The notes beneath the pieces were generated by a model. That model made no database searches and was not told where the DNA came from. It saw only the letters and a program-made list of their open reading frames with translations. The position numbers and the translations under genes were made by a program. This document shows, piece after piece, positions 1 through 24,264 of a stretch of 24,264 bases of DNA; positions within the stretch are counted from its first letter, which is position 1; every line of letters begins with the position of its first letter. The DNA comes from Escherichia phage EP-M-A, in sequence record OR992643; one strand, written 5' to 3'.

Positions 1-87
1 GATTTCACCCATTACATCTACGACTTGTAACTGCTGCCGTAGTTGGTTAATCAGGTACTCGAATACTTCGTTTTTGTTACTCATCAT
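1..87 (-). CDS. hypothetical protein, 5' part only (runs off the left edge); begins MMSNKNEVFEYLINQLRQQLQVVDVMGEI
   Basis: ATG-ATG at 87..82 on the minus strand with a GGAGG Shine-Dalgarno (plus 94-98) upstream; frame open to the window edge; start overlaps the stop of the upstream gene by 11 nt. Confidence 0.45.
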   Translation of the reverse strand, partial: MMSNKNEVFEYLINQLRQQLQVVDVMGEI

Positions 88-295
88 CCGGTTCCTCCCC
101 GTTATATTCTTCAAACACAAAGGCATCGTCTGCGGATAACGCCCATCGACCATACCCGGTGTAATAGACGTCAAGTTCAGTGCCGTTGTCGTCTATTATG
201 TAGCATCGACTCTCGTCGCTGTCTTCTTTGATGTGGTACAGGTCGTTTTTAGCCAGCGCCCAGTAACCATCGTAGGATTTGCATTCCAGGAACAT
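77..295 (-). CDS. hypothetical small acidic protein, 72 aa
   Basis: ORF from the track; AGGAG Shine-Dalgarno just upstream of the ATG at 295; sits downstream of minus-strand promoter A. Confidence 0.6.
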   Translation of the reverse strand: MFLECKSYDGYWALAKNDLYHIKEDSDESRCYIIDDNGTELDVYYTGYGRWALSADDAFVFEEYNGEEPDDE

Positions 296-325
296 CTCTG
301 TCTCTCCTATCGTCTGTGTAAATGA

Positions 326-354
326 ATAGTAGTCTATTCTATCCCAGTGTGCAA
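326..354 (-). promoter_or_regulatory. sigma70-like promoter (-35 TTGCAC, 17 nt spacer, -10 TACTAT) containing the palindrome GAATAG-N4-CTATTC
   Basis: Read on the minus strand: TTGCAC = plus 349-354, TACTAT = plus 326-331; palindrome at 324-339; about 25 nt upstream of the ATG at 295. Confidence 0.55.
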
Positions 355-361
355 GTAAATT

Positions 362-535
362 TTATTGGTGTGTTATTGAATCGATGAACGCCAGTAAACC
401 CCGTTCCGCCTCTGCTTCTCTTTCTTCAAGCGACCAGGTAGCGGATTCCTCTGTTGCCGGTGCTAAATCGGTTTTTACATCCATCATTGTGTCGATTAAC
501 GCGATTAGTCGTTCAGCCTGTTCTTTAGTAATCAT
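362..535 (-). CDS. hypothetical protein, 57 aa (MITKEQAERLIALIDTMMDVKTDLAPATEESATWSLEEREAEAERGLLAFIDSITHQ); absent from the ORF track because under 60 aa
   Basis: Hand translation of the minus strand; AGGAG about 8 nt upstream of the ATG at 535; protein-like composition; the overlapping plus ORF 384..596 is low-complexity. Confidence 0.5.
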   Translation of the reverse strand: MITKEQAERLIALIDTMMDVKTDLAPATEESATWSLEEREAEAERGLLAFIDSITHQ

Positions 536-659
536 TGTTGCATCTCCTGCAATAGTCGCTTCGATTGTTGCATTTGGTGAAATAGAACAAAAATGAGAAA
601 AATGATACGCTGCTGTGTAGCAGCGTAAGTCACTCAGTAAAATCCCAAACTATTGAACA

Positions 660-839
660 TCACACTTCCGGCGGCTCGGGTAACGACATCCAGTGGGTCA
701 CCCCGGCACACTTAACATATTCATCACAGACAAAGTCACCGTTGTATCTTGCTATATAGCAGTACCCGGCGCGGACATAGACAATGACATACTCCCCATA
801 TTTAGGCATCTGCTCACTGCACTCAACCCACTTACTCAT
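660..839 (-). CDS. hypothetical protein, 59 aa, ending ...GVTHWMSLPEPPEV (resembles the C-terminal W-x-LPEPP signature of DUF551-type phage proteins)
   Basis: Hand translation; GAGGTGA Shine-Dalgarno directly upstream of the ATG at 839; its start context overlaps the stop of the upstream gene 843..986. Family assignment is from memory. Confidence 0.5.
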   Translation of the reverse strand: MSKWVECSEQMPKYGEYVIVYVRAGYCYIARYNGDFVCDEYVKCAGVTHWMSLPEPPEV

Positions 840-842
840 ATC

Positions 843-986
843 TCACCTCGTATTCATCACAGCTTGCACACCAGCTTTCCACGCCCGCCACGCGAGACGC
901 GTCTTAACGTTAAGGTACTCTTTCTTCGAACCCTTGTTAATCGGCAAACCCTCGACGATGGCCCACCGTTCAAATGCTTCTCTCAT
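843..986 (-). CDS. hypothetical protein, 47 aa (MREAFERWAIVEGLPINKGSKKEYLNVKTRLAWRAWKAGVQAVMNTR)
   Basis: Hand translation; its TGA stop lies inside the GAGGTGAGATATG start context of the next gene, a translational-coupling arrangement. Confidence 0.45.
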   Translation of the reverse strand: MREAFERWAIVEGLPINKGSKKEYLNVKTRLAWRAWKAGVQAVMNTR

Positions 987-1019
987 ACCAACCCCCGCAC
1001 CACATAAACGGTTAAAATA

Positions 1020-1319
1020 TTACTTAACACGGCAACCTCCCTCAGAGTCGTCGGCACGAGCATCATGATTCGATGCCGTTCGTATAAACAGCTTACCTTT
1101 GCGCTGTAACAAATCCATTGTCACGGCGCCAGCCCCTGACTTATTAGGGCGACGCAGCCGGCTAAAATTCCATACCCGGGCCTTTGTTACATCCCGGGCG
1201 TTACATACCCACAAAGCACCATTTTCTCTTAGTTCCAGTAAATCAGAAATGTTGAAATTATTTACTGGGATAAACCCGCTAATGAACTGGCGTTCGCATT
1301 GAGGTAATTCTTCCATCAC
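1020..1319 (-). CDS. hypothetical protein, 99 aa
   Basis: ORF from the track; ATGA start/stop overlap with the upstream gene 1316..1501; purine-rich GGGGTGA upstream of the start. Confidence 0.55.
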   Translation of the reverse strand: MMEELPQCERQFISGFIPVNNFNISDLLELRENGALWVCNARDVTKARVWNFSRLRRPNKSGAGAVTMDLLQRKGKLFIRTASNHDARADDSEGGCRVK

Positions 1320-1501
1320 TTCACCCCTTTGAATTTAAAATTGTTGCCGATGAGTTTTATCTCGTCCCCGAAGCACCACTTACCGAAACGCTGGTTAGGT
1401 GTACGGATGTAGTACATCCCGTTAACCTTATTTGAAATTCGTTCGATAGCACCGTAATAACCGTAATCGTTTACTTTAACCAACTGACCCTTCTTAAACA
1501 T
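1316..1501 (-). CDS. hypothetical protein, 61 aa
   Basis: ORF from the track; GAGGAG Shine-Dalgarno 9 nt upstream of the ATG at 1501; first gene downstream of minus-strand promoter B. Confidence 0.6.
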   Translation of the reverse strand: MFKKGQLVKVNDYGYYGAIERISNKVNGMYYIRTPNQRFGKWCFGDEIKLIGNNFKFKGVK

Positions 1502-1536
1502 AACCCCTCGCTCCTCTGTCTCGTTTCGATAAGTGA

Positions 1537-1565
1537 ATAGTAACCTATTATGTTGGGGTGTGCAA
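1537..1565 (-). promoter_or_regulatory. sigma70-like promoter (-35 TTGCAC, 17 nt spacer, -10 TACTAT) with palindrome GAATAG-taac-CTATTA at 1535-1550
   Basis: Same TTGCAC-N17-TACTATTCA architecture as the promoter at 326-354; TTGCAC = plus 1560-1565, TACTAT = plus 1537-1542; drives the leftward small-gene operon. Confidence 0.55.
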
Positions 1566-1637
1566 GAGAATAGTTACGTTGCCGTTGTGATTCTTTAGGG
1601 AAGGTTGTGCCTTTATTCTTATTACTTGGTAACTAAA

Positions 1638-1658
1638 GGGCAGGCCTTAAGCCTGCCC
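1638..1658. other. perfect 8 bp GC-rich hairpin GGGCAGGC-cttaa-GCCTGCCC in the non-coding region
   Basis: Inverted repeat read directly; on the minus strand it is followed by a T-rich run (TTTAGTT). Possible insulator/terminator or RNA element. Confidence 0.4.
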
Positions 1659-1935
1659 GATAATCGTTACATTTTTACGGTTGCGAATCTACGGCACATT
1701 AAGAAAATCAGATACTTAAGAGATATGCTGCCGGTGAGAATAGAGCTTGCCCAGGGCAACCGGAGATACTTAGGAAGGAAAGTTACGATAATTCTCGTGT
1801 TCAGTAAGCCTGTGTTTAACCCTTTGCTTGACGCACGGGTTAAACATTCTTACAAGGTGAACAGGAATCAAAGTAACTAAGATATAGAAGCACCTTAAAC
1901 GAAGATTTTCATAATGTCAATAGGTGCGATTATGT

Positions 1936-1964
1936 TTGATTTCCCATTATTCGCAATGTATACT
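1936..1964 (+). promoter_or_regulatory. sigma70-like promoter (-35 TTGATT, 17 nt spacer, -10 TATACT) for the rightward operon
   Basis: Hexamers and spacing read directly; about 30 nt upstream of the ATG at 1997; lacks the GAATAG palindrome. Confidence 0.45.
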
Positions 1965-1996
1965 TGGTTCCGTTAACTGATAATGAGGGGTTGAGA

Positions 1997-2167
1997 ATGA
2001 CGCAGAATGAAGTAGCTGAGCGTATCGGGGTTACTCGTCGCACGCTGAATAACTGGTTAAAGAGCGGGAAGTTCCCGGATTGTTGTATTCGCATTATGGG
2101 CCGCCGGCAGCCAGGTACGTTTGACCGGGAGAAAGTGGAAGCGTGGATTAAGGAGAACGTGAAATGA
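1997..2167 (+). CDS. small HTH DNA-binding protein (AlpA/excisionase-like fold), 56 aa
   Basis: MTQNEVAERIGVTRRTLNNWLKSGKFP is a typical helix-turn-helix; GAGGGG Shine-Dalgarno 8 nt upstream of the ATG at 1997. The track ORF starts at a TTG at 1964, judged less likely. Confidence 0.6.
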   Translation: MTQNEVAERIGVTRRTLNNWLKSGKFPDCCIRIMGRRQPGTFDREKVEAWIKENVK

Positions 2168-2397
2168 CTGAGTTCCAGTCACGCGTATTTACGGCGGTCG
2201 TCTCATTAACACGTAAAAAAGGGTCGTGCAGCGTTATGGACTTGCGCCGTAGTTATTTTAAGTACTATAGTTCCGCCGTTATTGAAGGGTCGTTGAAGGT
2301 GCTGGTTAAATCCGGTGTCGTGAAAAATGTTGGCGGGAAATATAGTGCCGTTGCTGAAGTTCGCGGAATGACCGCTACTTTAGAGGACCTGGAATAA
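2164..2397 (+). CDS. hypothetical protein, 77 aa, ending ...TATLEDLE
   Basis: ATGA overlap with the preceding gene; acidic C-terminal EDLE tail as on the primase-helicase and nuclease. Confidence 0.55.
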   Translation: MTEFQSRVFTAVVSLTRKKGSCSVMDLRRSYFKYYSSAVIEGSLKVLVKSGVVKNVGGKYSAVAEVRGMTATLEDLE

Positions 2398-2456
2398 AAG
2401 AAAGCCCCGACGCGGTGAACGCCGAGGCCAAATTACTTGCTGAAGGAATATACAAC

Positions 2457-4700
2457 ATGTCCGATGTAATTTTATCCTACTCGTGGTCTCGTCGCAACGC
2501 GCGAGCAGAGAAAAAGGATATAAACGTCAGAACCACACACATGGCAACACTGGACGACCTGAAAGAGTTAATCCGGCCGCTCGATGCTGTTCGTGATGGG
2601 GTTAACCCGAAGACCGCGCCCGGCTATATCACAGCCGCGTGCGACTCAACACACAGCACCGTAAAAGACCCGGAAACCGGGGACTTTAAGCAAGCGCGTA
2701 AAGGCTTCTTTTATCGCTGTGACGCGTCTGTAAGCAAATCGTCGCTGGCATATCTGGACTTCGACAGCACAACGCCGGAAGAGTATCAGGAAGCGGTGCG
2801 ACTGGTTAAGCGCAGCCGTCAGGCCATGTGCCTCTATACCACGGCATCCCATACCGATGAGTCACCGCGCTTTCGCGTCGTTATGCCCCTGGGCCGACCG
2901 GTTGAAGGTGGTGACATAATCCGTGTTCGTCATGGATTGCTTGAGCACTTCTTCAAAGGCATGGGTGCGGACCGCAGCGGGTTCACTCTTTCGCAGCCGA
3001 TGTACCTGCCGCCGGTCGGCTCTACCGTTATCTGGTCGCGTCGCAACGACCTGATTGACCCGGACGAGTTACTGGAAGGCATCCCGGATTACGATGTGAG
3101 CAGCGCATCGGATTACCAGATACCGGAAGAACTGCGCACCGCGTTTACAGACGCGTTCGAGGCGCTGGCGTTTGAGTATGGCGGCATCATGACGCCCCGC
3201 GGCCTTAAGATGCCAGCTACACCAGAACACGCAGAGAACTACAGCGACCCGACCCCTCGCCCGGATGACTTCCTGCTGTGTTTCCCGCGTGAGGGCTACG
3301 AAGCGCCTAACGTAACCATGATTCACGACACCGACATTACGGCAACCGAAGGCATGTCGCCGAAAGAGGTGTGGAGATACGCGTGCGATGCGACCGGGCT
3401 GCCATTCAGTGAAGTCGCCGAGGCTATCGGCTGGGGTGCACGTGAATATGTCTCATGCAGCCTCGACGACCTGGAAGATGGTGATGAGGACTCAGAGGAG
3501 GATGAGTTACCGGAACCGGTAAAGGCTGATTTCGTCGTTGAGGGGTATATGCCGTCGGATTGTATCTGGGATATTGTTGGGGAATCAGGCACGTACAAAT
3601 CATTCTATACGCTGGGTATGATGTACCTTAGCGCGGCGGGATACCGGTTTGCAGGCGCTGACACCCAGCGTTGCCACCACTTCTATATCGACGGTGAGGG
3701 GGGCGCAGCCACACGTACACGTATTGACGCGCTCGCGGCTAAATACGGCGCAGAGGGTAAAGATTATGTACACGTCATCGACATGGGCGAAGTCGGCAAA
3801 CTTAAAAGCCTGATTAAGTTAATGCGCGAAACTGCGGGCGATGAACCTATCGGCATGGTCGCGTTCGACACCCTTAACCAGACCCTGGCCCTGACGATTG
3901 ATAAGTTCGACGAGAACAGCTCATCAACGGCAATCGGTATGGGTAAAGTTATCGCCATCCTGAAAGAAGTACGTGATGCGACTAAAGCCGCGGTGGGCGT
4001 CGTCCACCATACACCGAAGGGTGGAAAGAAAGCCCGCGGTAGTGGGGCGCTGTATGCGGGCGTCGACGTGGAACTGACAATCGAACGCGCCACTGACCGT
4101 CAGATAAACGTATACCACTCTAAATTTAAGCATGGGCCTCAACAGAAGACGGTTGGCATGGTGCTGGAGTCGGTACAGTTCCGTGAAGCGCCACCACCGA
4201 AAGAGTACCGTGCGGTTGAGTTCCTCGGTAGCACAGAGGAATACGGCACAATCGTAAACCTCGACCTGCCGGAACCGCACAAGGCGCTTGTGCTGATGCC
4301 GTGGGGATTCGAGCCGTTCAAGACTGACGAGGAGAAGGAGCGGGAAGAAGGGCTGACAAAGGAAGGTAAAGAAAACGTAAAGAATGCTGTGAAACGTGGG
4401 AAGGATGAAGGGCGTAAGGAATCAATACTCGCCGCGCTGGAAGACCTGCAACAGTCTGACGACACCGGACGCGGTTTTACCCAACGACAGATAGTAGCGA
4501 ACTCGGGTGACCACGCCATCACCAACCATCATCTTGAGAAGATGCTGAAAGACGGGGAGTTGATGCTTGGGTGTGATATTAACGGTGAAGTTATGCCGGG
4601 CACATACCGGATACCGGAAAAGATGGGTGACAGATTAAGACCGAAGACAATATACGAACCGAATGAAATGCTGGTGGTGACAGAGGAGGATTTGGAATAG
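2457..4700 (+). CDS. bifunctional DNA primase/helicase: N-terminal archaeo-eukaryotic-primase-like (PrimPol) domain plus C-terminal RecA-fold (DnaB/RepA-like) ATPase
   Basis: AEP-like motifs (LDFD; TTASH); Walker A GESGTYKSF; Walker B MVAFDTLN; HHTPKG...ARGSGAL; ends VTEEDLE. Start set at ATG 2457 (GAAGGAA upstream) rather than the GTG at 2415. Confidence 0.8.
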   Translation: MSDVILSYSWSRRNARAEKKDINVRTTHMATLDDLKELIRPLDAVRDGVNPKTAPGYITAACDSTHSTVKDPETGDFKQARKGFFYRCDASVSKSSLAYLDFDSTTPEEYQEAVRLVKRSRQAMCLYTTASHTDESPRFRVVMPLGRPVEGGDIIRVRHGLLEHFFKGMGADRSGFTLSQPMYLPPVGSTVIWSRRNDLIDPDELLEGIPDYDVSSASDYQIPEELRTAFTDAFEALAFEYGGIMTPRGLKMPATPEHAENYSDPTPRPDDFLLCFPREGYEAPNVTMIHDTDITATEGMSPKEVWRYACDATGLPFSEVAEAIGWGAREYVSCSLDDLEDGDEDSEEDELPEPVKADFVVEGYMPSDCIWDIVGESGTYKSFYTLGMMYLSAAGYRFAGADTQRCHHFYIDGEGGAATRTRIDALAAKYGAEGKDYVHVIDMGEVGKLKSLIKLMRETAGDEPIGMVAFDTLNQTLALTIDKFDENSSSTAIGMGKVIAILKEVRDATKAAVGVVHHTPKGGKKARGSGALYAGVDVELTIERATDRQINVYHSKFKHGPQQKTVGMVLESVQFREAPPPKEYRAVEFLGSTEEYGTIVNLDLPEPHKALVLMPWGFEPFKTDEEKEREEGLTKEGKENVKNAVKRGKDEGRKESILAALEDLQQSDDTGRGFTQRQIVANSGDHAITNHHLEKMLKDGELMLGCDINGEVMPGTYRIPEKMGDRLRPKTIYEPNEMLVVTEEDLE

Positions 4701-4708
4701 GTAAAAAG

Positions 4709-4728
4709 AAAGGGGCGTTAAGCCCCTT
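4709..4728. terminator. bidirectional hairpin AAGGGGC-gttaa-GCCCCTT between convergent genes
   Basis: Inverted repeat read directly between the primase-helicase stop (4700) and the XRE regulator stop (4718). Confidence 0.5.
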
Positions 4729-4933
4729 CACCGAACGCCAGCCACTTGGCGTCTACTTGCAGCACTTCCGCCAGTTTAAACAGCGTTGCCGGGCGGACAT
4801 CCTGAGTTACCCCAAGGGCCAGCTGGTTAATTGCACCCTGGGAAACGCCGGTTAGTACAGCCAGACGGCGCTGGGAGATTCCAAGTTCTTTGCGGCGTTG
4901 TTCTACACGGATGCCTAGTTCAGATGGTTGCAT
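4718..4933 (-). CDS. XRE-family (Cro/CI-type) helix-turn-helix transcriptional regulator, 71 aa
   Basis: LGISQRRLAVLTGVSQGAINQLALG is a canonical HTH_3 motif; GGAG Shine-Dalgarno upstream of the ATG at 4933; divergent from the gene at 5058 with two palindromic operator-like sites between them. Confidence 0.8.
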   Translation of the reverse strand: MQPSELGIRVEQRRKELGISQRRLAVLTGVSQGAINQLALGVTQDVRPATLFKLAEVLQVDAKWLAFGEGA

Positions 4934-4962
4934 GTCAATTACTCCTTAGTTAGTTGATATGT

Positions 4963-4978
4963 GAATAGTACCATATTA
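4963..4978. promoter_or_regulatory. operator-like palindrome GAATAG-tacc-ATATTA overlapping the -10 region (TACTAT on the minus strand) of the XRE gene
   Basis: Imperfect copy of the GAATAG-N4-CTATTA palindrome that recurs in about seven promoters in this window. Confidence 0.5.
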
Positions 4979-4997
4979 ATTATTTTAGAAAAGCCCA

Positions 4998-5026
4998 TTG
5001 ACATGTGAATAGTTCGCTATTATAGT
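4998..5026 (+). promoter_or_regulatory. near-consensus sigma70 promoter (-35 TTGACA, 17 nt spacer, -10 TATAGT) with palindrome GAATAG-ttcg-CTATTA in the spacer
   Basis: TTGACA 4998-5003, TATAGT 5021-5026; about 30 nt upstream of the GAGAGGAGAG Shine-Dalgarno and ATG at 5058. Confidence 0.7.
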
Positions 5027-5057
5027 TAGCCCATACCAAACGAGAGGAGAGAAACAA

Positions 5058-5528
5058 ATGTTAGACCAATTCTTAAAATTACTGGAACGTTTCGTAGTTG
5101 CACATGAACTGATTGCTGCGAACAGTGTGAAACAAGTAGTCGTTGCTGAAACCGCAACAATCGAGACCACTGTTGCGAAAGAAGCAACAAAAGAAATCCC
5201 AGTCGAAGGTGAAGACGTCGTTGACATTAAACCTGCAGAAGAAGAGAAGCCGAAACGCAAGCCGCGTAAAGCTAAAGTAGAGGAGCCGACGCCAGAGCCG
5301 GAAGAAGAGAAAGAAGAAGTCGATTACCAGTCTCTGCGTGACCAGATTCAGGCTATCGATGACGCAATTAACGAAGGTCCTAGCGATGCCGCGTGCGATG
5401 ATTCCGATGAACTGCTGGAAGAGTTCACCGGTAAGAAGATGAAGATTGCCGAGATTAAAGACGAAGACCTGGCCGAATACCTGGAACGCCTGACAGCAAT
5501 CAAGAACAAGTATTTTGAAGAAGAATAA
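5058..5528 (+). CDS. highly acidic, Glu/Asp/Lys-rich protein, 156 aa; function unknown (possible DNA-mimic or anti-defence candidate)
   Basis: Strong Shine-Dalgarno; first gene after the operator-controlled promoter; followed by a hairpin terminator. No recognisable catalytic motif. Confidence 0.7.
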   Translation: MLDQFLKLLERFVVAHELIAANSVKQVVVAETATIETTVAKEATKEIPVEGEDVVDIKPAEEEKPKRKPRKAKVEEPTPEPEEEKEEVDYQSLRDQIQAIDDAINEGPSDAACDDSDELLEEFTGKKMKIAEIKDEDLAEYLERLTAIKNKYFEEE

Positions 5529-5535
5529 CTATCCC

Positions 5536-5556
5536 GCGGCCTTCGGGCCGCTTTAA
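5536..5556 (+). terminator. intrinsic terminator-like hairpin GCGGCC-UUCG-GGCCGC followed by TTTAA
   Basis: UUCG tetraloop hairpin and short T tract immediately after the stop at 5528. Confidence 0.6.
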
Positions 5557-5571
5557 CTGAGGGTCGGAATT

Positions 5572-5844
5572 ATGATTTACCAACTATACCGCGCCGTTGA
5601 CAGGCGGGATAACACAGAGGCGCTATGGTTATTGCGCGCGCCGTCCGGTGCACACCAGATGGAAGAGATGGCGTACTTAGGCAAAGTGCCACGGCCTAAA
5701 GACATAGGCCGCCACGTGTCGCATATTAAGCGTACGACTTTCGCCAAGCCTGACTTTTATGTCTTCGAGTCGATGTATGGCTGGGCTATGCATTGCCATC
5801 ACAAGACGCGACATTTAATTGACCAGTGGGAGAACAGGGTATGA
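5572..5844 (+). CDS. hypothetical protein, 90 aa
   Basis: GAGGG Shine-Dalgarno 8 nt upstream; ATGA overlap with the downstream nuclease gene; its initiation region repeats the one in front of the DNA polymerase. Confidence 0.6.
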   Translation: MIYQLYRAVDRRDNTEALWLLRAPSGAHQMEEMAYLGKVPRPKDIGRHVSHIKRTTFAKPDFYVFESMYGWAMHCHHKTRHLIDQWENRV

Positions 5845-7082
5845 TTCTTAAAGAACGCGGCGGCAATAATGATGTACATGCCTTACTGTCACCGTCAGGC
5901 GCTAAAAAGTGGCTGAGTTGTGCTGCATCACTGGCCTGTGAAAAAGATATTCCTAACACATCTGGTAAAGCTGCCGTTACAGGGACCGCGTGCCACACTA
6001 TAGCTGAGGTCCATCTCAACGCTTATATTCGCGGAACTGCGCTACCGTTAGAGCGTGAAGTCGGTGCTTATGTTCTGGATGAGGGCAAAGGCCAGATTAA
6101 GGCGCTAATCAGTCCTATGAAAGGCGCTGTACTGATTACGGCGGACATGATTGAGCAGGTGCGCAAGTACACCGACTACTGCAAACCGATTATCGACGTG
6201 GCTACTTTCGCTAAGCTGGAGATGCGCGTAAATCTTACTGAGGTATTGCATCCGGGGTATGAAGGCGTTGAGACGTTCGGAACCGCAGACCTTGTTGCCG
6301 TTCAGGAACTGACAAACACCGACGAGCACATGCTCATTATCGGCGACCTTAAAACAGGGCGGCATCGTGTCGAAGCGAAAGAAAACAAGCAGCTTATGCT
6401 TTACGCTCTCGGTGTTTATCGCAGACTTAAGAGACGTTATAACATAACAACCGTTCGTCTGGTTATCTTCCAGCCGTACGCTGGCGGTGCGTCGGAGTGG
6501 GACATCCCGGTTGAAGGGCTGGAACTGTTCGCCAAGTTCGCACAGAAACGCGCGCTGTTAGCGCTAGATGCGTACTTCCGCGGTAAGAAGAACCTGAAAG
6601 CGTCGGACTTTAAGCCGTCGGTAGATGGTTGTCAGTGGTGTAGGTTCTCTGAACAATGCGCCGCGCGTACAAAGACGGTTAATTCTGTACTGGCGGAAGA
6701 ACTTGAAGACGACTTTGCACTAGAACTAACGCCGGAGCAACTCGTCGCCGAGTATGAGAAGTTGCCGTTGTTGCGCCAGCACATCGATAAGGTCGAGAAA
6801 GCGATGGCGGCCGTGTTGCATTCCGGTAAGAAAGTGCCAGGGTACAAACTGGTTGAAGGCCGCCCGGGTAATCGTGCGTGGAAAGACGCGGAGAAAGTAA
6901 CAGAACTCTACGGCGACAAGCTGACTAAAGAAGTGCTCATGACGCCTACCGAAGCTGTTAAAGTCATACCGGAAGAAGAACTGAAAGACTTCATTACCCG
7001 TAAGCCGGGCGCACCATGTGTCGCAACGGCAGACGACAAACGTCCTGAGTGGAATCAGGTAACAGAGGAGGATTTAGAATGA
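5841..7082 (+). CDS. PD-(D/E)XK exonuclease of the Cas4/RecB-nuclease type with a four-cysteine cluster (probable recombination exonuclease)
   Basis: N-terminal Cys (WLSCAAS); nuclease core TADLVAV...IGDLKTG and QLMLYAL; C-terminal CQWCRFSEQC (C-x2-C-x5-C); ends VTEEDLE. Start set at ATG 5841. Confidence 0.8.
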   Translation: MILKERGGNNDVHALLSPSGAKKWLSCAASLACEKDIPNTSGKAAVTGTACHTIAEVHLNAYIRGTALPLEREVGAYVLDEGKGQIKALISPMKGAVLITADMIEQVRKYTDYCKPIIDVATFAKLEMRVNLTEVLHPGYEGVETFGTADLVAVQELTNTDEHMLIIGDLKTGRHRVEAKENKQLMLYALGVYRRLKRRYNITTVRLVIFQPYAGGASEWDIPVEGLELFAKFAQKRALLALDAYFRGKKNLKASDFKPSVDGCQWCRFSEQCAARTKTVNSVLAEELEDDFALELTPEQLVAEYEKLPLLRQHIDKVEKAMAAVLHSGKKVPGYKLVEGRPGNRAWKDAEKVTELYGDKLTKEVLMTPTEAVKVIPEEELKDFITRKPGAPCVATADDKRPEWNQVTEEDLE

Positions 7083-7279
7083 TTCGTAAAATGTTCAGAG
7101 TAATTGGCGGTTTTGTGGCGTTTTTAACTTATCACGCGCTAATATTGCCGCTTGTCATAATGCTTCTTCCGTTTTTCGCGTATACCGCGTTCAAGTGCAG
7201 GAAAATAGAGCTAGAGGATTTGGTGTACGCCAAAGAAGTTGAGTGGGTTCGTAATTTGAAGTGGCCTAACTATACCTAA
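7079..7279 (+). CDS. small hydrophobic (probable membrane) protein, 66 aa
   Basis: The GAGGAGGA formed by the EEDLE codons of the upstream gene serves as its Shine-Dalgarno; ATGA overlap; hydrophobic stretch FVAFLTYHALILPLVIMLLPFFAY. Confidence 0.55.
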   Translation: MIRKMFRVIGGFVAFLTYHALILPLVIMLLPFFAYTAFKCRKIELEDLVYAKEVEWVRNLKWPNYT

Positions 7280-7284
7280 CTATA
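7265..7284. repeat. perfect tandem direct repeat CCTAACTATA x2, overlapping the palindrome AACTATAGTT (7278-7287)
   Basis: Read directly; about 25 bp upstream of the -35 of the SSB promoter; contains a further TATAGT hexamer. Confidence 0.5.
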
Positions 7285-7310
7285 GTTGAGAAAATAACTG
7301 GCTGGAAGGG

Positions 7311-7339
7311 TTGACACCTGAATAGTTAGCTATTATAGT
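7311..7339 (+). promoter_or_regulatory. consensus-like sigma70 promoter (-35 TTGACA, 17 nt spacer, -10 TATAGT) with palindrome GAATAG-ttag-CTATTA in the spacer
   Basis: TTGACA 7311-7316, TATAGT 7334-7339; upstream of the SSB gene. Confidence 0.7.
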
Positions 7340-7406
7340 TCTAATAACTGGCCGGGCAGTTCCCGGAGTAAACTTTGAAATATAAACTGAAAAGCGAGAA
7401 ATCAAG

Positions 7407-8033
7407 ATGGGACTGAAATTAAATCTGCGTAAAGTAAACACTGCATGGGTTAACGTATTTGAACGCGAAAAAGACCGTGAAAACGATGATGGTTCAATCA
7501 CTAAAGGCCAGTACAGCGCAACTATTATCCTGCCGTCTGACCATGCCCAAATCGATGCACTCTACGACAATGTTTACGCTGTAGTTGAAGAAGCGTTAGG
7601 TGCAGCCGCCGCCGAGAAGTGGATGAAGTCCAACTATGGCGAAGGTAAGCACATGGATAAATGCGCGATTAAAGACATTGCTGAGCGCGACAATCCGTTT
7701 GAAGACTTCCCGGAAGGCTTCTACTTCAAAGCGAAGGCACAGAAACAGCCACTGATTGTAACCTCTAAAAAAGGTGAGACCCAGGTAGAGCAGGACTTCA
7801 ACGTAGACGGTGAACAGATTGAAGGCGAACAGGTTTACAGTGGCTGCGTTGCTAACGTAAGCGTCGAAATCTGGTTCAGCCAGAAATATAAAGTTCTCGG
7901 TGTTAACCTGCTGGCGATTAAGTACGTCGGGGAAGGTAAAGCGTTTGGTGGCTCTAAAGTCGCCGCAAGCGTCGATGACCTGGAAGACGACGAAGAAGAT
8001 GGATCACCGCGCCGCGAACGTCGCCGTCGCTAA
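7407..8033 (+). CDS. single-stranded DNA-binding protein (T7 gp2.5-like), 208 aa
   Basis: Resembles gp2.5-type SSBs (C-terminal ...KAFGG... followed by the acidic tail VDDLEDDEEDG), here extended by a basic RRERRRR end; hairpin terminator downstream. Confidence 0.65.
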   Translation: MGLKLNLRKVNTAWVNVFEREKDRENDDGSITKGQYSATIILPSDHAQIDALYDNVYAVVEEALGAAAAEKWMKSNYGEGKHMDKCAIKDIAERDNPFEDFPEGFYFKAKAQKQPLIVTSKKGETQVEQDFNVDGEQIEGEQVYSGCVANVSVEIWFSQKYKVLGVNLLAIKYVGEGKAFGGSKVAASVDDLEDDEEDGSPRRERRRR

Positions 8034-8052
8034 TATCTGAATCAATTTAACT

Positions 8053-8076
8053 AAGGCCCTTCATTGGGCCTTTTTA
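8053..8076 (+). terminator. intrinsic terminator AAGGCCC-ttcatt-GGGCCTT plus TTTTT
   Basis: GC-rich hairpin and T tract immediately downstream of the SSB stop. Confidence 0.65.
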
Positions 8077-8092
8077 CTAAGGGTCGAAAATA

Positions 8093-10273
8093 ATGAGTTA
8101 CCTGTTCTTAGACTTTGAAACATTCTCCGAAGCCGATTTGAAGAAAGTCGGTTCTTACGCTTACGCCGAGCATCCGTCAACCGAAGTGCTTATCTGTACA
8201 TACTCTTTTGACGACGAGCCAGTACGTGTATGGGATTGCACTGACGGCAGCGACATGCCAGGAGATTTGCACCGTGCTCTGCGCCGTCTGGTGAAGCCAA
8301 ACAGCCGCATTAAGATGGTGTGGCACAACGGTGGACTTTTCGATAGGCCCATCATGAAACACTGCTGGGGCTTTGATATTCCCGTAAGCAACACCATTGA
8401 TACGATGATTTGGGCGTTTCGTCACGCGCTGCCGGGTTCACTTGATGCGCTGTGTGAAGTGCTCGGCGTGTCTGCTGACAATGCAAAAGATAAACGCGGC
8501 AAGGCGCTGATTCAGCGTTTCTCTAAACCGACACCGAAGAATTACAAAATCCGCCGCTACACCGCAGAAACACACCCGGACGAGTGGGCGCTGTTCATCA
8601 AGTACGCCGTGAGCGACATCACTGCGATGCGTGAAGTCTTCCATAAGCTGCCGCGTTGGGGTAACTCTGAGTTCGAAGACCGTGTACTGGAACTGGACCA
8701 GTTAATCAACGACCGCGGGTTTAAGGTTGACGTTGCACTGGCGGAAGCCGCTATTGAAGCCGTGGAGAAACACAAAGCGCAGTTACAGGAGGAAGCCCAA
8801 CGCAAATACGGCGGCTCGCTTACTGGTAAGGACTTTCTGCCGATTCTTCGTGAACTCTCCCCTGCACACCGCATACACAACGCACAGAAGTCGACGCTTA
8901 ACGACCTGCTGGCGGACGATGATTTACCGGACGACGCACGCACAATTATCGAAATGCGCCTCGGGGCCGCGTCCACCGCGTCAACGAAATATAACCCGCT
9001 GCTGTTGGGCCGCTCGTCTGACGACCGACGCCGTGGTTGCATCCAGTACGGTGGGGCCAAGCGTACGTTACGGTTTGCAGGTAAAGGCTTCCAGCCGCAG
9101 AACCTGGCGCGCGGGTACTATCACGATGATGAATTGGATAAAGGCATTTCAGCGTTACTTAAAGGCCGGGCACACCGCCGTTTTGATGTAGCCAAGCTAA
9201 CGGCATCGACGGTACGTAGCTGCATCATATCGGAAGTGGGGCATAAGTTTGTCGTCGCCGATTACTCAAACGTCGAAGGCCGTGGTTTAGCGTGGCTGGC
9301 AGGCGAAGAAACCGCGCTAGATACGTTCCGCGCCGGACTGGATATTTACTGCGTAACCGCAGGTAAGATGTTCGGCATGGACCCAGATTACATTAAGAAA
9401 GAACGTAAAGATTTGCGCCAGATTGGTAAGGCCTGCGAACTTGGGCTTGGCTATGCGGGCGGTGTCGGCGCATTCGTACAGTTCGCCAAGAACCTTGGCC
9501 TTGACCTGGTTGATATGGCAAAAACAATGGATGGGACTTTCCCCGACCACATCTGGGCTGCTACCGCACGTGGATATGAGTGGGCGCGTATTCAGGAAGC
9601 CAAGCGACCACCACGTCCAGGTGAAAAGGATGACCGACCATCATATATTCTTGATAAGAAAGTGTGGCGTACCTGTGACGCTATCAAGCGCATGTGGCGC
9701 GAGTCTCACCCGGAAACAGTAGCTTTCTGGCGAGATATTGAAGATGCAGCTATGGCGGCTATCCGCAACCCAGGTAAAGAGTTCACCGCAGGGCCGCGGG
9801 GCGTTAAGTTTTCGCGTAACGTAGAAACAGACACCAACGGCAACAAAGTCGCGGGCTGGTGGTTGCGCATGACGTTGCCGTCGGGCCGCGTTATGTCTTA
9901 CCCGGGCGTTGGTTTAAGTGTATCAAAAGAGACAGACGAAGACGGGAAGGTGTCTACTAACGTGCGCATCAAGTACCAGGGCGAAAACCAGTTAACCAGG
10001 CAGTGGGGCTTCCAGTATACCTACTCCGGTAAACTGGTGGAAAACTGCACTCAGGCGCTGTGCCGTGATTTGCTGGCTAATGCCCTGCTTAACGTCGAAG
10101 CAAACGGCTACCCAATTGTGCTTCATGTTCACGATGAGATTATCTGCGAGACGCCAGATTTACCGGAATACAATGTCGCAGAGCTTGAACGGTTGATGTG
10201 CGAATTACCAGAGTGGGCAGAGGGGTTCCCTCTTGTAGCGGAAGGTGCGGAGATGAAGCGCTATGCTAAGTAA
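8093..10273 (+). CDS. family A DNA polymerase with N-terminal 3'-5' proofreading exonuclease domain, 726 aa
   Basis: Exo I motif FLDFETFS; Pol A motif A VVADYSNVEGRGLAWLAG; motif B RQIGKACELGLGYAGG; motif C VLHVHDEIICE. Confidence 0.9.
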   Translation: MSYLFLDFETFSEADLKKVGSYAYAEHPSTEVLICTYSFDDEPVRVWDCTDGSDMPGDLHRALRRLVKPNSRIKMVWHNGGLFDRPIMKHCWGFDIPVSNTIDTMIWAFRHALPGSLDALCEVLGVSADNAKDKRGKALIQRFSKPTPKNYKIRRYTAETHPDEWALFIKYAVSDITAMREVFHKLPRWGNSEFEDRVLELDQLINDRGFKVDVALAEAAIEAVEKHKAQLQEEAQRKYGGSLTGKDFLPILRELSPAHRIHNAQKSTLNDLLADDDLPDDARTIIEMRLGAASTASTKYNPLLLGRSSDDRRRGCIQYGGAKRTLRFAGKGFQPQNLARGYYHDDELDKGISALLKGRAHRRFDVAKLTASTVRSCIISEVGHKFVVADYSNVEGRGLAWLAGEETALDTFRAGLDIYCVTAGKMFGMDPDYIKKERKDLRQIGKACELGLGYAGGVGAFVQFAKNLGLDLVDMAKTMDGTFPDHIWAATARGYEWARIQEAKRPPRPGEKDDRPSYILDKKVWRTCDAIKRMWRESHPETVAFWRDIEDAAMAAIRNPGKEFTAGPRGVKFSRNVETDTNGNKVAGWWLRMTLPSGRVMSYPGVGLSVSKETDEDGKVSTNVRIKYQGENQLTRQWGFQYTYSGKLVENCTQALCRDLLANALLNVEANGYPIVLHVHDEIICETPDLPEYNVAELERLMCELPEWAEGFPLVAEGAEMKRYAK

Positions 10274-10331
10274 ACTGATTATTGCGGTACTGGCGGGATT
10301 CGCCGCCGGTGTCTACTGTCACGAGGGGTAA
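10263..10331 (+). CDS. candidate micro-ORF, 22 aa, hydrophobic (MLSKLIIAVLAGFAAGVYCHEG)
   Basis: Hand translation; overlaps the polymerase stop; its terminal GAGGGG doubles as the Shine-Dalgarno for the next micro-ORF. Speculative. Confidence 0.25.
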   Translation: MLSKLIIAVLAGFAAGVYCHEG

Positions 10332-10337
10332 TACGGC

Positions 10338-10394
10338 ATGATGGTAGCCGTATTGGGTATGTTCATCGCAATTTATCTGTGGGTGCTGGAATGA
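10338..10394 (+). CDS. candidate micro-ORF, 18 aa, hydrophobic (MMVAVLGMFIAIYLWVLE)
   Basis: GAGGGG 9 nt upstream; ATGA overlap with the next micro-ORF. Speculative. Confidence 0.3.
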   Translation: MMVAVLGMFIAIYLWVLE

Positions 10395-10480
10395 AAATTT
10401 ACTGGTTTTATGAGGAAGACTGCCGAATCTGTCCGCGCTGCGGTATTGAGCATACGAAACGTGAGGGGTGTGTATTATGA
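10391..10480 (+). CDS. candidate micro-ORF, 29 aa, Cys-rich zinc-ribbon-like peptide (MKIYWFYEEDCRICPRCGIEHTKREGCVL)
   Basis: C-x2-C-x2-C pattern plus a further Cys; ATGA overlaps on both sides (previous micro-ORF and HNH gene). Speculative. Confidence 0.3.
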   Translation: MKIYWFYEEDCRICPRCGIEHTKREGCVL

Positions 10481-10974
10481 AAGCACCAAGTGACGATATA
10501 AAAGATTTTCTGTCATACGACCCAGATACCGGGATATTTAAATGGGTCAAGCACAGATGCCAGACCGCGAAACCCGGAGATGTTGTTACATACAAGGACC
10601 GTAAAGGGTACATATTGTTAGGATGGAATAGGGTGTATTACCGCGCACACAGGCTGGCGTGGTGGTGGGTGTACGGAGAGATGCCAACTAAGCAAATAGA
10701 CCATATTAACGGCATACGGGACGATAATCGGATTTGTAACCTACGGCTTGCGGATGAATTTCAACAGAACCATAACCGCAAGACCCCAGTTACAAACACC
10801 AGCGGGGTGAAAGGGGTTAACTGGAGTAAGCACCATAATGCTTGGTGTGCCCGCGTTGGTTTTAAAGGTACACGCCACCAGATTGGGTATTTCCAGAACC
10901 TAAATGAAGCAGACGAATCGCTGAGAGAATTTAGGGCAAAACTGCACGGAGAGTTTTGCAACCATGGCGACTAA
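10477..10974 (+). CDS. HNH homing endonuclease with C-terminal AP2-type DNA-binding domain
   Basis: HNH_3-like HRLAWWWVYGEMPTKQIDHINGIRDDNRICNLR; AP2-like GVKGVNWSKHHNAWCARVGFKGTRHQIGYF. Start at ATG 10477 with a GAGGGG Shine-Dalgarno. Confidence 0.8.
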   Translation: MKAPSDDIKDFLSYDPDTGIFKWVKHRCQTAKPGDVVTYKDRKGYILLGWNRVYYRAHRLAWWWVYGEMPTKQIDHINGIRDDNRICNLRLADEFQQNHNRKTPVTNTSGVKGVNWSKHHNAWCARVGFKGTRHQIGYFQNLNEADESLREFRAKLHGEFCNHGD

Positions 10975-11251
10975 AGAGGGCCGCGTACAGAAATACGCAA
11001 AAGAGCAATTCGAGGCCATTGGCGGCCTCGTTCGTAAACTTTCGTACGAGGGGCGCTCCGGCGCCCCTGACCTGCTGGTAATTCTCCCCGGCGGCATCGT
11101 CTGGTTCGTCGAGGTTAAGAAAGACGAAAACACGAAGCCTGACCCGCACCAGTTACGTGAGCATGAGCGGATGCGTAAACGCGGTGCAAATGTTTTTGTC
11201 GTTGGTTCGTTTAAACAGGTTGACGACCTAATAGCGAACTATTATAGTTAG
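10964..11251 (+). CDS. VRR-NUC domain nuclease (PD-(D/E)XK fold), 95 aa
   Basis: Core GAPDLLVILPGGIVWFVEVKKD (D...E-V-K) is typical of VRR-NUC; start overlaps the HNH stop. Confidence 0.7.
   Translation: MATKEGRVQKYAKEQFEAIGGLVRKLSYEGRSGAPDLLVILPGGIVWFVEVKKDENTKPDPHQLREHERMRKRGANVFVVGSFKQVDDLIANYYS
11220..11248 (+). promoter_or_regulatory. sigma70-like promoter (-35 TTGACG, 17 nt spacer, -10 TATAGT) with palindrome AATAG-cgaa-CTATT, embedded in the last codons of the VRR-NUC gene
   Basis: TTGACG 11220-11225, TATAGT 11243-11248; same architecture as the promoters at 4998 and 7311; followed by the leader motif ACACCAACAAT shared with the 22870 region. Confidence 0.6.
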
Positions 11252-11281
11252 CCATACACCAACAATATAAGGAATTGAGAA

Positions 11282-11473
11282 ATGAAACACGAATATGACC
11301 GCAAGCCAGCACGTGACATCGTACCTGGCGACATGATTTTCAACGTTAAGACCCGCCAGCCTGTTGCCGTTGATACTGTGTTCGTCGAGTCAAACGGTAA
11401 ACTGGTTATCGAAGATGTAACCGGTAACGTTACGGCGTTCGGGCGTAAAGAGCTAGTTTTGGTGGCAAAATGA
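11282..11473 (+). CDS. hypothetical protein, 63 aa
   Basis: AAGGA Shine-Dalgarno upstream; ATGA overlap with the downstream methyltransferase gene. Confidence 0.6.
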   Translation: MKHEYDRKPARDIVPGDMIFNVKTRQPVAVDTVFVESNGKLVIEDVTGNVTAFGRKELVLVAK

Positions 11474-12399
11474 ACTATTACAACGAGTGGGATAAAGGCG
11501 CAACCGCGTGGCTGCGCGAGTTGATAAAACAGGGCCACATACCTTTTGGAGTTGTAGATGAAAGAAGCATTACTGAAGTTAGACCAGAAGACCTTGACGG
11601 GTTCACCCAGTGTCATTTTTTCGCTGGTATCGGCGGCTGGTCTCTCGCGCTCAGACTTGCGGGAGTTTCGGAAGATACGCCTCTCTGGACGGGAAGCCCG
11701 CCTTGCCAACCGTTTAGCGCGGCAGGAAAACAACTCGGACAGTTCGACCCGAGACACCTCGCTCCAGTCTTCCTTGACCTCATCAGCGAGTGCCGTCCTC
11801 CAGTCATCTTTGGGGAACAAGTTGCGCCAGCAATTGCAAAATCGTGGATGTGCGATTTACAAACTCACCTGGAAGGAGAAGACTACGCCGTCGGGTTTGC
11901 CGTACTCCCAGCTTGTAGCGTCGGCGCACCGCACAAACGCGACAGGCTGTTCTTCGGCGCGCACAGACTGGCCCACACCGGCGGTATCACTGATAACAAA
12001 CGACGTGAACATGCGCAGCACAGACGGCAGGACGAAACCGAACAAACTGGGATGGGCCGCTGCGATGGCGGCATGGGTGACGCCGACCGCGAACGATTAC
12101 AGAGGGAGCGGAGAGACAGTTATTCGCAAGGACGGGAAGGACAGGACATTCAGCAGGCTGGACTACTCAACGGAGCAGGGACTGAAAATATCGCGGCCAA
12201 TCCGCATCACGGCTTCTGGTCAGATACTGACTGGCTCGGATGCCGGGATGGAAAATTCAGGCCAGTTGAACCCGGCACATTCCCGCTGGCTAATGGGGTA
12301 CCCGCCAGAGTGGGACGATTGCGCGGTTATGGCAATGCCATCGTCCCGCAAGTAGCCGCTGAATTTATAAAGGCATTCATGGGGGCGGTAAATGAGTAA
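11470..12399 (+). CDS. DNA (cytosine-5)-methyltransferase; the long ORF in this frame carries motifs I, IV, VI, VIII and X, but the TRD and motif IX appear to lie in the +1 frame (ORF 11558..12355)
   Basis: This frame: HFFAGIGG (I), SPPCQPFSAAGKQ (IV), FGEQV (VI), GAPHKRDRLFFGA (VIII), GYGNAIVPQVAAEFIKA (X). The +1 frame: RPIRITASG and LNPAHSRWLMGYPPEW (motif IX-like). Confidence 0.75.
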   Translation: MNYYNEWDKGATAWLRELIKQGHIPFGVVDERSITEVRPEDLDGFTQCHFFAGIGGWSLALRLAGVSEDTPLWTGSPPCQPFSAAGKQLGQFDPRHLAPVFLDLISECRPPVIFGEQVAPAIAKSWMCDLQTHLEGEDYAVGFAVLPACSVGAPHKRDRLFFGAHRLAHTGGITDNKRREHAQHRRQDETEQTGMGRCDGGMGDADRERLQRERRDSYSQGREGQDIQQAGLLNGAGTENIAANPHHGFWSDTDWLGCRDGKFRPVEPGTFPLANGVPARVGRLRGYGNAIVPQVAAEFIKAFMGAVNE

Positions 12400-13816
12400 G
12401 TTTCAAAGGCGCGAGTACCAGAAGCTCATGACTTCGTTCATGCTGCAACACCCGCGCTGTAATATCTGGTGCGGAATGGGGGGAGGTAAAACCTCCTCCA
12501 CTATGTGGGTGCTCAACCGCCTGTTCCGCAACGGGCAGCTTACGGAAGAGGACCGCGTGTTAATCCTTGCCCCGTTACGTGTTGCGTCCGGTACGTGGCC
12601 CGCTGAACAAGAGAAATGGCAATTCCCTTGTCTGCGTGTCGTAGATGCAACTGGTTCGGAGAAGCGCCGCATCGCGGCGCTGGAGTCAGATGCTAACGTG
12701 GTGTGCACTAACTACGAAGTTATCGAATGGCTGATTGACTACTACGGCAAAGACGACTGGCCTTTCACGGTTATCGTTGCCGATGAAAGCACGAAGCTAA
12801 AATCTTTCCGCAGCTGTTCGGGTGGGAGCAAGCGAGCGAAGGCGCTCAGCAAAGTGGCATTCGGTAAAGTTAAGCGTTTCATCAACCTGACTGGTACACC
12901 ATCACCTAACGGCCTCAAGGACTTGTGGGGCCAGAACTGGTTTATCGACGCAGGAGAGCGCCTCGGTTCATCGTACACGGCATTCACCGACCGCTGGTTT
13001 AACTCAGTGCAGAAAGGTAAGTCGGCTATGGCGCGTGAATATCACGCCCGCCCGGGTGCGGATACTGAGATTCATCAGAAGATGAAAGACATTAGTCTCA
13101 CGATTGACGCTGCCGAGTGGTTTGGTTGTGAAGCGCCGATTATTGTACCGGTTGAAATCGACCTGCCTAAGAAAGCGCGTCAGGCGTACATCGATATGGA
13201 GGAGAAGTTATTCGCGGAACTGGAGAGCGGAGAAGTTGAAGCCGCTAACGCGGCGGCGAAGACGTCGAAGTGCCTCCAGATTGCATCCGGCGCCGTGTAT
13301 GTGTCGGGGCCAGACGGCGAAGCAACCAAAGACTGGGAGAAAGTGCACGACACGAAACTGGATGCGCTGGGGTCGATTGTTGAGGAGTTACAGGGTGCAC
13401 CGCTGCTTGTGGCTTATCAGTTCAAGCACGAACTGGAACGCATCCTGAAACGTTTCCCGCAGGCACAGGCGTTTGCAAAAGGCGCTAAGGGTAATAAGCA
13501 GATGGAAGCGTGGAACCGTGGCGAAATCGAAATCCTATGCGTACATCCTGCGTCAGCCGGGCATGGTTTGAATTTACAGGACGGCGGTCACCATCTGGCG
13601 TTTATTTCGCAGGGCTGGAACCTTGAGCACTATTTGCAGGTCGTTGAGCGCATCGGCCCGGTACGCCAGAAACAGGCGGGCCACGAGCGCCCGGTGTTCC
13701 TCTACCATATCGTAGCTAAAGACACGCTGGATGAGGTTGTTGCTGCGCGTACAGACGAGAAGAAATCTGTACAGGAAGAGTTGCTTAACTACATGAAGAG
13801 ACGAGGTAAGAAATGA
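12392..13816 (+). CDS. SNF2/Rad54-family DNA-dependent ATPase (helicase-like), 474 aa
   Basis: Motif I GMGGGKT; motif II VIVADESTKLK; motif III LTGTPSPNGLKDLW; C-terminal helicase motifs HPASAGHGLNLQDGGHHLAF; overlaps the methyltransferase stop. Confidence 0.85.
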   Translation: MSKFQRREYQKLMTSFMLQHPRCNIWCGMGGGKTSSTMWVLNRLFRNGQLTEEDRVLILAPLRVASGTWPAEQEKWQFPCLRVVDATGSEKRRIAALESDANVVCTNYEVIEWLIDYYGKDDWPFTVIVADESTKLKSFRSCSGGSKRAKALSKVAFGKVKRFINLTGTPSPNGLKDLWGQNWFIDAGERLGSSYTAFTDRWFNSVQKGKSAMAREYHARPGADTEIHQKMKDISLTIDAAEWFGCEAPIIVPVEIDLPKKARQAYIDMEEKLFAELESGEVEAANAAAKTSKCLQIASGAVYVSGPDGEATKDWEKVHDTKLDALGSIVEELQGAPLLVAYQFKHELERILKRFPQAQAFAKGAKGNKQMEAWNRGEIEILCVHPASAGHGLNLQDGGHHLAFISQGWNLEHYLQVVERIGPVRQKQAGHERPVFLYHIVAKDTLDEVVAARTDEKKSVQEELLNYMKRRGKK

Positions 13817-14016
13817 GTAATGAGTTCGATATTGACGCTTGCAACGAATTGATAAAAGACGCTCTTAACGCCCGCGAGCAACTTCTTGCTATGCAGTTAA
13901 AGCGAGAAATAAAACGTATCAAGGAACTCGAGGAGGAGGTTCTACGACTACGCCAGCAAAGAGACGCCGCTAATGCGCAACTGGCGTTTGTACTTGAGAA
14001 GTTATCAGAAGAGTAA
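13813..14016 (+). CDS. hypothetical coiled-coil protein, 67 aa
   Basis: ATGA overlap with the SNF2 gene; heptad-like charged sequence; followed by a bidirectional terminator. Confidence 0.55.
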   Translation: MSNEFDIDACNELIKDALNAREQLLAMQLKREIKRIKELEEEVLRLRQQRDAANAQLAFVLEKLSEE

Positions 14017-14020
14017 AGAA

Positions 14021-14040
14021 AAGGCCCCGTTTGGGGCCTT
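14021..14040. terminator. bidirectional terminator hairpin AAGGCCCC-gttt-GGGGCCTT between convergent operons
   Basis: Perfect 8 bp stem; T-rich on the minus-strand side (downstream of the tailspike gene). Confidence 0.65.
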
Positions 14041-14044
14041 CAAC

Positions 14045-15757
14045 CTATGGAAGCATTATCCCACCGTTTGAGGTCCCGTAAGTGCCCTGACTATTATTGG
14101 TTGAATATGAGTTCCACGCCTGCATTATCCCACCATTTACTGCGTAAAAACCCCATCCGCCATTACTGTAGGCGTTGGACCTATCTGCGTCTGCGGTACT
14201 AAGCCCATTACCTTCAACCACGCCCCCGTTTAGGGCATAGAAGCCGTGGCCTATATTGTTGTTAGATACACACGCGTGCGCCCACATACTCCCATTGCTA
14301 AGCGCGTAAAACCCAGCTACCTGATTTCCGAGGGCGTGCGACCGTTCGCAGTTTATAAACCCCCCAACTTCGGCACAGAAACCGAAACCAAGATTTTCAC
14401 CGTTTGTGTGCGCACAGTCCTGTGCGGTGCATCCGTAAGCATTAATCGTCGCAGCATATGCATGGTATCCGCAGTCCCCTGCCTGAACGGCGGTAGTCCC
14501 CTGACAGTTGATAGTGCCGCCGTACAACGCCTGGAATCCGTAATATATTCTTTCCGTACGAATGGCGGTTCCTGTTGATACCTTAGAACCTGACCCTATA
14601 ACACGAATAGCGGCTCCGTAACTTTGATTAGCCCATACACCCTTAGATGACCATCCTCCTACACCGAAAATATGGAAGCCGTTTATAACCGCGGCCCCAA
14701 ACCCATCTTCAAAAATAAAACCACACCCGTTGTCAGTAGTGTCTACTTGTAATTGACAGTCCAGAGGGTTTGACTCATTACCTATAATTTGCAAGGCGTG
14801 CCAGTCTTTTACCCTGGAACGAATGTTTTTAACCTGGTACACCCCATTATCGACCTGAATGCGAAACCACGCGTTATTAGCTGCACGTTTATAACTGAAG
14901 AAGTCAAGGGCCGCCTGGATAGTAGGGAACATTTCAGGAACCGACACAAGATACACAGCATTATCAACCGTGCGCGACGCAGGGAAGTTAACCCCGTTAA
15001 ACGTTATCACACCCGGGCCGTCGGATTTGGCTAACTGTGATATCGTCGATGCGGTAGTAGTCTTATATAAGCCGTGAGGGAAATAGTACACACCGGAGGC
15101 AAACGCGGCATGGAGTGCCGCAGTATCGTCGGTTACGCCGTCGCCTATTGCACCAAAATCTTTTACGGTTGGTGTGTCATTATTTTTTGAGTGCTGAGTG
15201 CGGATTACGGTGTTGTTAAAGTCGCCCTGGACTTTTATGTTGCTATCATCAACCAGGAGGCCACTGTTTGCAGATGCCAGTGATGTCTTATACGCTTCAA
15301 AATCGGAATTAAGTTCGGCCAGGTCTGACTCCACATTAGTCAGGTCACTGCGTAATGTAGGGTCCATAGTTAGCTTCCACGCACCAGCGGCGATGCCCCC
15401 GGTGGTAGCAGGAGTAGACGCAGCGGGGACCACTTTCGGCAAAGCGCCCTCCCAATTATACCACGCACCATCTCCGCCAGAACCTAAAGGCCATAACACC
15501 GCCTTATTACGGTCAGTCACGCTAAGAGTACCTCCAGTGTAAAAATCGAACGCCGCCGGTTCAAATCCTACATCTCTCAAAATGGCTGGCATTGTTTTCT
15601 GCACTTGCCCAGTAACAGCGTTGGTTGCGTGATCAATATCAGTACCAGTTGATACGCCGCCTGATTTGCCTGTGATAACCTCAGCCTCGAAAAGCTGGTG
15701 CTTCTTCGCAATCTGTAAATCCGCCAGGCTTAAAACGTCACCGCATCCGCTTGACAT
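14045..15757 (-). CDS. tailspike / tail fibre protein with pectate-lyase-type beta-helix domain and C-terminal Gly-rich repeats (candidate depolymerase), 570 aa
   Basis: KDFGAIGDGVTDDTAALHAAF is the signature of right-handed beta-helix glycanases; C-terminal GFYA(L/V)NGG repeated three times; AGAGGA Shine-Dalgarno; last gene of the tail operon. Confidence 0.75.
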   Translation of the reverse strand: MSSGCGDVLSLADLQIAKKHQLFEAEVITGKSGGVSTGTDIDHATNAVTGQVQKTMPAILRDVGFEPAAFDFYTGGTLSVTDRNKAVLWPLGSGGDGAWYNWEGALPKVVPAASTPATTGGIAAGAWKLTMDPTLRSDLTNVESDLAELNSDFEAYKTSLASANSGLLVDDSNIKVQGDFNNTVIRTQHSKNNDTPTVKDFGAIGDGVTDDTAALHAAFASGVYYFPHGLYKTTTASTISQLAKSDGPGVITFNGVNFPASRTVDNAVYLVSVPEMFPTIQAALDFFSYKRAANNAWFRIQVDNGVYQVKNIRSRVKDWHALQIIGNESNPLDCQLQVDTTDNGCGFIFEDGFGAAVINGFHIFGVGGWSSKGVWANQSYGAAIRVIGSGSKVSTGTAIRTERIYYGFQALYGGTINCQGTTAVQAGDCGYHAYAATINAYGCTAQDCAHTNGENLGFGFCAEVGGFINCERSHALGNQVAGFYALSNGSMWAHACVSNNNIGHGFYALNGGVVEGNGLSTADADRSNAYSNGGWGFYAVNGGIMQAWNSYSTNNSQGTYGTSNGGIMLP

Positions 15758-15769
15758 ATAGAGTCCTCT

Positions 15770-18325
15770 TTAATTAAAACCATTGCTGAATCCGTCGGAG
15801 AAACCGCGACCTAAAGGTGCGACGCCGTCGTATTTGTAGAATCCGTCGTCATAGTTGTAACCCGTAATCTTGACCGTGCGGTCGTCGCCCGGGTCGATTG
15901 AAGAAACAACTATCTTCTGGGCATTATGCCTTGCTTCGTTGCCGAATGAAAACTCAGTTTTTAGCGCACTATTCCCCGTGTAGATTGCCTCCTCAGGTGC
16001 GGAGAGCATAATCACTTCTCGGTCGTGGCTTCCTTTGATAACAGAGATACTCTGCACCGAGCCATCGCGCTTCTTAAGAATGATGGAGTGGTCATCGCCA
16101 GGAGTAAACGTAACAGGCTGGGATAGTGTAAGTGTAAGCCCATTAACGGCAACAACATAGCCATCCTGCGGCGCGATACGCGAGCCTTTAACCACGCTGA
16201 TTACGCCGCCGGGAGTAGCGAGAGCGCCTTCTTCGGTGGCTTCGAACTCTACGACAACTTTACTTAACGCGTTGCGCTGATAGCGACGCCACGCCAGCCA
16301 GTACGCTTGCTGATAGTTGCGCACGCCCTTAGATTCGTACTCCTCGGTGTTTGCTCCGAGTTCTTCCGGGATATAAATCGTTTCCTGTACGTTAGTATCC
16401 GGGTCGATGTACGAGAACGACAGACTATCGTAGGTTGTCGAATCGTTGAACGTGCGGGACCATTTCTCTGTACCGGTCGTCTTACTGCGGTGGGTGAACA
16501 CCATTTCAGGCCCAGCAACAGGACGGTCGAATCTCAGCATAATATCCGCGCCTTTACGGTACGCGGTACAGAACACGGCTTCAGCTATAGTCTGAACGAT
16601 GTCCTGCATCGTGGTGTCGTAGTCGTCGAACGTGTAACAGAACTGACCCGCTAATTCACTTCCGAAATAGGACTCAATCTCTTCCTGCACAGCAAGTAAC
16701 TTGTCCATGTTTGCCGTTGTCAGTTCCAGATTGCCAACCGCAGGGTCCCGAGCCAGTCTGATTAGTGACTGCACCGCCTGCGTGTTCGGAGTCATTACCG
16801 TATCGAATACACCATTACCGAGGTATTTGTAACACATCTCGGTTGCAATCATGCGCAGTTCCGGGTTGTCGATACTGGCGGCTCGCGGGGTCTGTTTACG
16901 GGCGCAATGTACCGTAGTTCTGTTACCGTAGTGGGGGGTTGTATCCAGAGACTGCCCGTACAGGTTGATGAACGTTATCTCGTCACTTACCGTACCGTCG
17001 AAATCTTTATCAGAGTTGCTAACCCGTCTAGCTCTTACGCGGACCCTGCTTGCCATTGGAAGGTAGCCGTAGGCGCTTGTTCCAGTGTAATCGGTGTTGC
17101 GACCAGTTACTACAACCCGTGTCGTGTAAATATCGCCAATCGGCTGTCTTTGTTCGTTTACCGCTTGAAATTGCAGCTCTATCGTGGCGCTTGCAGTGCT
17201 ATAGCTGCCGTTGTAGCGGTACATACCATTAGCGCCGGCGAAGTTAGCCAGGACACGGTCAACACTTCCTCTGGTGATGTAGTACCAGTCGGTTAGCGAC
17301 TTGTTGTATGTGTCCTGCGGGCGCATAGAGTTCTCTGCGTCGTTCCCCCGAATGGCATACCCTACGGCGGCGTTCCAGTCGGATTCGCGCCCTGTAATAT
17401 CTAGAGTAACCGTGTTTTCTGATACGTCTAAAACCCGGTAATGACCAGTAAGAGACACGTCGTTTGTCGTCCACATAGGGCTGCAAACTACGATGTCACC
17501 TACGGATATGTCTTCACTGAAATCTACCGCCGACGAAGTTTCGGTTAGGGTGCCGGTGTTGCCCGAGACGGATACGAATGCCGTTTCACCGTCAAAAACT
17601 ACGCCTAAATCGTTAGGTGCCTTAAGCACAACACCGTCAACATCATCGTTCATAAAAGTAATGTATAATTTTTGGTTTATAACGTCGCCGATCTGTAACT
17701 GCGGTGTAGTTGTGTTGTTTGGTGAAGTGTATGGGGCGTACACAGCAACAGAGGAGCCGGTAATACCGCTAATCTGGGTATCACCTTCTGTGACACCATC
17801 CGCTTCGATATGCAGATGCCCGCGCCCGGCGTCGTAGTATGAATACTCCAGCAAAGCACCAGTTGAGTTGAACGCCTTATACGTCTGCATCAGGTCATTA
17901 GGGATTGTCTGCACAGTACCGCATATGTCATAAGAGCGCTCGTAAGGTCGCGGCTTGTTGGAGCGGTCGGTAAGGCTGTTGTTCGGTGACGTTGTCTGAT
18001 TGTTGGTTGCTGAATAATTAGCGTTAGCCGCGGTGTTAAGCCCGAACAACTTAGCGATTGGCTTAAGGATAAAGCCGAATACCTTCCCAATAGCGTTACC
18101 TATCCCACCACCAGCGCCCTCAATAATGTGGTACACAGCGTCTTCATCTTTAAGCGCGTCGAAGTCGTCAGTTACGTCGGTATCATCACCAATCTCACCG
18201 AGATAGACGCGCACCGGCACGCCGTCCGGGATACGGTTAACGACAAACTCCATCGGCATCCCGACGTGTTTTGTACGGTCGAAAGCGCCTTCAGCGTTTC
18301 GCGTGTAGTGCAGGATTATCGCCAA
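15770..18325 (-). CDS. tail tip / central fibre protein (lambda J-like), 851 aa
   Basis: Large protein at the J position, downstream of M/L/K-like genes. The open frame begins at a TTG (18325); the first in-frame ATG is at 18259, so the start is uncertain. Confidence 0.65.
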   Translation of the reverse strand: MAIILHYTRNAEGAFDRTKHVGMPMEFVVNRIPDGVPVRVYLGEIGDDTDVTDDFDALKDEDAVYHIIEGAGGGIGNAIGKVFGFILKPIAKLFGLNTAANANYSATNNQTTSPNNSLTDRSNKPRPYERSYDICGTVQTIPNDLMQTYKAFNSTGALLEYSYYDAGRGHLHIEADGVTEGDTQISGITGSSVAVYAPYTSPNNTTTPQLQIGDVINQKLYITFMNDDVDGVVLKAPNDLGVVFDGETAFVSVSGNTGTLTETSSAVDFSEDISVGDIVVCSPMWTTNDVSLTGHYRVLDVSENTVTLDITGRESDWNAAVGYAIRGNDAENSMRPQDTYNKSLTDWYYITRGSVDRVLANFAGANGMYRYNGSYSTASATIELQFQAVNEQRQPIGDIYTTRVVVTGRNTDYTGTSAYGYLPMASRVRVRARRVSNSDKDFDGTVSDEITFINLYGQSLDTTPHYGNRTTVHCARKQTPRAASIDNPELRMIATEMCYKYLGNGVFDTVMTPNTQAVQSLIRLARDPAVGNLELTTANMDKLLAVQEEIESYFGSELAGQFCYTFDDYDTTMQDIVQTIAEAVFCTAYRKGADIMLRFDRPVAGPEMVFTHRSKTTGTEKWSRTFNDSTTYDSLSFSYIDPDTNVQETIYIPEELGANTEEYESKGVRNYQQAYWLAWRRYQRNALSKVVVEFEATEEGALATPGGVISVVKGSRIAPQDGYVVAVNGLTLTLSQPVTFTPGDDHSIILKKRDGSVQSISVIKGSHDREVIMLSAPEEAIYTGNSALKTEFSFGNEARHNAQKIVVSSIDPGDDRTVKITGYNYDDGFYKYDGVAPLGRGFSDGFSNGFN

Positions 18326-18681
18326 AATTCAATCTCCGTGTACGTGTCTCTGAGGTCCGCCAGCCTGTCAAGCCGTACCTGACGGGACGCAAGCTCGCAA
18401 TGACTCACCATACCATTGAAGTAAACTCCTGCGTGCCACACGATGCGACCCCCACGGCGATACCCCATAAGCACCGCACAGAAGTTTTCAGGCTTATCAA
18501 TTTTCGTAAGCCCCTTCGTGTTGCGGTGGCCTTCGTCGAACGCTTCATTAATTGCCGTTGGGCTTGTGACGTCGAACGCTGGCGTCTCTAACCCGGCATC
18601 CGCGCGGACAATGCGCACGTGATGCCAGCAATTACGTTTACGAAAGTCGTACGGTATGCCCGTGTAGTCGTTAATATTCAT
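18316..18681 (-). CDS. tail assembly protein with NlpC/P60-like Cys/His motifs (lambda K-like), 121 aa
   Basis: NCWHHV...HAGVY...SHC is consistent with an NlpC/P60 triad; position between the L-like and J-like genes; ATGA overlap with the upstream gene. Confidence 0.6.
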   Translation of the reverse strand: MNINDYTGIPYDFRKRNCWHHVRIVRADAGLETPAFDVTSPTAINEAFDEGHRNTKGLTKIDKPENFCAVLMGYRRGGRIVWHAGVYFNGMVSHCELASRQVRLDRLADLRDTYTEIEFWR

Positions 18682-19193
18682 GTGGTCAACAGCCCGCGTA
18701 ATAACGGTATCTCTTTAGGTGTCATCAGTATACCAGTGCTTCGTTGGTTCAGCATAGGTGTACCGACATCCGCGGAGAACTCGCCCTTTTCCTGGTTGAT
18801 GGCCTGCAACTCGTACACGACCGGGCCATCAGCGGGATAAGACAGGTCGGTGCTGACGTAACGGCGGAAGACGAATTTCGGCAACTCGGTGTTACTCATC
18901 GGGATTTTATCCATCTCATCGTCCAGTTGGTTGAGAATATCCGGTAAAGTAAACGTCGTCGTCTGGTCCATATCGCTGTTGTTAGAGGCCCCCGACGCTT
19001 CCATCGGGGTGGGTTCGAAGGTTATAGTTTCACCCGTCTCCAGTGTTGCCGTAAGTTCCTGTAGCCCGCGCACAAGATAGTACGTCTTCGATAGTAACGG
19101 GTGGCTGATTTGCAACGTGATGTAGTCCATCTCGCCGTCGGGATTTGAGGCCAGCTTACGGCGATAGGCTGCTTCTACTGATTCCTGACTCAT
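18678..19193 (-). CDS. minor tail protein (lambda L-like position), about 171 aa
   Basis: Gene order; start set at ATG 19193 (ATGA overlap with the upstream gene) rather than 19208. Confidence 0.55.
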   Translation of the reverse strand: MSQESVEAAYRRKLASNPDGEMDYITLQISHPLLSKTYYLVRGLQELTATLETGETITFEPTPMEASGASNNSDMDQTTTFTLPDILNQLDDEMDKIPMSNTELPKFVFRRYVSTDLSYPADGPVVYELQAINQEKGEFSADVGTPMLNQRSTGILMTPKEIPLLRGLLTT

Positions 19194-19690
19194 TGCATCG
19201 GGTCCCAAATTCGTGGAAACGTTGATTGCGCGGTTCCGTAGGCTTTAAGGAAACATCCCAGCCCGTCGCCATAGCAACCATACAAATCTGGTAGATTGTT
19301 AACAAGGCACTGGTTATCTTCATCCTGGAACGGTGATTTCTCGGCGGTTGCCGTGAAGGTAATTGTCCAGTTAATGCCGTCTTCGGTTGACTCCGCGATG
19401 GTGGACGTGATTGTTACCTGGTAATCCTCGATGCCCATGCCGAAGTCGTGCGCCATCCAGAAACTTGACGCACCGCCATCGACTTTCTCAAGGAACGACA
19501 GAAACGCCTTCCGCCCTAGTGCCGATGTAATCAGGGTTACGCTTATCGGGAACACGTCGTAATACGTGTCACGGCCCTGGCGCACACCACCACCTGCTAA
19601 ATCGACACTCCAGACGTTGTTGCGTCTGGTCATTGAGTAGCCTTTCGATACCACCGGCTTAAGGCTACGTGGGAAATATAAGTCGCTCAT
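19190..19690 (-). CDS. minor/distal tail protein (lambda M-like position), 166 aa
   Basis: Immediately downstream of the tape measure gene with a TAATG stop/start overlap. Confidence 0.55.
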   Translation of the reverse strand: MSDLYFPRSLKPVVSKGYSMTRRNNVWSVDLAGGGVRQGRDTYYDVFPISVTLITSALGRKAFLSFLEKVDGGASSFWMAHDFGMGIEDYQVTITSTIAESTEDGINWTITFTATAEKSPFQDEDNQCLVNNLPDLYGCYGDGLGCFLKAYGTAQSTFPRIWDPMQ

Positions 19691-21963
19691 TATTTAAACC
19701 CCGGCGCATTTCTTGTGGCCTTGCGGGCCTTGCTAATCTTACTGTTGCTGTTCTGCAAAGAGGCTGCCACTTGCTCCTCGATGATGATACGCAAACGGCC
19801 TTCATCATCTTGCTCGGTGGATACGTTGCCGATTTGAGAACTCGTGTTGTTTACGATGGTAACATTAGCCGGGCCGGAAGAAGACCCGTTTTGGCCCATA
19901 ATCTCTTTCATTTGCTGCGCGGTGCGCACACGCGATGCACCCGCGGGCATGATAACTTCCGGTTTACCGCGTTCGGCGATGGTGGAAGCCTGCCCTGCTG
20001 ATAGCTGCCCGCCCTGTTCACGCGCGGACCTGATAGCGGAAACCTGCGCCATACCCGCCCCAACGGCAGCGGCAGCGGCTACGGGAGCCAGGAACGGGCC
20101 GACTACAGGGATGGCAGCTGTTGACTTATAAGCCTCAATAGCTGCGGTGTACGTGGCGATAGTGGCCTGTACGATAGCGAATGCCTTATACGCGCCAGAA
20201 GCCTCACCCAACGCCGAACCGATGTTTGAAGCCATGTTACCAAAAGCGGTTGCCGTTGCGTCTGCGCGCTTGGTTGCGTACCGCTCATTGATAGCGTTGA
20301 GTGCCGCCTGATACTGTTCCTCGTTAATCAGACCCTGTTCGCGGTATTTATCTGCGACCGCCAGTTTCTGCTGTTCCTGGATGTCGAGAAGCTCGAGTTC
20401 AGTGGCGTTCTGGCCCATAATCTGAGCCATGAAGTCGTCACCTTTCTGCTGTTTTTCTTGGGCTTCTTTCTGGCGCTTATCCAGTTCATCTTGTCGTTTT
20501 TGCCCTGCTTCTAGGACAATAGCCGTTTTTGCTTGCTCGTATTCTTTCAGTGACAGCGCGCCCTGGCTGTAGAACTCTTTTGCCTTAGCCAGTTTCTGCT
20601 GTTCCTGGGCGTCAATAGCCTTTAACTCGTCGTTGTTCTGACGGGCCAAAGTGTCGAGGTAATCCTGGGCCTGTTTGCGCAATTGCTCTGCTTTCTTGGC
20701 GGCGGCTTTTGCTGCTTTATCGTCGGTTTCCCCCGTTCCACCAGTTCCGCCCTTTTTATTAACAAGGCTGGCTAAGTCAATTTCTTGCTTCTTGCGCTCG
20801 TCATACTGCTTGCGCTGTTCCTCAATTTCTTTCTTACGCTGCTTAGACCTGTTGGTAATGGCCTGTGATTCTGCCTCTGCTCGTTTTATGCTGGCGGCGT
20901 ATGCGGCGTCGGCTTCTGCGGTCAGGTTTTTAAATGTTAGCGCTGCCGTTTTGCTCGGGTCAAACACGTCGGCAAGGGTCTGGCCTAACGCTACGGCATA
21001 ATCGTCAATGCGCTGGAACCACGCGATAACCTCGTGGAATGTCTGCTGAATGTCGGGCAACCACTCACGGATAGCGTCCGGTATACCCCCCAGCGAGTCG
21101 GACATATCCACGGATTTGTCCTCGGTATCGTATGCCAGGTCGTTCAAGGCATCAGAGATAAACTTGAACGATTCATTGAACAGTGTTACCCAATCCTGGA
21201 GCGTGGCTGCTATCTCATTAGACGCGATGGCATCAGTAAGCGCCGTGATAGCATCTTCCGCCCTCGCAGCTTGCCCACCTACGGCGTCGCCGAAACCTGA
21301 TTGCGCCACCGCAAGTACAAGGCCGTCAAAGGAGTCCGCGAGGCTGGATAACTGCCCGTCAAGGGTTTTCGAACGCGTTTCCATCGCTCCGGCGAAATCA
21401 GTGTTACCAATATTCAGAAGGTATTTCTGAATCTCTTCGGAGTTCTTCTTAACCGTGGTGGTAACACCGCGGAACGTGAACGACACTGTATCCGCCTGCT
21501 GTGACGACTTGATACCAAACTCTTTCAGTCGCTCAAACTCAAATGTACTGGCGTCCGCCACAGCCTCAATCATCTGATTAAGGTCTTTGCCCATCGCAGC
21601 GGCGGTGTTGCCGTAGGAGATTAACGCCTCTTTGCTGGGGTTAAGACCAAGAGCTACAAGTTTAGTGAAGCCCTCGACCGCCTGATTGAGGCCATACGGG
21701 GTTTCTTTTGCGAACTGTTGCAGGACGCTGAAAGCCTTAGCCGCGTTCTCAGCACTCCCGGTCATTGTGATTAGGCCGGAGTTCAGCTTATCGAAGTTTC
21801 GCTGGGAGTCCACCAGCGCACTGAACACCTGCTTAGCGGTTTCCAGGCTGACAACGGCGGCAGCCGCAGCGCCTGCGGCTTTAGTAAGCCCGTTCAGTTG
21901 TGATGTGACTTTATCGACGCCGGTTGCGGATACTCGTACTATCAAGCTAGCGATATCAGCCAT
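19690..21963 (-). CDS. tail tape measure protein, about 757 aa
   Basis: Long Ala/Gln/Lys-rich alpha-helical protein with coiled-coil character (QQKLA repeated), between GT and M-like genes; start set at ATG 21963 (AAGGTAG upstream), not the TTG at 21978. Confidence 0.85.
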   Translation of the reverse strand: MADIASLIVRVSATGVDKVTSQLNGLTKAAGAAAAAVVSLETAKQVFSALVDSQRNFDKLNSGLITMTGSAENAAKAFSVLQQFAKETPYGLNQAVEGFTKLVALGLNPSKEALISYGNTAAAMGKDLNQMIEAVADASTFEFERLKEFGIKSSQQADTVSFTFRGVTTTVKKNSEEIQKYLLNIGNTDFAGAMETRSKTLDGQLSSLADSFDGLVLAVAQSGFGDAVGGQAARAEDAITALTDAIASNEIAATLQDWVTLFNESFKFISDALNDLAYDTEDKSVDMSDSLGGIPDAIREWLPDIQQTFHEVIAWFQRIDDYAVALGQTLADVFDPSKTAALTFKNLTAEADAAYAASIKRAEAESQAITNRSKQRKKEIEEQRKQYDERKKQEIDLASLVNKKGGTGGTGETDDKAAKAAAKKAEQLRKQAQDYLDTLARQNNDELKAIDAQEQQKLAKAKEFYSQGALSLKEYEQAKTAIVLEAGQKRQDELDKRQKEAQEKQQKGDDFMAQIMGQNATELELLDIQEQQKLAVADKYREQGLINEEQYQAALNAINERYATKRADATATAFGNMASNIGSALGEASGAYKAFAIVQATIATYTAAIEAYKSTAAIPVVGPFLAPVAAAAAVGAGMAQVSAIRSAREQGGQLSAGQASTIAERGKPEVIMPAGASRVRTAQQMKEIMGQNGSSSGPANVTIVNNTSSQIGNVSTEQDDEGRLRIIIEEQVAASLQNSNSKISKARKATRNAPGFK

Positions 21964-22288
21964 GGTTTCTACCTTCAAAGATTGCTTCTAAGCCCATGAT
22001 AATGTCTATCTCGAACAGGCTAAGCTGTTTTTTCGTAACGTCGAGATAGGCTTTCAGGTCTTGCCACGTAACGGATTCTCTTGCAAACAATACTACAGCG
22101 TCCTCGCGCACGTGTCGCGTAAACTTAATGTCGCAATACGTCTCAAAGGTGGATATAAAAAGGGGCGGACATTCCGGCCCACCCCGTCGCGCTGCACGTT
22201 TTTTCTTATCGATTACACCCATCGCGATAAGCGCCTGCTCGTGTCCGTCAGCTATAGAATCAAACTCTCTGATTTTATGCTTATCCAC
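21956..22288 (-). CDS. T segment of a putative G/GT tail assembly chaperone, reached by a programmed -1 frameshift
   Basis: This frame is open from 22345 (inside the G gene) to 21956, is the -1 frame relative to G, has no ATG of its own (GTG in the track), and ends just before the tape measure gene. Confidence 0.45.
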   Translation of the reverse strand: MDKHKIREFDSIADGHEQALIAMGVIDKKKRAARRGGPECPPLFISTFETYCDIKFTRHVREDAVVLFARESVTWQDLKAYLDVTKKQLSLFEIDIIMGLEAIFEGRNHG

Positions 22289-22320
22289 AAACTCGTAGGT
22301 GGCGAACCTGTACAGCGCGT

Positions 22321-22737
22321 CTACTTTTCCTGTAATGCTTTGCGCTCAGCGTTATGGAACGCGGCTACCTGTGTGCCTAATGCCTTGAACTGGTCGAGCA
22401 ACTTGTTAAACGCTTCCTTAGAGAAAGGCTCGTCAAAGCTCCAGCCGTTTACGACTTCTGCCGCAAGTTGCCGGTTGAGGTCTTCCGCCAGTTCGTTAAC
22501 CGCCAGGTTATATTCTGTATAGTCGCCGGAGGCTTTAGCGGTTTTTTCCAGTTCTTCGAAACGCGCCAGTCCGCGACGGTACGCGATAATGAAAGCACGC
22601 CCCGCTTTAACGGCAGCATCCGCATCCGGATTTACAACATTAAGCCATTCCCCTGAGTCTTCACCATTTGGCAGGAGAATCGGCATCTTCTTGCCTACCA
22701 GTGCTTTCTCTTCGAAATAAAAATCAGAAAGTTTCAT
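22321..22737 (-). CDS. tail assembly chaperone (lambda G-like), 138 aa
   Basis: Size and position immediately upstream of GT and tape measure; AAAGGA Shine-Dalgarno; putative slippery site G-GAA-AAG at the last two sense codons. Confidence 0.6.
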   Translation of the reverse strand: MKLSDFYFEEKALVGKKMPILLPNGEDSGEWLNVVNPDADAAVKAGRAFIIAYRRGLARFEELEKTAKASGDYTEYNLAVNELAEDLNRQLAAEVVNGWSFDEPFSKEAFNKLLDQFKALGTQVAAFHNAERKALQEK

Positions 22738-22857
22738 TCTTTAATCCTTTGGTTAAGAGGTTACAGGTTAAGGGAAATGCGCCAGACGGGAACCACCCGC
22801 TTTTCGTGTGCGACACTAGGCGCAAAATTATTCTATCACATTACTTGCGTACCCCAA

Positions 22858-22875
22858 TATAATAGGGTACTATTC
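22858..22875. promoter_or_regulatory. divergent control region: consensus -10 TATAAT (22858-22863) overlapping palindrome AATAG-ggta-CTATTC (22861-22875)
   Basis: Palindrome copy between the leftward tail operon and the rightward Imm gene; leader motif ACACCAACAAT as after the 11220 promoter. Orientation and -35 are ambiguous. Confidence 0.45.
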
Positions 22876-22903
22876 ACTTACACCAACAATGAAGGGGTTT
22901 AAA

Positions 22904-23095
22904 ATGTCCAGTTTACCAGTTTCCTTAATTCTGTTTGCACTGCTCGCTTATTTCGCGCCTTTCCTGGTTGCGTACTTCCGTAACCATAAAGCGAAGTTGG
23001 CGATATTCATGGCTAATCTGTTTCTTGGCTGGGTTCTGCTGCCGTGGGTATTTATTTTAATCTGGGCTTGCAACTCGAACGTGAAAGAGAAGTAG
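22904..23095 (+). CDS. small membrane protein resembling superinfection immunity (Imm-type) proteins, 63 aa
   Basis: Two hydrophobic segments and the pattern YFAPFLVAYFRNH...NLFLGWVLLPWVFILIWA; GAAGGGG Shine-Dalgarno 6 nt upstream of ATG 22904 (the track ORF starts at 22889). Family assignment is from memory. Confidence 0.55.
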   Translation: MSSLPVSLILFALLAYFAPFLVAYFRNHKAKLAIFMANLFLGWVLLPWVFILIWACNSNVKEK

Positions 23096-23133
23096 GCTAC
23101 TATAAGACAAATCCTAAACACGAGGAAGTAAGC

Positions 23134-24264
23134 ATGGCCCAGAAGAAAATAACCGACGAACAGTTACAGGAAGAATTGAACGCCGGGATGAAGAATATAG
23201 ATATCGCCCGTAAATACGGCATCTCAGACCGCGTTATTCGTATCCGTAAAGCGAAGCTGGCGAAAAAAGGCGTAGGCCACGGGCGTGACGTTAGCCATCT
23301 AGTACCAGACGGCTACAAGATTAAAGGAACGTCGTCACTGGTGGACGAGTTCGGCAACACTAAGTTGCAATGGGTTAAGACAGACACCGATGCCGAACGT
23401 CAGGTCGAGTTGATGAAAGCCGTAATCGAAGGAATGAAATCAGAGATTACGCCAGTCGCCCCTGTTAAAGCAGCACGCGCCAAACGCGACGACAAGCTAC
23501 TCAATCTTTACACGGTATCTGATTTTCATCTCGGTATGCTGGCCTGGGCCGACGAGAGCGGCGACGACTGGGACATGAAGATTGCGGAAGACCTGTTCTC
23601 CCGCTGGTTCGACGCGGCGTTTCAGAAAGCACCGGATGCAGGAACTGGAGTTATTAACCTGCTAGGCGACTTCGCGCACTTCGATAGCCTGGATGCCGTT
23701 ACGCCAACTAGTGGTCATGTCCTTGACGCTGACACGCGCTATCAGAAACTGGTCCGCTACATGATTCGTATGGTACGCCGTGTTGTAGATATGGCACTTG
23801 TTAAGCATAGAAATGTTCGTTTGCTTATAGTGCAAGGGAACCACGACGAAAGCGGAATGATTTGGCTGGCTGAGATGTTCAGTACGCTGTACGACAATGA
23901 GCCTCGTGTGTTCGTCGATACGTCGCCGGATGTGTACAAGATGGTACAACACGGCAAAACGACTCTGTTCTTTACACATGGCCATAAATGTCGGTTTGAG
24001 GTGGTCGAACCAATTATGATAGCTAAGTTCCGCAAAGCGTTTGGCGAAAGCGAGTACAGCTACGCCCACGTAGGCCACCTGCACCATCAGAAAATCGTAG
24101 AAAGCCGTAACATGATTGTCGAGCAGCACCGAACCCTGGCGGCGAAAGATGCATATGCTTCCCGCGGAGGGTGGATGTCGGGCCGTAGTGCAAATGTAAT
24201 TACTTATAGCGCCGAATATGGCGAGGTTGCACGTTTAACTATTTCACCGGAGATGCTGGGATGA
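23134..24264 (+). CDS. calcineurin-like metallophosphoesterase (SbcD/Mre11-type motifs) with an N-terminal HTH-like domain, 376 aa
   Basis: Motifs SDFHLG, LLGDFAHFD, VQGNHDE, THGH, HVGHLHH; N-terminal NIDIARKYGISDRVIRIRKAKL is HTH-like; GAGGAAG Shine-Dalgarno before ATG 23134; TGA stop at the window end. Confidence 0.7.
   Translation: MAQKKITDEQLQEELNAGMKNIDIARKYGISDRVIRIRKAKLAKKGVGHGRDVSHLVPDGYKIKGTSSLVDEFGNTKLQWVKTDTDAERQVELMKAVIEGMKSEITPVAPVKAARAKRDDKLLNLYTVSDFHLGMLAWADESGDDWDMKIAEDLFSRWFDAAFQKAPDAGTGVINLLGDFAHFDSLDAVTPTSGHVLDADTRYQKLVRYMIRMVRRVVDMALVKHRNVRLLIVQGNHDESGMIWLAEMFSTLYDNEPRVFVDTSPDVYKMVQHGKTTLFFTHGHKCRFEVVEPIMIAKFRKAFGESEYSYAHVGHLHHQKIVESRNMIVEQHRTLAAKDAYASRGGWMSGRSANVITYSAEYGEVARLTISPEMLG

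What the first reader, a model, noticed from the sequence alone, without database searches (positions are those of the whole stretch)
1..1501. Dense leftward cluster of tiny genes, several below the 60-aa ORF cutoff
At least seven minus-strand genes of 47-99 aa are packed with overlapping stop/start codons and purine-rich ribosome-binding sites. Three (362-535, 660-839, 843-986) are invisible in the ORF track, and the longer plus-strand ORFs over the same DNA are low-complexity antisense artefacts. One ends in the W-x-LPEPP signature of DUF551-type proteins. Such early clusters typically encode host takeover and anti-defence factors.
Basis: seen in the sequence. Interest (0 to 1): 0.4.

Follow-up and report, generated by a model that had tools for sequence, protein, structure and literature searches.

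The report
Small accessory-gene cluster of a Kagunavirus
The region really does hold a tight row of very small phage genes on the reverse strand, but the same genes are already annotated as hypothetical proteins in related E. coli phages, so it is an ordinary, function-unknown accessory region.

The parts
1537..1565 (-). Promoter-like site P1: TTGCAC (1565-1560), 17-nt spacer, TACTAT (1542-1537). The 5' UTR is 1502-1536 with SD GAGGAG/GAGGGG.
   Evidence: 2 matches in the window, 0.02 expected; it is one arm of a 51-nt repeat shared with P2; conserved in 8 Kagunavirus loci; the same motif was found by PHIRE in phage Golestan 'before ORF54'.
1316..1501 (-). g1, 61 aa, basic (pI 9.9), PHROG 12538, with a weak SH3-like signal. 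Its termini are conserved (MFKKGQLVK ... LIGNNFKFKG) and its middle is hypervariable.
   Evidence: intact homologues at 35-48% identity in 9 of 9 Kagunavirus loci; codon score +0.46 bits per codon.
1020..1316 (-). g2, 98 aa (99 from GTG 1319), a clade-restricted ORFan. The core is about 81 aa. The C-terminal 17-19 aa (TASNHDARADDSEGGCRVK) is encoded by a conserved junction block.
   Evidence: variable sites by codon position 11/8/31; 18 homologue clusters, most 81-85 aa, and the same tail also sits on an unrelated protein, P0018; the tail is disordered in the AF2 model.
1030..1082 (-). Conserved junction linker AACGGCATCGAATCATGATGCTCGTGCCGACGACTCTGAGGGAGGTTGCCGTG. It supplies the strong SD GAGGGAGG and the start codon for whatever gene follows.
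   Evidence: near-identical in 9 Kagunavirus loci that have different genes on either side; no significant RNA structure (z -0.2).
983..1030 (-). Micro-ORF: GTG start, 15 aa (MLSNILTVYVVRGLV), with its stop overlapping the g3 start as ATGA. It is an in-frame 24-nt-shorter version of a 23-aa hydrophobic peptide found in relatives (MNNYQFILIVIAVCVVHALWGLV).
   Evidence: four relatives keep an intact 23-codon ORF with synonymous and conservative changes; its codon score is negative. Translation is not shown.
843..986 (-). g3, 47 aa, basic (pI 10.6), PHROG 15836. It is the best conserved gene of the cluster.
   Evidence: E 1e-34; 85-96% identity in 9 of 9 loci; codon positions 7/9/17; 41 homologue clusters of 38-72 aa, with precomputed Pfam PF26207.1 and no fusions.
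660..839 (-). g4, 59 aa, a DUF551 protein ending in THWMSLPEPPEV.
   Evidence: PF04448, E 1.2e-13, 52.1 bits against a cut-off of 22, full-length match; homologues at 32-41% identity in 8 loci, with conserved termini.
590..627 (-). Intrinsic terminator: 9-bp stem ACGCUGCU(N4)AGCAGCGU at 627-606, followed by UCAUUUUUCUCAUUUU.
   Evidence: dG -17.7 kcal/mol, z -5.3, 0 of 200 shuffles fold as well; the stem is invariant and the loop varies (ACAC or GAGT) across Kaguna- and Jerseyviruses.
536..589 (-). Conserved leader of g5. It includes a 22-nt direct repeat (..ATGCAACAAT twice) and ACTATTGCAGGAGATGCAACA before the ATG.
   Evidence: the block 516-695 is the part of 1-1600 most widely conserved among 446 Guernseyvirinae records, whatever gene follows it. 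The 33-aa ORF at 532-633 has stops in L010 and L011.
362..535 (-). g5, 57 aa, acidic (pI 4.3), helical, a member of DUF7438.
   Evidence: PF24219, E 3.9e-9, 37.2 bits against a cut-off of 25. PHROG 653; codon positions 10/8/18, and a 38%-identical homologue in Jerseyviruses.
296..361 (-). P2 cassette: an A/T-rich tract, TTGCAC (354-349), 17-nt spacer, TACTAT (331-326), a 5' UTR and SD AGGAGAG.
   Evidence: the roughly 75-nt cassette is present in all 9 Kagunavirus loci, in front of 8 different genes. PHIRE motif 'before ORF59' in Golestan.
77..295 (-). g6, 72 aa, very acidic (20 D/E, pI 4.1), predicted all-beta. It belongs to a very narrow ORFan family and may share the Gp54(Bas11) six-stranded barrel fold.
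1..84 (-). 5' end of g7 (MSNKNEVFEYLINQLRQQ...), cut by the contig end. It is 236-237 aa in the identical phage EP-B-K_E2.
   Evidence: the N-terminal 19 aa are conserved in 9 loci and the rest varies. Only sub-threshold coiled-coil Pfam hits were found.

Best explanation
Window 1-1501 is the promoter-proximal part of the leftward accessory arm of a virulent Kagunavirus (EP-M-A / EP-B-K_E2). It lies between the divergent control region next to the replication genes and the lysis cassette.

Shown:
- Six complete genes and one truncated gene are read on the minus strand, each from its own Shine-Dalgarno site.
- The row is cut into three units. P1 (TTGCAC-17-TACTAT) serves g1, g2, a micro-ORF, g3 and g4 (DUF551). 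A strong intrinsic terminator follows. A conserved leader then precedes g5 (DUF7438). A second promoter cassette, P2, serves g6, g7 and the genes beyond.
- The genes are mosaic cassettes. Relatives share nearly identical junction blocks (promoter-UTR-SD cassettes, a 52-nt linker, and the first or last 10-20 codons of genes), while the gene bodies between them are swapped or hypervariable.

Inferred:
- Host sigma-70 RNA polymerase uses these promoters without phage factors, so the products appear early.
- The terminator lowers transcription into g5, which is then read by read-through.
- The products are small soluble binders (basic g1-g3, acidic g4-g6) that are dispensable for growth and modulate host or defence proteins, in the way of lambda ea/exo-xis proteins or Gp54 of Bas11.

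No specific target can be named.
For: Identity and context:
- The region is 100% identical to EP-B-K_E2, and relatives are Kagunavirus with leftward CDSs annotated here.

Coding on the minus strand:
- 6 SD-preceded ORFs cover 80% of the strand, against a maximum of 3 ORFs and 45% coverage in 2000 shuffles.
- Codon scores are positive for all minus genes and negative for the plus ORFs except p70.
- Third-position excess is seen in g2, g3, g5 and g6.
- Intact protein homologues exist, and plus ORFs carry stops.
- Pfam DUF551 and DUF7438 score above their gathering cut-offs, and PHROGs match g1, g3, g4 and g5.

Transcription signals:
- The motif occurs twice where 0.02 is expected.
- Its -10/discriminator TACTATTCAYTTA occurs 4 times in the window, also before Imm_superinfect and HTH_3 genes.
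- It occurs 4 times in the Bas73 genome where 0.05 is expected.
- PHIRE independently reported it in phage Golestan.
- The terminator has dG -17.7 and z -5.3, with an invariant stem.

Possible function:
- Gp54 is a non-essential 66-aa protein in a similar small-gene row.
- The HTH gene beside the divergent region is early in Kagunavirus K1B4.
Against: - No transcript, TSS or protein data exist for these genes.
- P1 and P2 match the sigma-70 consensus at only 7 of 12 positions and were missed by the consensus scan.
- No promoter was found between the terminator and g5.
- The K1B4 RNA-seq study classes only 4 genes as early and puts the Imm-like gene, which has the same promoter class here, as late. 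Its sampling over 120 min is coarse.
- No product matches any known defence, anti-defence or solved protein by sequence.
- The g6-Gp54 link rests on a pLDDT-62 model and has no sequence support: BLASTP E 21, hhalign probability 1.3%, and no bridging sequence in an exhaustive HMM search.
- The g2 model is uninformative.
- The same strand continues into holin and endolysin, so part of the arm could be delayed or late.
Confidence: 0.6

Rival explanations
1. The cluster belongs functionally to the delayed or late leftward lysis arm. It would be co-transcribed with the downstream holin and endolysin, and its products would tune lysis timing, replication or morphogenesis rather than host takeover or anti-defence.
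For: All genes from the divergent region to the endolysin lie on one strand, in relatives and in EP-B-K_E2. The K1B4 RNA-seq study found only 4 early genes and 42 'middle' ones. DUF551 also occurs in YfdS, in a prophage cluster that affects DnaA-dependent initiation.
Against: A strong terminator and separate promoter cassettes partition the arm. The promoter class also serves Imm_superinfect and an XRE regulator, not structural or lysis genes. The genes are freely swapped or absent among relatives, which is unlike core lysis functions.
Confidence: 0.2
2. Several of the ORFs are decaying or neutral remnants kept open by chance between conserved junction blocks, and only some (g3, g4, g5) are functional genes.
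For: The g2 tail is junction-encoded and disordered. The micro-ORF is an internally deleted version of a 23-aa peptide. The g6 homologue in phiWAO78-1 carries an in-frame stop. g2 and g6 occur in very few phages. The g2 codon score is only +0.08.
Against: g2 and g6 show clear third-position bias (11/8/31 and 11/4/23) and an excess of synonymous changes. g6 has the best codon score of all at +0.54, and both genes have good SD sites. Their homologues are intact in nearly all carriers.
Confidence: 0.12
3. The longer plus-strand ORFs (384-596, 693-1007, 784-1068, 1099-1302) are the real genes and the minus frames are their shadows.
For: SZH-1 annotates the 384-596 equivalent on the plus strand. 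p67 (1099-1302) shows third-position bias of 4/5/21 and has no stops in two relatives. p70 has a slightly positive codon score of +0.07.
Against: p62, p94 and p104 have stops in relatives. p67 shares its third positions with g2 and is less conserved (89.6% against 94.8%). The plus ORFs have no SD sites, with only a loose GGTG before p70, and no PHROG hits. Pfam families match the minus frames.
Confidence: 0.03

Closest known systems
Annotated small-gene rows of other Kagunaviruses: phiSD1 gp27-gp34, Bas73_0056-0064, SZH-1 URG18157-18164, and Golestan ORF54-ORF6x with PHIRE promoters
   Same: Same position, strand and junction blocks. g1, g3, g4, g5 and g7 all have homologues there, annotated as hypothetical or DUF551 proteins. 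The promoter motifs before ORF54 and ORF59 of Golestan equal P1 and P2.
   Different: Gene content differs phage by phage. g2 is full length only in NTEC3-like phages. g6 occurs in 17 of about 450 related records. The window's micro-ORF is shortened. The deposited EP-B-K_E2 record is unannotated.
Phage lambda leftward early accessory region (exo-xis / ea genes, e.g. Ea22)
   Same: Both are rows of small, non-essential, mosaic genes transcribed away from a divergent early control region. DUF551 is a portable domain there too, in the Ea22 V2 variant and in YfdS. g7 has a conserved N-terminus, a coiled coil and a variable C-terminus, which is reminiscent of the Ea22 architecture.
   Different: This is a virulent siphovirus with no repressor/N antitermination circuit identified. 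No sequence homology to Ea22 was detected. Timing has not been measured.
Gp54 of phage Bas11 (PDB 9AXB), the second trigger of the CapRelSJ46 defence protein
   Different: No significant sequence similarity was found. The g6 model is low confidence (pLDDT 62). g6 is far more acidic. Neither protein has a known function. CapRel activation is specific even among close Gp54 homologues.
Early small-gene clusters of virulent coliphages in general (T7 class I, T4 and T5 pre-early genes). This comparison rests on general knowledge.
   Same: Dense small ORFs with their own SD sites, host-type promoters, high turnover between relatives, and mostly unknown function.
   Different: Those clusters have experimentally shown timing and several proven host-shutoff or anti-restriction proteins. 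Nothing comparable has been shown here.

Membership tests
DUF551 (Pfam PF04448), tested on g4 | Full-length match to the family HMM above the gathering score | tested here: met
   E 1.2e-13, 52.1 bits against a cut-off of 22. Residues 3-58 match profile positions 1-68 of 68.
DUF551 (Pfam PF04448), tested on g4 | N-terminal W-[IV]-x-C/x-E..P motif and C-terminal W-x-x-LPEPP motif | tested here: met
   KWVECSEQMP ... THWMSLPEPPEV. The same termini occur in 8 relatives, with variable middles.
DUF7438 (Pfam PF24219), tested on g5 | Match above the gathering score | tested here: met
   E 3.9e-9, 37.2 bits against a cut-off of 25, positions 1-57 of 57. PHROG 653 also matches at E 2.2e-12.
Gp54(Bas11)-like six-stranded beta-barrel, tested on g6 | The same six-stranded barrel fold | tested here: inconclusive
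Gp54(Bas11)-like six-stranded beta-barrel, tested on g6 | Detectable sequence homology | tested here: not met
   BLASTP E 21. hhalign probability 1.3%, with only 16 columns aligned. The PDB profile search does not reach 9axb. The exhaustive HMM search finds only 5 close relatives.
Gp54(Bas11)-like six-stranded beta-barrel, tested on g6 | Binds and activates CapRelSJ46 | not testable with these tools
   This needs co-expression toxicity or binding assays. Even close Gp54 homologues fail to trigger.
Rho-independent terminator (606-627 plus U tract) | Stable G+C-rich hairpin immediately followed by a U-rich tract on the transcribed strand | tested here: met
   9-bp stem, dG -17.7 kcal/mol, z -5.3, tail UCAUUUUUCUCAUUUU. 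The stem is invariant across the subfamily. Termination in vivo was not tested.
Sigma-70 promoter (P1, P2) | -35 and -10 hexamers close to TTGACA/TATAAT with a 17 +/- 1 bp spacer, upstream of a gene | tested here: inconclusive
   TTGCAC matches 3 of 6 and TACTAT 4 of 6, with a 17-bp spacer. This is below the threshold of the consensus scan. The motif is nonetheless strongly over-represented, conserved and always intergenic upstream of genes.
Early (pre-replicative) phage genes | Transcripts appear in the first minutes of infection, independent of phage protein synthesis | not testable with these tools
   The only related dataset (K1B4, PMC12645636) annotates 57 genes and names just the adjacent HTH gene among its 4 early genes.
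Known anti-defence or defence proteins | Sequence match to a described family | tested here: not met
   There were no hits in PADLOC or NCBIfam, and no PDB sequence hit. No anti-defence library was available.

The most novel reading that the evidence does not exclude
g6 is a highly diverged member of the rare Gp54(Bas11) beta-barrel class. It sits in a plug-and-play expression socket, the conserved P2 promoter-UTR-SD cassette that carries 8 different genes in 9 phages. If so, Guernseyvirinae exchange small defence-interacting proteins (triggers or inhibitors of systems such as CapRel) through conserved junction blocks that act as recombination sockets.
Probability: 0.25. Interest if true: 0.5.

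Novelty: already known. Interest (0 to 1): 0.2.

Why it matters
The practical value is for annotation.
- The source record (EP-B-K_E2) has no annotation.
- Relatives disagree with each other. SZH-1 annotates the antisense ORF instead of the DUF7438 gene. Several records call ORFs in conserved non-coding DNA. phiSD1 labels a g2 homologue 'tape measure protein'.
- The frame-by-frame evidence given here settles which ORFs are real.

The biological value is modest. The region is a typical hypervariable accessory arm, where anti-defence or defence-trigger proteins are usually found. The g6-Gp54 resemblance gives one concrete, cheap experiment.

Tried and rejected
- IMG/VR search with g4 found only distant DUF551 loci, useless for codon analysis.
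- Rfam gave no hit in 1-2600.
- A third promoter between the terminator and g5 was sought. TTTCAC-19-GACTAT has the wrong spacing and lies too close to the ATG, so it was rejected.
- The 33-aa ORF at 532-633 was rejected as a gene because of stops in Ent1 and buks and codon positions of 9/14/9.
- The 27-aa reading of the micro-ORF from ATG 1066 has no SD. The GTG at 1030 behind GAGGGAGG is preferred.
- RNA structure was tested for the leader (z -1.3) and the 52-nt junction (z -0.2). Neither is significant.
- A Rosetta-stone link between g3 and DUF551 was sought. All 41 g3 homologue clusters are stand-alone small proteins.
- A sequence bridge from g6 to Gp54 was not found.
- The K1B4 RNA-seq supplements give gene coordinates only and no per-gene timing for the small genes.
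- RNAalifold on the conserved intergenic core found no covariation on either strand.
- There is no literature on DUF7438.
Full report
**Origin and context**

Window 1-2400 is 100% identical to Escherichia phage EP-B-K_E2 (OR992644.1, deposited without annotation). It is 90-95% identical in patches to many Kagunavirus genomes of the Guernseyvirinae. The window length, 24,264 bp, equals the EP-M-A assembly described in the same paper (PMC11605402).

In annotated relatives (phiSD1, SZH-1, Bas73, NTEC3, phiWAO78-1, ZCEC5, Ro145clw, K1ind2, RP180) the corresponding DNA carries a row of small leftward CDSs. The row starts at a roughly 490-bp divergent intergenic region. On the other side of that region lie an HTH gene, a small gene and the replicative helicase-primase. 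The leftward row ends in an HslV-like peptidase (in some phages), holins and endolysin. In EP-B-K_E2 itself the row continues past the window end with a 236-237-aa protein, three more small ORFs, and then holin and endolysin.

Yes. The minus strand holds these ORFs:
- 1316-1501 (g1, 61 aa)
- 1020-1316/1319 (g2, 98/99 aa)
- 843-986 (g3, 47 aa)
- 660-839 (g4, 59 aa)
- 362-535 (g5, 57 aa)
- 77-295 (g6, 72 aa)
- the start of g7 at position 84

All of them have purine-rich SD sequences at proper spacing. The plus ORFs do not.

Six SD-preceded ORFs of at least 47 aa cover 80% of the strand. In 2000 dinucleotide-shuffled strands the mean was 0.5 such ORFs, the maximum 3, and the maximum coverage 45%.

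A codon-usage log-odds score trained on the eight longest genes of the window is positive for every minus gene:

| Gene | Score (bits per codon) |
|---|---|
| g1 | 0.46 |
| g2 | 0.08 |
| g3 | 0.17 |
| g4 | 0.15 |
| g5 | 0.38 |
| g6 | 0.54 |
| g7 | 0.34 |

It is negative for the plus ORFs, except +0.07 for 384-596.

**Comparative evidence**

I used blastn and tblastn against 13 related loci. Variable sites fall preferentially on third codon positions of the minus frames:

| Gene | Variable sites at codon positions 1/2/3 |
|---|---|
| g2 | 11/8/31 |
| g3 | 7/9/17 |
| g5 | 10/8/18 |
| g6 | 11/4/23 |

g1 and g4 are too diverged for DNA-level periodicity. Both nonetheless have intact protein homologues, at 35-48% and 32-41% identity, in all or nearly all Kagunavirus loci. 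Their termini are conserved and their middles hypervariable.

The plus ORFs 43-231, 693-1007, 784-1068 and 1605-1880 contain stop codons in relatives. ORF 1099-1302 shares its third positions with g2 but is less conserved at the protein level (89.6% against 94.8%). None of the plus ORFs matches a PHROG.

Family matches all fall on minus frames:
- g4 is DUF551 (52.1 bits, cut-off 22).
- g5 is DUF7438 (37.2 bits, cut-off 25).
- g1, g3, g4, g5 and g7 match PHROGs of unknown function.
- g3 homologues carry the precomputed label PF26207.1.

g2 and g6 are clade-restricted. They have 18 and 8 homologue clusters, all on contigs of about 44 kb or on fragments. g6 occurs in only 17 phage records. It has only 5 representatives among 1.84 billion proteins.

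**Corrections to the picture of a single overlapping operon**

(i) A canonical intrinsic terminator lies between g4 and g5. The stem is at 627-606, with dG -17.7 kcal/mol and z -5.3, followed by UCAUUUUUCUCAUUUU. It is followed in turn by a leader that is invariant up to the ATG of whatever gene comes next.

The block 516-695 is the most widely conserved part of 1-1600 among 446 Guernseyvirinae records. It comprises the DUF551 3' end, the terminator and the leader. The 33-aa ORF inside it has stops in Jerseyviruses and is not a gene.

(ii) Two copies of TTGCAC-N17-TACTAT lie immediately upstream of g1 (1565-1537) and g6 (354-326). Only 0.02 such matches are expected, and the two sites form a 51-nt repeat at 71% identity.

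The P2 copy is part of a roughly 75-nt promoter-UTR-SD cassette. That cassette is present in all nine Kagunavirus loci, in front of eight different genes.

The -10/discriminator TACTATTCAYTTA occurs four times in the window. Besides P1 and P2, it precedes an XRE-type HTH_3 gene (4718-4933, minus strand) and an Imm_superinfect membrane protein (22904-23095, plus strand).

The TTGCRY-N16-18-TACTAT motif occurs four times in the complete Bas73 genome, where 0.05 is expected. Each copy lies upstream of a gene or a leftward gene island.

The same motif was already listed as PHIRE-predicted promoters in Kagunavirus Golestan, including 'before ORF54' and 'before ORF59' (PMC7203180 Table S4). This is not new.

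(iii) A 52-nt junction at 1030-1082 is nearly identical in nine relatives, whatever genes flank it. It supplies GAGGGAGG plus the next start codon.

In the window and in NTEC3-type phages g2 reads through this junction. That gives g2 a 17-19-aa tail, which is also found on an unrelated protein and is disordered in the model.

In four relatives the junction starts a 23-codon hydrophobic micro-ORF that ends ATGA on the next gene. The window has an in-frame, 24-nt-shorter 15-codon version at 983-1030.

(iv) The seventh gene is not tiny. It is 236-237 aa in EP-B-K_E2, with only sub-threshold coiled-coil hits.

**Mosaic structure**

DNA identity to relatives is confined to junction blocks: 28-106, 292-378, 516/532-700, 805-990, 1012-1080, 1305-1359 and 1475-2000. 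The gene bodies between these blocks are replaced or strongly diverged. This is the classic pattern of a hypervariable accessory region that exchanges cassettes by recombination at conserved boundaries.

**Function**

No product matches NCBIfam, PADLOC or any solved structure by sequence.

DUF551 is a portable domain of unknown function. It is seen in a variant of lambda-type Ea22 and in YfdS (PMC10834534 and PMC4776307).

Gp54(Bas11) is a 66-aa, non-essential protein of unknown function. It has a six-stranded barrel of rare topology and directly activates the CapRelSJ46 defence protein (PMC11578894). Its gene is the second in a small-gene row beside a divergent intergenic region.

Sequence methods do not support homology. 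The BFVD matches are weak: E 0.02-0.1 and TM 0.6-0.7, to 67-75-aa proteins of enterobacterial siphophages. I treat this as a lead, with about 50% probability for a shared fold, and not as family membership.

**Timing**

The only Kagunavirus RNA-seq study (K1B4, PMC12645636) annotates 57 genes. It names only the HTH gene next to the divergent region among its four early genes, and it does not report the small genes individually. The 'early' label therefore remains an inference. It rests on the promoter type, the position of the cluster and the company kept by the promoter class.

**Verdict**

The functional interpretation is plausible but untested.

Homologous CDSs are annotated in dozens of GenBank records and the promoter motif has been published. 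The feature is therefore already known in kind and largely in detail. The added value here is:
- a frame-by-frame validation of which ORFs are real;
- the transcription-unit map;
- the description of the junction blocks and cassettes;
- one testable structural lead for g6.

Noticed in passing
window 1604-1783 (within the divergent intergenic region 1502-1994): A roughly 180-nt non-coding core is nearly invariant across Kaguna- and Jerseyviruses: 364 records, mostly 80-95% identical, usually unannotated. It is more conserved than the flanking genes. It contains the hairpin GGGCAGGC-N5-GCCTGCCC (1638-1658, dG about -20) and GTAAC/GTTAC and AGATACTTARGA repeats. There is no Rfam hit and no covariation. 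One A-to-G change keeps pairing only on the plus strand. It could be an origin, an operator region or an ncRNA. Some Jerseyvirus records (blauehaus, pink) start inside it.
   Followed up: partly
window 516-695: The 3' end of the DUF551 gene, the terminator and the g5 leader form the block of 1-1600 that is most widely conserved across more than 400 Guernseyvirinae. The block includes the SD and ATG even when the downstream gene differs. The leader holds a 22-nt direct repeat and the palindrome TTGCA-GGAGA-TGCAA around the SD. Why it is so conserved is unexplained.
   Followed up: partly
window 983-1082; L001 2395-2502, L015 2480-2587, L017, L019: A conserved 52-nt junction linker is followed in four relatives by an intact 23-codon hydrophobic micro-ORF (MNNYQFILIVIAVCVVHALWGLV-type) that is coupled by ATGA to the next gene. 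The window has an in-frame shortened 15-codon version. Relatives annotate it from an upstream ATG that has no SD.
   Followed up: partly
window 4958-4970 (-) and 22868-22880 (+): Two further copies of the promoter -10/discriminator TACTATTCAYTTA. One precedes an XRE-type HTH_3 regulator (4718-4933, minus strand) and carries an extended -10. The other precedes an Imm_superinfect (PF14373) membrane protein (22904-23095, plus strand).
   Followed up: yes
L002 1818-2030 (+); L014 2852-3067; L003 3020-3340; L025 344-523; L001 2499-2753: Annotation problems in relatives. SZH-1 annotates the antisense ORF instead of the DUF7438 gene. NTEC3, Bas73 and Bas72 call CDSs in the conserved non-coding core, where the frames have stops in other phages. 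phiSD1 names a g2 homologue 'tail length tape measure protein' and neighbouring genes 'tolA-binding' and 'uvsX-like'.
   Followed up: partly
L015 (phiWAO78-1) 1250-1465: The g6 homologue carries an in-frame stop (ESRC*VIDD). This is either a pseudogene or a sequencing error.
   Followed up: no
window 1-84; L028 23-736: g7 is a 236-aa predicted coiled-coil protein in EP-B-K_E2. Its first 19 residues are conserved in nine phages but the rest varies from 62 to 237 aa. This layout resembles lambda Ea22, but no sequence homology was found.
   Followed up: partly
whole window: The window length (24,264 bp) equals the EP-M-A assembly of PMC11605402, yet positions 1-2400 are 100% identical to EP-B-K_E2 from the same study. 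The two isolates or assemblies may be the same phage, or may be cross-contaminated.
   Followed up: no

What the first reader, a model, noticed from the sequence alone, without database searches (positions are those of the whole stretch)
1502..1996. Roughly 500 bp non-coding control region with a perfect GC hairpin
No supported coding frame lies between the leftward promoter at 1537-1565 and the rightward gene at 1997. The region holds an extra CTATTC half-site (about 1568-1577), a perfect hairpin GGGCAGGC-cttaa-GCCTGCCC (1638-1658) and a rightward promoter (1936-1964). This is long for a phage intergenic region and could encode a small RNA, a replication origin or an insulator between divergent early operons.
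Basis: seen in the sequence. Interest (0 to 1): 0.35.

Follow-up and report, generated by a model that had tools for sequence, protein, structure and literature searches.

The report
Structured non-coding early control region
The 500-base gap between the two divergent early operons of this Kagunavirus phage is real, non-coding and strongly conserved. It holds its own leftward promoter and two long conserved hairpins, so it most likely makes an uncharacterised early non-coding RNA or leader, though no transcript has been shown.

Summary
The window is a Kagunavirus (Guernseyvirinae) genome, 100% identical to Escherichia phage EP-B-K_E2.

- A leftward sigma-70 promoter at 1920..1892 (TTGACA-17-TAAGGT). 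An equivalent promoter is present in every sequence type of this gap.
- A 98-nt imperfect hairpin at 1781-1878. Relatives keep it through compensatory changes (24 of 37 pairs).
- The GC hairpin is the tip of a roughly 117-nt palindromic cassette (1580-1696).

The block 1601-1735 is 90-95% identical between Kagunavirus and Jerseyvirus. That is slower than third codon positions of the neighbouring regulator gene (73-77%).

Cornellvirus and Dhillonvirus relatives have only about 100-150 nt here, so the extra roughly 370 nt is a lineage-specific insert.

Best reading (confidence 0.45): an early leftward non-coding RNA or leader of about 250 nt or more. The GC hairpin would act as a leaky terminator or insulator ahead of the operator-controlled leftward promoter.

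Origin hallmarks (iterons, DnaA boxes) are absent. There is no Rfam match. The transcribed strand is not settled computationally. Interest is moderate.

The parts
1537..1565 (-). Proximal leftward promoter P_L: TTGCAC-17-TACTAT, with the palindromic operator-like motif GAATAGTAACCTATT at 1535-1549.
   Evidence: Sequence read. The palindrome occurs at 7 promoter-like sites in the window. A 48-nt copy of this promoter segment recurs elsewhere in most relatives. The same consensus was reported by PHIRE for fBC-Eco01 (PMC9825357).
1526..1554 (+). Possible weak rightward promoter, TCGATA-17-TATGTT (8 of 12). It overlaps P_L and is uncertain.
   Evidence: Read. The equivalent sites score 9 of 12 in L015 and L030.
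1566..1573 (.). GAGAATAG half-site. A second copy lies at 1736-1743.
   Evidence: repeat D8.
1573..1711 (.). Cassette M1. Its ends can pair (TGCCGT at 1580-1585 with ACGGCA at 1691-1696). Inner tiers are GTGCC 1607-1611 with GGCAC 1693-1697, and GTAAC 1629-1633 with GTTAC 1666-1670. It is bounded by AGTTAC and ATCAG.
   Evidence: A second sequence type (B) occupies the same place in other Kagunaviruses. The cassette is absent in L028-L030 and in phage Jersey, where the match starts only at about window 1708. The block 1601-1735 is 90-95% identical to Jerseyvirus.
1638..1658 (-). Perfect GC hairpin GGGCAGGC-CTTAA-GCCTGCCC. On the minus strand it is followed by TTTAGTTACC, which makes it terminator-like.
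   Evidence: (I11) and the terminator scan. ARNold called it a terminator on the same strand in fBC-Eco01. Three of 8 stem pairs change on both sides across variants and none is broken.
1710..1780 (.). Module M2. It holds the direct repeats AGATACTTAAGA (1710-1721) and AGATACTTAGGA (1764-1775), the half-site at 1736-1743, a small hairpin TTGCC/GGCAA (1748-1760), and a purine-rich run at 1772-1782 (pyrimidine-rich CUUUCCUUCCU on the minus strand).
1781..1878 (-). Hairpin HP2, a 98-nt imperfect hairpin running AGTTAC...GTAACT. The tip is G+C-rich and varies in sequence.
   Evidence: Folding gives -38 kcal/mol and z -7.6. On a model-fitted alignment of 29 distinct sequences, 96.8% of cells pair and 24 of 37 pairs change on both sides.
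1892..1920 (-). Distal leftward promoter P_minus: TTGACA (1920..1915), 17-nt spacer, TAAGGT (1897..1892). The predicted start is near 1885.
   Evidence: The same site is annotated as a promoter in the Jersey and AG11 records, and a host promoter about 100 nt upstream of the regulator gene on the same strand in fBC-Eco01. Equivalents exist in all types of this gap.
1936..1964 (+). Rightward promoter P_R (TTGATT-17-TATACT) for the HTH_17 regulator gene at 1997-2167 and the replication operon.
   Evidence: It is conserved in relatives. The HTH gene is an early gene in a Kagunavirus RNA-seq study (PMC12645636).
1630..1885 (-). Predicted non-coding transcript of about 250 nt if it ends at the GC hairpin. 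It would be longer if the hairpin is read through.
   Evidence: Inferred from P_minus and the terminator-like hairpin. It folds at -78.3 kcal/mol with z -5.0. No transcript data exist.

Best explanation
The gap is a transcribed, non-coding early control region. Host RNA polymerase starts at a strong leftward sigma-70 promoter (1920..1892), which sits back to back with the rightward promoter of the HTH regulator gene.

The transcript runs leftward through three elements in turn:
- a 98-nt hairpin (1878..1781);
- a conserved stretch with two short repeats;

On this strand the GC hairpin is followed by UUUAGUU. It probably ends part of the transcripts, giving a structured RNA of about 250 nt. It would also shield the operator-controlled proximal leftward promoter (1565..1537) from read-through.

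**Shown:** the promoter motifs and their conservation, the hairpins and their compensatory changes, the absence of a coding frame, and purifying selection.

**Inferred:** that the RNA is made, which strand is used, where it ends, and what it does. Candidate roles are a stabilising or processing signal, a leader or attenuator for the leftward early genes, or a trans-acting RNA.
For: **Promoter**
- P_minus has an invariant TTGACA across 22 type-A sequences.
- A counterpart sits at the same place in every type of this gap: Jersey TTGACA-17-TAAGTT and type B TTGACT-17-TAAGCT, type C TTGACA-16-TAAAAT at 11 of 12, and the L038 type TTGAAA-18-TATAAT at 11 of 12.
- Three GenBank records annotate a leftward promoter here independently.

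**Structure**
- HP2 has 96.8% of cells paired and 24 of 37 pairs with changes on both sides. With partners slid by 1-3 columns, only 27-42% pair and 2-5 pairs covary.
- At least five tip variants all fold into one long hairpin.
- In the GC hairpin, 3 of 8 pairs covary between type A, Jersey and type B, and none is broken.

**Terminator**
- The GC hairpin is called a terminator only on the minus strand, by the scan here and by ARNold in fBC-Eco01.

**Strand hints**
- Several G.U pairs in the minus sense are fixed in whole clades. In the plus sense they would be C.A mismatches.
- The isolated hairpins give lower z-scores in the minus sense.

**Selection and context**
- Block 1601-1735 is 90-95% identical to Jerseyvirus, against 73-77% at third codon positions of the adjacent HTH gene.
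- The neighbouring leftward gene is only 35-55% identical in protein.
- Cornellvirus and Dhillonvirus have only about 100-150 nt between the divergent genes. The extra roughly 370 nt therefore behaves as an inserted promoter-to-hairpin unit.
- The phage carries a second promoter-plus-terminator unit without an ORF on the same strand, at 2497..2403.
Against: - **No transcript data.** The one Kagunavirus RNA-seq paper does not mention intergenic or non-coding transcripts.
- **Weak terminator tail.** TTTAGTTACC is weaker than the tails of the phage's clear terminators. Type B has no T-run and is not called a terminator.
- **Conservation runs past the hairpin.** It continues about 65 nt beyond it, and the tail lies inside a larger stem. 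The hairpin may therefore not be the 3' end.
- **Strand unresolved by energy.** Whole-region z-scores favour the minus sense in 7 of 11 types and the plus sense in 4. Consensus folds of the two strands are equal.
- **Biased and thin wobble counts.** The G.U counts come from an alignment fitted to the minus sense. Counted as evolutionary events they are about 4 against 3.
- **Opposite hint in Jersey.** An extra Jersey-only hairpin has GNRA loops and a G.U pair on the plus strand.
- **No shared seed.** The body of the predicted RNA differs completely between types, so no common seed or target is visible.
- **Target scan uninformative.** A duplex scan against phage ribosome-binding sites gave nothing beyond shuffles.
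Confidence: 0.45

Rival explanations
1. The region is a DNA-level replication element. It would be an origin, or single-strand initiation hairpins, for the adjacent primase-helicase. The divergent promoters would open the DNA or prime synthesis, and the two palindromes would extrude as hairpins.
For: - It lies directly upstream of the replication operon: HTH gene, a 77-aa gene and the AAA_25 primase-helicase.
- It is A+T-rich, 37-43% G+C.
- It holds two roughly 100-bp palindromes.
- The hairpin loop is inverted in two lineages, as expected of a DNA palindrome.
- The cumulative GC skew has its minimum here.
- Strand tests do not exclude a symmetric DNA element.
Against: - There are no tandem repeats, and direct repeats occur only in two copies.
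- No exact DnaA box is present, and near-matches are at or below chance.
- AGTTAC is enriched only in type A and by eye is not enriched in type B.
- Cassette M1 is absent from phage Jersey and replaced in Kagunaviruses whose helicase is 85-88% identical.
- The same type-A sequence goes with helicases of 97%, 88% and 64% identity.
- Cornellvirus has no such region.
- The skew minimum coincides with the switch of gene orientation, so it is not informative.
Confidence: 0.15
2. The region is a protein-binding control region only. It would be an array of operators for the HTH_17 protein and for the factor that binds the GAATAG palindrome. On this reading the GC hairpin is a plain terminator and the long hairpins have no RNA role.
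For: - Half-sites GAGAATAG occur at 1566 and 1736, and repeats AGATACTTA(A/G)GA lie 54 nt apart.
- The HTH allele tracks the right half of the gap: 96-98% identity with a type-A right half, 73-87% otherwise.
- Near-invariance of unpaired stretches fits sequence-specific binding.
Against: Operators do not explain the many compensatory changes that keep a 98-nt hairpin while its sequence changes. They also do not explain a dedicated strong promoter pointing into a gene-free stretch.
Confidence: 0.2
3. The functional RNA is rightward. It would be a long structured 5' leader of the HTH and replication operon, started at the weak promoter 1526-1554.
For: - Plus-strand promoter-like sites score 9 of 12 in L015 and L030.
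- The plus strand folds as well as the minus strand.
- The Jersey-only extra hairpin has GNRA loops (GTAA, GCAA, GCGA) and a G.U pair on the plus strand.
- Shine-Dalgarno-like purine runs lie on the plus strand at 1762-1782 and 1853-1858.
Against: - In the window the site scores only 8 of 12 and overlaps P_L.
- P_R already gives the HTH gene a 26-nt leader.
- HP2 has clade-wide C.A mismatches in the plus sense.
- There is no plus-strand terminator or start codon after the purine runs.
Confidence: 0.1
4. M1 and HP2 are selfish or neutral palindromic cassettes, comparable to miniature inverted-repeat elements, and have no role for the phage.
For: - M1 shows presence or absence between relatives, with flanking short direct repeats TCAGTTAC and TCAGATAC and pairing ends.
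- Modules recombine freely between phages.
Against: - There is one copy per genome.
- There is no match in 5,426 E. coli genomes or 72,556 plasmids.
- Sequence conservation matches non-synonymous sites.
- Total gap length is kept at 474-505 nt across types.
Confidence: 0.07
5. The region holds an unannotated small protein gene.
For: A few records annotate ORFs here, for example Bas73_0055. The window has a 91-aa TTG ORF on the plus strand.
Against: - Frames and stops differ between close relatives, and a 10-nt indel falls inside the ORF.
- No Pfam or PHROG family matches.
- No ribosome-binding site is correctly spaced from a start codon.
Confidence: 0.03

Closest known systems
Promoter-plus-intrinsic-terminator small RNA genes of phages, such as lambda OOP, P22 sar and P1/P7 c4 (named from my own knowledge)
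   Same: A short ORF-free unit with its own sigma-70 promoter, stable hairpins and a hairpin-plus-U end. It sits in the early control region next to a regulator gene.
   Different: - The known RNAs are 60-80 nt and antisense to a defined mRNA.
- Here the RNA would be about 250 nt, with no gene on the opposite strand and no identified target.
- The phage is virulent.
- The U-tract is poor.
Cis-acting leader RNA structures of phage early operons: HK022 put sites, lambda nut sites and the N-leader RNase III site, and T7 RNase III processing hairpins (from my own knowledge)
   Same: Long imperfect hairpins lie just downstream of an early promoter. Structure is conserved while sequence drifts, and a terminator follows downstream.
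   Different: - No sequence or Rfam similarity was found.
- put and nut elements are much shorter.
- No antiterminator protein is known in these phages.
- A second promoter lies between the structures and the first gene.
T7 and T4 transcription-primed replication origins, a promoter followed by an A+T-rich unwinding region (from my own knowledge)
   Same: A promoter lies next to the replication genes, the DNA is A+T-rich, and the replisome gene set resembles that of T7 (gp2.5-like SSB, family A polymerase, primase-helicase).
   Different: There is no defined unwinding element or primase site. The region is dominated by conserved hairpins and is modular or absent in relatives.
Enterobacterial intergenic palindromic repeats such as ERIC/IRU and REP/BIME (from my own knowledge)
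   Same: Imperfect palindromes of about 100-130 bp lie in transcribed intergenic DNA, vary in presence, and can act as RNA stabilisers or terminators.
   Different: They are single-copy here and have no homologue in E. coli genomes. They are phage-specific.
Published annotation of Kagunavirus fBC-Eco01 (PMC9825357; GenBank OM272052)
   Same: It predicts the same leftward order: host promoter, terminator (the GC hairpin), then a phage-type promoter with the consensus tgAATAGTa-ccTATTat-T.
   Different: The passages of the paper retrieved list these as separate predicted signals. They do not interpret the ORF-free unit, the long hairpins or their conservation.

Membership tests
Sigma-70 promoter (P_minus, 1920..1892) | A -35 and a -10 hexamer close to TTGACA and TATAAT, with a 16-18 bp spacer. 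| tested here: met
   TTGACA-17-TAAGGT scores 9 of 12, with A2 and T6 of the -10 present. It falls below the scan's rule of 4 of 6 for the -10. Counterparts score 10-11 of 12 in Jersey, type C and the L038 type.
Sigma-70 promoter (P_minus, 1920..1892) | Measured transcription start. | not testable with these tools
   No 5'-end data are available.
Intrinsic (Rho-independent) terminator (GC hairpin 1638-1658, minus strand) | A G+C-rich stem-loop followed directly by a U-tract. | tested here: inconclusive
   The stem has 8-9 bp with 7 G-C pairs, and the tail TTTAGTTACC passes the scan and ARNold. The tail is weaker than those of the phage's other terminators. The type-B counterpart has no T-run and is not called.
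Intrinsic (Rho-independent) terminator (GC hairpin 1638-1658, minus strand) | Lies at the end of a transcription unit. | tested here: inconclusive
   It is 227 nt downstream of the predicted start of P_minus. However, conservation and pairing continue beyond it, to about 1580.
Structured non-coding RNA | Secondary structure kept by compensatory substitutions. | tested here: met
   In HP2, 24 of 37 pairs change on both sides and 96.8% of cells pair, against 27-42% when partners are slid (the alignment was fitted to the model). In the GC hairpin, 3 of 8 pairs covary.
Structured non-coding RNA | Strand-specific signal, G.U tolerated on one strand only. | tested here: inconclusive
   There are 43 G.U cells against 8 A.C cells in the minus sense, but only about 4 against 3 independent events, on a biased alignment. 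Energies are mixed.
Structured non-coding RNA | The RNA is detected in infected cells. | not testable with these tools
   The only RNA-seq paper found does not mention intergenic or non-coding transcripts.
Any Rfam family | Covariance-model score at or above the family's gathering threshold. | tested here: not met
   There are no matches in the window or in eight loci that include four other types of this gap. The best sub-threshold hit is 20.8 bits against a threshold of 70.
Replication origin (iteron or DnaA type) | Three or more direct repeats (iterons). | tested here: not met
   There are no tandem repeats and only two-copy direct repeats.
Replication origin (iteron or DnaA type) | DnaA boxes. 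| tested here: not met
   No exact box lies in 1502-1996. One-mismatch matches across the window are below chance, 25 against 37.9.
Replication origin (iteron or DnaA type) | Co-inheritance with the initiator or helicase. | tested here: not met
   Type-A sequence occurs with helicases of 97%, 88% and 64% identity. Types B and C occur with helicases of 84-88% identity.
Replication origin (iteron or DnaA type) | Replication starts here. | not testable with these tools
   This needs marker-frequency analysis or two-dimensional gels.
Protein-coding gene | An open frame conserved in relatives and a family match. | tested here: not met
tRNA or tmRNA | ARAGORN detection. | tested here: not met
   One search found 0 genes.
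Physical genome end (pac or cos site, terminal repeat) | Fixed termini at this site. | tested here: not met
   Records opened in this gap start at different positions. PhageTerm found no termini in fBC-Eco01.

The most novel reading that the evidence does not exclude
Kagunavirus and Jerseyvirus phages carry a previously undescribed family of early non-coding RNAs built from exchangeable palindromic cassettes. The RNA is driven by its own host-type promoter, and its alleles travel with alleles of the neighbouring HTH regulator.

The RNA would act in trans. Possible roles are a decoy or anti-defence RNA, a regulator of the early-to-middle switch, or a primer or regulator of replication. It would not be a mere leader or terminator.
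Probability: 0.15. Interest if true: 0.7.

Novelty: new member of a known kind. Interest (0 to 1): 0.4.

Why it matters
Guernseyvirinae (Jersey-like and K1G-like phages) are among the most often isolated Salmonella and E. coli therapy phages. At least 419 GenBank phage records carry this sequence. Their early regulation is essentially unstudied.

The longest gene-free stretch of these genomes evolves more slowly than synonymous sites of the neighbouring regulator gene (block 1601-1735), has its own promoter, and keeps two long hairpins through compensatory change.

If the RNA exists, it would be a new conserved phage non-coding RNA family, and a handle on how these phages time their two divergent early operons. 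It would also warn annotators against calling ORFs in this gap. If it is only a terminator and operator array, the finding is ordinary.

Tried and rejected
- **Coding gene.** Rejected: no conserved frame, indels not in multiples of three, and no Pfam or PHROG hit.
- **Known RNA families, tRNA and tmRNA.** Nothing found.
- **Host or plasmid homologue, or a multicopy mobile element.** No match in E. coli genomes or plasmids.
- **Iterons and DnaA boxes.** Absent.
- **AGTTAC as an iteron.** Four copies lie within 325 nt, against 11.7 expected in the whole 24-kb window. They form the bases of the two hairpins, and by eye they are not enriched in type B. I treat them as stem sequence rather than binding sites.
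- **Deciding the strand.** I tried wobble counts, per-strand energies and z-scores, and consensus folds of both strands. All were inconclusive.
- **Trans-target search.** A duplex scan of the predicted RNA against all 80 translation-start regions of Bas73 gave a best energy of -47.7, against -45.6 for shuffles. It was uninformative.
- **Physical genome end or packaging site.** This lead arose because several Jerseyvirus records begin inside this gap. I rejected it because the break points differ and PhageTerm found no termini.
- **CRISPR-repeat mimic.** Compared from memory only with the type I-E and I-F repeats. The stems differ, and I did not pursue it.
- **16-mer scan of the viral-contig collection**. 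It returned mostly the same contigs plus likely chance hits.
- **Automatic alignment of type-A and type-B GC hairpins**. It is offset by one column because the loops differ in length, so I counted pairs by eye.
- **One broad literature search** was wasted.
Full report
**Source and setting.** The window is a Kagunavirus (Guernseyvirinae) genome, 100% identical to Escherichia phage EP-B-K_E2 (OR992644) over the query.

Region 1502-1996 lies between two divergent gene blocks:
- On the left is a leftward 61-aa gene (1316-1501), the first of a run of small genes.
- On the right is a rightward 56-aa HTH_17 regulator gene (1997-2167), then a 77-aa gene, then the primase-helicase.

In the annotated relative Bas73 the two arms are the replication and DNA-metabolism genes on one side and small early genes followed by lysis genes on the other. 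This gap is the longest gene-free stretch, about 500 nt if the single ORF annotated inside it is discounted. By my reading of the gene table the next longest is about 180 nt. The HTH gene is one of four early genes in a Kagunavirus RNA-seq study (PMC12645636).

**Check of the observation.**
- The leftward promoter is TTGCAC(1565..1560)-17-TACTAT(1542..1537).
- The GAATAG half-site is at 1568-1573.
- The perfect hairpin is GGGCAGGC-CTTAA-GCCTGCCC at 1638-1658.
- The rightward promoter is TTGATT-17-TATACT at 1936-1964.

G+C-rich perfect hairpins are far more frequent in the window than in shuffles, 3 against 0.05.

No frame is open in all 22 relatives. A 10-nt indel and scattered stops break each candidate. 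The two longest ORFs match no Pfam or PHROG family. The region is therefore non-coding.

**What else is there.** I found five further features.

1. *A second leftward promoter.* P_minus is TTGACA(1920..1915)-17-TAAGGT(1897..1892). It sits back to back with the rightward promoter. The Jersey and AG11 GenBank records annotate this site as a promoter, and fBC-Eco01 annotates a host promoter at a comparable position on the same strand.
2. *A 98-nt imperfect hairpin, HP2 (1781-1878).* It begins 7 nt after the predicted start. It folds at -38 kcal/mol with z -7.6.
3. *A larger palindromic cassette, M1 (1573-1711).* The GC hairpin is its tip. The pairing tiers are TGCCGT/ACGGCA, GTGCC/GGCAC and GTAAC/GTTAC.
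4. *A conserved linker, M2 (1710-1780).* It holds a two-copy repeat and a second GAGAATAG half-site.
5. *A promoter-associated palindrome.* The palindrome at the proximal leftward promoter is one of seven copies at promoter-like sites in the window, against 0.32 matches expected. It matches the PHIRE consensus published for fBC-Eco01.

**Comparative evidence.** The sequence is found in at least 419 phage records, all Kagunavirus or Jerseyvirus types, and is usually left unannotated.

Conservation is uneven between the window and Jerseyvirus:
- Block 1601-1735 is 90-95% identical.
- First and second codon positions of the adjacent HTH gene are 91-95% identical, and third positions 73-77%.
- The HP2 interior is about 50% identical.
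- The neighbouring leftward gene is only 35-55% identical in protein, even among close Kagunaviruses.

The core is therefore under purifying selection at the nucleotide level.

The gap is modular. M1 exists in two sequence types, A and B, that share their ends. The right part (M2, HP2 and the promoters) exists in at least four types. Hybrids occur, and total length stays at 474-505 nt.

M1 is missing in phage Jersey and its closest relatives. There the junction looks like a deletion or insertion between the short direct repeats TCAGTTAC and TCAGATAC.

The HTH allele follows the right part of the gap, not M1.

The more distant Cornellvirus Shemara and Dhillonvirus Bas83 have only about 100-150 nt between the divergent genes. 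In Shemara the two promoters lie back to back. The extra roughly 370 nt is therefore specific to Kagunavirus plus Jerseyvirus.

**Structure is selected.** I aligned 29 distinct sequences to a covariance model of HP2. In that alignment 96.8% of cells pair and 24 of 37 pairs change on both sides. With 3' partners slid by 1-3 columns, only 27-42% pair and 2-5 pairs covary. The alignment was fitted to the model, which favours the structure.

At least five unrelated tip sequences all fold into the same long hairpin.

In the GC hairpin, type A (GGGCAGGC), Jersey (GGGCAGGT/ACCTGCCC) and type B (GGGTGGGC/GCCCACCC) differ by compensatory changes at 3 of 8 pairs. No pair is broken. The loop is inverted in two lineages.

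Type B also forms a three-tier hairpin of similar size.

**Which strand, and RNA or DNA?** Several lines favour a leftward RNA.
- Every type of the gap has a good leftward promoter at the same place. These are Jersey TTGACA-17-TAAGTT, type B TTGACT-17-TAAGCT, type C TTGACA-16-TAAAAT and the L038 type TTGAAA-18-TATAAT.
- The GC hairpin is terminator-like only on the minus strand, by the scan here and by ARNold in fBC-Eco01.
- Several clade-wide G.U pairs in HP2 would be C.A mismatches on the other strand.
- Isolated hairpins have lower z-scores in the minus sense.

Several lines argue against, or leave the question open.
- Whole-region z-scores and consensus folds do not separate the strands.
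- Wobble events are few.
- A weak rightward promoter overlaps P_L.
- A Jersey-only extra hairpin has GNRA loops on the plus strand.
- The terminator tail is poor compared with the phage's clear terminators.
- Type B lacks a T-run.
- Conservation continues past the hairpin.

**Origin reading.** The position next to the replication genes, the A+T-richness and the palindromes are suggestive. Against that:
- There are no iterons or tandem repeats.
- There are no exact DnaA boxes.
- The modules do not travel with the helicase type.
- The cassette is dispensable in some relatives.

The GC-skew minimum coincides with the switch of gene orientation. Genome ends recorded inside this gap in some Jerseyvirus records fall at different positions, and PhageTerm found no termini in fBC-Eco01.

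**Conclusion.** The finding is real. It is more than a hairpin in a long gap.

The most likely reading (0.45) is an early, leftward, ORF-free transcription unit. It would produce a structured RNA of about 250 nt or more. The GC hairpin would act as a leaky terminator or insulator in front of the operator-controlled proximal promoter.

The rivals are:
- protein-binding control DNA only (0.2);
- a DNA-level replication element (0.15);
- a rightward leader (0.1);
- selfish palindromic cassettes (0.07);
- a small protein gene (0.03).

Nothing matches a curated RNA family or host DNA. One published annotation lists the same promoter, terminator and promoter signals without interpreting them.

I rate it a new member of a known kind, of moderate interest. 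The function is unproven, and the decisive experiment is strand-specific mapping of transcript ends.

Noticed in passing
window 2403-2497, minus strand: A candidate antisense RNA lies over the start of the primase-helicase gene. A promoter-like TTGCGA-17-TAAAAT (2497..2469) is followed by a terminator hairpin (2429..2403) with the tail TTCTTTTATT. The hairpin has three G.U pairs in the minus sense, which would be A.C mismatches in the plus sense. Jerseyvirus keeps it through compensatory changes. An RNA of about 60 nt would cover the ribosome-binding site and start codons at 2415 and 2457.
   Followed up: partly
window 324, 1535, 4963, 5007, 7320, 11230 and 22861: The palindrome GAATAGTAnnCTATT sits inside seven promoter-like sites, giving 8 matches against 0.32 expected. 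The sites fall into two classes: TTGACA-N4-GAATAGnnnnCTAT-TATAGT, and TTGC(A/G)(C/T)-ACCCCAAyATAATAGGk-TACTAT. This looks like a genome-wide operator in the promoter spacer. The fBC-Eco01 paper reported the motif as a PHIRE 'phage promoter' consensus.
   Followed up: partly
L001 (SZH-1) 1849-1869 and L009 1236-1256, equivalent to window 1638-1658: The 5-nt loop of the GC hairpin is inverted (CTTAA becomes TTAAG) while the stem is unchanged. This is as expected from template switching or recombination within a perfect palindrome.
   Followed up: yes
L003 (ZCEC5) 2199-2351; also L009 and L011: Some Kagunaviruses carry an extra ORF of about 50 aa inserted between the rightward promoter and the HTH gene. 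It reuses the same ribosome-binding site and start context.
   Followed up: no
L027-L036, L042 and L044 (Jerseyvirus), left of the M1 cassette: An extra hairpin GCGCTTGCC-GNRA-GGCAAGTGC has variant loops GTAA, GCAA and GCGA and a G.U pair on the plus strand. It is preceded by a C/U-rich run. This hints at a plus-sense RNA element in Jerseyvirus that the window lacks.
   Followed up: partly
window 606-627 and 14021-14040: Two clear minus-strand intrinsic terminators with strong T-runs. The second lies between convergent genes. I used them as the yardstick for the weak tail of the GC hairpin.
   Followed up: yes
window 1-1501 and relatives: The leftward early genes are highly mosaic. The first gene is only 35-55% identical in protein among phages whose adjacent non-coding region is 90-97% identical.
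   Followed up: partly

What the first reader, a model, noticed from the sequence alone, without database searches (positions are those of the whole stretch)
4676..4700. Shared C-terminal VTEEDLE tail on primase-helicase and nuclease, nearly identical at the nucleotide level
The primase-helicase ends ...VVTEEDLE (gtg aca gag gag gat ttg gaa tag, 4677-4700) and the Cas4-like nuclease ends ...QVTEEDLE (gta aca gag gag gat tta gaa tga, 7059-7082), 22 of 24 nt identical including most synonymous positions. The 77-aa protein ends ...TLEDLE (2380-2397) and the SSB carries ...VDDLEDDEEDG. By analogy with T7, where acidic C-termini of gp4 and gp2.5 dock on the polymerase, this looks like a common docking peptide. 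The encoded GAGGAGGA also acts as the Shine-Dalgarno for the gene at 7079.
Basis: partly seen in the sequence, partly recalled or inferred. Interest (0 to 1): 0.6.

Follow-up and report, generated by a model that had tools for sequence, protein, structure and literature searches.

The report
Shared acidic docking tail on replication proteins
Several DNA-replication and recombination proteins of this E. coli phage carry the same short acidic "…T-E-E-D-L-E" peptide, and related phages keep it with lineage-specific spellings, so it most likely plugs these proteins into one shared partner in the replication machinery, as in phage T7 but on more kinds of protein.

Summary
The primase-helicase (ends 4697) and the DUF2800 nuclease (ends 7079) both end in VTEEDLE. 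The DNA identity is 20/24, not 22/24 (19/21 without the stop codons).

The conserved object is the peptide, not the DNA. Synonymous sites vary freely in relatives, and p77 spells the motif with other codons.

[AV][ST][DE]xDL sits at both C-termini in 75 related loci, with primase-helicase identity down to about 26%. It also sits just after the OB fold of the gp2.5-like SSB, in the primase-helicase interdomain linker (3459-3506, new here), and on p77, a winged-helix protein with a disordered tail. In a complete Kagunavirus genome, only these three of 81 proteins end in it.

In distant phages with the duf2800-gp2.5-polA module, nuclease and SSB share other tail spellings that track genome lineage:
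- DDFxD[LV]…DL[VIA] in many lineages.
- DDEV in Enc34 and Chi-like phages, on seven or more proteins.

PolA never carries the tail.

Best reading: a shared short linear docking motif for a phage-encoded hub, either PolA or the SSB groove. No binding was tested. GAGGAGGA (7065-7072) is a plausible Shine-Dalgarno for the overlapping gene at 7079. This is a new variant of the T7 acidic-tail principle.

The parts
4677..4697 (+). C-terminal tail VTEEDLE of the primase-helicase (ORF 2415-4700; likely start ATG 2457; stop 4698-4700)
   Evidence: A tail with [AV][ST][DE]xDL is present in 75/75 related loci that have both proteins. The primase-helicases of those clades are only 26-32% identical overall.
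7059..7079 (+). C-terminal tail VTEEDLE of the DUF2800 / PD-(D/E)XK nuclease (ORF 5826-7082; stop 7080-7082)
   Evidence: The tail lies beyond the Pfam DUF2800 model, which ends at residue 407 of 418. It is conserved down to 45% identity. An acidic F- or DL-type motif after the D[KP]RP anchor is seen across the family.
2377..2394 (+). C-terminal tail TLEDLE of p77 (2164-2397), a small winged-helix protein
   Evidence: AF2 gives a winged helix over residues 3-62 (pLDDT >90) and a disordered tail over 63-77. Foldseek matches are generic wHTH. The tail AT[LP]EDLE is kept in Kagunavirus and Jersey-like relatives at 68-97% identity, using different codons.
7971..8003 (+). SSB post-OB acidic segment VDDLEDDEEDG, an internal copy of the motif
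   Evidence: D191 L192 E193 D194 D195 are invariant in homologues down to 60% identity. The segment aligns with the DDFDD[ILV] motif of distant Enc34-type SSBs, with L in place of F. All near clades have A[ST]D[DNS]DL[DGES]D at this position.
8004..8030 (+). Basic C-terminal tip SPRRERRRR of the SSB
   Evidence: P201, R202, R203, R205, R206 invariant. It replaces the terminal acidic-hydrophobic motif of distant SSBs. It is a possible electrostatic partner of the acidic tails (inference).
3459..3506 (+). Internal copy of the motif in the primase-helicase interdomain linker (SLDDLEDGDEDSEEDE)
Evidence: It is conserved in all 13 aligned lineages as C[TQ]D[EA]DL[MDE]D.P, just upstream of the helicase Walker A region.
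7065..7072 (+). GAGGAGGA inside the nuclease tail codons; likely Shine-Dalgarno for the overlapping downstream gene
   Evidence: It lies 6 nt upstream of ATG 7079, and ATG/TGA overlap as ATGA. Among 55 distinct nuclease 3' ends: ATGA with GAGGAGGA 13, ATGA without 10, GAGGAGGA without ATGA 3, neither 29. Alleles without an overlapping gene read GAA GAA.
7079..7279 (+). p66, a small hydrophobic protein gene translationally coupled to the nuclease
   Evidence: The equivalent gene is annotated in Bas73 (Bas73_0045) with the same 4-nt overlap. It has no Pfam or PHROG hit.
8093..10273 (+). Family A DNA polymerase; the tail-less member of the module and a candidate receptor
   Evidence: A PolA homologue is present in 62/66 distant loci that have enough downstream sequence. 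It always ends RY[RK]K[DE] (KRYAK here) and never has an acidic tail.
7407..7970 (+). OB-fold body of the Enc34-type (gp2.5-like) SSB; a candidate receptor
   Evidence: Pfam PF10991 and phrog_112. In crystals of Enc34 ORF6, two other DUF2815 proteins and T7 gp2.5, the acidic C-terminus lies in the beta-sheet groove of a neighbouring molecule (PMC5686142).
4709..4729 (-). Terminator-like hairpin just after the primase-helicase stop, serving the minus-strand HTH gene (4718-4933)
   Evidence: It shows that no plus-strand gene follows the primase-helicase, so GAGGAGGA at 4683-4690 has no start codon to serve.

Best explanation
The tail is a short linear docking motif: an acidic, disordered peptide with one conserved hydrophobic residue. 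The core here is [AV]-[ST]-[DE]-x-D-L.

This phage carries five copies. They are at the C-termini of the primase-helicase, the DUF2800 recombination nuclease and the small winged-helix protein p77, and internally just after the OB fold of the gp2.5-like SSB and in the primase-helicase linker.

All copies are read by one phage-encoded receptor surface, so these proteins take turns at, or are gathered on, a common hub at the replication fork. The hub is most likely the tail-less family A polymerase (as T7 gp5 binds the tails of gp4 and gp2.5), the tail-binding groove of the SSB OB domain, or both.

Shown: the motif, its confinement to the replication module, its conservation, and its co-variation between proteins of one genome. 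Inferred: that it docks, and what it docks on.

The GAGGAGGA within the nuclease tail codons doubles as the ribosome-binding site of the overlapping next gene.
For: 1. Specificity.
- Window: only p77, primase-helicase, nuclease and SSB carry the motif.
- Whole Bas73 genome: 3 of 81 CDS end in it, and all three are in the replication module.
- 74 related loci: 135 of the 142 ORFs ending in the motif belong to these three families. The other 7 are a 63-68 aa ORF lying between the SSB and Pol genes in a Klebsiella-phage clade.

2. Peptide-level selection.
- The tails persist where the primase-helicase is only 26-32% and the nuclease 45-57% identical.
- Synonymous sites vary and p77 uses other codons.

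3. Co-variation within genomes.
- Near clades: the four residues before DL match between primase-helicase and nuclease at 1.96 per genome, against 1.37±0.16 for shuffled pairings (1 of 10000 shuffles reaches it).
- Distant loci: the nuclease and SSB termini match better within a genome than across genomes (0 of 5000 shuffles).
- F is replaced by L in the SSB motif of all near clades, where nuclease, primase-helicase and p77 also use L.
- Casjensviridae use a different code ([DE]nEV) on primase, ORF3, nuclease, SSB, TerS and others.
- BcepC6B primase and nuclease both end GSDLA.

4. Host. Salmonella Chi-like phage YSD1 and Salmonella Jersey-like phages share a host genus but use different codes. 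This favours a phage-encoded receptor.

5. Disorder. The p77 tail has pLDDT <65 after a confident winged helix. The C-terminal region of the Dhillonvirus DUF2800 homologue is reported as predicted disordered (bioRxiv 10.64898/2026.07.14.737667).

6. Precedent.
- T7 gp4 and gp2.5 acidic tails bind and compete for basic patches on gp5/trx (bioRxiv 10.64898/2026.05.20.726333).
- The tail lies in the OB-domain groove of neighbouring molecules in DUF2815 and gp2.5 crystals (PMC5686142).

7. PolA is the constant tail-less member of the module.
Against: - No binding or structural test of any tail-receptor pair was possible. The AF2 model of the SSB failed (pLDDT 36), and complexes cannot be predicted with these tools.
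- The distance from the conserved Leu to the C-terminus varies from 0 to 6 residues, and two copies are internal. The free carboxylate is therefore not part of a fixed recognition element, unlike T7 and bacterial SSB-Ct.
- In Enc34 the tail also sits on TerS and other early proteins. That fits a general property of DNA-binding proteins as well as it fits a replisome hub.
- Tail classes follow phage phylogeny, so the shuffling tests are inflated by relatedness.
- The nuclease is dispensable in a Dhillonvirus, and deleting the T7 gp4 tail only lowers processivity. Any phenotype may therefore be mild.
Confidence: 0.6

Rival explanations
1. Cis-acting DNA mimic. Each acidic tail folds back on the DNA-binding surface of its own protein and tunes DNA affinity or specificity. 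This is shown for T7 gp2.5 and suggested for Enc34 ORF6. No common receptor is involved.
For: - Every tail-bearing protein binds DNA: helicase-primase, nuclease, SSB, winged-helix p77, and TerS in Enc34.
- Removing the Enc34 ORF6 tail changes its discrimination between ssDNA and dsDNA (PMC5686142).
- The T7 gp2.5 tail competes with ssDNA (reference cited).
Against: Non-homologous DNA-binding surfaces would not demand the same [ST][DE]xDL spelling. They also would not change spelling together between lineages (EDLE, DDFxDL…DLV, DDEV). Charge alone would be enough.
Confidence: 0.15
2. Host-factor mimicry. The tail imitates the bacterial SSB C-terminal tip (…DFDDDIPF in E. coli; from my own knowledge) or another host motif. 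It recruits or blocks host proteins.
For: The distant form DDFDD[ILV] resembles DFDDDI. The tails are acidic with a hydrophobic residue, as SSB-Ct is.
Against: - The window's form has no Pro-Phe-COOH and ends in polar or acidic residues.
- Phages of the same host genus use different codes (Salmonella Jersey-like EDLE against Chi-like DDEV).
- Phages of very different hosts (Staphylococcus, Phocaeicola, Burkholderia) share the DDF form.
Confidence: 0.1
3. Stability or degradation tag. The common tail marks early proteins for, or protects them from, a protease. One candidate is the HslV-family peptidase annotated in the related phage Bas73; host proteases are others.
For: The tail is restricted to early and DNA-metabolism proteins. 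Bas73 encodes an HslV-family peptidase.
Against: - There is no evidence for turnover.
- Two copies of the motif are internal.
- The module with shared tails occurs in phages of many phyla, and no common protease was seen in the loci examined.
Confidence: 0.05
4. DNA-level element. The 24-nt identity reflects a functional nucleotide sequence (ribosome-binding site, recombination or gene-conversion tract) rather than a peptide.
For: GAGGAGGA at 7065-7072 very probably serves as the Shine-Dalgarno for the gene at 7079. The two sites share codon choice at 5 of 7 third positions.
Against: - Nothing is translated after the primase-helicase stop; a minus-strand terminator follows.
- Synonymous sites vary among relatives. 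A second nuclease allele spells the tail GTT AGT GAA GAA GAT TTG GAA. p77 spells it TTA GAG GAC CTG GAA in the window and TTA GAA GAC CTG GAA in relatives.
- The peptide is conserved where the DNA is not.
Confidence: 0.03

Closest known systems
Phage T7 acidic C-terminal tails of gp4 (primase-helicase) and gp2.5 (SSB), which dock on basic patches of gp5/thioredoxin
   Same: - The replisome type matches: a family A polymerase, a gp2.5-fold SSB and a bifunctional primase-helicase.
- Both use acidic, flexible tails with a key hydrophobic residue, shared by helicase and SSB.
- In T7 the tails compete for one receptor (T7 tails read: gp2.5 …EADEDGDF, gp4 …DWSNDTDF).
   Different: - T7 tails share only the terminal D-F. 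Here seven residues are identical.
- The hydrophobic residue is Leu and is not the last residue.
- The motif is also on a recombination nuclease (T7 gp6 has no such tail), on a small winged-helix protein and in a linker.
- The SSB copy is internal and is followed by a basic tip.
- The primase-helicase belongs to a different family (AAA_25).
- The receptor is untested.
Bacterial SSB C-terminal tip (SSB-Ct, …DDDIPF) as an interaction hub
   Same: It is an acidic peptide with hydrophobic residues at the end of a disordered tail, and it organises genome-maintenance proteins. The distant phage form DDFDD[ILV] looks similar.
   Different: The logic is reversed. In bacteria one tail on SSB is read by many partner pockets. 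Here many proteins carry the tail and presumably one receptor reads it. There is no Pro-Phe-COOH, and the SSB has a different fold class (gp2.5/Enc34 type).
Sliding-clamp binding motifs (bacterial QL[SD]LF, eukaryotic PIP box)
   Same: Many client proteins of replication and repair carry one short motif, often at an extreme terminus in a disordered segment, for a single hub.
   Different: The sequences are unrelated and no clamp gene is in the module. The analogy is one of logic only.
duf2800-gp2.5-polA gene module (described for Firmicutes and Gram-negative phages, PMC8093625)
   Same: The window has exactly this module: PF10926 nuclease, PF10991 SSB and PolA, adjacent and in that order.
   Different: The module was described from gene order. 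I found no mention of a shared tail in the papers holding DUF2800 (18) or DUF2815 (22) (titles and abstracts scanned, three papers searched by term).
Enc34 ORF6 SSB crystal contacts (tail in a neighbour's beta-sheet groove)
   Same: The SSB family is the same (PF10991). The acidic C-terminus occupies a defined groove on another SSB molecule, which is a ready-made receptor for identical tails on other proteins.
   Different: It was interpreted as SSB-SSB oligomerisation. The last 11 residues, including the shared DEV end, were not visible. The presence of the same tail on Enc34 primase, nuclease, TerS and others was not discussed.

Membership tests
T7-type acidic C-terminal docking tails (gp4 / gp2.5 to gp5) | Acidic, flexible C-terminal tail | tested here: met
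   The tails are TEEDLE, TEEDLE and LEDLE. The p77 tail has pLDDT <65 after a confident domain. The region is reported as predicted disordered in a DUF2800 homologue.
T7-type acidic C-terminal docking tails (gp4 / gp2.5 to gp5) | C-terminal aromatic residue (Phe) as the last residue | tested here: not met
   The conserved hydrophobic residue is Leu, 0-6 residues from the end. T7 ends in D-F. Distant relatives do have acidic-F plus a terminal L/F-[VIA].
T7-type acidic C-terminal docking tails (gp4 / gp2.5 to gp5) | The same kind of tail on both the helicase-primase and the gp2.5-type SSB | tested here: met
   Primase-helicase has VTEEDLE and SSB has SVDDLEDD. This holds in all near clades. The SSB copy is internal.
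T7-type acidic C-terminal docking tails (gp4 / gp2.5 to gp5) | The tail binds basic patches on the DNA polymerase, and tails compete or are interchangeable | not testable with these tools
   No complex prediction or binding assay is available. Only the indirect point stands that PolA is the constant tail-less module member.
Bacterial SSB-Ct tip | D-D-D-[IL]-P-F-COOH on a homotetrameric OB-fold SSB | tested here: not met
   None of the tails ends in Pro-Phe. The SSB is PF10991 (gp2.5/Enc34 type), not the bacterial SSB family.
Beta-clamp binding motif | QL[SD]LF-like pentapeptide | tested here: not met
   The tails contain no Gln and no L-F pair.
duf2800-gp2.5-polA replication/recombination module | Adjacent genes for a PF10926 nuclease, a PF10991 SSB and a family A polymerase | tested here: met
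   The genes are at 5826-7082, 7407-8033 and 8093-10273. Pfam E-values are 1.7e-68, 1.3e-15 and 8.6e-15. The module is named in PMC8093625.
Shine-Dalgarno site with translational coupling | Purine-rich GGAGG core 5-10 nt upstream of a start codon that overlaps the upstream stop | tested here: met
   GAGGAGGA is at 7065-7072, ATG at 7079 and TGA at 7080-7082. The downstream gene is annotated in Bas73. Translation itself was not tested.

The most novel reading that the evidence does not exclude
Phages with the duf2800-gp2.5-polA module use a lineage-specific "tail code". One short, co-evolving acidic-hydrophobic peptide is attached to a whole set of otherwise unrelated DNA-metabolism proteins: SSB, recombination nuclease, primase and/or helicase, small winged-helix proteins, and even the small terminase in Enc34 and Chi-like phages. 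The spellings are EDLE here, DDFxDL…DLV in many others and DDEV in Casjensviridae. The peptide plugs all these proteins into a single phage-encoded hub (the polymerase or the SSB groove). The result is a clamp-less equivalent of the PIP-box / clamp-binding-motif toolbelt. It would also make replisomes of different phages mutually incompatible.
Probability: 0.4. Interest if true: 0.8.

Novelty: new variant of a known kind. Interest (0 to 1): 0.62.

Why it matters
The finding would give a simple, testable wiring rule for the replisome of a very large and poorly studied group of phages, those with the duf2800-gp2.5-polA module. These infect Proteobacteria, Firmicutes and Bacteroidota and include therapy-relevant Kagunavirus, Jerseyvirus and Dhillonvirus.

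It points to which proteins meet at one site. It assigns a likely replisome role to small unknown proteins such as p77. It suggests how the recombination nuclease is coupled to the SSB/annealing protein and to the fork.

It offers a peptide handle for pull-downs, for inhibitors, and for engineering or insulating phage replisomes. It extends the T7 acidic-tail principle from two proteins to a family of clients.

Tried and rejected
- The search for homologous proteins with the nuclease, p77 and SSB returned almost only close relatives. Hits were ≥95% identical for the nuclease and ≥87% for p77; 16 hits came back for the SSB. These searches were useless for diversity, so diversity came from the search for related loci and the representative search instead.
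- A 40-sequence DUF2800 alignment was too diverse for the search for related loci, so an 8-sequence one was used. I picked those 40 by eye for DDF-type tails, which makes its "F ≥90%" figure biased.
- The AF2 model of the SSB with a 10-sequence alignment failed (mean pLDDT 36). It says nothing on whether the DL segment docks on the OB fold.
- The idea that p77 is a paralogue of the primase-helicase C-terminal domain was rejected. BLASTP gave E = 0.24 and only a 7-residue match elsewhere.
- Foldseek of p77 gave only generic winged-helix matches (E ≥ 0.006), so no specific function can be assigned.
- A strict regular expression for the tail in DUF2800 representatives under-counted (41% against 3.4% in internal windows). 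Anchoring on D[KP]RP gave the fuller picture.
- The paper PMC2781589 (T7 gp2.5 terminal Phe) is not held.
- Covariation between tail code and polymerase or SSB surface residues was considered and not attempted. All module proteins share one phylogeny, so the result would not discriminate between receptors.
Full report
**What the window is.** The window is 99.9% identical over 8.5 kb to Escherichia phage EP-B-K_E2 and about 90% identical to many Kagunavirus phages. Salmonella Jersey-like phages are more distant relatives. The region around the finding is the replication and recombination module:

| Feature | Coordinates | Assignment |
|---|---|---|
| p77 | 2164-2397 | phrog_5169, unknown function |
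| Primase-helicase | 2415-4700 | likely start ATG 2457; AAA_25; phrog_3228 |
| HTH regulator | 4718-4933, minus strand | helix-turn-helix |
| Two unknown proteins | between 4933 and 5826 | none |
| Nuclease | 5826-7082 | DUF2800 / PD-(D/E)XK |
| p66 | 7079-7279 | small hydrophobic protein |
| SSB | 7407-8033 | Enc34-type (gp2.5-like), PF10991 |
| Polymerase | 8093-10273 | family A |

The gene calls agree with the independent annotation of phage Bas73. This is the duf2800-gp2.5-polA module named in PMC8093625.

**The observation.** Both proteins end in VTEEDLE at the stated coordinates. The nucleotide identity is 20/24, or 19/21 without the stops, and not 22/24.
- A 21-mer search allowing two mismatches finds only these two sites, against 0.00 expected.
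- p77 ends TLEDLE, and the SSB carries VDDLEDDEEDG followed by SPRRERRRR.
- Of all ORFs of at least 60 aa in the window, only these four carry the motif near the C-terminus.

**Peptide or DNA?** I fetched 74 related viral loci in which the nuclease is 45-96% identical. The tails are kept in both proteins throughout:

| Clade | Primase-helicase tail | Nuclease tail |
|---|---|---|
| Kagunavirus | VTEEDLE | V[ST]EEDLE |
| Jersey-like | TTEGDLE | VTEDDLE(A) |
| Klebsiella VLCpiS11a-like | ASDEDLNS | ASDEDLS |
| Dhillonvirus | ATDDDLKD | ATDEDLSNE |

Synonymous positions vary freely.
- A second Kagunavirus nuclease allele spells the tail GTT AGT GAA GAA GAT TTG GAA TAA.
- p77 spells its tail TTA GAG GAC CTG GAA in the window and TTA GAA GAC CTG GAA in relatives.

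Selection therefore acts on the peptide. The near-identity of the two DNA stretches in this window is shared codon choice and nothing more.

The GAG GAG spelling at the nuclease end goes with an ATG that overlaps the stop (ATGA). Among 55 distinct nuclease 3' ends, 13 have both, 10 have ATGA only, 3 have GAGGAGGA only and 29 have neither. This supports the Shine-Dalgarno reading for the gene at 7079, although the counts are not phylogenetically independent. After the primase-helicase stop there is only a minus-strand terminator.

**Specificity.**
- Among 16,749 six-frame ORFs in the 74 loci, 142 ORFs of at least 50 aa end in [DE][DEG]DL plus 0-3 residues. Of these, 135 are homologues of p77, the primase-helicase or the nuclease.
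- The other 7 are a 63-68 aa ORF lying between the SSB and polymerase genes in the Klebsiella clade, ending TATDEDLE.
- In the complete annotated Bas73 genome, 3 of 81 proteins end in the motif, and they are these same three.

**More copies.**
- Twelve further lineages show the same pattern. Over 75 loci with both proteins there are 28 distinct tail pairs.
- The four residues before DL are more alike within a genome (1.96) than in shuffled pairings (1.37 ± 0.16; 1 of 10,000 shuffles reaches it).
- In all of these clades the SSB has A[ST]D[DNS]DL[DGES]D directly after the OB fold. D-L-E-D-D is invariant in SSB homologues down to 60% identity.
- The primase-helicase has a second, internal copy in the linker before the helicase domain. 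In the window it is SLDDLEDGDEDSEEDE at 3459-3506. In all 13 aligned lineages it is C[TQ]D[EA]DL[MDE]D.P.
- p77 is predicted as a winged helix (residues 3-62, pLDDT >90) with a disordered tail. Its fold matches are generic.

**The wider family.** I scored 150 cluster representatives of DUF2800. After a conserved D[KP]RP anchor, the C-terminal end carries an acidic-aromatic or D-L motif in nearly all of them. Of 127 anchored sequences:
- 71 have acidic-F.
- 16 have F after a non-acidic residue.
- 18 have D-L only.
- 22 have acidic-W or acidic-Y, mostly the RPEW/RPEY of the near clade, which also carry D-L.

I then fetched 80 loci of distant members. The gene after the nuclease is the Enc34-type SSB (PF10991 confirmed for two of them), and its tail mirrors the nuclease tail. 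Two examples:
- NDFDDVSDDTLTADLI against ADDFDDISEGADAEALI.
- NDFENVDETESAESLI against EDFDEITEGADAESLI.

The last 2-6 residues match better within a genome than across genomes (0 of 5000 shuffles, 68 distinct pairs). Some primase-helicases join in (AEP+VapE …SQEFADLA; PrimPol+D5_N …KDDFENVEDARA). The pattern holds in cultured phages of three phyla:

| Phage | Nuclease tail | SSB tail | Primase tail |
|---|---|---|---|
| Staphylococcus SAP8 | EDDFDKL | EDDFDELDTDDEDFL | |
| Phocaeicola BV57P2 | NDFDKL | DDFDALDDNDDLFN | |
| Burkholderia BcepC6B | EDDFEVAPADDGSDLA | EDDFEATAPETEDELD | DFEGSDLA |

Casjensviridae use yet another code. In Enc34 the primase, ORF3, DUF2800, the SSB, TerS, ORF60 and ORF64 end in [DE]3-4EV, and the helicase ends in WDDEED. 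Salmonella phage YSD1 does the same.

The family A polymerase is present in 62 of 66 distant loci that have enough sequence. It always ends RY[RK]K[DE] and never has an acidic tail.

**Mechanism.** One peptide is attached to non-homologous proteins of one functional module. It is disordered, under purifying selection, and re-spelled together in all carriers from lineage to lineage. That is the signature of a short linear motif read by a single co-evolving receptor.

Phages of the same host genus use different codes (Jersey-like against Chi-like Salmonella phages), so a phage-encoded receptor is more likely than a host one. Two candidates stand out:
- **The polymerase.** By analogy with T7, the acidic tails of gp4 and gp2.5 bind, and compete for, basic patches on gp5/thioredoxin.
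- **The SSB OB domain.** In crystals of Enc34 ORF6, two other DUF2815 proteins and T7 gp2.5, the acidic C-terminus lies in the beta-sheet groove of a neighbouring molecule.

In the window's clade the invariant basic tip of the SSB (PRRERRRR) is a further possible electrostatic partner. I could not discriminate between these. The SSB model failed and complexes cannot be predicted here. Docking itself is therefore an inference, at about 0.6. The polymerase and the SSB each stand at roughly 0.3 as receptor, within that 0.6.

**Rivals.**
- Cis-acting DNA-mimic tails would not need a common, co-varying spelling.
- Host SSB-Ct mimicry fits the DDFDD[ILV] form superficially. It does not fit the host/code distribution or the window's polar ending.
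- A degradation or stability tag has no support.
- A DNA-level element is refuted as the cause of conservation, though the Shine-Dalgarno role at 7065-7072 stands as a secondary use.

**Comparison with known systems.** The closest is the T7 gp4/gp2.5 tail system. I read the T7 tails directly: …EADEDGDF and …DWSNDTDF, with none on the gp6 exonuclease.
- Same: the replisome type, acidic flexible tails with a key hydrophobic residue, and sharing between helicase and SSB.
- Different: Leu rather than a terminal Phe, much higher identity between carriers, more carriers (nuclease, winged-helix protein, linker; TerS in Enc34), and an internal copy plus a basic tip on the SSB.

The logic resembles clamp-binding motifs (many clients, one hub) more than bacterial SSB-Ct (one tail, many readers).

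I found no description of the shared tail in papers mentioning DUF2800 or DUF2815 (three of them searched by term). A recent preprint notes only a predicted disordered C-terminal region in the Dhillonvirus nuclease, which is dispensable and triggers a retron.

**Verdict.**
- The docking-peptide interpretation is well supported by comparative evidence but unproven. The polymerase as partner is only one of two good candidates.
- The DNA-level near-identity is not meaningful in itself.
- This is a new variant of a known principle, and it appears to be general for a very large phage group.

Noticed in passing
window 3459-3506: The primase-helicase interdomain linker SLDDLEDGDEDSEEDE is an internal copy of the tail motif, 9 of 11 residues identical to the SSB segment SVDDLEDDEED. 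It is conserved as C[TQ]D[EA]DL[MDE]D.P in 13 lineages.
   Followed up: yes
window 8004-8030; L058, L155-L225 SSB genes: The SSB ends in an invariant basic tip (PRRERRRR). In Dhillonvirus and the Klebsiella-clade phages this region is expanded into long alternating acidic/basic repeats, a polyampholyte tail that is unusual for an SSB.
   Followed up: partly
L227/L230 (Hafnia phage Enc34), L228 (Salmonella phage YSD1): Casjensviridae carry a different shared tail, [DE]3-4EV-COOH. It sits on primase, ORF3, the DUF2800 nuclease, the crystallised SSB ORF6, the small terminase, ORF60 and ORF64, with WDDEED on the helicase. The polymerase lacks it.
   Followed up: partly
window 10259-10273 and PolA genes of L075-L154, L227, L228, L231-L233: The family A polymerase of this module has a conserved basic C-terminus RY[RK]K[DE] (KRYAK here, FYRKD in Enc34, FYMKD in SAP8). 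Its role is unknown.
   Followed up: no
window 7059-7100 and the nuclease 3' ends of L001-L074: Kagunavirus nuclease genes have two 3'-end haplotypes that switch exactly at the stop codon and are followed by different small genes. This is a mosaic junction placed at the tail.
   Followed up: partly
window 2403-2429 and 4709-4729 (minus strand): Terminator-like hairpins lie directly after the stops of p77 and the primase-helicase. Both are preceded on the plus strand by AAAGAAAG. The first has no obvious minus-strand gene to terminate and overlaps the listed GTG start of the primase-helicase ORF.
   Followed up: no
window 7079-7279: p66 is strongly hydrophobic (MIRKMFRVIGGFVAFLTYHALILPLVIMLLPFFAYTAF…), which is odd for a gene inside a replication module. 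It has no Pfam or PHROG hit.
   Followed up: no
window 5058-5528: p156 (phrog_3127, unknown function) has KDEDLAEY 22 residues from its end and finishes …YFEEE. This may be a weak extra instance of the motif or may be chance.
   Followed up: no
L051-L057, about 12390-12600: A 63-68 aa ORF lying between the SSB and polymerase genes of the Klebsiella VLCpiS11a-like clade ends TATDEDLE. It is a different small carrier of the tail from p77.
   Followed up: partly
L092, L130 (distant loci): Small-terminase-like proteins (Sf6_terminase Pfam hit for L092) end …DEDLDGLV and …KDFGDLA, matching the nuclease and SSB endings of the same contigs (GLV; DLA). As in Enc34, TerS may carry the tail.
   Followed up: partly

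What the first reader, a model, noticed from the sequence alone, without database searches (positions are those of the whole stretch)
4934..5057. About seven promoters share the palindrome GAATAG-N4-CTATT(A/C), next to a candidate XRE repressor
Copies lie at 324-339, 1535-1550, 4963-4978, 5007-5022, 7321-7336, 11230-11243 and 22861-22875. Each sits in the spacer or -10 of a sigma70-like promoter: TTGACA-N17-TATAGT on the plus strand (4998, 7311, 11220) and TTGCAC-N17-TACTAT on the minus strand (326-354, 1537-1565). The left arm GAATAG is not needed for promoter function, so its conservation implies a dimeric DNA-binding protein. The XRE HTH gene (4718-4933) is divergent from one such promoter with two copies in its own upstream region, a Cro/CI-like layout. 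This looks like a single-repressor regulon over early, replication and tail operons, without an integrase in the window.
Basis: seen in the sequence. Interest (0 to 1): 0.75.

Follow-up and report, generated by a model that had tools for sequence, protein, structure and literature searches.

The report
Shared operator palindrome on phage promoters
A 16-bp palindrome sits on the core of nearly every early and DNA-replication promoter of this virulent E. coli phage (a Kagunavirus) and is most likely the binding site of the phage's own 71-aa 434-Cro-like repressor; the repeat was already published, mislabelled as a "phage RNA polymerase promoter".

Summary
[G/T]AATAG-N4-CTATT[A/C] occurs 7 times in the window and 8 times exactly in the whole genome, against 0.02 expected. 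All copies are intergenic, overlap the spacer/-10 of sigma70-type promoters, and lie 13-71 nt upstream of a start codon.

The window is a Kagunavirus (near-identical to phage EP-B-K_E2), a virulent siphovirus with no integrase or RNA polymerase gene annotated in relatives.

Across 46 related metagenomic loci, the "unnecessary" left arm is as conserved as the -35 and -10 hexamers, while the central 4 bp drift. The palindrome sits in three registers (3, 6 or 9 nt after the -35). That fits steric repression rather than phased activation.

The XRE protein is the best candidate reader. It is 434-Cro-like by sequence and fold and is present in every motif-bearing genome. In recombinant phages the palindrome's outer base (G vs T) follows the XRE type rather than the flanking DNA. 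A second HTH protein (HTH_17) is eliminated: phage ST20 lacks it but keeps the sites.

Binding is not demonstrated. The "tail operon" claim is wrong: site 22860 drives a superinfection-immunity/exonuclease cassette.

The repeat was already reported by PHIRE in two genome papers as "phage promoters". This is an ordinary kind of system: a new member, better explained.

The parts
4718..4933 (-). XRE / 434-Cro-like HTH gene (71 aa), the proposed reader of the palindrome
   Evidence: Pfam HTH_3 E 1e-12, 48 bits against a cutoff of 23. The best PDB sequence hit is 434 Cro, also 71 aa, E 2e-6. The AF2 model has 5 helices and its best Foldseek hit is 2cro, TM 0.73/0.78. It is present in 46 of 46 motif-bearing loci that cover the position.
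4963..4978 (-). Imperfect palindrome (TAATATGGTACTATTC on the - strand) over the -10 TACTAT of the XRE gene's own promoter, with a TGn extended -10; proposed weak autoregulatory operator
   Evidence: The single mismatch (TAATAT) is the same in all Kagunavirus loci shown. The XRE start codon is 29 nt downstream.
4998..5026 (+). Class A promoter TTGACA-N17-TATAGT with palindrome GAATAGTTCGCTATTA at 5007-5022; drives p156 (5058-5528) and the exonuclease operon
   Evidence: 11 of 12 consensus match.
7311..7339 (+). Class A promoter TTGACA-N17-TATAGT with palindrome GAATAGTTAGCTATTA at 7320-7335; drives SSB (7407-8033) and DNA polymerase
   Evidence: 11 of 12. In 24 distinct orthologous promoters anchored on the hexamers only, the left arm carries 8-9/9 information and the centre 3-7.
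11220..11248 (+). Class A promoter TTGACG-N17-TATAGT with palindrome TAATAGCGAACTATTA at 11229-11244; drives p63 (11282-11473), the methyltransferase and the helicase
   Evidence: 10 of 12.
326..354 (-). Class B promoter TTGCAC-N17-TACTAT with palindrome at 324-339 (-10 inside the right arm); drives leftward small genes (77-295 and onward)
1537..1565 (-). Class B promoter TTGCAC-N17-TACTAT with palindrome at 1535-1550; drives leftward small genes (1316-1501 and onward)
22845..22875 (+). Class B promoter TTGCGT-N17-TACTAT with palindrome TAATAGGGTACTATTC at 22860-22875; drives the superinfection-immunity gene (22889-23095) and a DNA-repair exonuclease, not the tail operon
   Evidence: Pfam Imm_superinfect E 9e-13. 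The tail chaperone gene 22321-22737 is on the opposite strand.

Best explanation
The 16-bp palindrome [G/T]AATAG-N4-CTATT[A/C] is an operator. A dimer of a phage-encoded protein, most probably the 71-aa 434-Cro-like XRE protein (4718-4933), binds it. Because every copy overlaps the spacer and -10 of a host-sigma70 promoter, binding excludes RNA polymerase. This turns down the small early genes, the three DNA-replication/recombination operons and the superinfection-immunity cassette. The protein's own promoter carries a conserved one-mismatch copy, so it would be shut off last (negative autoregulation). There is no CI partner, integrase or bistable switch: this is a Cro-only throttle in a virulent phage. 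Shown: the sites, their promoter context, selection on both arms, the protein's fold, and its co-occurrence and covariation with the site. Inferred: that XRE is the binder, and that binding represses.
For: (1) Enrichment: 8 exact copies against 0.02 expected, and the top palindrome in an unbiased enumeration.
(2) All copies are intergenic, on promoter cores, 13-71 nt upstream of an RBS and start codon.
(3) Anchoring on the -35/-10 hexamers only, the left arm AATAG carries as much information as the hexamers while the N4 centre is free. In clades without the motif the same SSB-promoter spacer is unconstrained.
(4) Three registers occur (palindrome 3, 6 or 9 nt after the -35). All overlap the polymerase footprint, as expected for occlusion rather than phased activation.
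(5) XRE has Pfam HTH_3. Its nearest solved relative by sequence and by fold is 434 Cro. From my own knowledge, 434 Cro reads 14-bp operators with the same 5-N4-5 layout.
(6) XRE is present in 46 of 46 motif-bearing loci that cover the position.
(7) Covariation: 35 of 35 Kagunavirus-type-XRE loci have GAATAG at the SSB promoter, and 11 of 11 Jerseyvirus-type-XRE loci have TAATAG. In two independent mosaics (L044/L027 and L038) the flanks are Kagunavirus-derived: in L044/L027 the upstream 40 nt are 95-98% identical to Kagunavirus L010, and in L038 the Kagunavirus ancestry is clear only downstream (88-91% over 100 nt). Yet the outer base and centre of the palindrome have changed. L040 has the length of Raoultella phage RP180 (an inference), carries the Kagunavirus-type XRE and keeps G, so the base follows the XRE type rather than the host genus.
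(8) The only tolerated arm variant recurs (A[A/C]TAG), as expected for protein-recognition degeneracy.
(9) The rival HTH_17 protein is absent from the complete phage ST20, which keeps 6 exact and 3 near-exact sites.
Against: No binding data exist. The recognition helix differs between Kagunavirus (SQGAINQ) and Jerseyvirus (SQSLITH) although the core half-site is identical, and the Jerseyvirus helix resembles that of St162/VSiP (TQSAISH), which lack the AATAG palindrome. Clade L057-L063 has an XRE homologue but no such regulon within 10 kb. The covariation is with a co-inherited left-hand block (XRE, p156, primase), not with XRE alone. It rests on about two recombination events and is partly confounded with host genus. 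The single G-to-S helix change in L041 has no visible effect on the sites. A 63-aa protein (p63) has a perfect phyletic match to the motif. The one published RNA-seq study of a Kagunavirus is too coarse to show shut-off.
Confidence: 0.55

Rival explanations
1. The palindrome is an operator, but the reader is another phage protein: p63 (11282-11473, the first gene after site 11229), the NinH/Fis-like protein encoded outside the window, or an unrecognised small protein.
For: p63 is present in 22 of 22 motif-bearing loci at >=94% identity and in 0 of 9 motif-negative loci. Its near-invariance matches the invariance of the core half-site. A NinH-like HTH protein exists.
Against: The motif-bearing clade is monophyletic, so phyletic profiles are weak evidence. 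p63 models as an SH3/Tudor-like beta-barrel with no significant structural match and no known palindrome-reading relatives. p63 is invariant, so it cannot explain the G/T switch. The NinH-like protein scores below Pfam's cutoff and is 69% conserved in St162, which lacks the motif.
Confidence: 0.15
2. A host (enterobacterial) transcription factor or nucleoid protein binds the palindrome and the phage exploits it.
For: A host factor is available to all these phages by default. The G/T outer-base difference also separates E. coli phages from Salmonella phages.
Against: I know of no E. coli or Salmonella regulator with an AATAG-N4-CTATT site, and a full-text search found none. Sister phages on the same Salmonella hosts (St162, VSiP) lack the motif entirely. 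The probable Raoultella phage locus L040 keeps the E. coli-phage form.
Confidence: 0.1
3. No separate protein is involved. The palindrome is a promoter-intrinsic feature, for example a -10-like element on both strands (bidirectional or antisense promoters) or a duplicated promoter cassette.
For: The right arm always contributes to the -10 (TACTAT, TATTAT or TATAGT). The bottom strand of class A sites even reads TATAAT. Cornellvirus-like phages have TATTA-N6-TAATAT with the same logic.
Against: No -35-like element lies at the right distance on the opposite strand at the unidirectional sites 5007 and 7320 (read directly). The flanks and centre diverge freely while the arms do not, so shared ancestry of a cassette does not explain it. 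Orthologous promoters function without the left arm in other clades.
Confidence: 0.08
4. The sites are promoters for a phage-encoded RNA polymerase, as published for fBC-Eco01, or operators of the HTH_17/excisionase-like protein (1964-2167).
For: PHIRE flagged the repeat as 'phage promoters'. HTH_17 is 82% conserved in SE2 and absent from motif-negative St162.
Against: No RNA polymerase gene is annotated in Bas74, SE2 or ST20, and the sites sit inside near-consensus sigma70 promoters. HTH_17 is absent genome-wide from ST20 and from locus L009, which keep 8-9 sites.
Confidence: 0.03

Closest known systems
Phage 434 Cro and its OR/OL operators
   Same: Both are 71-aa single-domain HTH proteins. 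434 Cro is the best sequence match (E 2e-6) and the best structural match. The operator is a 14-bp core with 5 conserved bp, 4 variable bp and 5 conserved bp (from my knowledge of 434: ACAAx-N4-xTTGT). The sites overlap promoter cores. The gene is divergent from a regulated promoter and has a weaker site on its own side.
   Different: There is no CI partner, no three tandem operators, and no integrase or lysogeny. There are 10-11 dispersed operators rather than two clusters. The half-site is AATAG, not ACAA. Binding is untested.
Multi-site phage repressor regulons (Streptomyces phiC31 conserved inverted repeats; mycobacteriophage L5/Bxb1 'stoperators'), recalled from memory and not tested here
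   Same: One small repressor has many copies of one short site spread over the genome at or near early promoters.
   Different: Those are immunity repressors of temperate phages. L5 sites are asymmetric and also act within transcription units. Here the phage is virulent and every site is on a promoter core.
PHIRE 'phage-specific promoters' of Kagunavirus Golestan and fBC-Eco01
   Same: These are the identical sequence family: consensus tgAATAGTa-ccTATTat-T, seven sites, and 20-mers such as TAATAGCGAACTATTCACAT.
   Different: The papers treat them as promoters, and fBC-Eco01 attributes them to a phage RNA polymerase that the genome does not encode. Neither paper noted the palindromic/operator nature, the host-type hexamers around them, or a link to XRE.
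Restriction-modification controller (C) proteins such as C.AhdI and C.BclI
   Same: They are the second-best structural matches: small dimeric XRE proteins that read palindromes overlapping a promoter and autoregulate.
   Different: There is no adjacent restriction gene, no C-box (GACT...AGTC) at the main sites, and many targets rather than one.

Membership tests
Cro/C1-type (XRE, lambda-repressor-like) HTH DNA-binding domain | Significant match to the HTH_3 profile above the curated cutoff | tested here: met
   PF01381, 48.2 bits against a cutoff of 23, E 1e-12, residues 11-65.
Cro/C1-type (XRE, lambda-repressor-like) HTH DNA-binding domain | Five-helix globular fold with helices 2-3 forming the HTH | tested here: met
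   The AF2 model (pLDDT 77.5) has helices 5-17, 21-28, 32-39, 48-57 and 62-66. The top Foldseek hits are 434 Cro, C.AhdI, SinR, HipB and P22 c2.
Cro/C1-type (XRE, lambda-repressor-like) HTH DNA-binding domain | Binds a palindromic operator as a dimer | not testable with these tools
   This needs EMSA or footprinting. Only geometry, co-occurrence and covariation support it.
Lambdoid CI/Cro bistable immunity switch | Two divergently transcribed repressor genes sharing the operators | tested here: not met
   The divergent partner is p156 (phrog_3127, no HTH). There is only one XRE gene.
Lambdoid CI/Cro bistable immunity switch | Integrase or lysogeny module in the genome | tested here: not met
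   None is annotated in Bas74, SE2 or ST20. Genome papers report no lysogeny genes.
Lambdoid CI/Cro bistable immunity switch | Three tandem operators at the divergent promoters | tested here: not met
   There are two sites, 43-45 bp apart centre to centre.
Phage-RNA-polymerase promoters (the published reading) | Phage-encoded RNA polymerase | tested here: not met
   No such gene appears in three annotated relatives or among the Pfam hits of 46 small or unannotated proteins.
Sigma70-dependent host promoters | -35 and -10 hexamers with 16-18 bp spacing, upstream of genes | tested here: met
   Class A sites match 10-11 of 12 positions and are the top three in window 1-14100. Class B is TTGCAC-N17-TACTAT. 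Start sites are not mapped.

The most novel reading that the evidence does not exclude
A strictly virulent phage lineage runs almost its whole transcription programme through one 71-aa Cro-like protein. About 10-11 host-type promoters each carry the operator in one of three registers. The protein-operator pair is retuned when recombination brings a promoter under a different XRE allele (GAATAG vs TAATAG), and a sister clade uses a 16-bp variant (TATTA-N6-TAATA). This would give a natural series of compact, possibly orthogonal repressor/operator pairs.
Probability: 0.35. Interest if true: 0.55.

Novelty: new member of a known kind. Interest (0 to 1): 0.38.

Why it matters
First, it corrects the literature. 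The repeat published as "phage(-polymerase) promoters" in Kagunavirus genomes is a palindromic operator laid over ordinary host sigma70 promoters.

Second, Kagunavirus and Jerseyvirus phages are widely proposed for therapy and food biocontrol, and their genomes are annotated with a "transcriptional repressor / DicA / cI". Showing that this gene is a Cro-like regulator of the lytic programme, in a phage without any lysogeny module, bears on safety screening.

Third, these 41-44 kb phages are described as attractive synthetic-biology models. A mapped promoter/operator set and a small repressor would be directly usable parts.

It is not a new principle of regulation.

Tried and rejected
1. Bas74 as a natural XRE knockout: rejected. 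The gene is there but unannotated.

3. Kept only as a minor rival.

4. NinH-like protein: below the Pfam cutoff and conserved in motif-negative St162.

5. Transfer test (same recognition helix next to the same palindrome in unrelated elements): not possible. The protein search found only Kagunavirus-like relatives.

6. Single-residue covariation (L041, G-to-S in the helix): no change in the sites, so uninformative.

7. A conserved alternative operator next to XRE in motif-negative clades: short perfect palindromes exist over their XRE -10 regions (GAGTATACTC in St162, ATACTATAGTAT in L057-L063), but I could not relate them to each other.

8. Published RNA-seq of Kagunavirus K1B4: latent period 30 min, samples to 120 min, phage reads <=9%. 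Its temporal classes cannot test shut-off, and the supplement held only the host annotation.

9. MAFFT alignment of short promoter regions that included distant clades gave misalignments. I replaced it with hexamer anchoring.

10. Rfam: no RNA family in the window.

Full report
IDENTITY. Window 4000-9000 is 100% identical to Escherichia phage EP-B-K_E2 (OR992644.1; Kagunavirus, Guernseyvirinae), and hundreds of Kagunavirus and Jerseyvirus genomes match at 80-95%. The window is the reverse complement of that record, runs across its ends, and differs from it at 115 positions. It therefore comes from a near-identical isolate. I built a window-oriented full genome (window plus the rest of OR992644, 43,498 bp) to look beyond the window. 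Annotated relatives (Bas74, SE2, ST20) have no integrase and no RNA polymerase gene. Genome papers call these phages strictly lytic.

OBSERVATION.
- All seven sites are present. One set of coordinates was off by one: 7320-7335, not 7321-7336.
- At <=2 mismatches the window has 15 strand-matches against 4.97 +/- 2.51 expected, and no shuffle reaches 15.
- The whole genome has 8 exact AATAG-N4-CTATT against 0.02 expected.
- An unbiased enumeration of palindromes puts it first by a wide margin.
- Four more sites lie outside the window.
- The hit at 15960 (2 mismatches, inside a tail gene) is consistent with chance.

ANATOMY. Every copy is intergenic and is followed 13-71 nt later by an RBS and start codon in the promoter's orientation. 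There are three registers.
- Class A: TTGAC(A/G)-N3-palindrome, with -10 TATAGT starting on the last two palindrome bases (5007, 7320, 11229; + strand). These are the three best sigma70 matches in window 1-14100.
- Class B: TTGC(A/G)(C/T)-N9-palindrome, with -10 TACTAT inside the right arm (324 and 1535 on the - strand; 22860 on the + strand; one more outside the window).
- Class C: -35, N6, palindrome, with -10 TATTAT (one site outside the window; also SE2 33752).

The palindrome centre thus moves by 3 and 6 bp relative to the start site but always lies under RNA polymerase. The XRE promoter (4963-4978, - strand) has a one-mismatch palindrome over TACTAT with a TGn extended -10. That mismatch is the same in all Kagunavirus loci shown.

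The operons served are:
- two leftward sets of small genes;
- XRE itself;
- p156-exonuclease;
- SSB-DNA polymerase;
- p63-methyltransferase-helicase;
- a superinfection-immunity/DNA-repair-exonuclease cassette.

SELECTION ON THE ARMS. I fetched 74 IMG/VR loci around the exonuclease gene, chosen independently of the motif and of any regulator. I anchored class A promoters on the -35 and -10 hexamers only, then tabulated the spacer columns.
- In 24 distinct SSB promoters and 19 distinct p63 promoters, the left arm AATAG carries the same information (8-9 on a 0-9 scale) as the hexamers.
- The central four positions score 3-7. An ordinary alignment shows the same pattern.
- In clades that lack the motif, the orthologous SSB promoter keeps TTGACA but its spacer is unconstrained (TTGACActgAATTATTAAACTATTA; TTGACAtctGCAACCAACTAAATTA).

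So the left arm is not needed to make a promoter, yet it is held fixed where the system exists. The only recurrent arm variant is A[A/C]TAG.

WHO READS IT. Distribution of the motif:

| Clade | AATAG palindrome | XRE identity to the window |
|---|---|---|
| Kagunavirus-like | present | 96-99% (one at 78%, same HTH) |
| Jerseyvirus-like | present | 42-51% |
| Cornellvirus-like (St162, VSiP) | absent | 39-41% |
| L057-L063 | absent | ~40% |
| L064-L079 | absent | no XRE |

Candidates:
- (a) XRE. It has HTH_3, and 434 Cro is its nearest solved relative by sequence and by fold. It is present in 46 of 46 motif-bearing loci that cover the position.
- (b) HTH_17/excisionase-like protein, 1964-2167. 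It is 82% conserved in SE2 and absent from St162. However, locus L009 and the complete cultured phage ST20 replace it with an unrelated 47-aa plus 149-aa module and still carry 8-9 palindromes. Eliminated.
- (c) p63, 11282-11473. It has a perfect phyletic match, 22 of 22 against 0 of 9, at >=94% identity. The motif-bearing clade is monophyletic, which weakens this. The model is an SH3/Tudor-like barrel with no significant match.
- (d) A NinH-like protein. It scores below the Pfam cutoff and is 69% conserved in motif-negative St162.
- (e) A host factor. None is known to me or found in the literature.

COVARIATION. The outer base of the palindrome differs by clade. In Kagunavirus it is T or G in similar numbers; in Jerseyvirus it is almost only T.
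- At the SSB promoter, 35 of 35 loci with Kagunavirus-type XRE have GAATAG, and 11 of 11 with Jerseyvirus-type XRE have TAATAG.
- Three Jerseyvirus-XRE loci are mosaics with a Kagunavirus-type SSB gene (97-98%).
- In L044 and L027 the 40 nt upstream of the palindrome are 95-98% identical to Kagunavirus L010 (51-62% to Jerseyvirus), and the downstream 100 nt are also Kagunavirus-like. Yet 4 of the 16 palindrome positions differ: outer G to T, plus the centre.
- L038 is a second mosaic with the same switch, though its Kagunavirus ancestry is clear only downstream (88-91% over 100 nt); its upstream flank matches no reference well.
- Conversely, Kagunavirus-XRE loci with quite different SSB genes (46-65% identity) keep G. 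So does L040, which has the length of Raoultella phage RP180 (an inference), so the base does not simply follow the host genus.

This ties the operator's fine sequence to the block that carries XRE. It does not isolate XRE from its neighbours (p156, primase), and it rests on few events.

AGAINST XRE. The recognition helices differ: Kagunavirus SQGAINQ, Jerseyvirus SQSLITH. The Jerseyvirus helix resembles that of St162 (TQSAISH), which lacks the motif. From my own knowledge, 434 Cro and 434 repressor are only about half identical, differ in the same helix positions, and still read the same operators. So this is a caution rather than a refutation.

A VARIANT IN THE SISTER CLADE. St162 and VSiP each have three exact TATTA-N6-TAATA palindromes (0.02-0.04 expected), at conserved positions. 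The geometry is TTGACA-N6-palindrome, with the right arm forming the -10 TAATAT. It has the same length and centre as TAATAG-N4-CTATTA and differs at symmetric positions 3/14 and 6/11. None lies next to their XRE gene. I found this pattern post hoc, and whether it is a diverged version of the same system is open.

MECHANISM PROPOSED. Host RNA polymerase starts at strong sigma70 promoters. XRE, made from its own weak extended -10 promoter, accumulates and binds the palindromes as a dimer. This occludes the -10/spacer and throttles the early and DNA-metabolism operons. XRE's own imperfect site fills last. Only the sites, their context and their conservation are shown; binding and the sign of regulation are inferred. 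The one RNA-seq study of a Kagunavirus has a 30-min latent period, samples to 120 min and <=9% phage reads, so it cannot test this.

PRIOR ART AND NOVELTY. PHIRE analyses of Kagunavirus Golestan (2020) and fBC-Eco01 (2023) list the same seven 20-mers as "conserved/phage promoters". fBC-Eco01 assigns them to a phage RNA polymerase. The repeat is therefore already known. What is new here:
- its palindromic/operator reading;
- the host-type hexamers around it and the three registers;
- the selection on the left arm;
- the exclusion of HTH_17;
- the XRE-linked covariation.

A Cro-like repressor with palindromic operators over promoters is textbook. This is a new member of that kind, in a virulent phage, with an unusually complete promoter coverage.

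Noticed in passing
window 7352-7366 (within the 5' UTR 7340-7406): A small hairpin, CCGGG-CAGTT-CCCGG, in the leader of the SSB gene is almost invariant across Kagunavirus and Jerseyvirus and is recognisable even in St162. Its folding energy is not exceptional (z = 0.6) and there is no Rfam match. It could be a translational or stability element for the SSB mRNA.
   Followed up: partly
window 1964-2167 (+); L009 5799-6384; L081 (ST20) 6954-7539: The HTH_17/excisionase-like gene upstream of the helicase-primase is replaced in some Kagunaviruses (ST20, GZMU_E2010, L009) by an unrelated pair: a 47-aa Cys-rich ORF plus a 149-aa ORF with no Pfam match. This is a swappable early module.
   Followed up: partly
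window 11282-11473 (+): p63 (phrog_4879, unknown function) is 94-100% identical across two genera whose other proteins are 50-90% identical, and it is absent from sister clades. The AF2 model is an SH3/Tudor-like barrel. Its conservation is unexplained.
   Followed up: partly
window about 1566-1935: About 370 nt between the divergent 1535 promoter and the HTH_17 gene has no convincing gene: the 91-aa TTG ORF has no family hit. It contains a strong GC hairpin at 1638-1658. It may be a regulatory or origin region.
   Followed up: no
L004 (St162) 13003, 26798, 33415; L005 (VSiP) 37446, 7674, 14869: Cornellvirus-like phages carry a different 16-bp palindrome, TATTA-N6-TAATA, on promoters of the form TTGACA-N6-palindrome, with 3 exact copies each against 0.02-0.04 expected.
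   Followed up: partly
L002 (Bas74) 41021-41034; L081 (ST20) 2451-2464; outside the window: A one-mismatch copy (TAATAGTCAACTAGTC) is conserved in Kagunavirus and Jerseyvirus just after the terminator that follows the lysis genes. It overlaps the -35 (TTGACT) of a promoter reading toward the terminase genes, a different placement from all other sites.
   Followed up: no
L002 (Bas74) 33217-33432: The XRE gene is not annotated in Bas74. A 31-aa ORF on the opposite strand is annotated there instead. OR992644 itself is unannotated, flagged UNVERIFIED_ORG, and has a terminal redundancy of about 55 bp.
   Followed up: yes
L004 (St162, NC_069146.1): St162 is filed under Kagunavirus in the record's taxonomy, but it groups with Cornellvirus VSiP in XRE type, exonuclease identity, gene order around XRE and palindrome type.
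   Followed up: no
window 1502-1534, 22876-22900 and the equivalents after other class B sites: The leaders downstream of class B promoters share motifs (ACTTA..CGAAACGAGA.AGAGGAG; ACACCAACA), also seen in St162. This suggests a common 5' UTR element.
   Followed up: no
L011 P_SSB and P_p63 sites: In one Kagunavirus locus, two separate palindromes both carry the same left-arm variant, ACTAG instead of AATAG, with an unchanged XRE sequence. This is the same variant that is fixed in the post-lysis site.
   Followed up: no

What the first reader, a model, noticed from the sequence alone, without database searches (positions are those of the whole stretch)
10263..10974. Freestanding HNH-AP2 homing endonuclease with three translationally coupled micro-ORFs, inserted between polymerase and VRR-NUC genes
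The 200 bp between the polymerase stop and the HNH gene holds a chain of three overlapping micro-ORFs of 22, 18 and 29 aa. Two are strongly hydrophobic and the third is a Cys-x2-Cys-x2-Cys zinc-ribbon-like peptide, each linked to the next by an ATGA or Shine-Dalgarno-in-stop arrangement. HNH-AP2 genes are mobile and commonly invade replication modules. The micro-ORFs could be real small proteins, remnants of a disrupted gene, or a leader that controls endonuclease expression.
Basis: partly seen in the sequence, partly recalled or inferred. Interest (0 to 1): 0.5.

Follow-up and report, generated by a model that had tools for sequence, protein, structure and literature searches.

The report
Phage homing endonuclease beside small genes
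This stretch of an E. coli phage genome holds an ordinary mobile HNH-AP2 endonuclease gene sitting in a swap-prone slot, just downstream of two conserved miniature genes (one broken in two by a stop codon in this phage); all of this is already annotated in related phages.

Summary
The window is Escherichia phage EP-B-K_E2 (Kagunavirus, Guernseyvirinae). ORFs of 22, 18 and 29 aa, an HNH gene (10477-10974) and VRR-NUC follow the polymerase in one chain of overlapping stops and starts.

The interpretation needs correcting. The 22- and 18-aa ORFs are the two halves of one conserved 43-aa two-helix membrane miniprotein (phrog_10404). It is uninterrupted in 46 of 47 relatives and is split here only by a CAA->TAA change at 10329. 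The 29-aa Cys-rich ORF is a second conserved gene (phrog_38225), found in 444 GenBank phage records.

Both small genes evolve under purifying selection in frame (pN/pS 0.20 and 0.12, versus above 1 out of frame). Both occur in hundreds of relatives without the HNH gene, so they are not an endonuclease-specific leader.

The HNH protein is an intact HNH_3 plus AP2-fold enzyme. It occupies a polymorphic slot between the 29-aa gene and VRR-NUC that is elsewhere empty or holds other small cassettes. It is present in 54 of 444 records. Its synonymous divergence from Salmonella phage SETP3 is 0.17, against 0.66 for the polymerase, which supports recent lateral spread. A decayed HNH remnant remains in phage Jersey.

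Known kind, low novelty.

The parts
8093..10273 (+). Family A DNA polymerase (context). Its last four codons overlap the start of the 43-aa gene.
   Evidence: Pfam DNA_pol_A 8.6e-15. Annotated as DNA polymerase in K1G, Jersey and SETP3.
10263..10331 (+). Micro-ORF1 (22 aa): the N-terminal half (first hydrophobic helix) of the conserved 43-aa gene, phrog_10404.
   Evidence: GGAG lies 10 nt upstream of the ATG.
10329..10331 (+). In-frame TAA where relatives have CAA (Gln23). This nonsense change is specific to this phage and splits the 43-aa gene.
   Evidence: 46 of 47 loci have no stop. The TAA allele gave 0 hits in IMG/VR and in metagenomes, while the CAA control gave 19.
10338..10394 (+). Micro-ORF2 (18 aa): the C-terminal half (second hydrophobic helix) of the same gene. 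It could be re-initiated at ATG-ATG behind the GAGGGG at 10324-10328.
   Evidence: Same frame as ORF1. Re-initiation is inferred, not shown.
10391..10480 (+). 29-aa Cys-rich gene (phrog_38225), a core gene of Guernseyvirinae. Its codons R-E-G (GAGGGG, 10463-10468) serve as the Shine-Dalgarno sequence, and its TGA overlaps the ATG of the next gene.
   Evidence: phrog_38225 at 2.5e-22. Present in 54 of 54 loci and 444 GenBank records. pN/pS 0.12.
10477..10974 (+). Free-standing HNH(N)-AP2 endonuclease, 165 aa. The HNH_3 motif covers residues 55-92 (nt 10639-10752). The AP2-like three-strand plus helix domain covers residues about 109-160 (nt 10801-10956).
10964..11251 (+). VRR-NUC nuclease, annotated as Holliday junction resolvase in relatives. 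Its start overlaps the HNH stop. Its N-terminus here is MATKEG, versus MTKEG, MTPEG or MSTPEG in alleles without the HNH gene.

Best explanation
From the polymerase stop to VRR-NUC, the genes form one co-transcribed, translationally coupled chain in the replication module of a Kagunavirus.

The first two small genes are genuine and conserved. One is a 43-aa hairpin membrane miniprotein. In this phage a CAA->TAA mutation breaks it into 22- and 18-aa pieces. The other is a 29-aa Cys-rich miniprotein that is core to the subfamily. Its 3' end carries the Shine-Dalgarno sequence (GAGGGG) and the ATGA stop/start overlap that launches translation of whatever gene follows.

Directly after that ATGA lies a polymorphic cassette slot. 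In most relatives it is empty or holds other small genes. Here it holds a free-standing HNH(N)-AP2 homing-type endonuclease, which has spread laterally between Salmonella and Escherichia phages.

Inferred, not shown: during co-infection the enzyme cuts HNH-less genomes near the slot and is copied in by recombinational repair. The small genes are expressed independently of it. Their own functions are unknown.
For: Small genes are real and independent of the HNH gene:
- The 43-aa ORF is intact in 46 of 47 loci. The 29-aa ORF is intact in 54 of 54.
- pN/pS is 0.20 and 0.12 in frame, against 1.2-3.3 out of frame. Polymerase and VRR-NUC give 0.18 and 0.19.
- Both give full-length PHROG hits at 1e-31 and 2.5e-22.
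- The 43-aa family forms 82 protein clusters, nearly all exactly 43 aa.
- In 7 loci a precise deletion joins codons 1-5 of the 43-aa gene in frame to codon 2 of the 29-aa gene. The 29-aa gene therefore keeps a start codon.

The slot is polymorphic:
- It is empty (gap -14 or -4), or holds a 23-25-aa, a 50-aa or a 64-aa cassette, 64+50, HNH, 64+HNH, or an HNH remnant. All are joined by overlapping stop/start codons.
- Counts among 444 GenBank records: window-type HNH 54, a second HNH type 4, the 50-aa cassette 121, the 64-aa cassette 51.

The HNH gene is intact and mobile:
- Pfam HNH_3 at 2e-12 and all invariant family residues are present.
- A model at pLDDT 93.7 matches I-HmuI and AP2 domains, with rmsd 1.6-1.9 A for the AP2 domains.
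- pN/pS is 0.09-0.20.
- Against SETP3, pS is 0.17 for HNH, versus 0.66 for polymerase, 0.74 for ssb and 0.45 for VRR-NUC.
- Phage Jersey keeps only a 40-aa N-terminal HNH remnant at the same site.

Co-transcription: no promoter- or terminator-like site lies between the polymerase and VRR-NUC.
Against: - There is no direct evidence of translation of the small ORFs, and none of endonuclease activity or a cleavage site.
- These phages are mosaic in general. Low synonymous divergence of the HNH gene could reflect ordinary recombination rather than endonuclease-driven homing.
- The TAA could be a sequencing error, since it is seen in a single unannotated record.
- Pfam AP2 is below its gathering score for this protein itself (14.5 bits against 33.3).
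- The Foldseek E-values are weak (about 1e-2), because each domain is small.
Confidence: 0.8

Rival explanations
1. The 203-nt interval is a non-coding or uORF-type leader that controls expression of the HNH endonuclease. On this view the micro-ORF peptides themselves have no function.
For: All junctions are ATGA or SD-in-stop overlaps, so HNH translation is probably coupled to the 29-aa ORF. The SD for the HNH gene lies inside that ORF.
Against: The same two ORFs are present in several hundred genomes without the HNH gene (444 records with the 29-aa gene against 54+4 with an HNH). Amino-acid sequence, not just nucleotide sequence, is under purifying selection. An independent deletion preserved the 29-aa frame and its start codon.
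Confidence: 0.05
2. The HNH protein is a domesticated nuclease with a role in the phage's own life cycle or in competition, rather than a selfish homing element. Examples would be marker exclusion against co-infecting relatives, or replication and repair together with VRR-NUC.
For: It is under purifying selection (pN/pS 0.09-0.20). It sits next to replication and recombination genes. Two HNH lineages with 52% identity occupy the same slot, with conserved N- and C-terminal ends, which suggests long residence.
Against: It is absent from about 87% of related genomes, all of them viable isolates. A decayed copy survives in Jersey. Synonymous divergence is much lower than in the flanking genes, as expected for an element that moves.
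Confidence: 0.12
3. The three micro-ORFs are chance ORFs, or decayed remnants of a formerly larger gene, and are of no present function.
For: ORF1 and ORF2 are indeed fragments of a disrupted gene in this phage. The 43-aa gene is repeatedly lost elsewhere: 7 deletions, an ATG->ACG change in SETP3, and rare frameshifted clusters.
Against: The intact 43-aa and 29-aa frames are conserved with pN/pS well below 1. Length is fixed at 43 aa in nearly all 82 clusters. The antisense 115-aa ORF is not conserved, with stops in 28 of 47 relatives.
Confidence: 0.03

Closest known systems
Salmonella phage SETP3 gp37 (YP_001110809.2, 'HNH endonuclease') and its orthologues in BPS11Q3, SETP7, EM1 and vB-Eco-KMB36
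   Same: Same gene (93-98% amino-acid identity, 165 aa) in the same slot between the 29-aa gene and VRR-NUC, with the same overlaps.
   Different: Different host genus for the Salmonella copies. EM1 has an extra 64-aa cassette upstream of the HNH gene. Only the window phage carries the nonsense codon in the upstream 43-aa gene.
HNN-AP2 free-standing endonucleases of phages (Xanthomonas phages Xp10, OP1 and Xop411; T5 and T1), as described in PMC2248197 and Magnani et al. 2004 (cited there)
   Same: HNH_3-type motif with the HRLAW, DH, DNR, NLR and N boxes, no Cys dyads, and a C-terminal AP2 domain. Free-standing, patchily distributed, with degenerate copies in relatives.
   Different: Only about 165 aa, with a short N-terminal beta domain. 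A single copy per genome at one fixed slot, rather than dispersed copies.
I-HmuI (PDB 1u3e), the HNH homing endonuclease of Bacillus phage SPO1
   Same: Best structural match of the model (Foldseek prob 0.93). Same beta-beta-alpha-metal nuclease core.
   Different: I-HmuI is intron-encoded and uses different DNA-binding modules, not AP2. Sequence identity is 19%, and sequence search against PDB finds nothing.
phrog_10404 and phrog_38225 (phage protein families of unknown function). Annotated as hypothetical proteins in Jersey gp41, Shashou gp42 and gp41, KMB36 and EM1 gp64.
   Same: Full-length matches. Same position and same overlaps.
   Different: In the window, the phrog_10404 member is interrupted by a stop codon.

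Membership tests
HNH_3 / HNN-type His-Me finger endonuclease | Beta-beta-alpha-metal motif with the catalytic His and the conserved Asn residues | tested here: met
   Pfam PF13392 at 2e-12, 47 bits against a cut-off of 24.8. H58, D75, H76, N84, N88, L89, R90 and N100 are invariant across 61 homologues including the window protein. The top fold match is I-HmuI.
HNH-AP2 (HNN-AP2) endonucleases | C-terminal AP2 DNA-binding domain, judged by sequence profile | tested here: inconclusive
   Pfam PF00847 covers profile positions 1-53 of 54 at residues 109-158, but scores only 14.5 bits (E=0.045) against a cut-off of 33.3. About 60% of the 120 best homologues carry precomputed PF00847 together with PF13392.
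HNH-AP2 (HNN-AP2) endonucleases | AP2 fold: a three-stranded sheet packed on a helix | tested here: met
   The model has pLDDT 93.7, with strands at 114-117, 122-129 and 132-139 and a helix at 142-160. Foldseek matches TEM1 AP2 (7et5, prob 1.00, rmsd 1.9 A) and AtERF1 (1gcc, prob 1.00, rmsd 1.6 A, TM 0.63 normalised to the target length).
Free-standing homing endonuclease gene | Own ORF between genes, not inside an intron or intein | tested here: met
   Separate ORF at 10477-10974, with stop/start overlaps to both neighbours.
Free-standing homing endonuclease gene | Presence/absence polymorphism at one locus among close relatives, with signs of lateral transfer and decay | tested here: met
   Present in 54 of 444 records. 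Empty alleles exist. pS is 0.17 against 0.45-0.74 for neighbouring genes versus SETP3. A remnant survives in Jersey.
Free-standing homing endonuclease gene | Site-specific cleavage of the endonuclease-less allele and over-transmission in crosses | not testable with these tools
   Needs enzyme assays and mixed infections.
phrog_10404 (43-aa membrane miniprotein) | Uninterrupted 43-codon ORF starting inside the polymerase stop region | tested here: not met
   The sequence matches over 43 of 43 positions once Gln23 is restored. In the window, however, TAA at 10329 splits it. 46 of 47 relatives are intact.
phrog_38225 (29-aa Cys-rich miniprotein) | Full-length match and intact ORF at the conserved position | tested here: met
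   E = 2.5e-22 over residues 1-28. Same position in 54 of 54 loci.
Zinc ribbon / zinc knuckle | Four conserved metal ligands, typically two CxxC knuckles | tested here: inconclusive
   The pattern is C11-x2-C14-x2-C17-x9-C27. C14 and C27 are invariant. C17 is kept in 53 of 54 loci. C11 is replaced by R or F in several loci, and H21 also varies. There is no significant Pfam hit. Metal binding was not tested.
Regulatory leader / uORF of the HNH gene | Co-occurrence with the regulated gene | tested here: not met
   The ORFs are present in about 390 records that lack any HNH gene in this slot.

The most novel reading that the evidence does not exclude
The conserved unit formed by the 43-aa gene, the 29-aa gene, the SD and the ATGA might act as a fixed expression-ready docking site for gene cassettes in Guernseyvirinae. 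Cassettes would swap by microhomology at the repeated TTATTATGA junction. The 64-aa cassette is flanked by this repeat. The unusually low synonymous divergence of this short unit, compared with the polymerase gene next to it, might reflect repeated co-conversion driven by the HNH endonuclease, whose target would then lie within it.
Probability: 0.12. Interest if true: 0.45.

Novelty: already known. Interest (0 to 1): 0.2.

Why it matters
The finding has little general importance. It matters mainly for annotation. The source record is unannotated, and gene callers often miss the 43-aa and 29-aa genes: K1G, K1ind and several Salmonella phage records list no feature there.

Three modest uses follow:
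- The comparison gives exact boundaries of a homing-endonuclease slot and natural empty alleles, which could serve as substrates for a cleavage assay.
- It shows that the 29-aa miniprotein is a never-lost core gene, whereas the 43-aa membrane miniprotein is dispensable. That ranks them as targets for small-protein studies.
- The nonsense allele is a natural knockout or split of the 43-aa gene in a viable phage.

Tried and rejected
1. A hairpin at 10330-10354 (AATACGGC / GCCGTATT) straddling the ORF1/ORF2 junction. The 3' arm varies in many relatives without compensating changes in the nearly invariant 5' arm, so I rejected it as a conserved RNA element.
2. The antisense 115-aa ORF at 10266-10613. 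It contains stops in 28 of 47 relatives, so it is spurious.
3. Promoters or terminators within the interval. None were found. The only good promoter-like site is at 11220-11248, in the VRR-NUC 3' end.
4. Other carriers of the TAA allele. None were found in IMG/VR or in metagenome contigs, although the CAA control pattern gave 19 hits.
5. Sequence search of the HNH protein against PDB. It found nothing. NCBIfam has no model for any of these proteins.
I used tblastn against GenBank phages instead.
7. Analogous small genes in more distant relatives (polymerase 35-70% identical). The polymerase-to-VRR-NUC interval there ranges from direct adjacency to 1.3 kb with unrelated ORFs, including another HNH-AP2 gene in L074. 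No homologues of the 43-aa or 29-aa genes are present.
8. I could not identify the endonuclease target site computationally.
Full report
**Identity of the window**

Window 9700-11500 is 100% identical to Escherichia phage EP-B-K_E2 (OR992644.1, an unannotated record). It matches 434 Guernseyvirinae records at 80-95% identity, mostly Kagunavirus from E. coli and Jerseyvirus from Salmonella.

The surrounding genes form a replication module:
- DUF2800/PD-(D/E)XK nuclease (5826-7082)
- Enc34-type ssDNA-binding protein (7407-8033)
- family A polymerase (8093-10273)
- VRR-NUC (10964-11251)
- a 63-aa gene
- C5 methylase (11470-12399)
- SNF2 helicase (12392-13816)

**Check of the observation**

- ORF1 runs 10263-10331 (22 aa). 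Its ATG lies inside the last polymerase codons.
- ORF2 runs 10338-10394 (18 aa).
- ORF3 runs 10391-10480 (29 aa; C-x2-C-x2-C plus a distal Cys).
- The HNH gene runs 10477-10974 (165 aa from the ATG).
- VRR-NUC starts at 10964.
- ORF2/ORF3 and ORF3/HNH are ATGA overlaps. ORF1 ends in GAGGGGTAA, six bases before ORF2's ATG.
- The HNH stop lies within VRR-NUC codons 3-4.

**The three micro-ORFs are two genes**

ORF1 and ORF2 are in the same frame. An alignment with K1G, EM1, Jersey and SETP3 shows CAA (Gln) where the window has TAA at 10329-10331.

I compared 82 related loci fetched through the VRR-NUC protein, plus the annotated GenBank loci. Of these, 47 carry this ORF. It is an uninterrupted 43-codon frame in 46, and the window is the only one with a stop.

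The restored 43-aa protein matches phrog_10404 over all 43 positions (E = 1.2e-31). The 29-aa protein matches phrog_38225 (E = 2.5e-22). A search of the large protein collection found 82 clusters of the 43-aa protein. All are at least 79% identical, nearly all are exactly 43 aa, and they sit on contigs of about 40-45 kb. The few 72-73-aa members are frameshift fusions into the 29-aa frame.

The 29-aa gene is found by tblastn in 444 GenBank phage records, essentially the same set of Guernseyvirinae genomes.

The TAA allele was not found in IMG/VR or in the metagenome collection. The CAA control pattern hit 19 viral contigs.

**Coding test**

I applied Nei-Gojobori counting to the unique sequences.
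- 43-aa gene, excluding the four codons that overlap the polymerase: pS 0.221, pN 0.045, ratio 0.20.
- 29-aa gene: pS 0.408, pN 0.049, ratio 0.12.
- The two alternative frames of each give ratios of 1.2-3.3.
- The polymerase C-terminus and VRR-NUC give 0.18 and 0.19.

Variable columns concentrate at third codon positions: 30 versus 21 and 11 for the 43-aa gene, and 23 versus 9 and 8 for the 29-aa gene. The frames themselves are conserved.

A further natural experiment supports the 29-aa gene. In seven Jerseyvirus-type loci a precise deletion between two copies of TGATTAT removes the 43-aa gene. It joins that gene's first five codons in frame to codon 2 of the 29-aa gene (MLSKL-IIYYF...). The 29-aa gene therefore keeps an ATG that overlaps the polymerase stop.

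The 43-aa gene is dispensable and has been lost repeatedly:
- the seven deletions above
- the window's nonsense codon
- in SETP3, a TAT->TAC change, synonymous for the polymerase, that destroys the small gene's ATG
- rare frameshifted clusters

The 29-aa gene, by contrast, is present in every locus.

The antisense 115-aa ORF (10266-10613) has stops in 28 of 47 relatives and is spurious.

**Not an HNH leader**

Both small genes are present in the great majority of relatives, and those lack the HNH gene. The 29-aa gene occurs in 444 records. The window-type HNH occurs in 54, and a second HNH type in 4.

One link to the HNH gene is real. The codons Arg-Glu-Gly of the 29-aa gene (CGT GAG GGG, 10461-10469) form a good Shine-Dalgarno sequence 8-10 nt before the ATG at 10477. 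The gene's TGA overlaps that ATG. In empty-slot relatives the same SD and ATG(A) serve VRR-NUC directly. No promoter-like or terminator-like site lies between the polymerase and VRR-NUC. Co-transcription and translational coupling are inferred from this anatomy and were not measured.

**The slot**

The interval between the stop of the 29-aa gene and the VRR-NUC start is polymorphic. It takes the following forms:
- Empty, in two forms. In one, the 29-aa ORF is extended to 32 aa and overlaps VRR-NUC by 14 nt. In the other, there is an ATGA overlap.
- A 23-25-aa hydrophobic ORF.
- A 50-aa two-helix hydrophobic ORF (K1G type, phrog_14925).
- A 64-aa Cys-containing ORF (phrog_25645).
- The 64-aa and 50-aa ORFs together.
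- The HNH gene (window, KMB36, SETP3).
- The 64-aa ORF plus the HNH gene (EM1).
- A 40-aa HNH remnant (Jersey).

All junctions are overlapping stop/start codons (ATGA, GTGA, TAATG, TGATG).

The 64-aa cassette ends in GTT(A/G)TTATGA, which repeats the GTATTATGA at the end of the 29-aa gene.

Counts in GenBank phages: the 50-aa cassette is in 121 records. The 64-aa cassette is in 51 at full length, plus weaker matches in Klebsiella phages.

In more distant relatives (polymerase 35-70% identical) the polymerase-to-VRR-NUC interval ranges from direct adjacency to 1.3 kb of unrelated ORFs. One of these holds another HNH-AP2-like gene. None has homologues of the two small genes.

**The HNH protein**

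Sequence evidence:
- Pfam HNH_3 at 2e-12 (residues 55-92).
- Pfam AP2 covers the whole profile at residues 109-158, but scores only 14.5 bits, below its cut-off.
- phrog_99 'HNH endonuclease' at 2.4e-64.
- Of the 120 best homologues, roughly 60% carry precomputed AP2 plus HNH_3.
- In a 61-sequence alignment the window protein keeps every invariant residue: H58, D75, H76, N84, N88, L89, R90 and N100.

Structural evidence:
- An AlphaFold model built on that alignment has mean pLDDT 93.7. It shows a C-terminal three-strand sheet plus a long helix.
- Foldseek against PDB ranks I-HmuI first. It then lists plant AP2 domains: TEM1 (7et5) and AtERF1 (1gcc), at probability 1.00 and rmsd 1.9 and 1.6 A.
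- The E-values are weak because the domains are small.

The motif boxes (HRLAW, DH, DNR, NLR, terminal N, no Cys dyads) are those of the 'HNN-AP2' phage endonucleases described for Xanthomonas, T5 and T1 phages in PMC2248197.

**Mobility signals**

- Patchy distribution: 54 of 444 records. Only three are Escherichia phages (EP-B-K_E2, EM1, KMB36). There is one copy per genome, always at this site.
- Similarity across host genera: 93.6-96.7% nucleotide identity. Polymerase tiles between the window and SETP3 are 71-79% identical, while HNH tiles are 93-97%.
- Synonymous divergence, window versus SETP3: HNH 0.17, ssb 0.74, polymerase 0.66, VRR-NUC 0.45, the 63-aa gene 0.29. The HNH gene is also the least diverged gene against KMB36 and EM1.
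- Function is maintained: pN/pS is 0.09-0.20.
- Decay: Jersey keeps only the first 25-30 codons and the last few bases. That remnant resembles the second HNH lineage (Shashou, Sciku, ZCEC5). This lineage is 52% identical overall to the window protein but nearly identical to it at both ends, and sits in the same slot.

These are the classical signatures of a free-standing homing endonuclease gene. Cleavage specificity and actual homing remain untested. Homing endonucleases and inteins are already recognised as accessory mobile elements of Jerseyviruses (PMC8425127).

**Consequence of the nonsense codon (inference)**

Ribosomes that terminate at 10331 are six bases from ATG-ATG (10338-10343), with GAGGGG 9-10 nt upstream of it. 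Re-initiation could therefore produce the second helix as an 18-aa peptide and preserve coupling into the 29-aa gene. Alternatively, the 43-aa gene is simply a pseudogene here. That would fit its repeated loss elsewhere. A sequencing error cannot be excluded from one record.

**Functions of the two miniproteins**

These are unknown. The 43-aa protein has two hydrophobic stretches of about 17 residues joined by CHEGQYG, which suggests a membrane hairpin. The 29-aa protein has invariant C14 and C27, a nearly invariant C17, and variable C11 and H21. Metal binding is therefore plausible but unproven. No Pfam or NCBIfam family matches either protein.

**Verdict**

The region holds a known kind of element: an HNH(N)-AP2 free-standing homing-type endonuclease. 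The same gene is annotated at the same position in SETP3, BPS11Q3, SETP7, EM1 and KMB36. Next to it lie two already catalogued small phage genes.

The points specific to this phage are the nonsense split of the 43-aa gene and the rarity of this endonuclease among Escherichia phages. Interest is low.

Noticed in passing
window 11470-12399 and 11558-12355 (+): The C5 DNA methylase ORF (309 aa; Pfam DNA_methylase 4e-17, matching only residues 74-181) contains a 265-aa ORF in another frame of the same strand. That ORF has no Pfam hit but shows methylase-like motifs by eye (WPTP..., NPxxSRWLMGYPPEW). The middle of the 309-aa frame is R/E/Q/G-rich low complexity. The K1G record annotates two overlapping 'DNA methyltransferase' CDS at the same place. 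It may be a frameshifted, recoded or overprinted methylase.
   Followed up: partly
window about 10230 (just upstream of the polymerase stop): There is a sharp break in divergence. Against KMB36 and SETP3 the last roughly 200 nt of the polymerase differ at about 15 of every 50 positions, and from 10230 onward at only 1-5 of 50. The polymerase C-terminus exists as two deeply diverged alleles (about 95-100% versus 70-80% amino-acid identity) across the subfamily. The small-gene unit thus looks like a conserved island between exchangeable modules.
   Followed up: partly
L023, L041, L042, L043, L045, L047, L052 (polymerase stop region): A precise deletion of the 43-aa gene between two TGATTAT repeats creates an in-frame fusion, MLSKL + IIYYF...: the start of the 43-aa gene joined to the 29-aa gene.
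   Followed up: yes
L004/L086 (SETP3), polymerase stop region: A TAT->TAC change, synonymous for the polymerase Tyr codon, converts the ATG of the 43-aa gene to ACG. SETP3 probably does not translate the full 43-aa protein.
   Followed up: no
L003 1277-1399 (phage Jersey) and L087 3753-4244 (Shashou): A second HNH lineage (52% amino-acid identity, with near-identical first about 25 and last about 10 residues) occupies the same slot in Shashou, Sciku and ZCEC5. Jersey's 40-aa remnant derives from this lineage, not from the window type.
   Followed up: partly
L002 1253-1447; L007, L036, L037 about 2350: The 64-aa cassette (phrog_25645) is bounded by a direct repeat of the junction (G)T(A/T)TTATGA. 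Related copies also occur in 22 Klebsiella phage records. This may indicate cassette insertion mediated by microhomology.
   Followed up: partly
L084 (EM1), L086 (SETP3), L087 (Shashou), compared with window 11470-12400: The HNH-bearing relatives lack the methylase found in the window. They carry other mobile elements in the same module instead: EM1 has three HNH genes (gp66, gp62, gp59), and SETP3 and Shashou have an intein in the helicase.
   Followed up: no
window 11220-11248 (+): The best sigma-70-like promoter match in the region (10 of 12) lies in the 3' end of VRR-NUC. This is the same place as the promoter annotated in phage Jersey.
   Followed up: no

What the first reader, a model, noticed from the sequence alone, without database searches (positions are those of the whole stretch)
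11218..11251. Promoter and operator embedded in the last eleven codons of the VRR-NUC gene
The codons for ...QVDDLIANYYS* simultaneously encode TTGACG-N17-TATAGT and the AATAG-cgaa-CTATT operator that drives the methyltransferase/SNF2 operon. This dual coding-and-regulatory use constrains both the protein C-terminus and the promoter.
Basis: seen in the sequence. Interest (0 to 1): 0.45.

Follow-up and report, generated by a model that had tools for sequence, protein, structure and literature searches.

The report
Phage promoter-operator inside a gene's end
The last codons of a phage nuclease gene also carry a conserved, probably repressor-controlled promoter for the next genes; this is real but ordinary for compact phage genomes, and the same promoter is already annotated in a related phage.

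Summary
The window is a Kagunavirus (Guernseyvirinae), 100% identical to Escherichia phage EP-B-K_E2. In detail: TTGACG (11220-11225), a 17-nt spacer and TATAGT (11243-11248) lie in the last codons of the 95-aa VRR-NUC ORF. The dyad AATAG-CGAA-CTATT (11230-11243) sits in the spacer.

The hexamers alone are no better than chance. But the same 29-nt architecture heads two other operon starts on the same strand (4998, 7311). The dyad occurs 6-7 times in the window against 0.5 expected.

In 46 distinct relatives every copy keeps a 10-11/12 promoter match. Seven of 8 third-codon positions in the motif are invariant, against 19 of 85 in the rest of the gene. The dyad centre and spacer vary, with amino-acid changes, and the stop codon moves by 0 to 22 codons.

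The -35 and left arm lie on the family-conserved V-D-x-L-I residues. The right arm and -10 lie in a lineage-specific tail.

Best reading: an internal host-RNAP promoter for the 63-aa/methyltransferase/SNF2 operon, gated by a phage helix-turn-helix dimer, most likely the 434-Cro-like protein at 4718-4933. No activity or binding data exist.

The orthologous promoter is already annotated in phage Jersey, and the repeated motif was already reported, mislabelled. Interest is low to moderate.

The parts
10964..11251 (+). VRR-NUC nuclease ORF (95 aa). Its last 10 sense codons and its stop carry the promoter/operator.
11220..11225 (+). -35 hexamer TTGACG, lying on codons GTT GAC G (Val-Asp). Relatives have TTGACG, TTGACA or TTGATA.
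11229..11244 (.). Dyad T-AATAG-CGAA-CTATT-A, the putative operator, in the spacer and overlapping the -10 by 1-2 nt. The arms are invariant in 43 of 46 relatives; the centre varies.
11243..11248 (+). -10 hexamer TATAGT (TATATT in Jerseyvirus), on codons TAT AGT.
11249..11251 (+). Stop codon TAG of VRR-NUC, in the discriminator region. It is lost or moved in several relatives (ORF extended by 4 to 22 codons).
11254..11256 (+). Predicted transcription start (nominal +1 = 11255; A at 11254 and at 11256). Inferred from the -10 position only.
   Evidence: inference from standard sigma70 geometry
11270..11275 (+). Ribosome-binding site AAGGAA for the 63-aa ORF, invariant in relatives.
11282..14016 (+). 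Downstream operon: 63-aa ORF (11282-11473), C5 DNA methyltransferase (11470-12399), SNF2-type helicase (12392-13816) and a 67-aa ORF (13813-14016). Consecutive ORFs overlap at their ends.
14022..14041 (.). GC-rich hairpin at the convergence with the tail genes. It is the likely end of the operon; its T-run is good only on the minus strand.
4998..5026 (+). Sister promoter TTGACA-tgtg-AATAGTTCGCTATT-ATAGT, ahead of the 5058 operon (DUF2800 nuclease cluster).
7311..7339 (+). Sister promoter TTGACA-cctg-AATAGTTAGCTATT-ATAGT, ahead of the ssDNA-binding protein, DNA polymerase, HNH and VRR-NUC genes.
4964..4977 (.). Dyad copy with 1 mismatch (AATAGTACCATATT), 31 nt upstream of the Cro-like gene start.
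325..338 (.). Dyad copy in the intergenic region upstream of minus-strand ORF 77..295.
1536..1549 (.). Dyad copy in the intergenic region upstream of minus-strand ORF 1316..1501.
22861..22874 (.). Dyad copy in the divergent region between the superinfection-immunity gene (+) and the tail-chaperone gene (-).
4718..4933 (-). 71-aa HTH_3 protein, the first candidate for the dyad-binding repressor. Its best solved relative is phage 434 Cro.
1964..2167 (+). 67-aa HTH_17 (excisionase/MerR-like) protein, the second candidate binder. It is 87% identical to its SETP3 orthologue.

Best explanation
The 3' end of the VRR-NUC gene carries an internal promoter for host sigma70 RNA polymerase: TTGACG, a 17-nt spacer and TATAGT, with a predicted start near 11255. 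It re-initiates transcription of the downstream 63-aa ORF, C5-methyltransferase and SNF2-helicase operon, inside a long rightward replication gene cluster that has no terminator upstream.

It is one of three promoters of identical design in this cluster. Each has a 14-16-bp dyad (AATAG-N4-CTATT) filling the spacer and touching the -10. The same dyad also sits on the core promoters of the other early transcription units.

The dyad is most likely the operator of a phage-encoded helix-turn-helix dimer that blocks RNA polymerase and shuts these promoters off together. The leading candidate is the 71-aa 434-Cro-like protein, encoded divergently from the 4998 promoter with two dyads between them. 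The conserved HTH_17 protein is the alternative.

The -35 and left arm were built on the codons of the family-conserved V-D-x-L-I residues. The right arm and -10 lie in a short, lineage-specific tail (ANYYS) whose sequence is set by the DNA signal, not by the protein.

Shown: the sequence architecture, its repetition, its conservation and the frozen synonymous sites. Inferred: promoter activity, repression, and the identity of the binder.
For: - Architecture is repeated three times at operon starts on one strand.
- The dyad occurs 6-7 times against 0.53 expected. It is the top 5-N4-5 palindrome in two Kagunavirus genomes (8 each) and in SETP3 (5).
- The register relative to the hexamers is identical in three genomes: -35 starts 10 nt before the dyad and -10 starts at +13.
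- All 46 distinct relatives (gene-body nucleotide identity down to 73%) keep 10-11/12 with a 17-nt spacer.
- Third-codon positions inside the motif are invariant at 7 of 8, against 19 of 85 elsewhere (p = 4.5e-4). Non-motif positions in the tail are as variable as third positions elsewhere (mean entropy 0.69 against 0.76 for third positions in the rest of the gene).
- The motif requires the rare codons CTA, ATA and AGT. Multiplying codon frequencies gives about 2e-4 for the observed synonymous choices (my arithmetic).
- Amino acids change at the dyad centre (N/G/S/H/D, A/E) and the stop codon moves.
- Distant homologues and the subfamily member SE1 end in ...VDxL[IV]xELFP* with no dyad and no -10.
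- The orthologous site is annotated as a promoter in phage Jersey and in PVP-SE2.
- The candidate binder matches HTH_3 (E 1e-12) and 434 Cro over its full length (E 1.9e-6), and lies next to two dyads.
- No + strand terminator-like site lies between 7340 and 11220.
Against: - There is no transcription-start, reporter or binding experiment for any Guernseyvirinae phage in the literature I could search. The one RNA-seq study is too coarse.
- The hexamer match by itself is within chance.
- This copy departs from the family consensus TG-AATAGT (here CT-AATAGC), so it may be a weaker operator.
- The Cro-like protein is only 49% identical between Kagunavirus and Jerseyvirus although the dyad arms are the same. 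The HTH_17 protein is 87% identical.
- SE1 has a 39%-identical Cro-like protein with a similar recognition helix but no dyads. Protein-operator co-variation is therefore unproven.
- The relatives are phylogenetically related, so the conservation statistics are not from independent samples.
Confidence: 0.62

Rival explanations
1. The dyad is a positive control or switch element rather than a repressor site. A phage factor bound to it would activate -35-less promoters that read TGAATAGTAnCCTATTAT[AG]TT towards the late (head and tail) modules at the intergenic sites. At the consensus promoters such as 11220 it would only modulate, or would repress. This resembles the phi29 p4 early/late switch or a T4 MotA-type middle promoter.
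For: At sites 1536, 22861 and the two further sites in the head region of the full genome, one strand shows the conserved dyad followed by a TATTAT/TATATT -10-like word and no recognisable -35. Two of these point towards the tail-chaperone and scaffold/capsid modules. PHIRE picked exactly this oriented word as a repeated 'phage promoter'. From memory, unverified: a -35-less promoter of the related phage MB78 was reported to need a phage factor.
Against: The 11220, 7311 and 4998 promoters have near-consensus hexamers at the optimal 17-nt spacing and need no activator. A protein sitting between -35 and -10 normally blocks RNA polymerase. At site 325 no gene lies in the 'forward' direction. At all the intergenic sites a conserved TTGCAC-17-TACTAT reads towards the adjacent gene on the other strand. 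That explains the conserved flank without invoking activation.
Confidence: 0.15
2. The promoter is real, but the dyad is bound by a host protein or serves only a structural role (spacer shape). There would then be no dedicated phage regulator.
For: The binder is unidentified. E. coli and Salmonella phages share the same arms although their Cro-like proteins are only 49% identical.
Against: The pattern of invariant arms, a free 4-nt centre and all three arm variants falling on the symmetry-related position 2 is typical of a dimeric sequence-specific protein. I know of no E. coli factor with this consensus (from memory only). The dyad is absent from the subfamily member SE1, which infects the same host genus.
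Confidence: 0.1
3. The conserved dyad acts at the RNA level, as a hairpin in read-through mRNA from the 7311 promoter (processing site, stabiliser or attenuator). It would not be a DNA operator.
For: The 46-nt stretch 11215-11260 folds at -11.7 kcal/mol, z = -4.2 against shuffles.
Against: Across 20 relatives only the 6-bp A/U-rich inner stem survives (-2.4 kcal/mol), with no compensatory change, and the three arm variants break pairs. There is no U-tract. The outer stem is specific to this phage. Most other copies of the dyad are intergenic and upstream of transcript starts. No Rfam family matches.
Confidence: 0.04
4. Chance resemblance: ordinary codons that happen to look like a promoter, with no function.
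For: Sites with at least 10/12 are expected about 3 times per window by chance.
Against: The 29-nt composite occurs three times. Synonymous sites are frozen and rare codons are used. The site is conserved across two genera.
Confidence: 0.03

Closest known systems
Annotated promoter inside the VRR-NUC ('Holliday junction resolvase') CDS of Salmonella phage Jersey, NC_021777.1 29238..29266. Also annotated in phage PVP-SE2, NC_073186.1 15036..15084.
   Same: Orthologous position and architecture: the last codons of the same gene, ahead of the same 63-aa ORF, with TTGATA-17-TATATT around the same dyad.
   Different: Those are consensus-match predictions only. The dyad, the coding overlap and the conservation are not commented on. 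The record matching this window (EP-B-K_E2) carries no annotation, and SETP3 does not annotate the site.
PHIRE motif tgAATAGTa-ccTATTat-T, reported as seven 'phage RNAP promoters' in Kagunavirus fBC-Eco01 (PMC9825357, Table S2)
   Same: It is the same dyad family. Their PP4 (ATAATAGTTTGCTATTATGT) looks like one of the TTGACA-type sites read on the opposite strand.
   Different: They attribute it to a phage RNA polymerase, which these phages do not encode. They describe no link to sigma70 hexamers, operators or coding overlap.
Cro/CI operators of lambdoid phages, especially the 14-bp operators of phage 434 that overlap PR/PRM (textbook knowledge)
   Same: A 14-bp dyad with a free centre sits on the core promoter. 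A 71-aa HTH_3 protein resembling 434 Cro is encoded divergently next to two copies.
   Different: This is a virulent phage with no CI or integrase. The dyads are spread over about 8 promoters genome-wide rather than forming one tripartite OR/OL switch. The half-site sequence is unrelated (AATAG against ACAA). Binding is untested.
Internal promoters lying within upstream coding sequence in compact phage genomes, such as the phiX174 gene B and gene D promoters (from memory)
   Same: A promoter for downstream genes is written in the codons of the upstream gene, so synonymous sites are constrained.
   Different: Here a dyad operator is included. Half of the signal lies in a tail that seems to exist only because the ORF runs into the promoter.

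Membership tests
sigma70 (housekeeping) bacterial promoter | -35 and -10 hexamers close to TTGACA/TATAAT with A at position 2 and T at position 6 of the -10, and a 17 +/- 1 nt spacer | tested here: met
   TTGACG-17-TATAGT scores 10/12. All 46 relatives score 10-11/12 with a 17-nt spacer.
sigma70 (housekeeping) bacterial promoter | Transcript 5' end about 7 nt downstream of the -10; activity with host RNA polymerase | not testable with these tools
   No TSS data were found for this subfamily.
Cro/CI-type (HTH_3) repressor operator | Dyad-symmetric site of about 14-17 bp with conserved arms and a free centre | tested here: met
   In AATAG-N4-CTATT the arms are invariant in 43 of 46 relatives and the centre is variable.
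Cro/CI-type (HTH_3) repressor operator | Overlaps the core promoter it controls; several copies at co-regulated promoters | tested here: met
   There are 6-7 copies in the window and 8 per genome, each inside the spacer or -10 of a promoter-like site.
Cro/CI-type (HTH_3) repressor operator | Cognate HTH protein encoded in the element, typically next to its operators | tested here: met
   A 71-aa HTH_3 protein (434 Cro E 1.9e-6) is divergent from the 4998 promoter, with dyads at 4964 and 5008. The arrangement is conserved in SETP3 and Jersey.
Cro/CI-type (HTH_3) repressor operator | Protein and operator co-vary; specific binding demonstrated | tested here: inconclusive
   The same arms are kept with 49%-identical proteins. 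SE1 has a 39% homologue and no dyads. The HTH_17 protein is better conserved at 87%. Binding cannot be tested here.
Phage-RNA-polymerase promoter (label used for this motif in PMC9825357) | The phage encodes its own RNA polymerase | tested here: not met
   None of the 76 annotated CDS of fEg-Eco06, and none in SETP3 or Jersey, is an RNA polymerase. No RNA polymerase domain appears in the 19 window ORFs scanned against Pfam, which did not include the minus-strand tail-region ORFs.
Dual-use (coding plus regulatory) sequence | Synonymous variation suppressed specifically at the regulatory positions | tested here: met
   7 of 8 third positions in the motif are invariant against 19 of 85 elsewhere, p = 4.5e-4. 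Rare codons CTA, ATA and AGT are used.
Dual-use (coding plus regulatory) sequence | The overlapped residues are themselves under protein-level constraint | tested here: inconclusive
   V-D-x-L-I (-35 and left arm) is conserved in distant homologues. ANYYS (right arm and -10) is not, and the ORF end moves by 0 to 22 codons.
MerR-type activator site | Dyad in an over-long (19-20 bp) spacer | tested here: not met
   The spacer is 17 nt in all copies and all relatives.
Structured RNA element or intrinsic terminator | Conserved stem with compensatory changes; U-tract | tested here: not met
   Consensus fold is -2.4 kcal/mol with 0 compensatory pairs. There is no U-tract and no Rfam hit.

The most novel reading that the evidence does not exclude
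The AATAG-N4-CTATT dyads could form a single genome-wide two-way switch in a strictly virulent phage. One small HTH protein bound at about 8 sites would shut off all early and replication promoters, including the one written into the VRR-NUC codons. At the intergenic sites it would at the same time turn on the -35-less promoters that read in the opposite direction into the head and tail modules.
Probability: 0.15. Interest if true: 0.5.

Novelty: new member of a known kind. Interest (0 to 1): 0.3.

Why it matters
For annotation, Guernseyvirinae genomes (several hundred public Kagunavirus and Jerseyvirus records, many proposed for therapy or biocontrol) can be given a consistent map of early promoters and operators. 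This would correct the 'phage RNA polymerase promoter' label in the literature.

For phage engineering, recoding or truncating the VRR-NUC 3' end, or inserting cargo after it, would destroy the promoter of the methyltransferase/helicase operon. Conversely, the 29-nt cassette is a compact, probably repressible promoter part.

For evolution, it is a clean small example of a regulatory signal dictating codon choice, and even the C-terminal residues of a protein. It does not change any general concept.

Tried and rejected
- Hexamer statistics alone gave no support: 5 sites observed against 3.1 expected.
- The RNA hairpin idea looked good in this one sequence (z = -4.2) but disappears across relatives.
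- The Rfam scan of the window found nothing.
- The phage-RNAP promoter reading from the fBC-Eco01 paper is rejected, because no RNA polymerase gene is present.
- Protein-operator co-variation using SE1 as an outgroup was uninformative. SE1 has no repeated palindrome of any kind and no dyad at its VRR-NUC end, and its Cro-like recognition helix is not clearly different.
- Literature search for TSS or transcript maps turned up only one coarse, non-synchronous RNA-seq study, of K1B4. It does not resolve the VRR-NUC/63-aa boundary.
- The search for MB78 promoter papers found nothing in the held library. The Raoultella phage paper was irrelevant.
- A hairpin in the 5' leader after the 7311 promoter is not significant.

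Full report
**Identity of the window.** Megablast of 10400-14100 gives a 100% match to Escherichia phage EP-B-K_E2 (OR992644.1, an unannotated record). It gives 88-93% matches to many Kagunavirus phages and 525 matching phage records in all, mostly Salmonella Jerseyvirus and E. coli Kagunavirus (taxonomy).

The + strand from about 5058 to 14016 is the replication and recombination cluster. It holds a DUF2800/PD-(D/E)XK nuclease, an Enc34-type ssDNA-binding protein, a family A DNA polymerase, an HNH endonuclease, VRR-NUC, a 63-aa ORF, a C5 methylase and an SNF2 helicase. It ends at a GC-rich hairpin where it meets the tail genes on the other strand.

**The observation.**
- TTGACG at 11220-11225, a 17-nt spacer and TATAGT at 11243-11248.
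- The dyad AATAG-cgaa-CTATT at 11230-11243. It is really T-AATAG-N4-CTATT-A, 11229-11244.
- The VRR-NUC stop TAG at 11249-11251.

The reading frame is GTT GAC GAC CTA ATA GCG AAC TAT TAT AGT TAG.

**Is it more than chance?** The hexamers alone are not. With the usual criteria I find 5 sites of at least 10/12 in the window against 3.1 +/- 1.8 in 200 dinucleotide shuffles (the built-in scan agrees).

The decisive point is that the site is not unique. AATAG-N4-CTATT occurs six times exactly, and once more with one mismatch (325, 1536, 4964, 5008, 7321, 11230, 22861). The expectation is 0.53, and no shuffle reached 7.

The full 29-nt design TTGAC[AG]-N4-AATAG-N4-CTATT-ATAGT occurs three times, at 4998, 7311 and 11220. 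All three are on the + strand and each lies 30-70 nt ahead of a start codon in the same gene cluster. The other two are intergenic. The 11220 copy is the only one in the window written into codons.

**Genome-wide and across genera.** A de novo count of all 5-N-5 palindromes ranks AATAG/N4 first by a wide margin. It has 8 copies in EP-B-K_E2, 8 in fEg-Eco06 and 5 in Salmonella phage SETP3, against at most 3 for any other arm. Jersey has it too.

In all three complete genomes compared (EP-B-K_E2, fEg-Eco06, SETP3), three copies sit in the identical register. The -35 starts 10 nt before the dyad and the -10 starts at dyad position +13, giving 10-11/12. One of the three is always the VRR-NUC copy.

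The remaining copies are in divergent intergenic regions. There a conserved TTGCAC/TTGCGT-17-TACTAT reads towards the adjacent gene, again with the dyad inside the spacer and -10. So the dyad is always on a core promoter.

**Conservation at the VRR-NUC end.** From 48 IMG/VR loci plus the window I obtained 46 distinct sequences. Gene-body nucleotide identity goes down to 73%, with a median of 85%. The pattern follows the promoter/operator, not the codons:
- TTGA of the -35, both arms and TATA of the -10 are invariant or nearly so.
- -35 positions 5-6 take only C/T and G/A, giving TTGACG, TTGACA or TTGATA.
- -10 position 5 takes G/T, giving TATAGT or TATATT.
- The 4-nt spacer after the -35 and the 4-nt dyad centre vary freely, including at first and second codon positions. 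Residue 88 is D/T/A/K, residue 90 is A/E and residue 91 is N/G/S/H/D.

Every one of the 46 sequences keeps 10-11/12 with a 17-nt spacer. Seven of the eight third-codon positions inside the motif are invariant, against 19 of 85 in the rest of the gene (Fisher p = 4.5e-4; Mann-Whitney on entropy p = 5e-4).

The three sequences with an arm change all hit the symmetry-related position 2 of the half-site (ACTAG, AGTAG, CTACT).

The motif forces the rare codons CTA (6.7% of Leu), ATA (17.5% of Ile) and AGT (12% of Ser) in this phage's own usage. Multiplying the usage of the required synonymous choices gives roughly 2e-4 (my arithmetic).

The sequences are related, so these are not independent samples. 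The contrast is internal to one alignment, however.

**What the protein needs.** An alignment with distant VRR-NUC homologues (40-57% identity) shows that V-[DE]-x-L-[ILV] is a conserved C-terminal element. Many homologues stop one or two residues after it. The closer outgroups, including the subfamily member SE1, end in ...QVDALVAELFP.. and have no dyad and no -10.

So the -35 (on Val-Asp) and the left arm (on Leu-Ile) sit on residues the protein needs. That probably explains why this copy reads CT-AATAGC instead of the family's TG-AATAGT, because the Leu codon fixes the T at 11229.

The dyad centre, right arm and -10 encode ANYYS (EHYYI in Jerseyvirus). This tail is found only in the lineage that has the promoter.

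The stop codon right after the -10 is not conserved either. Relatives read on for 4, 6, 9, 10 or 22 more codons, through the 5' leader and even the ribosome-binding site of the next gene.

The simplest history is that the ORF runs into the promoter and the tail is dictated by the DNA signal. 'Dual constraint' is therefore true for the upstream half and one-sided for the downstream half.

**Mechanism.** The hexamers are near consensus at the optimal spacing. Nothing that scores as a + strand terminator lies between the 7311 promoter and 11220. The site is therefore best read as an internal host-RNAP promoter that boosts or uncouples expression of the downstream operon. The cargo of that operon varies between relatives: the methylase is absent in SETP3 and inteins are present in its helicase, yet the promoter stays.

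A 14-16-bp dyad with fixed arms and a free centre, lying between -35 and -10, is what a dimeric helix-turn-helix repressor site looks like. Occupancy there should exclude RNA polymerase.

Two phage candidates exist:
- The 71-aa ORF at 4718-4933 (minus strand). It matches HTH_3 (E 1e-12), and its best solved relative is phage 434 Cro, of the same length (E 1.9e-6). It is transcribed divergently from the 4998 promoter, with two dyads in the 124-bp gap. That arrangement is kept in SETP3 and Jersey.
- The 67-aa HTH_17 protein at 1964-2167. It is far better conserved between the two genera (87% against 49%), which fits the identical arms.

I favour the Cro-like protein roughly 2:1. The SE1 comparison did not settle the question.

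**Alternatives.**
- An RNA hairpin is predicted in this sequence (-11.7 kcal/mol, z = -4.2). Only the weak inner A/U stem is shared by relatives, without any compensatory change.
- The 'phage RNA polymerase promoter' label given to this motif in the fBC-Eco01 paper fails, because no such polymerase is encoded.
- A MerR-type activator site fails on spacer length.
- An activator or switch role at the intergenic copies cannot be excluded. I keep it as the most novel open reading.

**What is already known.** The RefSeq record of the type phage Jersey annotates a promoter at 29238..29266, inside its VRR-NUC CDS (29235..29522), described as 'similar to TTGACA(N15-18)TATAAT with 2 bp mismatch'. PVP-SE2 annotates one at the same place from phiSITE. 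SETP3 annotates the homologue of the 7311 promoter but not this one. The repeated dyad word was listed by PHIRE in fBC-Eco01.

I found no paper that links the dyad to the sigma70 hexamers, calls it an operator or discusses the coding overlap. I also found no TSS or binding data. The only transcriptome study of a Kagunavirus is too coarse.

**Verdict.** It is a conserved promoter-plus-dyad cassette, one of three in the cluster, partly overprinted on the VRR-NUC C-terminus. It is a well-behaved example of a known kind of arrangement in compact phage genomes, and its orthologue is already annotated as a predicted promoter. I score interest at 0.3.

Noticed in passing
window 10468-10974 (+): An HNH_3 endonuclease ORF overlaps the VRR-NUC start by 11 nt. 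Most Kagunavirus relatives lack it: their similarity to the window starts at about 10970, and two tiny ORFs sit there instead. SETP3 has an HNH gene at the same spot. It looks like a mobile homing-type insertion.
   Followed up: partly
window 325-338, 1536-1549, 22861-22874 (and 4964-4977): The intergenic dyad copies carry a second conserved design, TTGCAC/TTGCGT-17-TACTAT, reading towards the adjacent small gene, with the dyad over the spacer and -10. On the opposite strand they read TGAATAGTAnCCTATTAT[AG]TT with no -35. Two such sites face the tail and head modules, so a two-way switch is conceivable.
   Followed up: partly
window about 1550-1964: About 430 nt between the dyad at 1536 and the HTH_17 gene have no annotated gene in the well-annotated relative fEg-Eco06 (L081 44006-44459). 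The window has only a TTG-start 91-aa ORF there, with no Pfam hit. It could be a long leader, an origin or an unannotated gene.
   Followed up: no
window 11256-11266 and 22880-22890; 5038-5049: The leaders downstream of different dyad promoters share short words: ACACCAACAAT at two sites, and AAACGAGAGGAG-like at several others. This suggests a common leader or translation-initiation module copied together with the promoters.
   Followed up: no
window 14022-14041: The GGCCCC-GTTT-GGGGCC hairpin lies between the converging replication and tail operons. It has a proper T-run only for the minus strand, so termination of the + strand operon there may be inefficient.
   Followed up: no
L081 (fEg-Eco06) 4485-4670: A relative annotates a T7 Gp2-like host RNA-polymerase inhibitor (similar to PDB 2LMC chain A), although the phage has no RNA polymerase of its own. 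That is odd for a phage that appears to depend on sigma70 promoters.
   Followed up: no
window 7340-7366: The leader after the 7311 promoter (TCTAATAACTGGCCGGGCAG...) is almost identical in Kagunavirus, SETP3 and Jersey although it is non-coding. Its small hairpin is not thermodynamically significant (z = 0.28).
   Followed up: partly
L084 (Salmonella phage SE1) whole genome: This unclassified Guernseyvirinae member has the same gene order and a 39%-identical Cro-like protein. It has no AATAG dyads and no other repeated palindrome, so the dyad system is confined to the Kagunavirus and Jerseyvirus lineages sampled.
   Followed up: partly

What the first reader, a model, noticed from the sequence alone, without database searches (positions are those of the whole stretch)
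22315..22350. Candidate programmed -1 frameshift (G/GT) at the end of the tail chaperone gene
The chaperone gene ends ...CAG GAA AAG UAG. The -1 frame is open from 22345 through to 21956, just before the tape measure start, and has no ATG of its own. The heptamer G-GAA-AAG has an A-AAG A-site, the kind of Lys-tRNA slippery codon used by E. coli dnaX, directly before the stop. This matches the conserved G/GT architecture of long-tailed phages, although the site is not the canonical X-XXY-YYZ form.
Basis: partly seen in the sequence, partly recalled or inferred. Interest (0 to 1): 0.5.

Follow-up and report, generated by a model that had tools for sequence, protein, structure and literature searches.

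The report
Phage tail chaperone G/GT frameshift site
This is the expected -1 ribosomal frameshift that joins the two tail assembly chaperone reading frames of a K1G-like E. coli phage. It is already annotated in close relatives, but it runs on a minimal A-AAG slip site followed by a stop codon and a conserved long-range RNA helix.

Summary
On the minus strand, the 138-aa chaperone gene (22737..22321) ends CAG GAA AAG TAG. The -1 frame is open from 22345 to the TGA at 21958..21956, which overlaps the tape measure ATG (21963).

The window is a Kagunavirus (K1G-like, Guernseyvirinae). GenBank/RefSeq K1G has the identical junction and already carries the joined 260-aa product, ...QEK|VDAL....

In 86 related loci (T part 41-99% identical):
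- A_AAG is invariant.
- A stop (TAG or TAA) follows directly in 85 of 86.
- The preceding codon varies: GAA, GCA, AAA, GUA, GGA, UCA.
- Third-codon-position variability switches from frame 0 to frame -1 exactly at the site.

So the core signal is the A_AAG tetramer, not a canonical heptamer.

Two candidate stimulators are absent: there is no upstream Shine-Dalgarno-like element and no conserved local hairpin. Instead, an invariant GCGCUG box starts 5 nt after the slip site. It forms an 8-12 bp helix with a distal partner, 22319..22310 with 22197..22188 in the window, and the helix shows compensatory changes. This is a plausible stimulator but is untested.

Verdict: a real, ordinary and already annotated G/GT frameshift. 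The signal anatomy is a modest new detail.

The parts
22321..22737 (-). Gene G: tail assembly chaperone, 138 aa, frame 0, ending GAA AAG TAG
   Evidence: ORF and translation. Pfam Phage_TAC_4, E 7e-6, 26.7 bits against a cut-off of 21.1. phrog_15027 positions 1-138 of 259, E 2.7e-71.
22324..22330 (-). Slip site G_GAA_AAG. The conserved core is the tetramer A_AAG (22327..22324).
   Evidence: Sequence. A_AAG is present in 86 of 86 relatives, while the preceding codon varies: GAA 60, GCA 21, AAA 2, GUA 1, GGA 1, UCA 1. In L099 and L102 the -1 frame is open only 2 codons upstream, which confines the shift to C_GCA_AAG.
22321..22323 (-). Frame-0 stop TAG, directly 3' of the slip site
   Evidence: The stop follows AAG directly in 85 of 86 relatives (TAG 61, TAA 24, never TGA). 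The one exception has it one codon later.
22346..22348 (-). TGA that closes the -1 frame upstream. It limits the possible shift window to 22345..22324.
   Evidence: Translation of the -1 frame.
21956..22324 (-). T segment: 122 codons in the -1 frame (GTA GAC GCG CTG ...) plus TGA. It is translated only as the C-terminal half of the 260-aa GT fusion.
   Evidence: Pfam Phage_TAC_18, E 2.6e-18. phrog_15027 positions 139-259. tblastn matches in 493 phage records, nearly all starting at residue 1. Third-position entropy follows the -1 frame from the first codons after the stop.
22310..22319 (-). 5' arm (CGCGCUGUAC) of the long-range helix. It starts 4-5 nt after the slip site and contains the invariant GCGCUG box.
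   Evidence: GCGCUG is invariant in 28 representatives, including two synonymous positions. It is in the MFE helix, predicted by RNAalifold, and supported by covariation counts.
22188..22197 (-). 3' arm (GUGCAGCGCG) of the long-range helix. It closes a domain of about 110 nt.
   Evidence: In relatives with a 121-aa T, the partner lies at rel 199-209 instead.
22152..22185 (-). Terminator-like hairpin (GGGGUGGGC / GUCCGCCCC, 6-nt loop) followed by UUUUUAUAUC. It lies inside the T coding part, 2 unpaired nt after the 3' arm of the helix.
   Evidence: The same element is present in 13 of 28 representatives, with covarying stem extensions. Its function was not tested and it may not belong to the frameshift signal.
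19690..21963 (-). Tape measure protein gene. Its ATG overlaps the T stop (ATGGCTGA).
   Evidence: phrog_1538, E 2e-192. Pfam TMP_3. Annotation of relatives.

Best explanation
This is the programmed -1 ribosomal frameshift site of the tail assembly chaperone pair (G and GT) of a K1G-like siphophage.

Most ribosomes read ...GAA AAG and terminate at the adjacent TAG, making the 138-aa G protein. A minority slip back one base on A_AAG: the single E. coli tRNA-Lys moves from AAG to AAA. They then read GUA GAC GCG CUG... and make a 260-aa G-T fusion that ends at the tape measure start.

The P-site codon does not need to re-pair. It is GAA here and GCA, GUA, UCA, AAA or GGA in relatives. The site therefore belongs to the tetramer/hexamer (NNA_AAG) class, not the canonical heptamer class.

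The slip is probably promoted by a conserved long-range RNA helix whose 5' arm begins 4-5 nt after the slip site (22319..22310 pairing with 22197..22188). The immediately adjacent stop codon may also contribute. It could act as a slow-to-decode 'shifty stop', or it could make non-shifted ribosomes terminate before they melt the helix.

Shown here: the sequence features, their conservation, the switch of coding phase, the covariation of the helix, and existing database annotation of the fusion.

Inferred: that slippage actually happens, its rate, which tRNA site slips, and that the helix and the stop are stimulators. The roles of the products (G and the G part of GT binding the tape measure, the T part recruiting the tail tube protein) are taken from lambda by analogy.
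For: Identity:
- The window is 99.9% identical to Escherichia phage EP-B-K_E2 and 93-96% identical to K1G-like Kagunavirus genomes.

Family assignment:
- G matches Phage_TAC_4 and T matches Phage_TAC_18.
- Both halves match one 259-position PHROG built from the fused chaperone.

Prior annotation:
- K1G has the identical junction. Both its GenBank and RefSeq records carry a two-piece CDS.
- That product is exactly ...ALQEK|VDALYR... (ADA82267.1 / YP_009168804.1; exact look-up).
- fFiEco02 and Shemara are annotated 'frameshift product'.

Conservation of the junction:
- 86 of 86 loci have A_AAG, and 85 of 86 have the stop directly after it.
- The -1 frame is closed 2-68 codons upstream of the slip site in every locus, only 2 codons upstream in L099 and L102.
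- There is no conserved start codon in T. The codon annotated as a start in some records is CTG in Bas74 and TTG only in the Jerseyvirus/Golestan lineage.
- The site of high third-position entropy moves from frame 0 to frame -1 at the slip site.
- In-frame A_AAG is otherwise rare in these genes.

Literature:
- A_AAG is the most shift-prone tetramer in E. coli, 5.6% with a pseudoknot placed 5 nt downstream (PMC4066793).
- NNA_AAG sites are used by IS1222 and occur in B. subtilis cdd (PMC5009743).

The helix:
- It appears in the MFE of the window, wksl3, Klebsiella 37P2 and Shemara, with z-scores of -2.05, -2.65, -4.27 and -2.92.
- RNAalifold predicts it in both lineage groups.
- 96.8% and 84.7% of cells are paired, against 11-54% when the 3' partner is slid by 1-3 columns.
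- 3 and 6 pairs have changes on both sides.
- 0 of 500 shuffles reach the observed covariation score.
- The best helix formed by the 14 nt just after the stop scores higher than that from any of 155 other windows in the same locus, in 13 of 28 representatives including the window.
Against: - There is no experimental evidence for this phage family. No protein data, ribosome profiling or reporter assay was found.
- In E. coli reporters, tetramers without a stimulator were barely above background (PMC4066793). The explanation therefore depends on a stimulator whose function is only inferred.
- P-site re-pairing from GAA to GGA would need a G-U pair in the middle position.
- The window's own helix is predicted with probability about 1.0 in a 200-nt context, and is in the MFE at 147, 200 and 260 nt. 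In a 300-nt fold the probability falls to about 0.05, because an alternative lies 1.6 kcal/mol lower.
- Both helix arms are coding sequence for conserved residues, so part of their conservation comes from the protein.
- One relative (Esher4, L026) lacks a good long-range partner.
- A published genome note on a related phage found 'no canonical slippery sequence' and did not call a frameshift (PMC6776780).
Confidence: 0.85

Rival explanations
1. T is an independent gene. Ribosomes initiate on their own within the -1 ORF, at GTG 22288 or at the CTG/TTG codon 6 nt after the G stop, as many automatic annotations assume. This would make a free protein of 110-119 aa with no frameshift.
For: the ORF listing gives a 110-aa ORF from GTG 22288. 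Many GenBank/RefSeq records annotate two separate 'tail assembly chaperone' CDS starting 6 nt after the stop (wksl3, Golestan, Bas74). The Shashou note reports no canonical slippery sequence. The AGGA in CAGGAAAAG could serve as a weak Shine-Dalgarno sequence about 12 nt upstream of the CTG.
Against: - The annotated start is CTG in Bas74 and in the window, and TTG only in one lineage.
- The GTG of the window is not conserved in relatives.
- Codon-phase conservation begins upstream of the GTG.
- The CTG lies inside the 5' arm of the conserved helix.
- Independent initiation would not explain A_AAG in 86 of 86 loci, the stop directly after it in 85 of 86, or the fixed -1 relation of the two ORFs.
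Confidence: 0.07
2. Termination-reinitiation. Ribosomes finishing G at TAG do not leave the mRNA, and restart nearby in the -1 frame. T would then be made in proportion to G but unfused.
For: The stop codon is conserved right at the junction, which is also what coupled reinitiation would need. A GTA, CTG or TTG codon lies within 0-9 nt.
Against: No ATG or GTG lies within reach of the stop in most lineages. This mechanism has no need for A_AAG or for a downstream helix placed 5 nt away. By analogy with lambda, the T domain works only when tethered to G (PMC5009743).
Confidence: 0.03
3. Transcriptional slippage. RNA polymerase adds or drops an A in the A-run, so that a fraction of mRNAs encode the fusion in a single frame.
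For: The site contains a short A-run (GGAAAAG). Slippage on A/T runs is used by some bacterial and phage genes (PMC5009743).
Against: The run is only 4 A here and 3 A in the CGCAAAG and AGCAAAG variants. That is well below the 9-T run the review cites for T. thermophilus dnaX. The G after AAA is invariant, which matters for a tRNA-Lys AAG-to-AAA slip but not for polymerase slippage.
Confidence: 0.02
4. The frameshift is real, but the long-range helix is not its stimulator. The helix and the adjacent terminator-like hairpin instead structure the rarely translated T region for another purpose, such as protection from RNases or Rho, or attenuation of transcription into the tape measure gene.
For: After the G stop, about 360 nt are translated by few ribosomes. 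A terminator-like hairpin with a U run sits inside this region in 13 of 28 lineages. Lambda is reported to use low-level shifting on a highly shift-prone heptamer (PMC5009743). That lambda needs no stimulatory structure is my recollection only.
Against: The 5' arm keeps the same distance from the slip site (rel 5/6) in 27 of 28 representatives, while the 3' arm sits at rel 126-136 or at rel 199-209. This is the geometry of a frameshift stimulator and matches the 5-nt spacer of the A_AAG plus IS3 pseudoknot reporter. A bare A_AAG tetramer is close to background without a stimulator.
Confidence: 0.3

Closest known systems
Phage lambda G/GT tail assembly chaperone frameshift (G_GGA_AAG), and the conserved G/GT arrangement of long-tailed phages (Levin 1993; Xu, Hendrix and Duda 2004, as cited in PMC5009743)
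   Same: Two overlapping ORFs directly upstream of the tape measure gene. A -1 shift near the end of the first ORF, with AAG (Lys) as the last 0-frame codon read. The fusion product carries all of G plus a T domain. One close relative of the window (L041) has exactly G_GGA_AAG.
   Different: Here the P-site codon cannot re-pair canonically (GAA, or GCA and others in relatives). The stop codon directly abuts the slip site. A conserved long-range helix follows. The G gene is separated from the tail tube side of the tail module by an inverted four-gene block in relatives. The Pfam families here are TAC_4 and TAC_18, and no lambda gpG or gpT family appeared among the Pfam hits.
Tetranucleotide/hexanucleotide -1 shift sites of bacteria: A_AAG and NNA_AAG (IS3 constructs, IS1222 G_CGA_AAG, B. 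subtilis cdd A_CGA_AAG; Licznar 2003 and Sharma 2014)
   Same: Slippage of tRNA-Lys alone from AAG to AAA, with any NNA codon before it. Dependence on a downstream structure about 5 nt away. The reported level is low, 5.6% at best with the IS3 pseudoknot.
   Different: Those are transposase or incidental cases with a local pseudoknot or hairpin. Here the context is a phage chaperone gene, the structure is a long-range helix closing 110-185 nt, and a stop codon occupies the spacer.
E. coli dnaX (A_AAA_AAG with an upstream Shine-Dalgarno-like element and a downstream stem-loop)
   Same: The same A-site codon and the same tRNA-Lys property. Two relatives (L076, L081) have A_AAA_AAG.
   Different: There is no upstream Shine-Dalgarno-like stimulator: the site sits at the median (0.575 percentile) of the background. 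There is no local stem-loop. The P-site is non-canonical.
'Shifty stop' frameshifting (Weiss et al. 1987; cited in PMC5009743)
   Same: A stop codon immediately 3' of a slippery codon, conserved in 85 of 86 loci, with the rare UAG preferred (61 of 86).
   Different: Whether the stop stimulates the shift here is untested. The review passage I read uses the term for a yeast case with UGA in the A site. I did not read the 1987 paper.
Long-distance frameshift stimulators of plant RNA viruses, such as barley yellow dwarf virus (from memory, not checked here)
   Same: A base-pairing partner far downstream of the slip site is needed to complete the stimulatory structure.
   Different: Those interactions span kilobases and act on eukaryotic ribosomes with canonical heptamers. 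Here the span is 110-185 nt within one coding region.

Membership tests
G/GT-type tail assembly chaperone with programmed -1 frameshift | Two overlapping ORFs immediately upstream of the tape measure gene, with the second in the -1 frame of the first | tested here: met
   G is 22737..22321 and the -1 ORF runs to 21956, overlapping the tape measure ATG at 21963. The same arrangement is found in 86 of 86 relatives.
G/GT-type tail assembly chaperone with programmed -1 frameshift | The pair lies between the major tail (tube) gene and the tape measure gene | tested here: inconclusive
   In Bas74 the tail terminator gene and an adjacent gene annotated only as 'minor tail protein' are followed by four genes on the opposite strand, and only then by G, T and the tape measure gene. 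I did not identify the tube gene. In the window, the genes upstream of G are also on the opposite strand.
G/GT-type tail assembly chaperone with programmed -1 frameshift | Both halves are homologous to known tail assembly chaperone families | tested here: met
   Phage_TAC_4 at 26.7 bits (cut-off 21.1) and Phage_TAC_18 at 66.4 bits (cut-off 27). phrog_15027 covers both halves.
G/GT-type tail assembly chaperone with programmed -1 frameshift | The second ORF has no conserved start codon of its own, and its coding constraint begins at the overlap | tested here: met
G/GT-type tail assembly chaperone with programmed -1 frameshift | The fusion protein is made at a low, fixed ratio to G and is needed for tail assembly | not testable with these tools
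   This needs protein analysis or genetics. Only database annotations of the fusion exist.
Canonical X_XXY_YYZ heptamer slip sites | The P-site tRNA can re-pair in the -1 frame (XXY to XXX) | tested here: not met
   G_GAA_AAG needs GAA to GGA. Relatives have C_GCA_AAG, A_GCA_AAG, G_GUA_AAG and G_UCA_AAG. Only 3 of 86 are canonical: G_GGA_AAG once and A_AAA_AAG twice.
Z_ZZN tetramer / NNA_AAG hexamer -1 shift sites (E. coli type) | A_AAG with AAG in the 0 frame, allowing cognate AAG-to-AAA re-pairing | tested here: met
   Present in 86 of 86 loci. The motif class is described in PMC4066793 and PMC5009743.
Z_ZZN tetramer / NNA_AAG hexamer -1 shift sites (E. coli type) | A downstream stimulatory RNA structure about 5-6 nt after the motif | tested here: met
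   A structure is present and covaries. Whether it stimulates the shift was not testable.
Z_ZZN tetramer / NNA_AAG hexamer -1 shift sites (E. coli type) | Measured -1 frameshifting above background | not testable with these tools
   A reporter or protein assay is needed.

The most novel reading that the evidence does not exclude
The Guernseyvirinae G/GT signal is a three-part recoding cassette that has not been described:

- a minimal A_AAG tetramer;
- a frame-0 stop codon held inside the 5-nt spacer;
- a covarying long-range helix whose 5' arm (the GCGCUG box) is fixed next to the slip site, while its 3' arm has moved between lineages (110 nt or 185 nt away).

In about half the lineages, a terminator-like hairpin also lies inside the T region. 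Together these RNA elements would set the G : GT : tape measure ratio. The stop would keep the 0-frame majority of ribosomes from melting the slow-folding helix. This reading would also explain why annotators report 'no canonical slippery sequence' in this family.
Probability: 0.45. Interest if true: 0.5.

Novelty: already known. Interest (0 to 1): 0.3.

Why it matters
The frameshift matters mainly for correct annotation. Many Kagunavirus and Jerseyvirus records split the chaperone into two genes with improbable CTG or TTG starts, or state that no slippery sequence exists. The comparative data show instead that the site is a conserved A_AAG tetramer.

If the long-range helix and the adjacent stop prove to be stimulators, this family would be a natural phage example of single-tRNA (NNA_AAG) frameshifting driven by a non-local structure. 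It would be easy to test in E. coli. It would also help frameshift-prediction tools that look only for heptamers and for local folds of 50-100 nt.

Tried and rejected
- **Local downstream hairpin or pseudoknot.** RNAalifold on rel -60..+100 of 72 junctions found only a trivial 3-bp pairing. The window's first 100 nt after the slip site fold no better than shuffles (z -0.38).
- **Upstream Shine-Dalgarno-like stimulator.** The anti-SD duplex energy 6-17 nt upstream is at the background median in 28 representatives.
- **A stem enclosing the slip site** (upstream AGCGC pairing with downstream GCGCU). I rejected this by inspection. It is not conserved, and both arms would lie in or at the ribosome footprint.
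- **Alternative partners for the GCGCUG box.** Candidates at rel 88-93, rel 63-68 and rel 296-300 appear in some folds. They are not conserved across lineages, and GCGC is self-complementary, so such hits are expected by chance.
- **+1 shift.** Reading the sequence by eye, the +1 frame ends after about 13 codons.
- **Known RNA families over the junction.** The Rfam scan found none. Its only match is int-alpA in the leader of G.
- **Literature searches** for Kagunavirus or Guernseyvirinae frameshifting found no experimental study.
- **Licznar 2003** could not be read. Its result is cited through the Atkins review.
- **An error of mine.** One row of alignment A3 (L025) was entered with wrong coordinates and counts as a gap row. 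Shemara was checked separately with the correct coordinates.

Full report
**Observation.**
All genes discussed are on the minus strand. The ORF 22737..22321 (138 aa) ends CAG GAA AAG TAG, with the stop at 22323..22321. In the -1 frame there is a TGA at 22348..22346. After it the frame reads GCG CAA AGC ATT ACA GGA AAA GTA GAC GCG CTG ... and stays open to the TGA at 21958..21956. That TGA overlaps the tape measure start (ATG 21963) in the sequence ATGGCTGA.

The overlap in which a shift could occur is therefore 7 codons long, and G_GAA_AAG (22330..22324) is the only slip-prone sequence in it. A shift there gives a 260-aa product. One point needs softening: the -1 ORF does contain a GTG (22288) and an internal ATG.

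The motif alone is weak evidence, with about a 2.4% chance of falling in the overlap. It is, however, the only in-frame A_AAG in G, and such sites are scarce in the neighbouring genes, at 2 in 758 and 0 in 852 codons.

**What the locus is.**
The region is 99.9% identical to Escherichia phage EP-B-K_E2 and 93-96% identical to K1G-like phages of the genus Kagunavirus, subfamily Guernseyvirinae.
- The first ORF matches Pfam Phage_TAC_4 and the -1 ORF matches Phage_TAC_18.
- Both match the two halves of a single 259-position PHROG, 'tail assembly chaperone'.
- The next gene is the tape measure protein (phrog_1538, E 2e-192).
- Upstream of G lie opposite-strand genes, including a superinfection immunity gene.

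**The frameshift is already annotated.**
Phage K1G has the identical junction sequence. Its original GenBank record (GU196277) and its RefSeq record both carry a two-piece CDS, ORF22B. An exact-sequence look-up shows that this deposited protein (ADA82267.1 / YP_009168804.1, also found in fKuEco01) is precisely G joined to T as ...ALQEK|VDALYR.... fFiEco02 and Shemara are annotated 'frameshift product'.

Annotation across the family is nevertheless inconsistent.
- wksl3, Golestan and Bas74 list two separate genes starting 6 nt after the stop. In Bas74 that codon is CTG.
- The genome note for the related phage Shashou says there is 'no canonical slippery sequence' (PMC6776780).
- I found no experimental study of this family.

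**Comparative evidence.**
tblastn with the T part finds 493 phage records down to about 40% identity, nearly all aligned from residue 1, that is, from the codon overlapping the G stop. I collected 86 loci, 66 of them with distinct junctions, from annotated phages and IMG/VR contigs and read every junction.
- A_AAG is present in 86 of 86.
- The frame-0 stop follows directly in 85 of 86 (TAG 61, TAA 24). It is one codon later in the remaining locus.
- The heptamer varies: GGAAAAG 60, CGCAAAG 12, AGCAAAG 7, GGCAAAG 2, AAAAAAG 2, and GGUAAAG, GGGAAAG and GUCAAAG once each.
- The -1 frame is always closed a short way upstream. In L099 and L102 it is closed only two codons upstream, which confines the shift to C_GCA_AAG.

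In 28 representatives sharing at most 88% identity, the positions of high entropy are the third positions of frame 0 upstream of the site and the third positions of frame -1 downstream of it. The T frame is therefore under protein-coding selection from the slip site onward. Neither the window's GTG nor any other start codon is conserved.

**Anatomy of the signal.**
The conserved core is the tetramer A_AAG, with any NNA codon before it. This is the tetramer/hexamer class of bacterial -1 sites. According to the Atkins review, A_AAG slippage of tRNA-Lys occurs at A_CGA_AAG in B. subtilis cdd and is used at G_CGA_AAG by IS1222, and its efficiency depends on the preceding codon's tRNA (PMC5009743). 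Sharma et al. found A_AAG to be by far the best tetramer in E. coli. It gave 5.6% with the IS3 pseudoknot placed 5 nt downstream, but tetramers as a group were barely above background without a stimulator (PMC4066793). So I looked for a stimulator.
- There is no upstream Shine-Dalgarno-like element.
- There is no conserved or unusually stable local hairpin.
- The six bases GCGCUG at rel +6..+11 (rel 0 is the G of AAG) are invariant, or nearly so, in all 28 representatives. This includes two synonymous third positions, whereas another conserved Ala codon nearby varies freely.

**The long-range helix.**
Folding longer segments shows that this box is the 5' arm of a long-range helix.
- Window: CGCGCUGUAC (22319..22310) pairs with GUGCAGCGCG (22197..22188). 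This is 10 bp with one G-U, closing about 110 nt (z -2.05).
- Jerseyvirus wksl3: the arms are GCGUUGUUUC and GAAACAACGC, a perfect 10 bp with several compensatory differences from the window (z -2.65).
- Klebsiella phage 37P2: GCGCUGUA and UACAGCGC (z -4.27).
- Lineages whose T part is one codon shorter (fFiEco02, Shemara and many metagenomic phages): the 5' arm is in the same place, but the partner is at rel 199-209. An example is GCGCUGUAUGA with UCAUACAGCGC, and the helices are 10-12 bp. The 3' arm uses the rare Ile codon AUA. Predicted pairing probability is about 1.0 in all 17 such representatives.

RNAalifold predicts the helix in both groups. The pair counts are in the table below.

| Measure | 121-aa T group | 122-aa T group, incl. 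window |
|---|---|---|
| Cells forming a standard pair | 96.8% | 84.7% |
| Same, with 3' partner slid by 1-3 columns | 11-54% | 22-52% |
| Pairs with changes on both sides | 3 | 6 |
| Examples of pair types | – | C-G 9 / U-A 7; U-A 6 / A-U 5 |
| Shuffles reaching the observed covariation score | 0 of 500 | 0 of 500 |

As a further background test, I compared the best helix formed by the 14 nt right after the stop with that from 155 other windows of the same locus. It scored higher than every one of them in 13 of 28 representatives, including the window.

Caveats:
- Both arms encode conserved residues.
- The lineages are related, so the shuffle control overstates significance.
- The window's helix is in the MFE in 147-, 200- and 260-nt contexts, but in a 300-nt fold it loses by 1.6 kcal/mol to a non-conserved alternative.
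- Esher4 (L026) lacks a good long-range partner, and its local hairpin is not significant.

**Mechanism proposed.**
With GAA in the P site and AAG in the A site, the helix begins 4-5 nt beyond the A-site codon. This is the geometry of known bacterial stimulators and of the A_AAG plus pseudoknot reporter. Resistance to unwinding during translocation would favour tRNA-Lys re-pairing from AAG to AAA. GUA (Val) is then read, and the fusion continues to the tape measure start.

The conserved adjacent stop may add to the effect as a slowly decoded A-site codon. This would be a P-site slip of tRNA-Lys at a 'shifty stop', and UAG, the rarest stop, is preferred while UGA is never used. Alternatively, the stop may simply make the non-shifted majority terminate inside the spacer, so that they do not melt a slowly refolding long-range structure.

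The protein sequence cannot tell these slip models apart, because both frames encode Lys at the junction. These steps are inferences. The functions of G and GT are taken from lambda.

**Rivals.**
- Independent initiation or termination-reinitiation of T is made unlikely by four things: no start codon is conserved, a CTG occupies the annotated start, A_AAG is invariant, and that codon lies inside the helix arm.
- Transcriptional slippage is unlikely with runs of only 3-4 A.
- A weaker rival is that the frameshift is real but the helix serves another purpose in the rarely translated T region. The fixed distance of the 5' arm from the slip site, despite a relocated 3' arm, argues for a role in recoding. 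Only mutagenesis can decide.

**Comparison and novelty.**
Functionally this is a lambda-type G/GT frameshift, and it is already annotated at the identical site in the type species, so the finding is already known. It fails the canonical heptamer definition and fits the A_AAG tetramer class. I did not find three things described anywhere: the family-wide tetramer-plus-stop arrangement, the invariant GCGCUG box, and the covarying long-range helix with alternative 3' partners. They are a modest refinement that can be tested directly.

**Seen in passing.**
- A terminator-like hairpin with a U run lies inside T (22185..22152). It is conserved in 13 of 28 lineages, with covarying stem extensions and rare GGG and CCC codons.
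- The Rfam int-alpA motif matches the leader of G (22826..22762) at 33.1 bits. It passes the gathering score in Golestan at the same position.

Noticed in passing
window 22152..22185 (minus strand), inside the T coding part: An intrinsic-terminator-like element: the stem GGGGUGGGC / GUCCGCCCC (9 pairs, 6-nt loop) followed by UUUUUAUAUC, starting 2 unpaired nt after the 3' arm of the long-range helix. The same element (GGGGC-N6-GCCCC plus a T run) is present in 13 of 28 divergent relatives. Its stem extensions covary (AAA/UUU, AGA/UCU, GAAAC/GUUUU) and it uses the rare codons GGG and CCC. It is almost the only terminator-like site in G plus T. It could attenuate transcription into the tape measure gene, or it could be part of the frameshift structure.
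   Followed up: partly
window 22762..22826 (minus strand), 5' leader of gene G: A match to the Rfam int-alpA RNA motif (RF02996, function unknown): 33.1 bits against a gathering score of 35.8, E 9e-5. The same position upstream of G matches in Golestan (36.6 bits, passes gathering), L043 (33.5 bits) and L063 (30.9 bits).
   Followed up: partly
window 22321..22323 and the equivalent position in 86 related loci: The G stop codon is TAG in 61 loci and TAA in 24, and never TGA, although GUG (Val) would be acceptable in the -1 frame. TAG is normally the rarest stop. This may point to selection for a slowly decoded stop that only RF1 recognises.
   Followed up: no
L041 (IMGVR_UViG_2974654489_000001), L076 and L081: A close relative of the window has the canonical lambda heptamer G_GGA_AAG, one A-to-G change from the window that makes the G C-terminus QGK. 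Two distant relatives have the dnaX-type A_AAA_AAG. All three keep the stop and the GCGCUG box.
   Followed up: no
window 22777..24264 (plus strand), and L001 1710-3453: The chaperone and tape measure genes are cut off from the rest of the tail module by an inverted block: a small ORF, a superinfection immunity gene (22889..23095, phrog_1039), and a DNA repair exonuclease/metallophosphoesterase gene running to the window end. Promoter-like sites on the plus strand lie at 22835-22863 and 22877-22905.
   Followed up: no
GenBank/RefSeq records of relatives (L001 Bas74, L021 wksl3, L022 Golestan, L026 Esher4): Many records annotate the T part as a separate gene starting 6 nt after the G stop. That codon is CTG in Bas74 and TTG in wksl3. 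Others omit T altogether (Klebsiella 37P2), and the Shashou note states that no canonical slippery sequence exists. Annotation of this frameshift is inconsistent across the subfamily.
   Followed up: yes
window genes G, tape measure and ORF 15770..18325 (minus strand): In-frame A_AAG is scarce: 1 in 139 codons of G (its last sense codon), 2 in 758, and 0 in 852. This is consistent with avoidance of this shift-prone tetramer in coding sequence.
   Followed up: no
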